Assembly (NCBI GenBank): GCA_049999805.1
Contig: JBNGIO010006247.1
Span: 1-47,725 of the forward strand
Direction of reading: 5' to 3'
Source of the DNA: Folioceros fuciformis
Taxonomy: Eukaryota
DNA: 47,725 nt
A program made the position numbers and the translations under genes. Below, one piece after another: positions 1 through 47,725 of this stretch. Under the pieces are notes generated by a model. It was not told where the DNA came from and did no database searches. It saw only the letters and a list, made by a program, of their open reading frames with translations. Within the stretch, counting starts at the first letter, position 1; each line of letters starts with the position of its first letter.

Positions 1-970
1 CTTTTCCAATGCAAGTAGCCTACTAGCTGCCAAAACTTGAGAGATTCGATTGGGAACTTCGCCCTTGACCATAGCAGCTGCTAGTGTATAAAGCTCCGAA
101 AAACCACTTGAGGGATCCTCAGGAGAAAAATAATCTCGAAAATGGTCATAAACTGTGCCAAACAAACACCCTGTAGAAAGTCGCGGCGCAGAAGAAAGTG
201 CATGCCCAAAAACAACCCTATCCAAGGAAAAAAGGCTCCTCAACTGTGTGGTCAAGAAGATCTTGCGGTATAGTGTCATGAGGTTCTAGATGAAGGGCAC
301 GAAGTGCAGCAATGGTGTCCTCAGTTGCAGATGCAGCCGACTCTGGGCGCAATGCTCTAGTAGCCCGAACATATTCACCATCCCTGCCCAACATGAGACA
401 TCGCTTGAGACGCGCTTTAAATGGGTCATGGCCTTGTCAACCTTAGCTAACTCCAATTGAGATTTTGCTGCTAGCAAATCCTCCTCCTGAAGAGCTTGCC
501 AATCTCCGGATGAAAAACAGTGAAGTCAAGAGGCCACCTCCCTATGACCTGATGGACCACCTCTAGAGCGCCGAAGGCACCATCTAGGCAGGAAAAGGAA
601 CAAAATCCAAGCACCCTCATCCCTTGGGTCCCGAGCAAGGCAATCCAAGGGAAGACGATAAGCAAGGCGAATATCATCATGTAGGCGCCTGGGGAGATGT
701 CGGAAGAGGCGAGGACATGGAAAACGAGCATGGAAAAGAGCCAACAAGTGATCAGATTGCCCTCGAAGCCACAACCAAGCCTCCGGGGATGGCCCCAGAG
801 GATCTATTAGAAGAGGATTAGCACCTGGTTCGGAGGAAGAAGCAAGTCGCACTTATGCCACCCAAGTTGTCCTATCGAAGTCCTTATGCTTGTGACCAAT
901 ATGGCATTTCAACCCCTTGACCTTGGAGCAAAGTTGACAACACACTGGGCAAGGGGTGTCCTTGACAGGT
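1..970 (-). mobile_element. Degenerate CRE-clade non-LTR retrotransposon ORF, 5' part: C2H2 zinc finger, pre-RT region and start of RT; runs off the window edge
   Basis: Minus-strand translation gives CPVCCQLCSKVKGLKCHIGHKH (C-x2-C-x12-H-x4-H, ~885-950). It continues in frame after one stop into ORF 526..852 (WILFLFLPRWCLRRSRGG), then GDWQAL, and ends VYDHFRD...GEVPNRISQVLAASRLLALEK at base 1. It has stops and frameshifts. Confidence 0.75.
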
Positions 971-1089
971 AAAGGCTGGGTGTCAGGCACCATGTGATAG
1001 AAGCATGTAGAAATCTTGTAAAATGATCAAAACCAAACAATTGTACTCCTCATTGTAACCCACAACCCTATAATGCCCTCCATAAGCTC

Positions 1090-1720
1090 CACTCTAAGCC
1101 GCTCAACCCTAGACCCATTTTGCTCCACAATGTTTATAAAACCCTAAACCCACTTTTCTCCATCGTGTCACTAAACCCTAAACCCATTTTTGCTCCATAA
1201 TGCTGATAAAAACCCTAATCCATTTTTCTCCACTATGTTGCTACACCCTAAACCCACTCTACTCTGCCATGTGGCTAAACCCTAAACCTATTCTGTTCCA
1301 TCATGTCGTTAAACCCTAAACCTATTTTTCTTCGCAATGCCCCTAAACCCTACATCCATTCTCCCCCGCCATGCCCTAAATCCATTCTACTTCTGCCATG
1401 CTTGTAAACTGTAAACCTTGTTGCTCTGCCATGCCACTAAACCCTAATCTCATTCTGCTATGCCATTTTACTAAACACCAAACTCATTCCGCTTTGCTCT
1501 GCCGCTAAACCCTAAACCTTACTTGCTTGCTCCACCATATCGGTATACCATTTTTCGGTACCTTCCTCACGTGAACACAAACACACAACCAAAACCCTAA
1601 TGAATGTGGCCTTGCCTTACATCACTTTTCATCGTCCAAACTCTTCCCCCAAAGAGCACCTCTTAGAAACCCTAGGCCCATATCCCTAAAGAGCACCTCT
1701 TAGAAACCCTAGGCCCATAG
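1090..1720. repeat. Degenerate interstitial telomere-like minisatellite (AAACCCT motifs in ~40-bp units)
   Basis: (ct)aaaccctaaaccc/aaaccctaa recurs about every 40 bp. The array ends with a ~37-bp direct duplication (aaagagcacctcttagaaaccctaggcccata x2, ~1650-1720). Confidence 0.8.
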
Positions 1721-1731
1721 TCGTCACACCT

Positions 1732-1955
1732 ATGCCACACCACCACCCTACGCTCCACGTTCATCACCACCGCCCTACTCTCTATCACCACTGCCCCACG
1801 CTCACCATCGTCGTATCACCACTGCCCTACGCTCACCATCGTCATATCACCACTGCCCTACGCTCACCATCGCCGTACGCTCATCATCGTCGTATCACCG
1901 CTGCCCTACGCTCACCATCACCGTACGCTTACCATCGCCGTATCACCACTGCTCA
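1732..1955. repeat. C-rich short tandem repeat (tcaccac.gccctacgc / tcaccatcg.cgta units)
   Basis: Imperfect 15-17 bp units repeat directly. They produce the low-complexity N-terminus of ORF 1732..2289. Confidence 0.75.
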
Positions 1956-1959
1956 TCCT

Positions 1960-2960
1960 TTTCAAGCAGTATCCATGTTGGGCAAGGATGGGGAATATGC
2001 TCGGGCTGGTGCACTACGTACAGAGCCGGCAGCATATGCAACTAAGGATACCATTGCTGCACATCACGCCATTCACCCAGAACCTCATGACATTATACCC
2101 CAAGATCTTCTTGACCACATGGCCGATGAGACTTTTTACTTGGATTGGATTGTTTTTTATCATGCACTCTATTATGTGCCGTGGCTTTCTTTAGGGAGTT
2201 TGCCTATGACAGTTTATGACCATTTTTTAGAGTATATTTCTCTTGAAGATCCTCAAATGGTTTTTCGGAGTTTTTTATACTATGCCTAGGGGCGAAGTTC
2301 TCAATCAAATCTCTCAAGTCTTGTAGGTTGCTAGCATTAGAAAAACCCAACTCAAGAGTGTGTCTTATTGCTGTGGCGGAAGAGTTTTTGTGCCTTTATC
2401 AACTGAAGTATCGCGATTCAACTTGAAGAACACTTATAAGCACATGTTGCACCCCACCAATTTGGGATTTCATGTGGTTGTGAATCTGCTGCCCTCAGCA
2501 TCCAGGCAGCTCTCGAGTTACATCCTCACTAGGTAGCTTTGTAGGTTGATATCCAAAATGCTTTCAACATCGTCTCCAGGGTTGTCATCTTCTTAAAGTT
2601 CAAAACTGCAGGAGGTCAATTGGGTCGTCCCATCCCTTTTGTTCGCTCCTTCTATGGCTTACCATCCACGCTCTATTTACCAACACAACCTGACTATTGA
2701 GGGGGTCTCAATTTTTTATCTAGCAACGGGCACAAGGCGACGGGGTCCACTAGGGGATGCTCTTTTTGGAATGCCACATTTTCGAGCGTTGTCTTCTACT
2801 GCTTTAGCATTTCGAGAATGCTTTTTCCCATCCATGGCTGACTTGACGCTTATATTCTTGGGCCAAGAGTCATAGTCATAATAGCATTTGATTTCTTCTT
2901 GTTAGAGCTTTCCAAGGTCGAGGTGAAGGTTAAGCTGTCTAAATGTAGGATTTGGTCCCT
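1960..2960 (+). mobile_element. Degenerate CRE-clade non-LTR retrotransposon reverse transcriptase fragment
   Basis: Decayed RT motifs occur in order: RLLALEKP, IAVAEEF, HQFGISCGCES, *VDIQNAFNIVSR, FVRSFYG, GTRRRGPLGDALF (GTRQGDPLG-like) and PSMAD. Bases 1960-2345 align by eye with the reverse complement of 1-410. Confidence 0.8.
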
Positions 2961-3904
2961 TTTAAAAGTGCTCCCCAAAAGGGGCTAGTGCTCCTTTTTG
3001 GCCCTACTCGAGTTGTTCGTCCACTCTTTGGAGTACATGGGACTTTCCATCTTCTTTTCTATAATAAAAAATAATTTATTCCAAAAGATACAAACAAACC
3101 CAAACCATCTATGCTTGTTATGTGGACAAATTTGAACTTTGTTGCACTAATTGAACCATGCTGAGTTAGGAGCTTGCTGTCCAGATCCATCCGTAGCTGC
3201 TCTTCTAGCTCTTGTGCGCGTACCAGCCAACCGGTCCCAAGCGCGGCACGTGTTGGAGATGGCAGTTTCATTGTTCTAGATCTAACCAAACATGGCCCAT
3301 TGGCCTTTAGCATAGTCCAAGCCGTAGGCAACCGCGGATCCCCATTACACAAAAACCACATACCGAAAGCTGTTGTCATTGCCAAAGTAGTTCGTCAACC
3401 CGTTCGTGGTATTGATAACATTGCCTACGCCCATGTTTACGTTGCCCTGGTGTGGAATGAAAAAGTTTGGTAATTGGTCTAAATTAGTCTAGGAAAGTCT
3501 AACTTCCCTAAATCTAAACCTTAAACCAGTTCCTTTTTACTTAGGACAATTCGAAGGGAGGCATGTGGGAGGTAAGTTTTTGGGCAAGCACCCACGGTAG
3601 GTAGTGAGCGGTTGGTAAAGGTTTTATTGGATTTATTCAATTCTATTTGGTAGGTTGGATTTGTTTAGTTCTATTTTGCTAGGTTGGGTGTGCGGTAATA
3701 GGACGAGGTAGCACCGCTTCAAGATAAGAAGAGTACCTACGTGGGGTAGATGCCTAGTAGGGTTTAGGGTCTACTTATAGGCATTTAGCCTAGGCCTAGA
3801 AGGTACCTACATAGGTAGGGAAGGTACTTATACAAGTAGATTTCCCACTAAATGGTAGGAAGCCTATCTACAACAAGTAGGGAACTACCTACAACGGGAG
3901 CAAT

Positions 3905-4077
3905 AGGGAGCCAACCTACAAAGGGAACATTCTCACCCTACGTAGGGTATGAGCCTCAAGTTGAAGAACAAGTGGATCCCTTCTCTACTGAGGGAGCCAA
4001 CCTACAAAGGGAACATTCTCACCCTACATAGGGTAGGAGCCTCAAGTTGAAGAACAAGTGGATCCCTTCTCTACTGA
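3905..4077. repeat. 86-bp near-perfect tandem duplication inside a TAG-rich decayed repeat region
   Basis: agggagccaacctacaaagggaacattctcacccta...cttctctactg starts at 3905 and again at 3991. Confidence 0.85.
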
Positions 4078-4933
4078 TATTGGGAGTGTACCTGTAGGTG
4101 GTGAAGGGATGTCCCAAGAGATCCACATAGAGGAAGGTACAGTGGAAGCTTGGGGATCTACGAGAAGATGGATCCCAATAATGAAGGGGGCCCAGTAGCT
4201 CAACTTGCAGACTCTACTTCCCTTCAGAAAGAATCCTAGTTACTCCCTCAGGTAAGGGGGGGTCTAAGAATCTTCTATGGCGGTGCCAATAGTCTCAATT
4301 TTCAGCGGCGTGCACTCCCTTGGCAATTATCGGTAGGTCTTAGTCTCTTAGTAGGTGTGCGTACTTAAAGTTCGTGGCGGGTAGTGTGAGAGGAGAGTAG
4401 CCCACCACCTACATGTAGGAGAGGGTTCATGTGTCGATCTCTCTTATAACAAGGGGCTACACAAAGAAATGAACCCCCACATTCTGCACTCTTCTCATGG
4501 CGATTCCTCATGCTCAGCTGAGCGTTGGGATTTCATTGCCGGCTATGTGCCATCACAACACCTAGTTGTGGCTAGAGTTGCAGTGATCGAAGTTCTTGGT
4601 GAAGGGCTCATATTCTTCCATGGACACCCTTGCAAGTTGTTTCCTTGTGAATGGTTGTTGTGTGAGTTGTGCCATAGATGTGTGGTGATGATACCTACGT
4701 GACTATTGGCTTGAGTGTAGACTCATTGGAATAGATTCCTTGGAAGTTCTTGCTAACAGATACAAACACGCAACAACCGGCCCAAGGAAAAACTTGTTGG
4801 TTGTTGGACGTAGGGAGACGAGTAGCTGGATTGTTGGGTTAAGAAAGGTGGATTGTTGGGTTGAGAAAGATGGATTATTGAATTGAGAAAAATGAATTGT
4901 TAGGTTGAGAAAGGTGTCATATGAAGCCTTGTG

Positions 4934-5172
4934 AGGAAAGGATATCGAGTGCAAGGAGGTAGAAATCGACACTAGAACATGGGGAAAAGGTATCAAGTGC
5001 AAGGAGGTAGAAATCGACACGAGAACATGGGAAAGGGTATCGAATGCAAGAAGGTAGAAATCTACACGAGAACATGGGGAAAGGGTATGAGTGCAAGGAG
5101 GTAAAAATCGACACAAGAATATGGGAAAGGATATCGAGTGCAAGGATGTAGAAATCAACACGAGAACATGGG
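4934..5172. repeat. Minisatellite, five copies of a 47-48 bp unit
   Basis: The unit ggaaagg(a/g)tatcgagtgcaaggaggtagaaatcgacacgagaacatg repeats five times with substitutions. Confidence 0.9.
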
Positions 5173-5204
5173 GAGAACATGGGTTCCTTCTAGTACGGAC
5201 GTTT

Positions 5205-5320
5205 ACATAATTGGGAGTGTTTGAACATAATTGGGAGTGTTTGACTATCGTTCCCCAGTGTTTGACTATCGTTCCCCAGTGTTTGACTATCGTTGGGGAA
5301 CGATAAATGTAGCTTACTAG
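5205..5320. repeat. Short tandem repeats (20-21 bp) ending in a hairpin; possible DNA-transposon subterminal end
   Basis: acataattgggagtgtttga x2 and ctatcgttccccagtgtttga x2 are followed by tatcgtt-gggg-aacgata and a CTAG about 11 nt later. Confidence 0.6.
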
Positions 5321-5400
5321 GCTCGGAGGGCAGCGATTCGGAGAAGCTTACAACAAGCGTGGGATGGACGTGGATACGATACATTTTGAGCAAGTGCCTA

Positions 5401-5727
5401 CTAGGGGTACCATACCTGCTCCGAGCGCCCACACTTGGCAATGCACACCTGTGTCAGGAGTTTCCTTCCAAGACCTTCGCTGCCCGCGCTACCGTTGGGA
5501 CCGGGACTCGTGATGTTCGCTTTGCCCAGGTACCTGTCTCCCCGTTCTCGTCCACGAAAGCCTTGGTAGATGCCGTCCTCGCTGCCTTCTGATCGACGGA
5601 AAGCGCCGTGGCCGAGGCCGGCCGCAAGTGCGCATGCAGCACCCACGAGCTGCAGGATCACCACCATGTACATGAGCACCAGGGCATGGCGCCACACACT
5701 CACATTCTTTCCTCCTCGCCTGGCCAT
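5401..5727 (-). CDS. Candidate small secreted (pro)peptide precursor, ~108 aa
   Basis: ATG at 5727 (tcaATGG). It encodes a basic N-region MARRGGK, a hydrophobic core ALVLMYMVVILQLVGAACALAAG, a GRKLL motif and a short Cys-containing C-terminus. Confidence 0.35.
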   Translation of the reverse strand: MARRGGKNVSVWRHALVLMYMVVILQLVGAACALAAGLGHGAFRRSEGSEDGIYQGFRGRERGDRYLGKANITSPGPNGSAGSEGLGRKLLTQVCIAKCGRSEQVWYP

Positions 5728-6679
5728 TGATGACAACTGGTTATACGAAATGCTCCAGACAGTGCACTTGGAGCTGGAACGAAGGACCAACGCAGTGGCT
5801 TGGACGAACAGCGAAGAGCCAAGGAGCTAGTGATGGCAGCAACCCGTCTAATTTTATGGCTACTAGTGACTTCGTGTACTGCAGCTTTGATTGTTGGCGA
5901 TAAGGCACCCAATCGGAAAAAGGGTCAAGGATGCTTCCCCGCATGCCGCTGCCAGATTCTGTGTGTGGCAATACAGAAGTAGTTGCGGGGTGCTCATCGT
6001 ACGCAAAGAGGGCCCTCCAGGAGGCTTCCTTGGGATCCAGGTCGATTCAAATAAAAACGACGGCTGATCTCTTTGGGCAGCTTCGAATTGACCCAGCAAT
6101 TCTTCTGATCTTGAAAATATAGGAAACATTTTCAGTAGGGTGGCTTGCGTGGCAGGAAGCTTTACCGTGGCATGGATCTGTCAGTCGTAGATGAGGAGCC
6201 ATAGGCCAGAGCATAAGGATTCACATCGGCACCCACTACTGCGTACGTCGAGTATTGGGTACAAGGAAAAGAAATGCTCATCGTTGTCAACCGCGCCTGG
6301 AGCTCGCAGCGTGAGCAGACTGTCGTCCCAGGCTAGCTTCCTCTCTCTCCCAATTTACACTACACATTTGGGAGGATTTCCCCCGGATGGTGATACAGGC
6401 CAGAGACCTGTCTCCTGTCTCGTTTGGAGGACTAGAAGGAGACCAGTACAAGGCTTCCGGAACCCTTCCTAGCATGCGCCGACCAACTTGTTATACTGAG
6501 TACTGTAATTAATTTGGTGTCCGAAGGAACATATTTCACCGGTACCTGTGAGCTATTCCAGCTGATCGCACTCTGCAATGGAGCCGGTAACCAAGCTCTT
6601 CGATCGCGATGGTCGTTGGTTTTCAGCTTGACATGGAATGTACAGTTTCAGCGGATGCATGTACAGTTTGCCAACTGGA

Positions 6680-7075
6680 CATGGACCACACACTCACATT
6701 CGTCCCACCTCGCCTGGCCATTGATGACAACTAGTAGTATAAAATGCTTCGGACAGTGCATTTCGAGCACGAACGAAGGGCCAACGCACTTGCTTGGAAG
6801 AAGAGTTAACAACAAAATGCCAAGGACTCCGTGATTGCTGGAGAACCCGTCTATACTTTTACACGATACCAGGGACACGTCTACTACTCTGATTGGTGGC
6901 GACGACGTAGCGAATCGTCGAAAAGGGAGAGGGATGCTTCCGCACATGCCTCTGCCGGCCGCTTTGCATGCAACAGCAATGTACTACTGCACAGTACATA
7001 CTGTAGTTTCTGGGGTGGGGTGCTCAACACTGCTCATCGTAAGCAAAGATGGCCGCGCCCGGAGCTTTCCTTGGA
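6680..7075 (-). repeat. Diverged duplicate of 5686-6035 (upstream region plus first 12 codons of the candidate peptide gene)
   Basis: Shared blocks: cacacactcacattc...cctcgcctggccattgatgacaact, ggatgcttcc.c.catgcc.ctgcc and tgctcatcgta.gcaaaga. The copy reads MARRGGTNVSVW, then diverges and hits a stop. Confidence 0.75.
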
Positions 7076-8959
7076 TTTCAGGTCACTTTGGGCAGCTTTG
7101 TCCAAGAACGTAGTTGCTTGCTCTAACCATCAAGAAGGAAAACCAAAGTTGGGGCGCGCATTTTCACATCAGTGCACAGACACGCAGAGGTCAGAGACGT
7201 GACACAACTCGCCTTCCCTCGCTGCATTCTGGACCAAATAATGGGTCCGTTTTCCAATACAATGTATGTCACATTGCTAAAATGACTCAAGATACAGTAT
7301 GTTGAGCTGGGACCCCCCAGTGACTAGCCCGGTGAAAACTGGTACTCGGAACTGTCGCAGAACACAGGAGGCACTTTATTTGCATCTGTAAAGAGCAAAG
7401 GCTTCCTGTCCCACCATCCCCTGCTGGGGATACGCTACCCACATGGTATACCCCCTTGCCACACTCGTTTACGACCGTCGAACACACTCTGCGCCGGGTT
7501 TGGCGCTGCTGAAGGTGGAGTAGGCGGTGCTGAGTGCCACCGTTGTCCTCGAAGTGCAACAAGTCCTAGGGGAAGACGAAGAGGCGGCTGTCCAAGGGTG
7601 CTGTGACAGTCATGGCGCCAGCGAGGGCGCCCTAAACCCTGGGCATAAGCATACCGCGAGCGAGCGAGCACATTCCTCGTACAGTTAGTCCTTGGCAAGC
7701 ACTAAGATCAACTACTGTGCATTGTACAGGAAAATCATATATTACTCTTAGTGTAGAATTTTGTATATTATCCATAACATTGTGGTTATTGTACATGGAC
7801 CCAGACAGTGACTCCTGGCAAGATTTCTACACCAAACGTACTGATCACGAGATGACGGTGGCGGAACGTTTGGTAGTATCACCGTCGGCGGATGCACAAT
7901 GGTGAGCCCTATATAAACTGCAGCTCTTCCACAGATTCTGGCAAGCTGATGCCTGACGCGGCTCACACCTTAGCCTCTTCGTACCCGGTTGAGGGCTCTA
8001 CAACAGGCCTAGTACGCACCGACACAAGAAGGATGTTCCCCATGGCCGATGTTCTCAATCTGTTTGCTTTGCGCATGTGGACGTTGGCAGGGACTGCAAT
8101 TGGGAGTTACAGATCACTGATGAATGAAGTACAATGCGCAAGACTGAGGAAGGTGCAGGCAGCTAATCGCTCAGCATGGCTCTTGGAGTGAAGTTCAGTG
8201 GGACGAAAACGGTTTTGCTGCTGCTGCTACAGTTACAGCTGCGTCGCGTGGCCCTGTGCACTGCGGAGCACGCAATGCATTTGTCAACGGTGTGCGATTC
8301 AGCGCATAAGATCAACTGAACTAAATCGGCACTAGCATTCGTGGTTTTCGCACCATTTGGGAGTGCTCCAGCCTTAGTGATTCGGTCTTGGAACTGGTTG
8401 TCGTTAACGTTGCCGCTGAATCCATTGCCGTCTGCATGCTTCGGTGCATAGACATTAATCAAACATCTGCACCCAGCATGCTTGCTTGGAACCCCCAAGA
8501 AACAGCAGCCGTCTATCTGGTTGTGAACTGCGCGTGGTCGGGTGTAAGCTAGCGACATGAAGCATGTACTAGCTAGCTGGATGAAGTTCTCTGTGCAAGC
8601 GTTTACTCATTATCAAATGTCAAGGTTTTATGTCGAGCGATATGGGAAGCCCCATCCAGGATGGGCTTTCCCCTGGACGGGGCCTCCCATATCGGGCCTC
8701 ACATGTATGTTATGCATATGCTTTTGTTGCATAAACTACAGTACTGTAGTTGCTATACCGCAGAGGATGTAAATTATAATAGTATTATATAAAACTAATT
8801 GATATAGATTATGGTATAGAAAATAACTAGGATGTAGAAGCACACTGGATTCGACGGTTTTGCAGTAGGTCATCTCCAATCCCACCAGCGGATGGATCAG
8901 GCAGCCTTTCCATTCTGCGGTGACAGGGGAGAATTGTTGCTGTGCCTTAGCCTATGACA

Positions 8960-10350
8960 GTTTTGAGCGTACTGTGGGTGTGTGCTAGTCTGGGTGCTCC
9001 GGCTTTGGAGACGGGGAACAAGTTTTGACAAATTGGAGAATCAGGAGAGGAGAGGAAGCTGTGGTGCATGTAGGCAACAGTCTGGTAGACTTGTATAGAA
9101 AGTACGGAATCTTCCCCAGTACGGGAGCTTTGAGGATGCACAAGCTGTGCTTGACATACTTTTCAAAAAAAACGTTCTCACATGGATTGCTCTGATGGCA
9201 GGATATTTCGAGCAGGATAGGACCAGGACGTCCTGCATCTCTACATGAGGAAGCAAACATACGGCATCGTTGGAACGGACGTGAGTGATGTGTGTGTGCC
9301 CCTGCGAGCGTTTGCCATTGTGAGCACATTGGCTTTGGAAACGAGGAAGGAGGTTTTACACTCAACTTAGGAAGGGGATCCATGACGATGACAACAGTTT
9401 GGTAAACAGGTACATAGAGTGTGGCAAGTTTGCAGGAAGATGGTAGGTGAGTGTTTGACGGTCATATGGGTCATGTGCAACTCTAGTTGCAAGATATTCC
9501 CAGCAGGACAGTGTGTGACGAAGTCCTTCATCTCTACAGGGCTGTGCAACGTACGAAGGCCTTGCCTGGCCAGGGCTCTACACAGTTTTTGCCCAAGTCG
9601 CTGGTTTGTAACAGGCTACAGTCTAGGCAGAACATAGTATGATCAAATGCTTGGTGCATGTCTGCATTCAAGTCGGCCACATTATGTGTGTCACCTGCAA
9701 GTCACGCCGGCTTTGGAAAAAGGGAAAGCACATAAATCATGAACCGAGGACTAGTATTTGACGATACTACCAGAAAAAAGAAAAGGAACAAGGATTTGAA
9801 CCTGATGGGTTTGCAGCCAGCGCTTTGGGAAATATGCATGCAAGGTTTGGCACCTTGGACGATGTCCATGGACAAGGACTGCCATGACAACAAGGTATGC
9901 CCAGCAGGACAAGGAACACGAAGCTGTTCGTCTTGACACAGCCATGCAAGAAAGCGGCATTGCTGTATCTAGGTCTGTAACATTTGCGTGCCTCCTTCAG
10001 GCATGTGCAAGTGTGGGAACAAGCCTTTGGCGGAGGGGAAACAACTTCATAGGCATATTGGGGATTAAGGCACCGGATGCTGATGTGTTTTGGCCGGGGG
10101 TTTGGTGAACATGTATCAAAGTGTGGTGGCAGTTTGGAAGATGCCCACAGTGTGCTTGACGGTCCTGTTGCAGAGAACGTGATAGGCAGGAATGCCATGA
10201 CACCACTGCACTTTCAGCAGGGCATTGGAGAGGAGCTCTTTGTCTCGACAGTGCTATGCAACAGAAACCCCACAACTGTACGTGATGGTGTCATATTTCT
10301 GTGCCTCCTTTAGGCATGTGCAAGTGTGGACGCCTCAGTGAATTCCACTG
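8960..10350 (+). pseudogene. Decayed PLS-class pentatricopeptide repeat (PPR) gene
   Basis: Fragments in shifting frames with many stops: VGNSLVDLYRKYG, GSFEDAQAVLD, NVLTWIALMAGY, SVTFACLLQACASVG, KCGGSLEDAHSVLD and DGVIFLCLL*ACAS. Confidence 0.75.
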
Positions 10351-11482
10351 GCACCGTCTGGATTCTCACAAACGAAGACCATTTACATGTGGAAAAGCAG
10401 CAGACATGAAGCAACCTCTTGACCTGGAATTCTCAAAACATTGCACTCTAGTCGTCAGACTGAGAGTGAGAGGGCTTTCGGATTACCAATACGCTAAAAT
10501 GAACGTGGAGCACGGCGTATGTCTACGTGTAGGAAAACCTTCACCGTGGCCACGTGCTTTTAGTCAAGGGATCATGATCACATCCCTCTCCTGACGTTGA
10601 AATGCATCCACCGGGTTGATGGAGACCTCCTTGTTCATGCAACCCCGTCTTACCACAAGGCGGATGTGCCAGTCCTGCAGATAGAGCAGACTCATGACCG
10701 CCACCAATTTTACACTTTCTGCAGATAAAGATACAACTGGACAACAAATACTTGGCTTCAAGAGGTTGTGATGTTTCAACGGGAACCTCTGCAGGTTAAC
10801 TGTAGGTGGAAACCATCGTTGCGTGTGGCCCAGGAGGTGCTTTGTCGTCACAACCATCGTCATGCTCCTGCACTGCCGCAACTAGTGATTGAAGTTTGGA
10901 GTCCTGTGCATTCCGGGCTTAATCCTTGGCTGCCAGCATTTCTGGATCCATATCAGTTGTTGAAGGTCCGTGGAGAGATTTCTGCCCGGATATGTGCTGT
11001 AACAAACTCATTTCTTTAACTCTCCATGGCTGCAACCAACCCAGTCCGTACTTCCTCTCGTTTTCTTTTTTGCGGGTGCTCAGTCGTATTTCTACAGACA
11101 CAACTGACGCTGTCTGTGACTGGGAATCAATCTAACACGGGCAACAGCAGGTGGGTTAGTTCACGTCTCTCCATCCGTGAGTCCTCATGCACGCGCGACA
11201 GAAGCTCATCTGTTGCAGCATTTGACGGAGTACAACAAGCATTCAAGGTCTGAAGCGTACCGTGCAGCACTTCACATACTTGGCTCAGGTGAGCTGCAGT
11301 GGCGAAAAACGTTGTGGCCCAGGAGGTGCTGTAAAGCACCCTCCCTTTCAGCCGTTTGGGCCAGAAGTTCTCGCTCCTGTCGAAGCCTGATATCCACCAT
11401 CCAGCTTCGCCCTTTCCAGAGCTTGAAACAGGCACTTTCCTCCGGACCGAGGGTTTAAACTATCGGAATCAGGGTAGAAGGT

Positions 11483-12969
11483 ATGCTCTACGTGGTGGGT
11501 TTGGGGCTCGGGGATGAGCGGGACATCACGCTCAGGGGCTTGGATGCTGTGCGGAAATGCGACACGGTTTATTTAGAGGCTTACACTTCCCTGCTGGCGC
11601 TCGGTCTCGGCTCTTCTGCCACAGCTACTCTGGTTAGACATGCACGGCCATTGCCTCTGCTTCCACAGCATGCTGGATGACGGGGAATATTGGACTTGCC
11701 TGACCAGTACACAGTGCAGGAAAAACTGTATGGAAGGCCCGTGATTGTTGCAGACCGGGAGATGGTAGAACAAGGCGCAGAAGCCATTCTCGAAGAGGCT
11801 CGCAATGCAGATGTGGCTTTCCTTGTGGTTGGCGATCCTTTTGGGTGAGATTTCATAGCATTTGCCGTTTGCTTTGTTGGTAGTTGCAGGGAATGCTGAT
11901 CGGTTTTCGTGCGGTTGACAGGGCAACCACTCACACAGATTTGCTCGTCCGAGCGAAACAGATGGGTGTGGAATTTGAGGTTGTGCACAATGCTTCTGTG
12001 ATGAATGCCGTTGGGTCCTGTGGATTACAGCTCTATCGGTTTGGAGAGACAATTTCCATACCTTTTTTCACAGATACATGGAGACCTGACAGCTTTTACG
12101 ATAAAGTGAAGGTCAACCGAGACGTTGGACTGCACACCTTATGCCTCCTCGGTATGTTTCCCTGCCTTGTCAAGGCTTCATGCAAGAGAGCTGGTGCTGG
12201 GGACTGATTATGCTTCTCCGTGTGCTTGTGGCAGACATACGTGTAAAGGAACCGTCTGTTGAAGCCCTGTGTAGGTGAGAAATGGGCTTCTGTATGAAGA
12301 TGCGTGCCTCCGATGATACCCCTAACGCTTTCCTTCTCTCCCTGGAGAAAGGTGATGGCCTATGCGTTGAAGGAGATTAACAAATCCAGTACTTGGTAGA
12401 GCAGTGATGATGTATGCAAGTTCTAGTTTTCCAGACATCCGTTATGAATCCATGTCATGCTCTCATGATGTGTCACGATCGCAGGGGGAAGAAGGAGTAC
12501 GAACCACCCAGATACATGACCGTGAACACCGCCCTAGAGCAACTGCTGGAGATTGAAGAACAGCGGAGTGAGAAAGGTTTTGTTTCCAATCTTTCCTTCT
12601 GTTCGGCTTAAGTCCCCATCCTTCCATCTATTTGGTTGTGATCCTGATCTTCCCTCTGTACGGTTTTACTCCTCATCCTTCCTTCTGCGTGGGTTTGATT
12701 CTTCTCTTCCCCAGGAGAATGATGAGGAAAGCTGGCTGGGTTCGTAATTCTTCTTTGACCAATCACGCCCCTTATTTTATGCAGTACTGGATGGAGAGAC
12801 GCTCGCCGTGGGTCTAGCTCGGCTTGGGAATTCCTCCCAAAAGATAGTGGCGGGTTCTATAAAGGAGTTGCTGGATGTAGACTTCGGCCCTCCGCTTCAC
12901 TGCCTCGTAATCCCCGGGAGAGTTCATGTCATGGAAGAGGAAATGCTTGGCCACTACCGAAACACATAA
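11483..12969 (+). CDS. DPH5: Diphthine methyl ester synthase, 273 aa, 6 exons (11483-11632, 11720-11844, 11922-12151, 12235-12274, 12485-12576, 12785-12969)
   Basis: [87 protein letters not shown] and [13 protein letters not shown]. All introns are GT-AG, and the exons sum to 822 nt in frame. Confidence 0.97.
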
Positions 12970-13148
12970 CGAGGAGATTGTTCATTCGAGAAAAACCTTG
13001 CAGGATAGCTGGTGAAGAAACTTAGCGCTGACTGCCTTCGAGGAGAATGTCCTGAACGCTGGGATTTGGATTCAATTAACCGCTTACAGAGGTGCACCAG
13101 AACTATGATGCAATTCCTGCTACTACTCAATTACAAACCTTACGTCTG

Positions 13149-15234
13149 TCACAATTTCTTCTCCTTGAAGGCATCACCACTAGGGACAGACCACTGGGCC
13201 CAATTACAATACACCGCGAGTGACACGAAGTGTACAAAACAGAAACAGGTGATTAAGGCATCGAAAAGGTACGGATATCTCGACGGAGCTGCGATTGTCA
13301 GATATGATACATGAAGCACCGTTCCGTAGCTGACAGAAAGCACAGCGACATAGTGTAGCACCCTGCTATACCAGTGATGCTTTTGGCTCTCATCTTCTGC
13401 CGACGGAGAGGCTGAGGAAACGAGATAGAACAGGCAGAGGAGTGCCAGGTAAGGGACAAATAGTCCATCCCTGCGAAGAAGTGGCAACATGGAAAACGTA
13501 GCCAGAGGTATAAACCACCTGATCACCGCTGGCTTCTCGAGGACTAAAAGACTGGCTGGAAGAACCGGTAGCAAAACTGACTTCTCGTGGACTGCAAACG
13601 TCACAATGAGATCGTACTCAGACTTCAGCTACACAGAAATCAAAGTGAAATCCCACTGCTAGCTACAAACTGTTTGCATGCACAACATGCCTCCAAAAGA
13701 CGGACACACCTTGATAGGCAAACAGGTAGAAAGCAAAAGAGCTGTTCAGCATGGCGAGAACAAAGCCCTTTGCACTGGGAGCCAATATCTGCTGAATCAT
13801 GGACGGCAGTGCTGCTGCCACAGTAGCTGCAAGCGACAGAGATGCTAATCTTTGCATGGGAAGCAGCTGTTTCCACTTGATGACAAGGGATGTCCCACAC
13901 CAGAAATTCGCCACATAATCCTCGTAGATGCCGCGCTCTAACGGAGCAAGGCGTAGCAAGACCTGCGTTATTTCAGGTCGCAACGCTGTCAAAAAAGTGG
14001 TTGGCAATTCGAATCCACCACTAGAAATTCACGGGACTAAGAACAATCCTGTCAATCCTCGAACCAACCTCTGATGCAGCCTCCTTCGAAAGATACGGCA
14101 ACCAGCAAAGCCCAAAAGTTGCGAGGACTGTGCATCCTAGTTGGAAAACCCCGAGTAAAGGGTGCCTTTTTTGCAAACAACGTCCTAAGAGATGGGCAAA
14201 AAACGCAGGAGCATAGTAGGCACTCATCTGCAGGGAATCGACCAGCCCCGTCATCAAGAAGGCCAGGTTCTCACCAAGGGAATTAGGGCTCATGATCATA
14301 AACAATGCGTACCTGCTTGTGATTCAAGGAAAGAGAGAACAACACACAGGCAAATAACTCTCTCCTTGCGAGAACGGCTGTGGCGGCGGCAGCAGCAAGT
14401 CCCAAGCTGATACAGTTATACTGTCGAGGTACCAAACACATGTCACAAGGTTTTGAAGGAGAAGACAACATAACTACGTATAGACAATTCAACCTGCATG
14501 AACTTTCTCACATGAAGAAACGAAAGACTTAAGACCTGAAAGTGCCCATGATCAATAAGAATGAGGGGCGGTTGAAGCAGAATGACGGCCAGCACCCAAA
14601 AACGTTCTTGTTCAGCTCGACTGCGGTAGTAGACCGCAACTAAACACAACACTGCTGGTATAAAGACAAGGAGGTCTGATGTCAAGACCGTCCAACGCAT
14701 GAGAATCTTGCTGCGCCCTTCACAAAACACGATCGTTAAATTAGAAGGTGTGCCAACCCCGTCGTCATTGACATTCAGCTGCAACCAGGACGGACCTGTT
14801 GGCCGACTCATAACCCCGGGAACTGTGAAGTGCAACTGCTTGGGGCTCGAACCACTGCATCATCAGACCGTGCACATAACTCTGGTATGCAGTGAGAGGA
14901 GGGTAATCGAGACCCCAGTAGCTGAGATCGTTGTCCACAGAGGGCCTGTACCACTCCCGAGCAGGAGTGTGCACGGTTATCTCCATCCAATGTCGCTGAG
15001 CTTCATAGTCACCAAATTTCGGACCATTTGCTGCCCCTGGTACAATGCAAGTCTGCACAACTTGACAACCAACAAGAATTGAGCAGGAAGGAGCGACAAA
15101 TCATGGAGAAGGAACCTACCGGAGTAGGAATGCAGGGAAACTAAGAGGCGAATGAACACTGCGAGTGCACACAGCATCGCCGTTGCAACCCCAGGTTGGC
15201 GGGAAACCCACCACCAGCTGCCCCCGTCCGCCAT
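13149..15234 (-). CDS. ALG6: Dolichyl-PP-Man9GlcNAc2 alpha-1,3-glucosyltransferase (ALG6/ALG8 family, ALG6 type), multi-exon
   Basis: PKFGDYEAQRHWMEIT, YWGLDYPPLTAYQS, LIDHGHFQ|YNCISLG, NHKQ|MSAYYAPAFF, RGIYEDYVANFWC, FAYQ|VHEKSVLLP and RYPYLF, joined across short GT-AG introns. Confidence 0.95.
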
Positions 15235-15469
15235 GGCATATAATCGACTGCCCTACATTCACCTTGTTATTGTAATTGACAGAGAAAATTGGACCCCTGA
15301 CTCTTCCTGTGCCGCCGTACCTTTGTTAGTTCGATACCCTAATCGTGCAGAGTGGAAAGCACTTGTTACCGGAATTGACATGGAAAAGCCCTGGACACTT
15401 TCTTCCCCGTCTTAGCGTTGTCATTTGAGTGGTCGTATCGGGCGACACAGAGGTGGAGAGCCAGGTGTT
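15235..15469. promoter_or_regulatory. Putative bidirectional promoter between ALG6 and the COX-X3-like gene
   Basis: The divergent ATGs at 15234 (-) and 15470 (+) are separated by only 235 bp. A telo-box-like accctaat lies near 15336. Confidence 0.5.
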
Positions 15470-16046
15470 ATGGCGACAGCGGCAGCAGCTGCGGCAGCCA
15501 GGAATGGCAGGATCGCAGCTTCTAGGATCTTCGCTCCCTCTGGTGCTTCAACTCGTCCTCAGTCTTCTTGCCACCCGTTTCCTTGTTGCCTTGTGGCAAG
15601 GAAGGGCACATGCTGCTGTTTGATGATGCCGAAATTTTGATGCTGACACAGGGAGTTGCTTCCGGAAGCTGTTTACAATGTTTTGCTACATGAGTTGCAT
15701 CAGGACCGTCAGGGTTTCAGCTACCTTGCCACCTCCTACTCAAGCTTTGTGCCAGCCACAGCTGAGCTTGTGTGTCAGTCTTTGGATAGGGTAATCAGCT
15801 GAAGATGGGATGGTCCAATTGCATTGTGCAGGGCTACGCGCCGCGCATTCCACAAGAGCCAACCAGATGGGATCCAAGGCAGAGTCAAGCTACGAGGACT
15901 ACATCCACGCGGAGCACATGTACAACTTGCAAGCCATGAAGTACCGGAAGCTCAAAATGGGCGTGGGGGTTTTCGGAGCTCTTGCCGTCGGGTCTTTTCT
16001 CCCTGTCTTCGTTGTTCTGCACTCCAACAAGAAGATGGGGTTGTAA
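15470..16046 (+). CDS. Small mitochondrial single-TM protein, Arabidopsis At1g72020 (COX-X3)-like, 95 aa; exons 15470-15542 and 15832-16046
   Basis: An Ala/Arg-rich presequence is followed by YIHAEHMYNLQAMKYRKLKMGVGVFGALAVG...PVFVV, resembling the recalled YLHAKHMYNLDRMKY...VF.A...G.GVPIFAV. A phase-1 GT-AG intron joins the exons in frame. Confidence 0.8.
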
Positions 16047-16811
16047 GCATCAACATGGTCGGAGAGATGTAGCGGGTGGATTTCCGATGACTCCTGTGTA
16101 GCCCAGAGAGCTGTCACCCGGGAGGTGAAGCGTAGAGCAATTTTTTCTCCTGCTGATTTGTGGAATTCTCACAGTTTGGGGCTTCATCGGCTCGAGTATG
16201 TCACATGGGGTGAAGATAACGTACATATGTCTGAGTGTGCGACCCAAGCCTCGGCCAGCAAACTTGCGCTCTCGAATGTTTGTATGGTACGTGGCAAACC
16301 AGCATAAAAATCTGGTTTGCGCGGGTTTGTGATGCTAAGATGAGTCGTGGTAAACCACCATGGAAATGTGGTTTATGCTGGTTTGCCACGAAGCCCGGCT
16401 ACGTGCCCAAAGCTAAGATATTTTGGCCTACTCACCCACGCAACCAGCTGACCCAAGCATACTGTTACCAGGGCTTGGAATTCTTCTAATGTCCTCAGTC
16501 CAAGTAGCTCAGTTTCGGCATCTCTAGTGCTGGTGGTTCCCGCCTGCAAACTCTTCCTCAAGGTAAGGGTGTCAAATCGTTCATTTCCGTACTGCTTCGG
16601 ACTCGTTTCTGTGCACGTCTGCCGCTCGTGCCTTGGTGTGTTCTTGGTCTGTCTGAATAATATTCCAACTTTGGACAATCCAGATCTCAAAGGCTCATAC
16701 GCAGCTGCGCTTTCGAGATTTGTGGCTGGCTGGCTTGTTGTGATGCAAGTGCGGAGAACGCCGTCGCGAATCGTAATCGGGCGGAGTTCGTGATTTCTGG
16801 AATAAGCGGGA

Positions 16812-17696
16812 ATGGCCGCGGTTTTGTCTCAGCACAGGGACCTGGGAACGCTTCTGCTGGGGCTGAGGAGCAACAGCCTAGCGTTAGGGAGTTCACAGTG
16901 TGAGGAGTTTTTGGGATTGATGACTAGTCGGAATATGCAAGTGAGAGGGCCCAATTCAGCTCGGCTTGCTGGGCAGCCTTGCTCCAGCTGCTTGGGTGGT
17001 CAGGATTTTGTTGCTGGCGTGAGTAATATTCGATGCTCTATGGATGACTTCTCCTCCTTGAGTGAAGATGGACCTAAAGAGCCAACGTTGCCCAAATTCA
17101 ACCGCCTGCCCTACAGCAGCACGGCCATAGCCAAGGCCATGGAGCCAACGGATGTTGCTGTGGATGCCAATTTGCGCACAGCTACGGGGAAGAGGAGAAG
17201 GGGCAGGCAGTACAAGAAGGCCACGCCAGCGCAAGTAAGGGCCTTGCTTCGCATCTACGGGATTATTGCACGGGCTTGTTTGTGAAGTGTTTGACGTGAT
17301 TGGATCTGGCCAGACAATTGCAGGATCGGTCATAGGAGCAGCTTGCGCTTTAGGGGTATTTAATGTGACTATGGAGGCGTACAATTACCTCCTGACAAAC
17401 CCGCCAGCGCATGACTTGCCAATGGGAATCACTGGGGAAGTGAACCAGCTTTTACTCACCGTGGTCAGTTTGGCCTCGTTCGCCCTATCTTCTGTCATGC
17501 TATTGGAAGTGTCAGTTGGTATACTTTTTCTTGTTCCAGTTGGTACTTGCTGATCCGGTCACATGCCATGTGCTGTGGACGACAGTTGACAGGCTTTGGA
17601 GGGCTAGCGGTGGGCATGTTCGCAGTGAGTAGCTTTGGTCTTCTATTACTCTCCATCAAACTTCTTGAGGCCCCACCGCCTCCTCCCAAGCCTTAG
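16812..17696 (+). CDS. DUF3082-like plastid membrane protein, 227 aa; exons 16812-17234, 17314-17463, 17586-17696
   Basis: A transit-peptide-like N-terminus is followed by ATPAQ|TIAGSVIGAACALG (TM1) and LLLTV|LTGFGGLAVGMFAVSSFGLLLLSIKLL (TM2), matching the DUF3082 layout. GT-AG introns keep the frame. Confidence 0.7.
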
Positions 17697-19129
17697 CGAG
17701 CCTAGCTCTCATGCTGCTCGCTTGCCTTGGGGGCTGCTGGCAGTTAGGACATGCCCCCCATCATGGTTAGTACACTTTAGAGTCCAACTTGATTGAGAAA
17801 TGCAGTATGCCTTTCTGCCCTGTTGATTGTCATGTAAATGGCTTGATAGCAGTTCCATTATTGTACATATTCTGTACAACAGTCTGTAACAGTAGCATGT
17901 AAGGTTGGACCCTCTTAAAACGGAATCGGCATGGCCTTCCACATTCTGCGAATCTGTCGAATAATATGTGTGATACAGGGCAAGGCATAATCAGTCCCTT
18001 CTCGTAACTGCAATCTGGTGCACAGGGCCATCATGCAAGTGAAACCCTCAACTGGAAGAGCCCGACTGAAGCCTCATCACCCGACGTTCCTCCTCCTCTA
18101 GATTCAGTTCCTCCACCTGTCGAAAGGAATGGCGTCATAAGACTTCTCAAAGTAGCAGGGGTTTCGCTACAGTGTTAACCAACTGCAACTTGAGATACCC
18201 GTGGTCTGAGCTGGAAGATGTTTATCGTAGCAATTGAGAGCCAGGTCCATGCAGCGCATCCACTGGTAGACTTCAGCGTTTGGATCCATCTCCTCCTCTA
18301 TTGCAAAACAGCGAATGAAATTCCATCAGCTGTGTGCAGGTCTGTAATTTGTCCGAGGCTGTCTACTCGGGAACTACACTTACGGATCGACACGACCGTT
18401 ATCTGTATCTGGCCTCGGAAGCTGGTAACACGTCCTTGAACTCTAAGAAGTCGTCCAAACCTCACCTGCTTAAAGGTAAGTCACTCATCGGATCCGACAC
18501 GAACTAACAAACAAATAGGCACACCGGATACCACCACAACACGCGGATACGCACACGCTGGGACAAAATAAGGGCAATCTGCGACTGCAACGCTAACTCC
18601 ACTCTCGTGCTGCTGCAAGCTTGCTCCCCTCCAGCGCGCATCCACAACACGCATTCCACACAGCCAGTGCCATCATCCACTGCAACAACAAATCTCCCTC
18701 AAAACAGCCGCTCCTCAACACCTGTTTACTACAGAAACTGGTGTGGGTGGCGAGTAGCACATGTGAAGCGCACATATCGCTCTCGCCGTTCCAACGCCAC
18801 CAGCAGGCCTACCATCTCCACCTTGCGTACAAACCGTCCGTTCCTCACAAAACTCCCTACCACACCGTGACCAGCCAACCACGCACTCACTGCAGTCAGA
18901 CCAAACAATCTCCTTCGTGCTGGAGCCCATTCATAGACAACGAACAGCAGTGCAAAAACCTGGCTGCTCCGGCACAGCCTGGAGGCTCAGGAAGTCGGAT
19001 GCCAGCAGGCACACATGGACACCTTCCATGCGTGTGCTGCGATGGCCGATGGACCGCAGGTGGTAAGCCGGAATGAAGGGAGGGCGGAGCAATTACTTGT
19101 CTGAAGGATTCGTTGAGGCAAGAAGTAAT

Positions 19130-20230
19130 TTATGTGTTGCTATTAAGGAATGATAAATCAGCGGGCGTGTACAAATGGTCGGGGGAAGCTAGAACGCCGG
19201 GCGAGGTGACGGCAGTCGAGCAGGATGGCGACGCCGACGCTGATACTGGTTCCGAGAAATCGTGGTAGTCGGCGAAGCTGAGGGGCGCGGTGGTGGCCTG
19301 CTGCGACGTGTATTTACCGCCGTAGTGCGGGTCCGTGAGGCTGGGCTGCTGCGACTTGCGCAGGAAATCCCCGGCGTTGGTCTTCTTGTTCATGAGCACC
19401 AGGCCGCACGCGGACTTGCTGAGAAAGTAGCGGGTGCTGCCCCCGAGATGGCGGTCCAGGATGATCCAGGTGGCCTGCAGCTCCCCCGCCTCCCGTACCA
19501 CCACACTCTTGAGCGGGTGGCCTGCCGTGATGCGCACCTCCATGTTCAGCTGCAACCCAGCAGCAGCAGACTGTCAGGCAAGCAAGCAAACAAGGACGGA
19601 AGGAAGGAAGGAAGGAGCGGAGTCCGAGGCAAGGCAGTGCAATGCAATGCACTGTCCTGCAACGAAAGCAGGACATACCCCCTTCTTCTGGCAGTAGAGG
19701 CGGCGGGCCAGGAGCTTCTTCTGGTACTCCAGGAGGCGCTGGGAGATCTCGTGCTCCAGGACGCGAGGGTTAACGCCGCTGAAGCCGTTGATGTCGGCCA
19801 GGATGTCCATGCCCAAGGGGCTCTTGATCTTGGTGATGACGCCCAGCACAACAAGCGTGTCCCCGGGCCACAGATCCATGTGCAGGAGGCCCCAGTCCAC
19901 CGCCTCGAACGTGAGCTTTTTGGTGGCGTCGAATGCGGCCACCACCGTGTGGGAGGCCGAGTCCCCGCAGTGCGAGATGACCACGCTCGACATAGTGTGC
20001 AGGGACTGTGTCTCCTTGCTGCGCCCGTTCCCGTTGCTGCTGGAGCGAAATCGGAATTTGCTTGATGGGGCGGACGGGCCCAGCCGGGACAGCAGGGAGC
20101 GCATGGAGAAGCGGGATGGGGAGGAGCCTGCGCTGGCCGGAGATGGCGTCCTGGCTGCGCCCTTGTGCGCTGGAGGCGCCCCGGTCCCCACCTTCTCCGT
20201 CTTGAGCTTCTCTGGGAAGAACTTGATCAT
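19130..20230 (-). CDS. USP-like (adenine nucleotide alpha-hydrolase-like) domain protein, copy 1; exons 20230-19679 and 19549-19130 (true start may lie further upstream)
   Basis: VVAAFDATKKLTFEAVDWGL..PGDTLVVLGV and EVRITAGHPLKSVVVREA..QATWIILDRHL..CGLVLM resemble the N-terminal USP-like domain of SELMODRAFT_444075-type kinases. There is a GT-AG intron after KKG. Confidence 0.75.
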
Positions 20231-20899
20231 GTCCTCCTCCTCCAGTCTCGGGAAGCTTGGCTCCTCCCAGCATTTGTCTGCAACATGGCCGGGGCTGTAA
20301 GGGAACCTGCTGTTCCTGCCCGGGATGTGTGTGACAGGATATTGGAAACAAGCTTACCCATACGCTGTGAGGAACTGTAGCTGCGTGAGTGAGGGGTTGC
20401 TCCCTCGCTACTCGTCAATAGCCTGGGAGCAGATCGGAAAGTGTGTGAGAGGGTGTCAGCTCTTCTCCACTGATGGAAATTGAGAGACAGGCAGGGCAGG
20501 TTTGTGGCAGCAATGTGCTCTAGAGGGGCAGACGTAATGCGAACCTTAGAGCCTCAAGTGGAGCATCCTGCTGGTCTGAGAAGGAATCTCTGTTAGGACT
20601 TGTGCCCTTTTCTCTGTCGAAAACCGAGGCAAGGAACATGGTGAGGGTGGAGTGTGGTCAGGAAGTATGGAAAGTCTCTCTCCCTCTCTCATGAAGCTTG
20701 AGGCATACCTTTCAGACGGAGTTGCAGCCCACTGCTGGACCCTGCCATTGATCGTAACATCTGAAGAGTCCTCCCTGAAATGAAAAACACAGGCAGACCA
20801 GTGGTTGAGGGATCGGGGAACAGGTATGGGTCGTCACGCACATAACGCCCGACTGCAGCTGCTTGTTGGGTACGGAGCTGGTCAGAACCTTGGTGGTGA

Positions 20900-23800
20900 G
20901 GCGTGGGGCGTACTGGAATCTTTTCTGTTATTAGTATCGTCCCTCACAGCGTTGTCCATGTCCAAGTCTGACTGCCCGGCATTCTTTCCCTCATCTGTGC
21001 CCCCGCCGCTCTGTGCATTTGCATATGTTGCTCCTTCCTGCTGGGGATCTCGTGCATGCTCGATGTACATGCGGTTTGCAATTTCCCTACATGGCCATGG
21101 AGCGAGGGTGTTAAGTATGAAACTCGAGATGGCCCTACTGTTGCTCTTGGAGGAGCATTTTTGGTGGCACCGTACCTGTCAGGTGAACGTGGAGTCGTTG
21201 TGTCTAGTTCGTTGAAATGAAGAGCTGAGTGGGCAGAATCGATCTCATTTTTGTTGAAATATGCCTTCATGGATCTGATCTTGCTGCAGAGCCAGTTTTT
21301 GTCCTGTGAGGGCATGTCGTAGTTGCTCACACCACAGTTCCTCTCCAAGACTCGCGCATGAGAATTACGACGACCGGTCGTGCAAACTCATTCACATACC
21401 TTGTCGGTAAAAGTTGTACCAAGAACCAGGTGACCATCCATACGATTGGCACCGAGGGCAAGTTCTCCTTCGTAGCCCCATTGTTAGGACTCCGTGAAGA
21501 CTCCACCACGAGGGCCAGCATCAGAAAAACCCAGGCACACGGGGTGGACATCCAGGCCAGGGAACCTGCCACTTCGCTGCTTCAGCTACGCTACTTCACA
21601 AGAGGGTCCATGATTACGGGCCAATCATTCCACAACCCAGCCCTCTACTGGTACCTGTAATCGCAAGATTATATATAGGCTGCTGCAGCTGAAGAGATGT
21701 GCCCTGGCTTCTAACCATGAGGGAGTAGCCATCTTGAGAAATTGTTTTGGTCGCAAACATTGTCAACGAGTTTGATCTGTCAAGACCATCTTCAGGCAAT
21801 GTTGCTACCAGCACCTCTGATTCCCTAGCACGCTGAACATGTGGCCAATCTCTCACTTTTGCAGCCTAGAAGTGATGACAGGTCTGTACTAATACCTTTC
21901 ATTCCATGACCTCACTCGTCTCTACTTGAACATCGCAAAGGGCATCGCACATCTTTAAAAGAGTATTTATATGAAGTAAAAAATCGATAGCGTCCGTTTG
22001 TTTCGTACCTCGGTCCCTGGCCAGAACACCTCCAAGGGTGTCGCCTTGTTTCCAGCCGTTACGGCCGTTATCTCAGATCCTCTTAAGTGCTGGCCTTTGA
22101 TTGAAACCATCCCTGAGCCACACACACATATTTGTTCACAACGCAAATCAAGTAGACTGAGCACAATGCAGGATAGGCGATGGTCCAGCACATACTGTCA
22201 TTGATGTATGACACCTCGTGGATCTGAGGAACTTTGTGCGCCTCCTCGAACTTGAGTAGCCTCAAATTCTCACCTGCCCAACACCGCAGACGGGGAAAAG
22301 AATTCAATCGGGATACAAGATTGGCGCAACTTTGGGATGCCCAACAACAAAGCAAGCTTCCCTGAGCTTACCGAACTTGAAAAAAATGCCCCAGCTCTCA
22401 ACTTGGAGGGTGCTGGTGTCGTCCACATCTATGCACCTCCACAGTAACTTCGTGAGATGTTCAAAAACACCCTCCTGTACAAGAACTGTGGTCCCAAGAA
22501 GCTCGCCCGCGCCCGACAATATTTGCAGGTCGTCGTGTGGAAGATTTTCTTGTTTCATGTTGTCCATGAAGTGCTGCAGGTGCCTTTTTCCACTCGCTCC
22601 GATGTCCAGAATGATGCGAGCTTTAACTTCCACGATATCATATTTCGCTCTTGTAGCTGAGGTTGCCTGATTGTGTGCGAGCCTCAACTCTGTCGGGTTC
22701 TTTCTCGAAACGCTGTCAGGCGTCCTGTCAATGAGCCATCTTTGCAGTGCTTCATTCAATGGTTGGGTCAGGGAACGGCTGTGGTTGCAGGCCGTCACGG
22801 TGTCGTCTTCCAGTAAGGCAAACCACCTACATCTGGGGAACATCCTCTCGCAAAGCCATGCTATTGTTGCTATCAGAACATGGGCTAGTAGAGTGGAGCC
22901 TGCCATGCTGGTGCTGGCTCAGCTCTGTTTCCCCACGATATGGATTTCAACCTCCTGTCATTAGCGCGCGACAAAGATTCGAGAGCGAAGGAACGTTGTG
23001 GCACACAGTCGAGTACCCCATTGTGAGAGTTGTGGTCACGACTGTATTAATGCTGCAGCTAAGCTTCATCTCAATGTACAGCTCTCACGACGGCGGCTGC
23101 CTGCCTTACGCGAAGCATCATATAATCCCACACCAGATGAGTCTCATCCCAACAACGATCAATTTGTTGACGCGATTTCACAATCCTGTTTCCAGGGCAA
23201 GTGCACCCACCACACACAATTCATGAACCTTTCTTTGCTGGCACATATTCTGGGACGTCACAGGCAAGTTCACATCTGGATGTTTCCAGAAGCTGGAAGA
23301 CAAGCTAGGAGGAAGTGGTGTTGCTTACCTCGTTTGTCCAGGAACTGGTGGAAAGCAAACAGTCCCTTGGGCCACAAACCACGCTGATTCTGAACGAGTG
23401 TGATGTCAAAATAGGGTTATATTCGGGGCATATCCTGTTTGAGCTCGGAAGCAGAGGGATGCGTTCAGCGCTAGGATGGAGGCACATCACACCATTCATG
23501 AAAAGCAGAGTCTCCAAGGAAGCAAACGTTGTTTGTAGTTTCTCGAGGAAAAGACCCCTTCCAAACCTCACATTTCTGTTGAGCTGCCTAGAGTCTCGAG
23601 ATAAACATGCCCCGCACGCGTTTGACCAGTAAGAATATATTTCATCTTCCGTGCGTCTGTGATGCAGGTTGACGGGTGGGTTCTGATTCCACACCTCAAC
23701 GCTGTCATTACCTTGGGGATCATCTTTTACTCAAATCCTGGCCAACTAGAACCGCTCCCCGCAGTCAGACTTTTGAGAATCTTCCTGTTTCTGTGTCTGG

Positions 23801-24111
23801 ATTCCTACTAATCCCAAGATTCCCCACACTGATCCTGTGTATTTAAGGGGCTGGTCCTGATGAACGTACCTATTCCCTCATCCTCAATGATTATGACCTC
23901 CAGTCTCCTGAGGGCCGGGCCCCCACGAGAGAGCCTCAATTTGGCGTTCGAGTGTAAAACCCAGGTTAAACTTAGTCTGGAAAGGAGTTGGGCGCGGTAT
24001 TCCAAGAGTATCCACTTGTCCAGAGGACTTTGGGGCCCAGGGACGAAGGGCCCCTTCGATCGGAGAATATCCATCTTGTACAGTCATTTGCCACACTACA
24101 GGGGGACTCAT
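20900..24111 (-). pseudogene. Probable decayed coding sequence of unknown family
   Basis: A chain of protein-like minus-strand ORFs (23884..24111, 23808..24074, 23305..23694, 22304..22906, 21614..21856, 20944..21348) is broken by stops and frameshifts. No motif was recognised. Confidence 0.35.
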
Positions 24112-24198
24112 CTTGACGGGGTCTGTGGCAAAGACCGTCTTCCGTGGAAAAAGCTACACTTGCTGTTCAAGTCCTAAACCTAAAGTCTCTACACAGAC

Positions 24199-24312
24199 TG
24201 CAACATGTCCAGAATCATGCAACATGTCCAGAATCATGCAACATGNNNNNNNNNNAACATGTCCAGAATCATGCAACATGTCCAGAATCATGCAACATGT
24301 CCGGAATCATGT
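24199..24312. repeat. 19-bp tandem repeat spanning an assembly gap (N at 24246-24255)
   Basis: tgcaacatgtccagaatca repeats on both sides of the N run. Confidence 0.9.
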
Positions 24313-24322
24313 TGCTTCAGGG

Positions 24323-25429
24323 TTAGCAGGTATGCAATTCTTCGTCCGTGAAGGAGCAAAATGAATTGCAAGATGTGTCAGAGCAATCGCCAGATAAGTG
24401 TTGCAGAGAGTTGGTGGGTGACCGGGTGCTGACGTGTCCAAAACTATCTTGGACCTCGAGCTTTGCCTCGTGAGTAAGCGACGGACCGTCCTCCACGGCC
24501 CTTGTGGAATGGGAAAGAGTGGATATCCTGAGAAAGTTGCCATTCTCTGATCGCTTCTCCATGAGCACCAGGCTGCACTCTAATTCGTCCATCAAATATC
24601 TTTTATGCCCTCCCAGTTGCCAGTCCAAGATAATCCAAGTGGCTTGAAGCAGCATAGCCTCCCGTACCACCACCTTCCTGAGCGGATGGCCAGCAGTGAT
24701 CCGGACATCTAGATTGAACTGCACAAAGCAAGCCACGCCTCAATCAAGGAGTTCTCAGGTGGTAGGTTCTTCCGACTTTGAGTACGCGTTCACAACACTG
24801 TAGCTGTAGACAGCAATTTCAACAAACGTGACATACTAGACATCCCCAGCAGCAGTGGTGAGGAAGAGAGACATTACCCCTTTCTTCTCGCAGTACAGCC
24901 GACGGGCCTGCATCCGCTTTTGATACTCATTCAAGCGGGAACTGATTTCGTTGTCAAGCACCACTTGATTCACTCCCCTAAATCCATGGACATCAGGTAA
25001 GATGTCCACACCGAGAGGGCTCTTGATTTTGGTGATTACGCCCAACATAACAAGCGTGTCCCCAGGCTGCAGAATCTGCAGGAGACCCCAGTCCACAGCC
25101 TCGAAGCTAAGCTTTTTGGTAGCGTCAACCACTGCAACAACAACCTGCGAGCCAGTACTGTAGGCAACTTCGCCAGAGCTCGACATGCTATGAGTGGACC
25201 TGGAATCCAACATGGAGGAGCGGCGACTTCGCATGCTGTCGGAGCCCTCCAATTTTTTCTTCCTCGGTCTCATTCCTATCAGCGAAGCCAAGGTGTGAAG
25301 ACTGCCGTGGCCAGCAGGCTCAACATTGGTAGGTGGAGGGAGGTGACCGCTCCGCTCCGGAAAAAACTTTCGCAAATCCTCCTCCTCCAAGCTTGGAAAA
25401 CTGGCCTCACAGGGCAAACCTTCCGCCAT
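24323..25429 (-). CDS. USP-like domain protein, copy 2; exons 25429-24878 and 24718-24323
   Basis: VVAVVDATKKLSFEAVDWGL..QPGDTLVMLGVITKIKSPLG and DVRITAGHPLRKVVVREA..QATWIILD..ELECSLVLM. The intron is at the same position (after KKG) as in copy 1. Confidence 0.78.
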
Positions 25430-26004
25430 GTCCCAACATGCAGTAGCTTAGAATTCTTCACACAGAACAAAATGCCCAGTCACGACCGCATCCTGATGCG
25501 CCCCGGAGATATTCACCTCTCCTTCCCGAAAGCGAGCGCAGGTCCTAAGATGACATCTGACAGCTTCCGAATTACGCTACGCTGCAGCACAGAATTCGTC
25601 CAAGCCTCTGGCGAGCGACCAAACCTTTGCCCCCACGAAAGGGAAGCCGCGTATAGGGCAGCAGGGCAACCATGCTGCCCGGCATCGCCAAGGAGCACAT
25701 GGCATATGCGATGCACAAGAGCCTATCCATTGTATAGACTTAGAAAACGGATACTTTTACAAAACCTAAAACAACGGCCAGATCAAACTCGATATCCAGC
25801 AGACACTGGAGCAATCTCCCTGCATGCAACTCCAGGGGGTGGGACCCTGCCTACAGGTGTGCTGCTCTGGAGTCCGGCTCTCTTATCATACAATTTGTGA
25901 TCCGAATTCCGCGGGCCGTGAATATCTGCTTGGAGATTTCTGGAGCGCACTTCCGCGTCGCAAGACTCTCGAAGACCGGAGACCCTTCTTTCCACCGACA
26001 AGGC

Positions 26005-27360
<1,356 letters not shown>

Positions 27361-29041
27361 GTTTGAAGTGATTGAAGCACTATCACTGCCGTCCTCTGAC
27401 TTCTCCAAGCAAGTAGAGATTGATGTGAATACTTAGAATGAGTAACAGATATGAGGATGCCGTGTAGAGACCTTGAAGCAAGATGACACTGGAAACGTCC
27501 AGCAAGAAGAGCCAGTTTTGGATGGGACAGGGACGTCAAGTCAAGATGCGGTAGTTTCGGCGTTCCATCAAGTTCATAGCGGTTAGAGGGCAATTTTCAC
27601 TTATAGAGGAAAACATATTAATTTAATCGTCCATCTTGGAGGGAATTGAAGACTTTATAGAAAAAAATGTAAATCAGTTCATCCACGCGTAACCCATGGT
27701 GCCCGATAGACTAATCCAACCTGTAAATGCATGTACCCTTTGCTTACTCACAGCCCACTCCGGAAAAGGGCATGGCGATCTCCTAATTAGGATTCCAATT
27801 GGGATTCCACGTTTGCCTTCTTCCATGGTACACACTCGCATCCGCCAATGGCTGAAGGACCATTTCTACTTAACATCTTACCATTTGCAAAATGATAAGC
27901 TTTAGCTGACCTTCTTGACACTTAAAGCAATATCTAACATTTTAAATTGACTCCTTAATTAACACAACCCTACTTATATGTTTGGGTAGTGTTTTTGTTT
28001 CCTAGTAATCATTTCTTCATAAGATTACAAGCATCCTTGTTAAAATACCCTCTAAGCCTAAAAGGAAGCCTCCTATGTGTTATCCATTACTTCTAGTTTT
28101 CTAGGGTACAAGTGTTGTGTTGTGCAACCTAGATCTCATACCCATAACAAATCATGTAGCCTCTATCTTTGCAAGCAATACTAGGAGAATGCAACGCTCT
28201 CCTCCAATTGTCCGTAAACGAAATCATGACCTTGTCCGTAAATGAAATCATGACCTTGGTATGCAACGACTGCCTAACACAACAGCCACAAGTGTGAATA
28301 CTCAGCAAAATGTCCTTCCCACTCATTTTTAATGGCCAAATGCACAACCTACATGGCAAGTGGGTTCCCCTTGGCCATTATCTCAAGTTCCTTGCAATAT
28401 CACTACTGCAAACGAGTCTGTGCACGTAGAAGAAAATAGTGGCAAAAAAAAGAAAGGAGCAAGAAAGTTGGATGAGGCCACTAGCCCTACTAAGGAGCCA
28501 GTGGCAAACAAGAGATGGGAGGAAGCTAACCTCCTTATGTTGATTGCAGCAAGAAAAGAAGACATGGTCAAACATAGAGAAGGAGGTACCAAGGAGCGAA
28601 TGATGACAGGTGAAGCTTGTTGGGCTGCAATATTAGTTGCATGTGCAGCTTTAAGGATCTTCAAGACTAACAAAGAGTGTAAGTGCCACTAGGAAGCTTT
28701 GATGACAGACTTCAACAAGGTGCAAGACTAGGAGAGGCCTGGCAATCATTCGAGAAGGTCAAGCTACTGGGCTATGGAGAACGGCGGGCAAGAGGCACAA
28801 AAACTCCTCAAAGCTATGAGTAGAACACTATGATGCAATGTGCAACTTCTACTGCAACAAAGCAATGAATAGCCACGGAACTGTGGATAGCAAAGCAAAA
28901 CAAGGCAAGCAGATGCTAACTACTGTACCATTGGCATGGAAACTGACGTAGAGGAAGGCACCCCCATGTGAGCAAAAAGTGAATCTGCGAGTGGCAAACA
29001 GATGAACTAAAAGCACAGAATGGAGGAAGCGGCTTTGAACC

Positions 29042-32000
29042 TGTAGGGTTATTAAAGCCCAATGTGCTTAGACTAATGTGATTAATCTAAGATTAGTGTC
29101 TAATTAAGTATCCTTAGTTTAGATTAGCTTAAGCTAATCTTTAGGAAGCTTCCTACATAGCTTCCTGTGAGCTTTTGTGAAGCTTCCTTAGGAGCTTTTC
29201 TAGAGGGTATGAGACCTCTCTTTCTCCTCTTCTCCTCTCTTCTTCTCTCCTCTCCTTCACCATGCTCCTCTATCGACCCTTTCAAGTGGTATCAGAGCCC
29301 GATTGTGGAGCAAGATGGTTGTGCCTATTGTAGGTACTATGAGCGGAGGTACAAGGCAAGAAGAAGGAGAAGCTAGGGCGCCGCTGCAGCCGGCAGCTAG
29401 GGTGCAGCCATCGGGCTAGGGCGTAGCCGCCGATTAGGGCGCCGCCGCCGGCTAGGGCTCCGACTAGGGTGCCACCGCCGGCTAGGGCTCCGGTTAGGGT
29501 GCCGCCGCTGGCTGGGGTGCCGGTTAGGGCACCGCCGCCGGCTAGGGTGCTGGTTAGGACGAAGCCGCCAGCTAGGGCGCCGGTTAGGGCGCAACCGCCG
29601 GCTAGGGTTAGGGTGCCAGCAGGGCGCCACCCGGGCGCCAACGAGGCGCCACTTGGCCACCAGCGGGGAGCCACCCGGGCGCTAACGAGGCGCCACTTGG
29701 CTGCCAGTAAGGCACCAAAGAGGCGCCAGCAGGGCACCACCCGGGCGCCAACGAGGCGCCACTTGGCCACCAGCGGGAAGCCACCCAGGCGCTAACGAGG
29801 CGCCACTTGGCTGCCAGTAAGGCACCAAAGAGGCGCCAGCAGGGCGCCACCCGAGTGCCGGCGAGGCACCAACAAGGCGGCAGCGAGGCGCCACTTGGGC
29901 ACCAGCGGAAGTGACACCTGGACGGCAGCGAGGCGCCAGCCGGCGATACCTGAACGGCAGTCGTTCGCCAGCGGGGCGCTAGCGAGGCAAGGATCTAGAT
30001 GAGCTTGCTCGGTCTACCATCATGCTAACATTGTCGAAGTCGGTCTACTTCAACGTGAAAGACAAGACCACAAGCTACGAGCTATGGCAGAAGTTGTGTG
30101 ACCTGTATGATGAAGATGAAGGAAGGGACGAGGATGTCCGATCATCTAAACGAGTTCAATACCATTTTCAGCCAGCTCTCATCTGAAGGTATCTCGTTTC
30201 CAGATTCCGTGAGAGCTATGTTTCTGTTGGTCACATTACCAGAGAGCTGGGACACCTTTCGTACAGCTCTGAGTAATTCGGCTCTTGCCAGTGGTCTTAC
30301 CGTTGTAAATGTAGAATGTAGCCTGTTAACAGAGGAGGTGAACAGGAAGAATATGGAACGTTCGAAAGGTTCCAATGCCCTCATGGTGAGAGGAAGGTCC
30401 ACTTCAAAGGGGAAGTACAAGGAGCGAAGTTCTTCCCATAGTAAATCTCGTAGTCGTAACAATGTTGAGTGTTACCATTGTCACAAGAAGGGTCACATCA
30501 GGAAGGACTGCGAGAAGTTCAAGAAGGACAAAGGAAAGGAGAAGAAACAAAGCGACACCAAGGCAAGTCCGAGTACCAAGCCTAACGAAGTGAATTTTAT
30601 TGACGATAGAGATGTTCTTATCTCTTCTTCCTTCGATTCTGCACAACTGACAACCGTGGAGAGTCACTTATTCGCTAATTGGATAATTGACTTTGGAGCA
30701 TCTTTCCATGTTACTCCGCATAGGGAGTGGTTTAGCACTTATGATGCTACTAGGAAAGTATGTGTTCGGCTTGGAAATAACTACGCGTGCAAGATTGCAG
30801 GCGTTGGTGATGTGCAACTGAAGTTCCTCAACGGATCTTCATTCACATTGAAGGATGTTAGGCATGTTCCAAAGTTGACAAAAAGCATGATTAGCGCAGG
30901 GCAGTTGGATGCCGCTGGCTATCACTGTTGGTTTGGAGATAATTCTTGGAAGGTCTCCAAAGGTTCTCTTGTGTTAGCTCGTGGATCGAAGTGTGGCACT
31001 TTGTACTCACTTCAGCTAACAACTGTCAAGGATCATGTGATTTGCGTAACGGAATAGCCAAGTGTTTCCTTATGGCATAGTTGGTTAGGACATATGTCTC
31101 AAAAAGGAATAAAGATCTTATCTCGTTTTGGTTACGTCCCTGCTTTTGACTTCTCCGATTTCTCCGTGTGTGAACACTGTTTGTATGGGAAACAGACGAA
31201 GTCACCACATGGAGCAAGAGGTAAACACAAAAGTAAACCTCTTGAATTGGTTCACAGTGACGTTTGTGGACCTATGCCCACTGTATCTTTAGGAGGTGCA
31301 TCTTACTTTGTCACTTTCATTGATGACTTCTCACGCAAGGTGTGGGTTTAGCCTTTGAGGAAAAAGGATGATGTTCTGACAGTGTTTCAGAAATTCGTCA
31401 CCCTTGTGGAGAATCAGTTTGGCCTCCGACTGAAGTGTCTAAGGAAAGACAATGGGGGAGAGTATGTCTCGAAGGCTTTCTAGTCATTCTGTGATTCCAA
31501 GGGAATCAAGAGAGAATTGACTGCACCGTATACTCCTCCCTAGAATGGTGTGGCTGAACGGATAAACAGGACCATCCAGGAGAGGATGCGTAGTTTATTG
31601 TCAAACTCTGGATTGCCGAATGGATTTTGGGCAGAAGCAGTGGTTACTACGGTGCATCTTATTAACAGATCTCCTAATAGGGCTGTGGATGAACAGGTTC
31701 CAGAGAAGATGTGGTCTAGAAAGAAGCCGTCATACAAGCATCTATGAGTGTTTGGCTGCGAGGCATACTACCATGTTCCTAAGGAGTTTCGAGACAAGTT
31801 GGCACTCAAGTCTAAGAAATGTATTTTTCTTGGCTATGGTGAATTTGGTGAGATGGGATACCGTCTGTGGGATCCAGAGGCCAAGAGGATGGTTCGCAGC
31901 AATGACGTGTTCTTCAATGAGACCAAGATGCACAAGAAGCCTACTCCAACTGTGGAGGTGCGACGGGTGGTCTTCCAAGAAAATGGACTTGACCATCCTG

Positions 32001-34152
32001 CGCAGGTTGAACGTCGTGATGTGCAGGAACAAGTTCCTCCACTTGTACAAGAGGAGAGAGTGCAACCAGCTCCGGTCGAGGAGCCATTGCTTCGTAGGTC
32101 AGGAAGGATCTCACGTCCTCCTGACAGGTATGTTGCATCTCTTGATTATGTCATGCAGACGGATTGTGGGGAGCCCTCTTGTTACCAAGAGGCCATGTCA
32201 GTGACTGATAAGGACAAGTGGCAGAAGGCGATGCAGTCGTAGATGGATTCGCTCCACAAGAACCAAACTTGGGAGTTGGTTTGGTTGCCTAAGGGCAAGA
32301 AGGCGTTGCCATGCAAATGGGTGTATAAGATGAAGGACATACCCCATTATGGCAAACCTAAGTACAAGGCACGATTGGTTGCGAAGGGTTTTAAGCAACA
32401 GCAAGGTATTGACTTTGATGAGATTTTCCCACCGGTTGTCAAAATGACCACCTTGCGATGTGTTCTTGGTCTGGTTGCGAGGCTCGACATGGAACTTGTC
32501 CAGATGGATGTGAAGTCGGCATTTTTGCATGGTGATCTCCAGGAAGAGGTATTCATGCATCAACCAGAGGGTTTCATTGAGAAGGGCAAAGAGAATCTGG
32601 TGTGCAAGTTAAAGAAGAGCCTTTATGGTTTGAAGCAGGCACTCAGGGAGTGGTATTTCAAGTTCCACTCATTCATGCTTTCTCAAGGCTACAAGCGTAG
32701 CGATGAGGATCATTGCCTCTATATGAAGCAAGCTAAGGATGGAAGCTTGCTCATTCTGGTCCTCTATGTGGATGATATGCTAATTGCTAGGACTAATAGT
32801 GATGAGATTTCAGCGTTGAAGTCAAAGTTAAATGGTCACTTTGACATGAAAGACTTAGGAGAGGCAAGCCATATTCTTGGCATGCATATTCGTCGAGACA
32901 GACAAAAGCATTTGCTGTACTTGTCTCAGACTGAATACATTAACAAGGTGCTTCAACGTTTCAATATGGAGAAGGGGAAGGTATTAAGTACTCCGTTGCC
33001 TCCATATGTGAAACTGTCGAGCAAGGATTGTCGAGCAAGCTCTGCGGAGGACAAAGTTGAAATGGAGAACGTTCCATACTCATCAGCTGTAGGGAGTTTG
33101 ATGTATGCAATGATTACTACACGTCCTGACATTGCCTTTGCAGTGGGAGTGGTTAGCAGGTTTATGTCAAACCCTGGCAGGAAGCATTGGGAGGCAGTGA
33201 AAGGAGTTATGAGGTACTTGAATGGTACGAAAGCTTTGTGCTTATGTTTTGGTAGTGAAGATGCATATGTCGTGGGATATACGGATGCTAATTATGCAGG
33301 GGATATGGACAAAAGGAGGTCCACATCAGGTTATGTCTTCATGTGCACAGAGAGGGGCAGTCTCATGGCGATCTCGTTTGCAATCGTGCATAACGCTATC
33401 TACCACAGAGGCCGAGTATGTTGTAGTGACTGAGGCGTGCAAGGAAGCCATGTGGCTTACTCGTTTAGCGGGAGATTTGGGGATCAAGGTTGAGCTGCCA
33501 GCGTTACATTGTGATAGCCAGACTGCTATCCAATTGGCGAAGAATCCAGTGTTTCATGCGAAGACCAAACATGTGGAAGTGAAGTACCACTTCATTCGAG
33601 AGGTGTTGGAAGACAAGAGGGTACAACTTGTCAAAGTTCACACCAGTCAGAACCCTGCAGATGTTCTTACCAAGGGGCTCTCTTCGGAGCAATTCGCACA
33701 AGCTCGGACACTCATGGGCATGAGGTAGACCACTCCCCTATGAAGGTAAATTGGCCTTTAAGGGGGCAGTTGTAGGGTTATTAAAGCCTAATGTGCTTAG
33801 ACTAATGTGATTAGTCTAGTTAGACTAATGTGATTAGTCTAGTNNNNNNNNNNAGTTAGACTAATGTGATTAGTCTAGTTAGACTAATGTGATTAGTCTA
33901 AGATTAGTGTCTAATTAAGTATCATTAGTTTAGATTAGCTTAAGCTAATCTTTAGGAAGCTTCCTGCATAGCTTCCTGTGAGCTTCTTGTGAAGCTTCCT
34001 TGGGAGCTTTTCTAGAGGGTATAAATACCCTCTTGAGCTCCCTTTGCAATAGAGCTGTGAGAGACACTATGAGACCTCTCTTTCTCCTCTCCTCCTCTCC
34101 TCCTCTCTTCTTCTCTCCTCTCCTTCACCATGCTCCTCTATCGACCCTTTCA
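29042..34152 (+). mobile_element. Ty1/copia LTR retrotransposon (copia-1), both LTRs present, defective
   Basis: 5' LTR 29042-29284 and 3' LTR 33771-34152 (TG...CA); PBS tggtatcagagcc (tRNA-iMet) at 29287; PPT agggggcagt before 33771; TSD gaacc/gtacc with one mismatch. Domains: gag CCHC (CYHCHKKGHIRKDC), protease WIIDFGASFH, integrase LELVHSDVCGP, RT LYVDDML and RNase H ADVLTK. Confidence 0.97.
29376..29990. repeat. GC-rich composite tandem array inside copia-1 gag
   Basis: 29376-29612 has alternating 18- and 12-bp TAGGG-initiated units. 29613-29990 has repeated gccacccgggcgc.aacgaggcgccacttgg blocks. Confidence 0.9.
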
Positions 34153-34699
34153 GTACCTTTATTTGAGAAGAACCATGCAAAACAGATGGATCTACTAAGA
34201 GCTAATGAGAAGCCCAAACAGGCTAGGCATCAACAAGTCTTAGAACTAGGGCGAGAGAAGATAGCAACACATGTTGCTACATAACAAAAAAAGATAGACT
34301 GCAATTTTGAGATTGGTAGGGGCATGTTGTTAGCAATGACTGAGCTTTCATGTAGTATTCGGAATTTAGGAGCTTCTTTAATAGAAGCTGCCCAAATTAA
34401 AAATGGAAATAGAAAATAAGTGAATATCTAGCTTCGCCCTTCTTCCTTCATGATTTGGGAACTTTATTAAGTGCTCTTGTCCATACACATTCTAGCTATA
34501 GTCTTCTTATATGTTTGTAATGCAGTCTTGTTCTTTTTGCGTAATACATGCATTAAAGCAGCTCGTAATCTATGTCCTTCTGGGTTGCCTAGGTTTATTG
34601 GATTATGTACCATTTTTGGTACTTCATTAAAGCAGCTCGTAATCTATGTCCTTTTGGGTTGCCTAGGTCTATTGGATTACGTATCGTTTTTCATACTTC

Positions 34700-35990
34700 A
34701 TTCTCAATGTCCTATGTAGGTAATAGACTTGGGAGCAATTCATCTCCTCCATCAATTCTAATATTGTGCAATATTGCACATGCATAAGAAACCCCGATGA
34801 AGTAGTTGATATTCCCCTGCCAAATTTTTCTTTCTAATATTTACCATACTTTTTTCAATGCTCCAAAAGTAGCTTCAACAACCATTATTGTGGACAAATG
34901 CTTGTAATTAAAGGACTCCATATTACGCAATAGAACTCTTTCTAAGAAAAGAATAACAAGCCAAGGTAATAAAGGATAACCTGTACCACCTATTATGTAT
35001 TTTCTTACGGCTTATTCTTGTGGCGTTTATGGTGGGTTTCCTCAACTAAGGCTTTTGCGCTTAAGAGGGTGGTGCTTGGTGGCCCTTCGGCCTCGGTGCT
35101 ACAACGCCTTGGTCTCCATGACCGTAAGCTCTCATCATTTCTCACGTAGCTTCGGACTGGGCATATGGCTAGTGGGGCTTACTTTAGGAGATTCAACATT
35201 GCAGAGGATCCTTTTTGTCAGAAATGCAGGTCTTCAGAAGAAACTCGTCACCACATCCTTGGCCACTCGCAACACTTGGATCCAGATGTTTCAAGGCTCT
35301 TACTACGATATCCGCCAACTTCTTAGTGTTCCCAAACTCAGGGAAAACCTTCTCTCTTACTTCAAGGCGATTGACGATTACTTAACTTAGGCTTATTGAC
35401 ATAGCTATCTAGATTTGCTATTTTTTTTTGCTCTAATCCTCTTTCTTTTGCGCCACCCGGTCACAATGTCCAAGAATTTCTTGTCAAGCCCTACAATTGC
35501 TTGCATTGCCATAGTATAGTCCTTGTACCATCCACAATATTCACACAAGTTTCCGCGCACGACAAGCTTCATCTGGAAGTGAGTTGCATCTATGGCCCCA
35601 CAACAATTGATAAAACCTTGTTTCTCCTTAAACCCATCCTTCACCACTCTTAGTTCTTCTCCTTTTGGTCACTGTAGATGATGTGTAGCTTGTCGAATGA
35701 AGGCCACAATAAACCTACATGTCACTTCACATGCGGTGCTTCGACCAATACCAAACGTTTCACTAATTGACAAAAAGAGTCACCTATTGCCTTCTCAAAG
35801 CAATAACCACTGGTTTATGAACTGGGATAAACACGACAAAGCTGTAAAGGGCTGAATGAAGCCCAAGAGGGTGAATGCCTCTAGAAACTCAGATTGGTCT
35901 TGGACATGCGTTGCAATCCCCGCTTTTAGGCCCATACGCTGTAAAATTGTTGTTCAACCATGGACATTCGGCCATATGCAAGTGCTATAA
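34700..35990 (-). mobile_element. PIF/Harbinger transposase pseudogene
   Basis: RMSKT, IPVHKPVVIALRR, GDSFLSISETFGIGRSTAC, GFINCCGAIDATH, MQAIVGLDKKFLDIVTGW, YIIGGTGYPLLPWL, FNYKHLSTIMVVEATFGALK and ACAILHN. It lies tail-to-tail with the Myb-like ORF. Confidence 0.88.
35017..35389 (+). mobile_element. 5'-truncated LINE 3' end (Tad1/I-like ORF2 C-terminus) with an 8-bp TSD
   Basis: Flanked by ggcttatt at 35009-35016 and 35390-35397. The frame from 35018 reads LWRLWWVSSTK...RKLSSFLT*LRTGHMASGAYFRRFNIAEDPFCQKCRSSEETRHHIL. Confidence 0.8.
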
Positions 35991-36715
35991 TAGGGGACTC
36001 TCTATCTCAGGAATGGTGTGACACTCGGGTAACACGCCCACAATGTGCAGTTCTGTACCCATGGAATACACCATCCGTGCCAGTGTCTTCTTTGTTGTTT
36101 TACAATATTGGGCGAATCCATGTTGGAGAACCAAAGTCTGGGTCTGATAGTGAGGAGACATGCTCCCTGTTCACATCCGCCATCCCACTTTTGTATGGAC
36201 CCATGATCTCCCCACCTTTGAATATGGAAACCCGTCTTCAACATGGAAGCTGTGAGTCGGAAGACCTCGGCCGGCCGGCACTTTCTACCGCCCCACTTGC
36301 ATAATGAAGGCAGGTCTACATATTCGGATGTGGACAGTGCGAGGATCATGTGCTACAACCCATTGCTACCGAAACTCATTACACAACTGTACATAATTCA
36401 GACAAAATTATGTCATAGTAGCACTAACGACATTACAAATGGTAATGGATCATGTTCATTGTTTCAGTGCACTCCTAACATTGTGACTATCTACCGTCAT
36501 CTATCTTATCCATGCTAATGGGTTTAGTCGATTACAACCCTCGCCCACTAACGGAAGGCAATGCCAGCTTCTCACTATCAAGGACACTCGATGTCCCAAG
36601 GTCAAGGTGTGTGCCAATGGTTCATCCCAAAATGGCATGCCACCCCGTTGCACCCGCGGCCGCTTCTTGGTAACCTACATACAGGCACGCAGAGGCCTTT
36701 GCCGACAAGCATCTA

Positions 36716-37585
36716 CTATGACTCATCATCACTGATTGTCGTCTGCAAGTTACTTGGGGGTTCTATCATCCCACACAACTCATGGAGTTTGTCTCGAATC
36801 CCCCTTTTATCAGTAGCATAAAGATGCTTTCTTGTTGTGAGGTTGAAATCGTAAAAGAGGATAATAGTCTCATCCATAAACATTTCTTGAACATTTTTGG
36901 GGTACTTGGCCTTCTGCCCTTGTTGTCTTGCCCTATCGCCATTATGCGTTCTATTGCTTCTCACAATGAATTTTTCTACATACTTCCCTTCATATGCATC
37001 TGTATGTTTAGTTTAGTACCAATGGACGAGCAAGCTTGGCCTAGCAACTTCCACTTGCACTTCCTCCACTTTTCCTATTCAGAAAGGCTGGTTGTGTGTA
37101 TCTGTGCAACATGGTGTAGCGATGAACATTCCCTCCCGTATTTCAGACACATCACCGTTCACGCAGCCCATCTGTTGTTGCTGTTGTATGGGCCGCCGGT
37201 AGTTGCCTATATACATGTACCTCCGTGGGAGTTCCTTCAACACTACCTCTTCAAGATATGTTTCATCAAGCACTTACAATGGTTCAATAGTCTCCTCAGT
37301 TGCATCCCTCAAAAACCATTTCCACGGAACTTATAGAGAGCTTTATTTTGTTCTCTACCATGACTGCTACTGCATGTTGGTTTCCCCAAAACTCATCATA
37401 CCACAGCCTGTCTTGCATAGAGATGTATGTAGGCAACTCGGCAAGGCCCTCCTTCAAGTGGGTAACCTTGGTTACCGGTTGCATATTAGTATCACTTCCT
37501 TTCTTGCCCCTTGTTTAAAGAGAGAGGAGTGGTGCAAAAGAGACAGTGGCCATGAGGACAAATTTCAAAAACTCCAGGCCTCCTT
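36716..37585 (-). pseudogene. C-terminal fragment of a probable DNA-transposon-derived protein, truncated by copia-2
   Basis: The in-frame read EIREGMFIA...QPF*IGKVEEV...LLVHWY*...IILFYDFNLTTRKHL...DDES* has sparse stops. The superfamily was not determined. Confidence 0.45.
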
Positions 37586-37944
37586 TGATACTAAACCTTC
37601 TAACATAGAACACAAGAGAATGTTGTATATCAAAAGTAAAAATGTTCAATAAACAATAGTCTTATATAGTCTTAAGTAAACCCTAGGTTAAACTAACTAG
37701 CCTAACTTGTGAGGTTAACTAACCAAGAGTTAACTAACTAGGGGTTAACTAAACCCTAGCATCCCCTCTTAACCGAACAAGTTAAAGACAGGAGAAGTTA
37801 TTGAGCACACACGCGGAGGCTGTGTTCGACGCTTGAGCTTCTCAGGCATGGCATGAGGAGACTGTGAAGCATGGGGATATCTATCCCCCTTGCGCTGGTC
37901 ACTCTGAGCATCATAGGTGTTATTGGAGTTGCGTTGTTGCTACC

Positions 37945-38319
37945 ATGGCTTGGTCGATCAGCACAGCCCCCAGCAGCCAGAGACGACCAAGAGAAGAGTC
38001 TGTGGAAAGAAGTACCATCACCGAAGAGGAGAAGCTGAGGAGGAACTATTGGCCATCGTAGGTGGACAGAGCCCTAATCGAGCACCTCCTTCGGACCAAG
38101 AAAGCATGCGAGGAGCTAGAGGAAATGCTGAAATCTACCAAGGCCAAGACTCTGGAAGTGCGGAACTTGGTTGCATCTACTCCAGCCAGAGACACACACT
38201 CGCCCTCACTATTAGATGTTGAGATCAGAGTTCTCGTTTGCGAGCTAAGGAGGCTCGGCTATGTTGGCCAAGTCGACGAGGGAGAGGCACACAGTCAGCT
38301 CCGCGTTGTGGAGAGGTAG
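37945..38319 (+). pseudogene. Antisense extra ORF in the 3' internal region of copia-2 (one internal TAG)
   Basis: accATGG at 37945. ORFs 37864..38061 and 38062..38319 are in the same frame, separated by a single TAG. Confidence 0.4.
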
Positions 38320-41300
38320 GTCTGCTGAAGACAGCCCACGACTGAGTGGTTGTCGATAAGCTTCATCCACTGAACTATCTTCAAGCTAACACGCTGTTGT
38401 ACACTTGTAGAGAAGAACATAGCACAGAGATAGCGAACACAACTGCAGCTTGGGAGTACTAACCTTGTGCTGCCCTTAGACTACAGTAGGCAGGCTTCTA
38501 GGATCTGGTAGGAGTAGGTGAGACAAACTCCCTCAACCCCAAGGCTGCTAAGTGTTTAAAGTGTTTCTGTCTGGACAGACCTTTAGTAAACAGATCAGCT
38601 GTATTCTTGTCTGTGCTAACATACTGCACCTTCACAAGTCCTCATTCAGCCACATCCCTAATCTAATGGTGGTACAACTCAATGTGTTTGGTACGGGCAT
38701 GGAAACGGGGGTTGGAAACCAAGGCAATGGCAGACATGTTGTCACAAAACAAATCAGTTGGTCCAGGCTGAGGTAAGTGAAGAGACTCAAGAAACTAACG
38801 CTCCCACTCTATTTCCTTACAGGCCTTTGTTAAGGCCTTGTACTTAGCCTCTGTGGACAAAAGAGCTAAGGACGTTTGCTTTTTGCACGACCAGTTGACA
38901 GAACCTGAGGCTAGTAGGCATGCATAAGCGGACAAGCTCTTACGAGAATCTGCATCCGAGGCCCAGTATACGTCGACAAAGGAAGTAAGTAAAAATTATC
39001 TCTTGCCACTGCTTGTGTAATGTAATCCATAACTCCAAGTTCCACGCAGGTAACAATACACACACTTAACTACTGCCCAGTGGGATCTGCCTGGATTCTT
39101 CAGGAATTGAGAGACCATACTCACAAAATAGCTGATGTCAAGAAACAGCAAGAAACATTAGGCAACCCACGGCTTCAGCATAAGGCACTCCAAGCATATC
39201 CAACTCCTCCTCAGCAGTTTGAGGGGATTGCTGAAAGGTCAGCTTTTCCCCCATTGCTGAAGGTGTGGCAACTGGACGAGCCTCATGTAAGTTGAATCGT
39301 TTTAAAATATCCTTTAAATACTTAGTCTGGTCCAGAATGACTGTTCCTTGAGATCTATCTCTGAGAATCTGGATACCCAAACAATATTGCAATGGCCCTT
39401 GATCAGTCATTTTGAATTCTGACCTAAGCAAGTCCTTGATCTTATTGAGTTGCGAGATGCTATTGCTCAGGAGGATTGCATCATCAACATAGAGAGCAAG
39501 CACCACAAATAGTCCAGCATCAGCAAGATAAAAGACATTAGAGTCAACTGAGGACTGAACAAAGCCAGACTTGCGCATAAACTTCATTATGCGTTTATAC
39601 CAGGCTTGAGGTGATTGTTTAAGTCCATAAAGTGTTTTTAGCAGTTTGCACACTTTATGAGGCCATCATTTACTAACGAACCCCTCTGGCTGGTGCATGT
39701 AGAGCTCTTCCTCAAGCTCACCATGAAGAAACGTGGTGCACGCATCCATCTGATGCAACTCAAGATCAAACTCAGCTGCCATAGCTAGCAGGATCCTTAC
39801 TGAGGGGGACTTCACAACTGGCAAGAAAGTATCTCCATAGTCAATCCCAGGAATCTGGCTAAACCCCCTCGCAACCAACCTGGACTTATATCTTGAGACC
39901 ATCAGCATTCAATTTTGTTTTGAAAACCCATTTACATGAGATAGGCTTGCGGCCAGGTGGTAAGTCAGCTAACTCCCAAGTGTCGTTCTTCATTAGGGAG
40001 TTGAACTCATCATCAATGGAGACACGCCAATGCTTCCTGTCAGGACCATTAAGCGCTTCTTCATAGCTCTATGGATCAGGCCTAACCTCAGGTACGTGCA
40101 CATCTGTAACATGAGCTGATTGTCTTCTAAAATCAATGAAGTGATATGGTGTCTCAACCCAATTTTCACGTGCTTTGTGTTCTCTCGTAGGGTAGCGAGA
40201 TGAAGGGGGCTCCTCAACAGCATTCTGATCTACAGAAGCATCATCTCCTGCATCTGAAGTAGCACCACCCACAGCAAGTTCATCTAAAACATGTGAGTCA
40301 ATCGACTGGACAGACTAATAATCTCCTTCATCCTAAACTATTACATAATCTGGATTGGCTGCATCATCGTGAACTGCCTCATTATCCTCATCTTGAACAG
40401 GGTCTAACTCAGCTGCTACAGAAGCATCAAGTTGTTCCTCACCGTTAGACTTAGGGTAGTTGTGAAACACTTGTGTTGGTTCTAAGTTTAAACCAGAAAG
40501 CACAGCATCACAAATACTGGTAGGATCTACTGGATAGAGCTGCTCTACAAAGGAATCTAAACAAGGAGAGGTGAATTCAGTGAAGGTAGCACTTCTGGAT
40601 AAGGTAATCCTTGACGTCACAAGATCCAGAAGTTTATAAGCCTTAGACTCTACAGAATAACCTACAAAAAGAAGAGGCTTAGACCTATCGTCTAACTTCT
40701 TTCTTTTATGTTCAGGAACAAGAGCAAAGGCAGGTGAACCAAAGACTTTCAAGTGGAGAAGACTAGGTTTTCTTCCCCAAAATGCCTCATATGGAGTTCT
40801 ACCTGGAAGAGCTGACGTGACCACCCTATTTAAGATGTAAGTGGCACACACAACTTCTTCTGCCCATAAAGACTTGGGGAGAGCAGACCATGACAGCATG
40901 CTCCTTACCATGCCCATTAGAGTCTGATTTTTACGCTCTATAGCTCCGTTCTGTTGCTGCAAATAAGGGACTGAACGTTGCCTAACTATGCCATGCGCAT
41001 TAAAGAGATCATCAAACTATCTGCCAGTAAACTCCCCTCCGTTATCAGTACAAAAGCACTTCACCAGCTGACCAGTCTATCATTGCACCATTTGTATCCA
41101 ACTGGAGATAGTCTCGAACACATCGCTCTTCAACTTGAGGGGAAAAGTCCATGGGTACCGAGAGTAATCGTCCGTCAAGGTAAGATAGTACTCCGCTCCT
41201 CCAAGCAACTTTACAAGCAGCTTTCCAGCAATGTCAACATGTATAAGCTCTAGAACTTGCTTTGCTTGGGTTGCTTGTTTGTTCTTAAAGGGCAGTTCTT

Positions 41301-44093
41301 TTTGCTTGGACAGGATACAAGAGCTGCAAGCTTCAAGATGCTTGAAACAAGGAGGTAATTGCTCACGGTAGCAAGAAGAGTTAGCCATCAAATCAAGTTT
41401 AGAACAATTAACATGGCCCAACCTAGCATGCCACAAATTAGCCTGCACATGAAAAGCAGTAAGCAAAGCTCTAACCTTTTACTTATGTACTGTGACAAGT
41501 TGGTCGAGATCATCTACTAGAATTGCTCGAGCAACATGACTCTTTGGATCTGTGAGATGATAGACATAGCAGGTTTTGTCTTCAAACCTAAACCCATACT
41601 GACGACTGCGAGCAATGGCCCTAATCGACAGAAGGTTTTTACTAATGTCTGGAACAAACAGCACATCCTCCAGCAATAAGGAAGACCCATCAAGAAGAGG
41701 TATGTTCATAGAGCCAAACCCCTTGACCTAAACACCTCGTGAGTCGCCCACAAAAACTGAATGTGGTGATGTTTGCTTGTGAAATGTCGAGAGAAGAGCC
41801 CACGTTTGTTGCAGATGTGCGTCGTGGCTTTTGAGTCGACAAACCATTGTGAGGAATTCCATTTGGAAAGTGTCAGGCAGACTGTAAGGGCTGTAGCTGA
41901 ACTACCAGTCTTCGGCTGTGAGCTGTGATTAGAACCAGCAGACATCTTCTCTTTAGAAGTGGTATGAGCCTCCTGCTTGACTTCACGCTTAGGTTCACTA
42001 GCCTTCTTTTTGCGGCAGTCATGTTCCCAGTGCCCTGGGATCTGGCACCAATTACAGTTGCCTTGTCTTTTCGTCGAAGAGGATGGAGATGAGGTAAAAT
42101 CACTGGATTGCTTCTTGCCTCCTTTATTATCTTTCCCCTTCCAAGGTCCTTTGGCTTTAGTATATAGAACCTTGTCGCCTATGAAGCGAGTGCCTGACTT
42201 GCTCCGGCTTTGGCTTTGCTCCTCTTGCAGGAGTGCCCCAATAACTTCATTGATGTTCAAGGGGAAGGGTTGACCAGCAGCTATAGCTTTGTAGGAGTCA
42301 CGAAGAGCTGAATTCTGACTGGAAACAAAATTCTCGTAGGATGAAGGCAAGCTGGACAACAGTTGGGCAATCGCGTCCAAATCAGACATCTTGCTCCCTT
42401 GCGTGGCCAGTTGTGCCCGCAGGGTGCGCATCCGAGTGACGTGTGCCCAATAGAGTCCCCTTCTTTCATCCTCAAACCATAGAATTTGTTTCGTACAGAA
42501 ACCAAGGTAAGTATGTTGTTAACTTGGTAAGTCTTCGTGAGCTGATCTGAAACTTCAGCAGCTGTCTCTAGAAAGTCCACTTCAATTACTGTCACTTCAT
42601 CAAGTCCAGACAGTAAGATAGCAAATGCGACTTTGTTCCCCTTCTTCCACTTCTCAATCTCATCAGCTGATCCTAGTGGGTTCGATTTTGTAGGATCAAG
42701 AAGGGAGCCATCTACATACTCCCAGACATCACGAGCATTGAGGTTAGCTTTCATTCGAGCTCTCCAGCTCTCAAATCGGGATTGCTTTCCATCAAATCGA
42801 TCCTTCTCCTTAAACTCTCCTGAGTAACTATACATTATTGCAAGATTAGCCGAAGAAGGATTGGTCGCCATAGTGGTCGCCATAGTCTTGATGTTGCTCA
42901 CAGATGGCATGGGTGGGTTGGTGTATAACCAAGAGAAGACATCTTCCTCTGAATCACTATCACTATCAGCAGGGGACTTCAGCATAGCTTGGACTACAAA
43001 CGAGGACCAAAATGTACACTCGGGAGGAGACCAACCCAGAACTGAAGCGGTAAGCCAAAAGTGGAAGTTAGGTCAAAAGAAGTCTCAAAATAAAACAAAG
43101 CAACTTAACCCTAAAAACTTTGTCCCATGACAATAACTGACATGACTGCTTGTACCTGCAGGTGGACGTGGAAGGAATAGACCTATGGGCTGTAGACACC
43201 TGGAGCTCTATAGGTCTGACGGCTAACAACTATTTTTCTCACGAATGTTCGTCTAAATCTGCTGAACAGGAAGCTTCACAGACAGTCGCAAAAGATCTGT
43301 GAATTCCACTCATTCAAAAAATCAGAAATGCATTGATCCTCCATTCTCCTGAGATGGAGCCTTAGGTGGGATCATTATTGGCACATATAGGGCAGCCACA
43401 GGTGGGCAAACTAAATAATCATGTGCTCCTTCTCTAGAATCGCCATGAACTCCAAGAAGAGTTGTAATCACTGACGAAAACTGCTGCAAGGCCATTGTAA
43501 CTTGTTCAAGTGCATATTTGATGACGAACATCCCAATTCCTGTGTTGGAAGAGACTCGCTGCAAAAGAGCCTGAATCTCCTTCTGTCTGTCATGAAATTT
43601 CCTGTCAAAATCGATGCTTGACTTCCTGTTAAAATACTGACATCCTCAATGGTGGTAACAAGTGTTACTTTTTCTACTCGACTCACCACTACTCGAAGGC
43701 TGTCTTAAAGAAGAGGAAGGGCGGCGACATGACAAACCCTATAGCCTAGAAAAATCTAGACAGGGGGTGTTTTCCCCAACATTGGATACATGGTACCTAT
43801 TTCTATTTTTCCGAGGCATTTCATAGTAGTGGATAGTTAAGGAATAGGCTGCCCAGATCCATTACAAACACTAAATGTGCTCTGCGCAGGCTGGCGAAGA
43901 AGAATTTTCAGCCAATCTCTACCTTCATATTCTGTGAGGGTGGAGGTGTTAGGTTTCGTAGAGCGGAGAGCTTTGGAAAATCATATACTTGGCAAAAAAT
44001 GATAATATATATTAAACAATCAACAAAAGGGTTAAGTACTCCATAGACTCAGTAGCTGTTCATTTGTGTCTATCTTATTAGGGCTAACTCCAG

Positions 44094-44121
44094 ATATATA
44101 TATATATATATATATATATAT
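44094..44121. repeat. (TA)n microsatellite in the copia-2 leader
   Basis: About 14 uninterrupted AT dinucleotides. Confidence 0.9.
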
Positions 44122-44893
44122 GACCTATACTTAGCACATGAGTAAAACCCTAGTGACGTGGTTACATAGACCGGGTAGGGTCTTAACAGGAGGTAGGCTA
44201 AAAACGCTTCCTTCACTTGCTGTGCCTAGCACATTGTGTCCGAAGTGGATAGATTACAGCGAAAGACTCAGAGGATCAAACTCTGCTCTGATACCATGAT
44301 ACTAAACCCTCTGACATAGAACACAAAAAGAATGTTGTATATCAAAAAGTGAAAATGTTTAATAAGCAATAGTCTTATATAGTCTTAAGTAAACCCTAGG
44401 TTAAACTAACTAGCCTAACCTGTGAGGTTAACTAAACCCTAACAGTATTCGCTCGAAGCTCGCCAACGGCATTGCTCACAGACGATCCGCTGATCTTCCC
44501 ACGAGGCAATACAACGTCGCAGAGCTCTCACTAGCTGCAGACTATGCTGCTGTATGTATGGGATCCAGCTGTGCAAATGACAGAACACATGGTCAGAGCG
44601 ATCGAGCAAAGGCAAGGGTTGTCGATGTTGCTGGATTGGTGGAGGGTATGGCAAACACAGAGGGTGGTGATTGCTTGCAAGACGACTCCGAGCGTACAGG
44701 GTCCATGGAGCGTGGCTTGGCCGGCCACACCCCGCTTGGTGGGGGGTATGCAGTGTCGTCCCCAGACATGGGGGGCACTCCAGCTATGGGAGACGATGAT
44801 TGTTACATTCTGGACCGATAGCAGCCCCGACGTGGTAGCTCCCCTTAGGCACCGGCGAGAGGGAGACTGAGTCAATCAGGTGCTACGAACGCA

Positions 44894-46151
44894 ATGGGCC
44901 TTCTTGCAATTGCAACTGCCGCCGAGGCGTACGGGGCACTGGTGGCAACTTGGGAGGCAGTGACTCGCTATCTACAGCAAGCAAAGGAGGCAGCATGCTA
45001 CGTAGTGCCCCCGAAGAAGCTGAAGCCGAAGGTAGAGGCCAAAGTGTTTTTCGATATGGTGGACGAGGCGAAGGAGAGGAAGGGTGGGGATGAAGCAAAG
45101 CCAGAGCACACCGTTGTGCTGGCCGAGCTACAGACCATCCTAGACAGAGGGATAGGAGCCGGGGACAGCGTGGGAAGGGCCTTGGTCCATAGGCTAGTAA
45201 CCATACCGGGGTTCAAACTTTATGACGTTGCAACCATCCAGGGGTTTATAGCGGAGCGGACGTCGCCAGCTACTACGGTCATTAGAGTACTCCACAAAAT
45301 GGAACCCAGTATGGACCTGGCAGCGGCAAAGCATGAAGACCTATGGGATGCCTGGGCCGCAAATAATTTGCAGGGACGGTGCACCAGTTTGATATGCTCC
45401 CGTTGCAAACCCGCCACCGCTAGTGGCTCCGCATGCGAGAGAAGAGGGCGCAAGAGGTCGCACTACCATTTAGGGAGGTTGAGGAAAGGAACCTCCATGC
45501 TGCGCAGGAGGCCTGCGACGCGGCAAACGGTGCGATGCGTAGATATGCTCTTACCAACCACACATTGCAGCCAATTGCGGCTCATCTTTGCAGAAGAGCA
45601 CAACGGTCCCCTACGCTGAAGGTGAGGTGCACTTGGTGGTGGTGTGGGTGCCACCATGAACAACCAGGGTTTGTGGTGGGGATGGTGGCTAAGCCAAGGG
45701 TGCGTGGTGGCGGGTGCAAGTGGAGGCAGGTCGGGAGTGTGGGGCGTTGTTCGACCATTTCAGACACCAAGAGGAGCACATGGATGTGTTCTCGGAGCTA
45801 AAGGTTGTGTACATCACTGGCCAAGGGGGAGGAGGGTTGGTGGAAGTAGATACGGTAAACGCGGGAGGTCCATCCAGGAGGTGCATAAGCAAGGCGTGGC
45901 AACAGTTCTGGCTGAACCCCGAGTTCTTGAACTGTGTGTTTGATGCAAGAGACAGCCATGGCCCAAGCAGGTTGCTGTACCACATTAGGCAAGGGAGTCA
46001 CACCACTTGCTTGAGCGAGACAGTTGTGAGTGCCCTCAAACCACGGCCAAGTTCACGGCATTGTATGCCAATGTATGGGATTTGTGTTGACATTTGCGGT
46101 GCACAATGCAGGCACGGTTCTTTGGGTTCCTGTTGTACATGGTGTTGGTGA
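44894..46151 (+). pseudogene. GC-rich fragmented ORF set including a HECT-N-lobe-like segment
   Basis: ORF 44894..45619, then ELKVVYITGQ...DTVNAGGPSRRCISKAWQQF (~45795-45910), which resembles the HECT L.V.F.GE.G.D.GGP.RE.F pattern. Confidence 0.4.
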
Positions 46152-47149
46152 CCGGCGTGCAGGTGAGCATGCTTGGTCGCCGGGCCTCGGCGGACAGCCA
46201 GCGATGCCGCCATGGCTGCCATTAAGAGGCTACAGATGGGCCTGCAGTGTGGGCGGGGAGGACGGGCGGATCTGCCTTGTGCAGTGGGCCGGCCATTGAT
46301 TGGCAACCCTGCAAGCGGAAATGGAGGTGCGATGGAGGTGCAATGGAGGTGACGACAGGAAATGAGAGCTATCGTGAGGAGTGTAGGCAACGGGTGAAGG
46401 AGTCATAAATGTTAGGCGGCGCTGTCGCTTTAACAAGTGGATGGCTGAGATGTGGAGGCGATGATGGGTGGCTTGCACACAGTCGCTGGCTTTTGGGTCG
46501 GGCTTGTCCAGTTCAACTAAGCCATACGTGTCACACATGGCACGAGTGTATGTGGATCTTGCTTGTGCGGCCAATAGGGGGTGCAGTGCCATAACAAGCG
46601 CGGCCATGAGGAGCTGGCACAGTGTGATCAGAGGCGGCACATCCTGCGAGCGTAGTGTGATCGTACGTGGGAGCAAGAGCAGTGGCACTGCGGTCGCACA
46701 AGGGAGGAGGAGCGGCCGCAAAGTGATTGCAGGAGGGGGCAGGAGCAAGCTCAGTGCCATCGCTAGTGCGGGCCCTGAGAAGGGCAGGACAAGCGGCAGT
46801 GGGAAGGTATCATCGACTAAGTGGCAGGCAAAAGGAGGCGTGGGGAAGAGGAGGCAAACGCAGTCCCGGGTTTTAGTGTAGGGGGAAGCCTGTGAGGCGA
46901 CCCAGACATACAGGGTGAGTGCGGTGCACGCGACGGGGAAGGACAGAGGTTCCGCACAGATGCATCATATTGCACAATACAGTGGCTGTTGCATGGTCGA
47001 AAGCTGAAGGACGTGGTGGGAAGGTGATGTGAAGGAGAAGGAAGGGAGGCCAGCAACGGCTTGATAGGTGAAACCCGTGGGGTAGGGGTGGTGAAAGCTG
47101 CGTTGGTGGACGCGGGGTACAAAGTGCCGAGGAGGAAAATAGACGCTGC

Positions 47150-47604
47150 TCTGCGGGCATTGCAGCCGGAGGCGATGGCAATGAGAGCGAGGGTGCGCAT
47201 CAGGCGGGTGTAATACACAAATCAAATGCCATTGTACATGTGGCATATGGACCATAAGTGCGGGCAAGAATTGTAGTTGATTGATGGGTTGCGGTGCAGA
47301 GTGCAGGTGCCTACTAATAGTGGTTGTGGCTGCAGCCTACGACAAGATGTATATGTACCACATGAGGGTGCACGCAGCGATCGATGGTGCCACCCACTAC
47401 ATTACGTGGGCAGTGCTAGCAAACAACGAGAGGGCAGAAACTATCTACGACGCATATCAAGGGGCTGTGGAGAAGTTTGGACACCCACAACGAATGCGGT
47501 TTGACTTTGCTGCTGAGCACAACTTGGTGGAGGCAGATTTCATGCGTGCAAGACCAAGGGAGAACGACAGCAACTTCATAACAAGGCCTACCGTGCACAA
47601 TCAA
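47150..47604 (+). mobile_element. IS3EU-like (rve-type) DDE integrase/transposase core, apparently spliced and degenerate
   Basis: RARVRIRRV*YTNQMPLYMWHMD, then VHAAIDGATHYITWAVLANNERAETIYDAYQGAVEKFGHPQRMRFDFAAEHNLV...FITRPTVHNQ, followed by a GTGAG donor at 47605. The third catalytic residue is not visible in the window. Confidence 0.7.
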
Positions 47605-47725
47605 GTGAGGCTGCAAGGGGTGACGATAGTGGGAGGATGACGTTGCAGTCGTGGTGGCAATGGTGGTGTGTGTGTGCAGGCAGTGTGCGACCATGACAGC
47701 ACCCGTGCAGTAATGTCACACCCTC

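What the first reader, a model, noticed from the sequence alone, without database searches (positions are those of the whole stretch)
44445..47725. GC-rich, intron-bearing element pairing an IS3EU-like integrase with a HECT-like ORF in a land-plant genome
Seen: base composition shifts abruptly to GC-rich after the copia-2 LTR. An integrase core has the pattern WH.D / H.AIDG..YI...NN.A.T...AV.K.G.P.R.R.D...E....FI...VHNQ. About 1.3 kb upstream on the same strand is an L.V.Y..GQ...D...GGPSR motif. Known: this integrase pattern is not copia/gypsy; as I recall, it typifies IS3EU-type eukaryotic transposases described mostly from animals and fungi. Inference: this is a two-gene DNA transposon carrying a ubiquitin-ligase-like cargo. 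It could be an ancient green-lineage superfamily lost from seed plants, or a horizontal acquisition.
Basis: partly seen in the sequence, partly recalled or inferred. Interest (0 to 1): 0.72.

Follow-up and report, generated by a model that had tools for sequence, protein, structure and literature searches.

The report
Decayed GingerRoot transposon with HECT-like gene
The GC-rich end of the window is a broken copy of a GingerRoot/IS3EU-type cut-and-paste transposon that carries, next to its transposase gene, a second gene resembling a HECT ubiquitin ligase, a pairing that recurs in two other plant-like lineages and that I did not find described.

Summary
Window 44445-47725 is compositionally distinct: GC 0.565 and G/C skew +0.23, against 0.482 and 0.00 elsewhere.

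The integrase exon (47336-47604) matches Pfam rva_4 (E 2.9e-11). It carries the motif set of Repbase IS3EU and of the Selaginella lepidophylla GingerRoot transposases, and has no similarity to the window's own copia integrases.

The upstream motif is also real. It aligns with the start of a HECT-like domain in Selaginella moellendorffii gene models, two of which also contain this integrase type. It also aligns with an ORF upstream of the same integrase, on the same strand, in a multi-copy AT-rich family from metagenome contigs.

The window copy is dead:
- an in-frame TAA lies in the transposase gene;
- a splice donor reads AT instead of GT;
- the HECT-like gene breaks off at 46165;
- the catalytic E exon lies beyond the window end.

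IS3EU-type elements in non-seed plants are already published as GingerRoot (2019). I did not find the HECT-like companion gene in print.

Limits:
- HECT assignment rests on sub-threshold profile hits and language-model similarity; the structure prediction failed.
- No terminal repeats or target duplications were found.
- Gene order is reversed in Selaginella.

The parts
44445..47725 (+). GC-rich segment: the part of the element copy held by the window. It is bounded on the left by a copia LTR and cut on the right by the window end.
   Evidence: GC 0.565 and skew +0.232, with 0 of 412 sliding windows as high. It has no copy elsewhere in the window. Many diverged contigs of the same organism lie on it.
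44849..45619 (+). 256-aa open frame, possibly the N-terminal exon(s) of the HECT-like gene. Unverified.
   Evidence: ORF list. No Pfam family. Only a weak BLASTP match to the corresponding L011 ORF, E 0.014.
45759..46025 (+). HECT-like exon A, the start of the N-lobe (KVVY...AGGPSRR...). It ends at a GTGAGT donor. The 5' border is approximate.
   Evidence: BLASTP E 2e-5 to P0154 residues 389-423. E 4e-10 to L011:2844-3068. tblastn places it at 45759-45983. Donor printed.
46026..46111 (+). Inferred intron (GTGAGT...TGCAG), phase 0 at both ends.
   Evidence: Splice-site context; frames. Inference only, no RNA evidence.
46112..46162 (+). HECT-like exon B (ARFFGFLLYMVLVTGVQ), followed by a GTGAGC donor.
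   Evidence: Its best BLASTP hit in P0154 is residues 460-478, E 0.032, collinear with exon A. Sites printed.
46165..46166 (.). Breakpoint relative to other copies in the same organism. The HECT-like gene has no recognisable continuation after it.
   Evidence: 4 contigs of run X1 and 3 of X2 run on with unlike sequence behind 46165 (table 7). No C-lobe match was found in the window.
47028..47253 (+). Transposase exon just before the catalytic core (...GYKVPRRKIDAALRAL...MWHMD). It holds an in-frame TAA at 47211-47213 and the first catalytic D codon at 47250-47252.
   Evidence: tblastn of rva_4 proteins covers 46989-47261. P0155 residues 133-181 align across the stop, E 2e-4. Letters printed.
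47254..47335 (+). Inferred phase-1 intron. Its donor reads ATAAGT where the relative L004 has GTAAGA at the same codon position. The acceptor is CTGCAG.
   Evidence: Relatives begin similarity at the same residue, AY(D/E)KL. Inference.
47336..47604 (+). Transposase core exon (YDKMYMYHMRVHAAIDGATHY...RMRFDFAAEHN...VHNQ). The second catalytic D codon is at 47503-47505.
   Evidence: Pfam rva_4 E 2.9e-11. 396 relatives at E<=1e-3. 52% identity to L001 by tblastn (53% in the trimmed tree alignment).
47605..47725 (+). Start of the next intron (GTGAGG). The exon with the catalytic E (RIE..W) is not in the window.
   Evidence: 9 of 27 aligned relatives read NQV and then lose similarity; 7 read on into RIE.

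Best explanation
The segment is a dead, internally truncated copy of a DNA transposon of the IS3EU/GingerRoot superfamily, on its plant (GingerRoot) branch.

In an intact element, an intron-bearing gene encodes a DDE transposase with an RNase-H-like integrase core. The catalytic residues are D in WHMD, D in RFDFAAEH, and E in the RIE..W motif of the next exon. By analogy with published GingerRoot/IS3EU, this enzyme would cut the element at its terminal inverted repeats and insert it with a 6-bp target duplication.

Upstream on the same strand the element carries a second, intron-bearing gene for a very divergent HECT-like protein. In relatives its C-lobe keeps the catalytic cysteine (..FTCFNEL.. 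/ ..STCTRE..). I infer that this protein is a ubiquitin-ligase-type accessory factor serving the element, for example by marking a host restriction or silencing factor, or the transposase itself. This step is not shown.

Shown: the family assignment of the transposase; the homology of the upstream ORF to HECT-like genes linked to this transposase type in two other lineages; the multi-copy state; the defects of this copy.

Inferred: the splice pattern, the transposition chemistry, and any ligase activity.
For: Transposase:
- rva_4 hit at E 2.9e-11.
- Motifs match the IS3EU rows and the SL_GR GingerRoot rows.
- Relative P0003 (E 9.4e-17) is by eye about 90% identical to SL_GR-014.
- A quick ML tree puts the window with P0003, Selaginella P0036 and the metagenome loci in a 34-row group (SH-aLRT 99). 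The other group holds 98 canonical rows, including named fungal ones.

HECT-like gene:
- P0145 residues 780-1200: 30 of 30 nearest Atlas clusters are HECT, best score 0.95 with 173 shared features.
- Pfam HECT at E 2.2e-4 for P0154 and 3.7e-4 for P0155, over the C-lobe. UniRef names P0154 'HECT domain-containing'.
- A C-lobe profile finds 16 HECT ligases among 18 PDB hits.
- Window exon A against P0154 gives E 2e-5. Exon B is collinear with it.

Linkage:
- P0145 and P0155 hold both domains.
- L009 and L011 are collinear over about 9.5 kb that includes both genes.
- L019 has both genes on one strand; L010 has the HECT part inverted.

Multi-copy: 623 and 595 contigs lie on 36000-47725 at 90-100% likeness, with 7 contigs at 47418.

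Decay.
Against: - No terminal inverted repeats or target duplications were found for the window copy or for L009/L011.
- The window ORF itself hits no HECT model.
- All HECT profile hits in relatives are below Pfam's cut-off (21.4 against 23.9 bits) or marginal (PDB best E 0.041).
- phmmer of P0145 and P0154 against PDB found no HECT.
- The AlphaFold model was unusable, pLDDT 30.
- Gene order is transposase then HECT in the Selaginella models, but HECT then transposase in the window and the metagenome family.
- Loci of other families (L008, L015, L017, L018, L025) show no HECT-like ORF in their flanks.
- Every metagenome copy and the window copy carry stops or damaged sites, so no provably intact two-gene element was seen.
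- No RNA evidence supports the introns.
Confidence: 0.72

Rival explanations
1. The transposase part is GingerRoot, but the HECT-like ORF is a captured host gene fragment (a Pack-type acquisition) or simply a neighbouring sequence. It would not be a conserved gene of the element.
For: GingerRoot elements often carry host gene fragments: 22 of 77 intact elements, with introns and exons (PMC6839031, section 17 read). Gene order differs between Selaginella and the other two lineages. Five loci of other families show no HECT-like ORF.
Against: The same divergent HECT-like gene accompanies the transposase in three lineages whose transposase cores are only about 33-45% identical. That fits long co-descent and does not fit recent capture. 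It is far from canonical host HECT domains, with Pfam below cut-off. In L009/L011 it lies inside the collinear repeated unit.
Confidence: 0.12
2. The companion gene is real and linked, but it is not a HECT domain. It would be an unrelated family whose few motifs (..GGP..R.., ..TCFN..) mimic HECT.
For: - There is no Pfam hit above the cut-off.
- phmmer against PDB gave no HECT match.
- The AlphaFold model failed.
- The window ORF's Atlas hits were noise, at 0.86.
Against: Three independent methods point to HECT and to the right sub-regions in the right order. The N-lobe start lies upstream and the C-lobe with its cysteine lies at the very C-terminus. 16 of 18 PDB profile hits are HECT C-lobes.
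Confidence: 0.08
3. This is not a mobile element but a host locus: a domesticated integrase-derived gene next to a HECT-family gene.
For: No termini were found. S. moellendorffii annotators modelled them as ordinary genes.
Against: The sequence is multi-copy with 90-99% variants in the host. The metagenome organism holds many 85-93% copies, and S. moellendorffii holds at least 5 paralogous models. Stops and broken splice sites occur in the window copy and in L004, L009 and L011.
Confidence: 0.04

Closest known systems
GingerRoot (Cerbin et al. 2019, PMC6839031), merged with Repbase IS3EU as 'IS3EU/GingerRoot' by Kojima and Bao 2023 (PMC10045372)
   Same: It shares the transposase core motifs: LWHMDSYDKL..YG.R.HG.IDGAT....NK....TI.., G.P.R.R.D.A.EH.L....HNQRIE... 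These are in the SL_GR rows of both papers' alignment files. GingerRoot occurs in lycophytes and bryophytes but not seed plants (abstract and section 21 read). The elements are large, 3.9-12.9 kb (section 15 read).
   Different: The papers describe no HECT-like second gene. The GingerRoot main text has 0 occurrences of 'HECT' or 'ubiquitin', and its one held supplement has none. TA..TA termini, 100-150-bp inverted repeats and the 6-bp duplication could not be checked here. The window core is only about 43-53% identical to its nearest relatives.
Fungal IS3EU families that carry accessory genes, TET/JBP dioxygenase and alpha-kinase (Kojima 2025, PMC12730594; passages read)
   Same: It shows the same principle. 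An IS3EU-type transposon keeps extra protein genes beside the transposase, with gene order and orientation varying between families. The proposed role is helping the element against host control.
   Different: The accessory gene differs: HECT-like here, not TET/JBP or kinase. The host group differs: plants, not rusts or truffles. The fungal elements have defined termini (TAYGG..CCRTA, 6-bp duplication), and these were not found here.
Canonical HECT E3 ubiquitin ligases (HUWE1, Rsp5/NEDD4, E6AP, AREL1; Pfam PF00632)
   Same: The domain order matches. The N-lobe start motif resembles L.V.F.GE.G.D.GG..RE (a motif I recall, not from a call). An F.G.LL..A helix follows. The C-lobe ends with ..P.a.TC.n.L.LP.., including the catalytic cysteine. 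The HUWE1 alignment is printed.
   Different: It is extremely divergent, below Pfam's gathering score. It is multi-copy and linked to a transposase. The window copy lacks the whole C-lobe.
Row 'SL-Gypsy-003' in Supplementary File 1 of the GingerRoot paper
   Same: By eye it is letter for letter residues 159-255 of P0145, the S. moellendorffii model with rva_4 core plus HECT-like C-terminus. It is thus the same family as the window's transposase (43% identical).
   Different: The paper labels it a Gypsy-like retrotransposon integrase. Here it scores as rva_4 (E 2.3e-10) and sits in a gene model without reverse transcriptase.

Membership tests
IS3EU/GingerRoot superfamily of DNA transposons | DDE transposase core of the IS3EU type (Pfam rva_4; WH.D, IDG, R.D...E(N/H), HNQRIE..W) | tested here: met
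   rva_4 hit at E 2.9e-11 and 43.9 bits, cut-off 26. Motifs match the IS3EU and SL_GR rows. Both catalytic D positions are present (47250-52, 47503-05).
IS3EU/GingerRoot superfamily of DNA transposons | Third catalytic residue E in the RIE..W motif | not testable with these tools
   The exon lies beyond window base 47725, and no genome is held. Relatives P0015, P0026 and L001 do have HNQRIEHWW.
IS3EU/GingerRoot superfamily of DNA transposons | Groups with IS3EU/GingerRoot and not with LTR-retrotransposon integrases | tested here: met
   The best E to the window's copia integrases is 16. The window sits in a clade with the GingerRoot-like P0003 and Selaginella P0036, at SH-aLRT 94 and 99. This is a quick tree of 89 columns, unrooted, without retrotransposon rows.
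IS3EU/GingerRoot superfamily of DNA transposons | Terminal inverted repeats with TA..TA (or TG..CA) termini | tested here: inconclusive
   The left side abuts a copia LTR at 44444 and the right end is outside the window. No inverted termini were found in L009 or at the L009/L011 left homology border.
IS3EU/GingerRoot superfamily of DNA transposons | 6-bp target site duplication | not testable with these tools
   Neither end of the copy is available.
IS3EU/GingerRoot superfamily of DNA transposons | No HHCC zinc finger before the core; a helix-turn-helix-type N-terminus instead | tested here: inconclusive
   The 47028-47253 exon aligns with the pre-core stretch of rva_4 proteins that carry HTH_21/HTH_7. 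The N-terminal exons of the window gene were not identified.
HECT domain (Pfam PF00632) | Profile match at or above the curated cut-off | tested here: not met
   The window ORFs give no hit at E<=1 or E<=10. Relatives P0154 and P0155 score 21.4 and 20.7 bits against a cut-off of 23.9. The L019 C-lobe exon gives E 0.02.
HECT domain (Pfam PF00632) | Catalytic cysteine in a C-terminal lobe | tested here: not met
   The window copy has no C-lobe. In relatives the cysteine is present in P0154, P0155, L019 and L011. It is replaced by Y in L009 and lost in L010.
HECT domain (Pfam PF00632) | Bilobed HECT fold | tested here: inconclusive
   The AlphaFold2 model of P0154 from a 4-row alignment had mean pLDDT 30.2, so no fold search was run. 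Atlas features gave 30 of 30 HECT clusters.

The most novel reading that the evidence does not exclude
A HECT-type ubiquitin ligase gene is an old, conserved companion of the plant (GingerRoot) branch of IS3EU transposons. It would be kept from lycophytes to moss-like hosts, and the element would use it to manipulate the host ubiquitin system, for instance to remove a silencing or restriction factor. As far as my searches show, that would be the first DNA transposon lineage with its own E3-ligase-like gene.
Probability: 0.33. Interest if true: 0.75.

Novelty: new variant of a known kind. Interest (0 to 1): 0.55.

Why it matters
GingerRoot/IS3EU is a little-studied superfamily, and its plant members have been described only through the DDE core.

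A conserved HECT-like partner gene would give these elements a plausible means of acting on host proteins. It would add ubiquitin ligation to the short list of accessory activities carried by eukaryotic DNA transposons, and it would be directly testable by a thioester assay and a Cys mutant.

It also bears on the published idea that GingerRoot is closest to a 'Gypsy-like' Selaginella integrase. That reference sequence appears to be this same transposase family, not a retrotransposon.

The window copy itself is a dead fragment and of no functional consequence.

Tried and rejected
- No whole genome is held for the window, so the contig could not be extended and other copies could not be read.
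- Word-indexed protein searches found nothing for the integrase exon among longer proteins, or for the L011 N-terminal ORF.
- phmmer of P0145 and P0154 against PDB sequences found no HECT.
- The Atlas search with the window ORF returned only noise at 0.86.
- BLASTP of the window ORF against P0145 found nothing, because that gene model lacks the exon. P0154 has it.
- AlphaFold2 of P0154 gave pLDDT 30.2. I ran no fold search and did not spend the second job, since no deeper alignment could be made.
- The inverted-repeat search in L009, and a search for inverted matches to the left homology border, found no element termini.
- The copia flanks (TCCTT / GTATT) give no 5-bp duplication, so the copia could not be shown to have inserted into the element.
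- Small HMMs of the two HECT blocks found no further loci.
- A Pfam scan of 150 of 159 ORFs of at least 75 aa from L008, L015, L017, L018 and L025 found no HECT. This is a weak negative, because exon-sized ORFs of the positive loci also mostly miss.
- No RNA holder was listed among sequencing runs.
- The careful tree search did not finish; the quick tree is used.
- Earlier-findings look-ups gave nothing relevant.
- Only Supplementary_File_1.txt of the GingerRoot paper was held as text. Its supplementary tables (element list, captured genes) could not be seen and might mention the second gene.
Full report
**What is there.**
- The last 3.3 kb of the window differ sharply in composition. GC is 0.565 and GC skew +0.232, against 0.482 and +0.004 for the rest. 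None of 412 sliding windows of equal length reaches either value.
- The change begins at 44445, right after the outer end of a short copia LTR (44297-44444).
- That LTR pairs with 37586-37722 at 93.5% identity (a 91-nt core at 96%; alignment). It has the complement of TGGTATCAGAGC at 44285-44296. That this is the initiator-tRNA-Met primer site is my recollection.
- The copia lies on the minus strand (Pfam gag, pre-integrase, SH3, RVT_2 at 39-43 kb).
- Its two outer flanks (TCCTT, GTATT) do not form a target duplication. I therefore cannot say whether it inserted into the GC-rich element.
- The segment has no second copy in the window.

**The transposase.**
- ORF 47281-47640 hits Pfam rva_4 at E 2.9e-11 and rve only at E 4e-4.
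- An exhaustive HMMER search found 396 relatives at E<=1e-3.
- The long relatives are canonical rva_4 proteins with N-terminal helix-turn-helix domains (E 1e-55 to 1e-72). Named examples come from a chytrid, a mushroom and a jellyfish.
- The alignment file of Kojima and Bao 2023 shows Repbase IS3EU proteins with LWHIDGNHKLIRW..IHGGIDGYSR..NN.A.TV..G.P..VRSD.G.EN..GRSVHNQRIERLW.
- The same file and Supplementary File 1 of Cerbin et al. 2019 hold the Selaginella lepidophylla GingerRoot rows. SL_GR-020, for example, reads LWHMDSYDKLAVYGFRFHGIIDGATRFIV..LNKRPVTIFNNYARAVKKYGHPYRLRADAAREHNLIELDM..GPSTHNQRIEHQW.
- The window sequence (MWHMD..YDKMYMYHMRVHAAIDGATHYIT..NNERAETIYDAYQGAVEKFGHPQRMRFDFAAEHNLVEADF..PTVHNQ) follows this plant pattern closely, including D.A.EH in place of D.G.EN.
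- Relative P0003 (E 9.4e-17) is by eye about 90% identical to SL_GR-014.
- In a quick ML tree of 132 rows and 89 columns the window falls with P0003, Selaginella moellendorffii P0036 and the metagenome loci. That 34-row group is split from the 98 canonical rows at SH-aLRT 99. The tree is unrooted and short.
- tblastn of the exon against the window's two copia elements gives nothing better than E 16.
- Kojima and Bao report IS3EU and GingerRoot as one lineage with 99% bootstrap (passages read).
- Cerbin et al. report GingerRoot in lycophytes and bryophytes and not in seed plants or charophytes (abstract, sections 15, 16, 17 and 21 read). An IS3EU-type element in a non-seed plant is therefore already in print.

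**Introns and decay of the transposase gene.**
- The stretch just before the core (47028-47253) aligns with the pre-core region of many rva_4 proteins and of P0155 (E 2e-4). The alignment runs across an in-frame TAA at 47211-47213.
- Similarity stops after ATG GAC C (47253) and resumes after CTGCAG at 47336, which implies a phase-1 intron.
- In relative L004 the same codon position reads GAT T|GTAAGA. The window reads GAC C|ATAAGT, so the donor G appears to be mutated.
- 13 of the aligned fragment relatives begin similarity at the same AY(D/E)KL. 9 of 27 read NQV and then diverge, as expected from a GT donor after the Q codon. 7 read on into RIE.
- The window has CAA|GTGAGG at 47604|47605 and ends 121 bases later, so the catalytic E exon is not visible.
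- No RNA data support these introns.

**The upstream gene.**
That ORF has no Pfam hit, and its Atlas neighbours are noise.
- The lead came from relatives. Two S. moellendorffii models among the integrase hits are long (P0145, 1200 aa).
- Residues 780-1200 of P0145 have HECT clusters as all 30 nearest Atlas hits, best 0.95 with 173 shared features.
- A search with that part found 4 S. moellendorffii models: P0145 itself, P0154 (747 aa, UniRef name 'HECT domain-containing'), P0155 (1299 aa) and P0156.
- Pfam gives HECT at E 2.2e-4 for P0154 and 3.7e-4 for P0155 (21.4 and 20.7 bits). Both are below the 23.9 cut-off and lie at profile positions 213-301 of 306. P0155 also scores rva_4 at E 1.8e-13.
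- The window ORF aligns with P0154 residues 389-423: KVVYITGQGGGGLVEVDTVNAGGPSRRCISKAWQQ against KVVYASEIGGALVWEESTIDAGGPHAKAIREAVRQ, E 2e-5.
- A second small frame, 46112-46162 (ARFFGFLLYMVLVTGVQ), has its best hit at P0154 residues 460-478 (E 0.032). It is collinear with the first block.
- The two blocks are separated by GTGAGT...TGCAG, with both junctions in phase 0, and are followed by GTGAGC.

**Linkage in other copies.**
- A scan of metagenome contigs with an alignment of the exon returned 25 loci.
- Most belong to one AT-rich family (GC 0.27-0.38) with 85-93% nucleotide identity between copies.
- The window's HECT-like ORF hits L011:2805-3050 at E 7.5e-8 (BLASTP E 4e-10). That is 5.2 kb upstream of the L011 integrase exon, on the same strand.
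- L009 is collinear with L011 over about 9.5 kb that includes both genes.
- L019 has the gene upstream on the same strand. L010 has part of it inverted.
- The family's last exon reads ..IRIPKSFTCFNELKPPIS.. in L019. Its Pfam HECT score is E 0.02, and it matches P0154 residues 674-722 at E 0.005.
- The N-lobe block of L011 matches P0154 residues 375-417 at E 3e-4.
- A three-row profile of the C-lobe finds 18 PDB sequences at E<=10. Of these, 16 are HECT ligases matched at their C-terminal catalytic region, with HUWE1 best at 0.041.
- All four metagenome copies carry stops or substitutions; in L009 the cysteine is replaced by tyrosine.

**Against a universal link.**
- Loci of other families (L008, L015, L017, L018, L025) show no HECT-like ORF. 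Neither my block HMMs nor Pfam on 150 of 159 ORFs of at least 75 aa found one.
- In the Selaginella models the order is transposase, then a Ser/Thr/Pro-rich linker, then HECT-like. This is the reverse of the window and the metagenome family.

**State of the window copy.**
- Logan contigs of two runs of one sample of the same coded organism were laid on 36000-47725.
- 623 and 595 contigs matched. In X1, 180 matched at >=99%, 194 at 95-99% and 249 at 90-95%.
- Several distinct contigs overlap single places inside the segment: 7 at 47418, and 4-6 at 45299.
- The family is therefore multi-copy and diverged in this genome. That argues against a recent horizontal arrival.
- 4 contigs of X1 and 3 of X2 run on with unlike sequence behind 46165, three bases into the intron after exon B.
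- Together with the absence of any C-lobe match in the window, this indicates that the window copy lost the rest of the HECT-like gene.

**What remains open.**
- The HECT assignment rests on convergent but individually weak evidence. The AlphaFold model from the four-row alignment was unusable, with mean pLDDT 30.2.
- No terminal repeats or target duplications were found.

**Whether it is in print.**
- Full-text searches for HECT together with IS3EU, GingerRoot or 'integrase core' found no relevant paper. Searches for HECT with DNA transposon, transposase and Selaginella also found none.
- The GingerRoot main text has no 'HECT' or 'ubiquitin', and its one held supplement has none.
- Its supplementary tables were not available to me, and Repbase itself cannot be searched here.
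- Fungal IS3EU families are known to carry other accessory genes, TET/JBP and alpha-kinase (PMC12730594, passages read). The principle is therefore known, and the HECT-like gene would be a new variant of it.

**Verdict.** The superfamily in non-seed plants is already known as GingerRoot. The HECT-like companion gene appears undescribed. The window copy is a dead fragment.

Noticed in passing
P0145 residues 159-255, and the row 'SL-Gypsy-003' in Supplementary File 1 of PMC6839031: The sequence that the GingerRoot paper uses as a 'Gypsy-like' Selaginella integrase is, by eye, letter for letter part of S. moellendorffii EFJ24363.1. The paper finds it to be GingerRoot's closest relative. That gene model is an rva_4 transposase plus HECT-like model with no reverse transcriptase. 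The proposed GingerRoot-Gypsy link may therefore rest on a mislabelled GingerRoot-type sequence.
   Followed up: partly
window 37586-44444 (minus strand): A copia element with about 150-bp LTRs, a primer-binding-site complement at 44285-44296 and an (AT)n run at 44097-44122. The left LTR has a roughly 30-bp internal duplication. The outer flanks TCCTT and GTATT give no 5-bp target duplication.
   Followed up: partly
window 29068-33985 (plus strand): A second copia element (gag, Pol_BBD, RVT_2) with a 97% repeat pair at 29068-29174 and 33879-33985. Just inside its left end lies a GC-rich block of 30-bp and 11/22-bp tandem repeats (29399-29919). A run of N lies near 33851.
   Followed up: no
window 13152-14859 (minus strand): Two exon-sized ORFs match the ALG6/ALG8 glycosyltransferase family (E 1.7e-20 and 5.4e-15). 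This is an ordinary intron-bearing host gene.
   Followed up: no
window 19440-19874 and 24609-25073: Two direct repeat pairs of 72-75% identity about 5.2 kb apart flank another GC-rich stretch (19-21 kb, GC about 0.6). This may be an old LTR pair.
   Followed up: no
L009 3285-4031: L009 has about 750 bp, bounded by 30-nt inverted repeats of 83% identity, that L011 lacks at the same point inside the HECT-like gene. It looks like a small inverted-repeat element inserted into the transposon.
   Followed up: no
L015 3054-3833 (minus) and L008 15895-16323 (plus): Host-type genes lie within 5-6 kb of diverged integrase fragments that have no detectable HECT-like gene: an aquaporin (MIP, E 2.5e-71) and a Ras/Roc GTPase exon.
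   Followed up: no
window 3905-4076 and 4982-5169: Short tandem arrays: 86 bp x2 at 98% identity, and 47 bp x about 4 at 82-85%.
   Followed up: no
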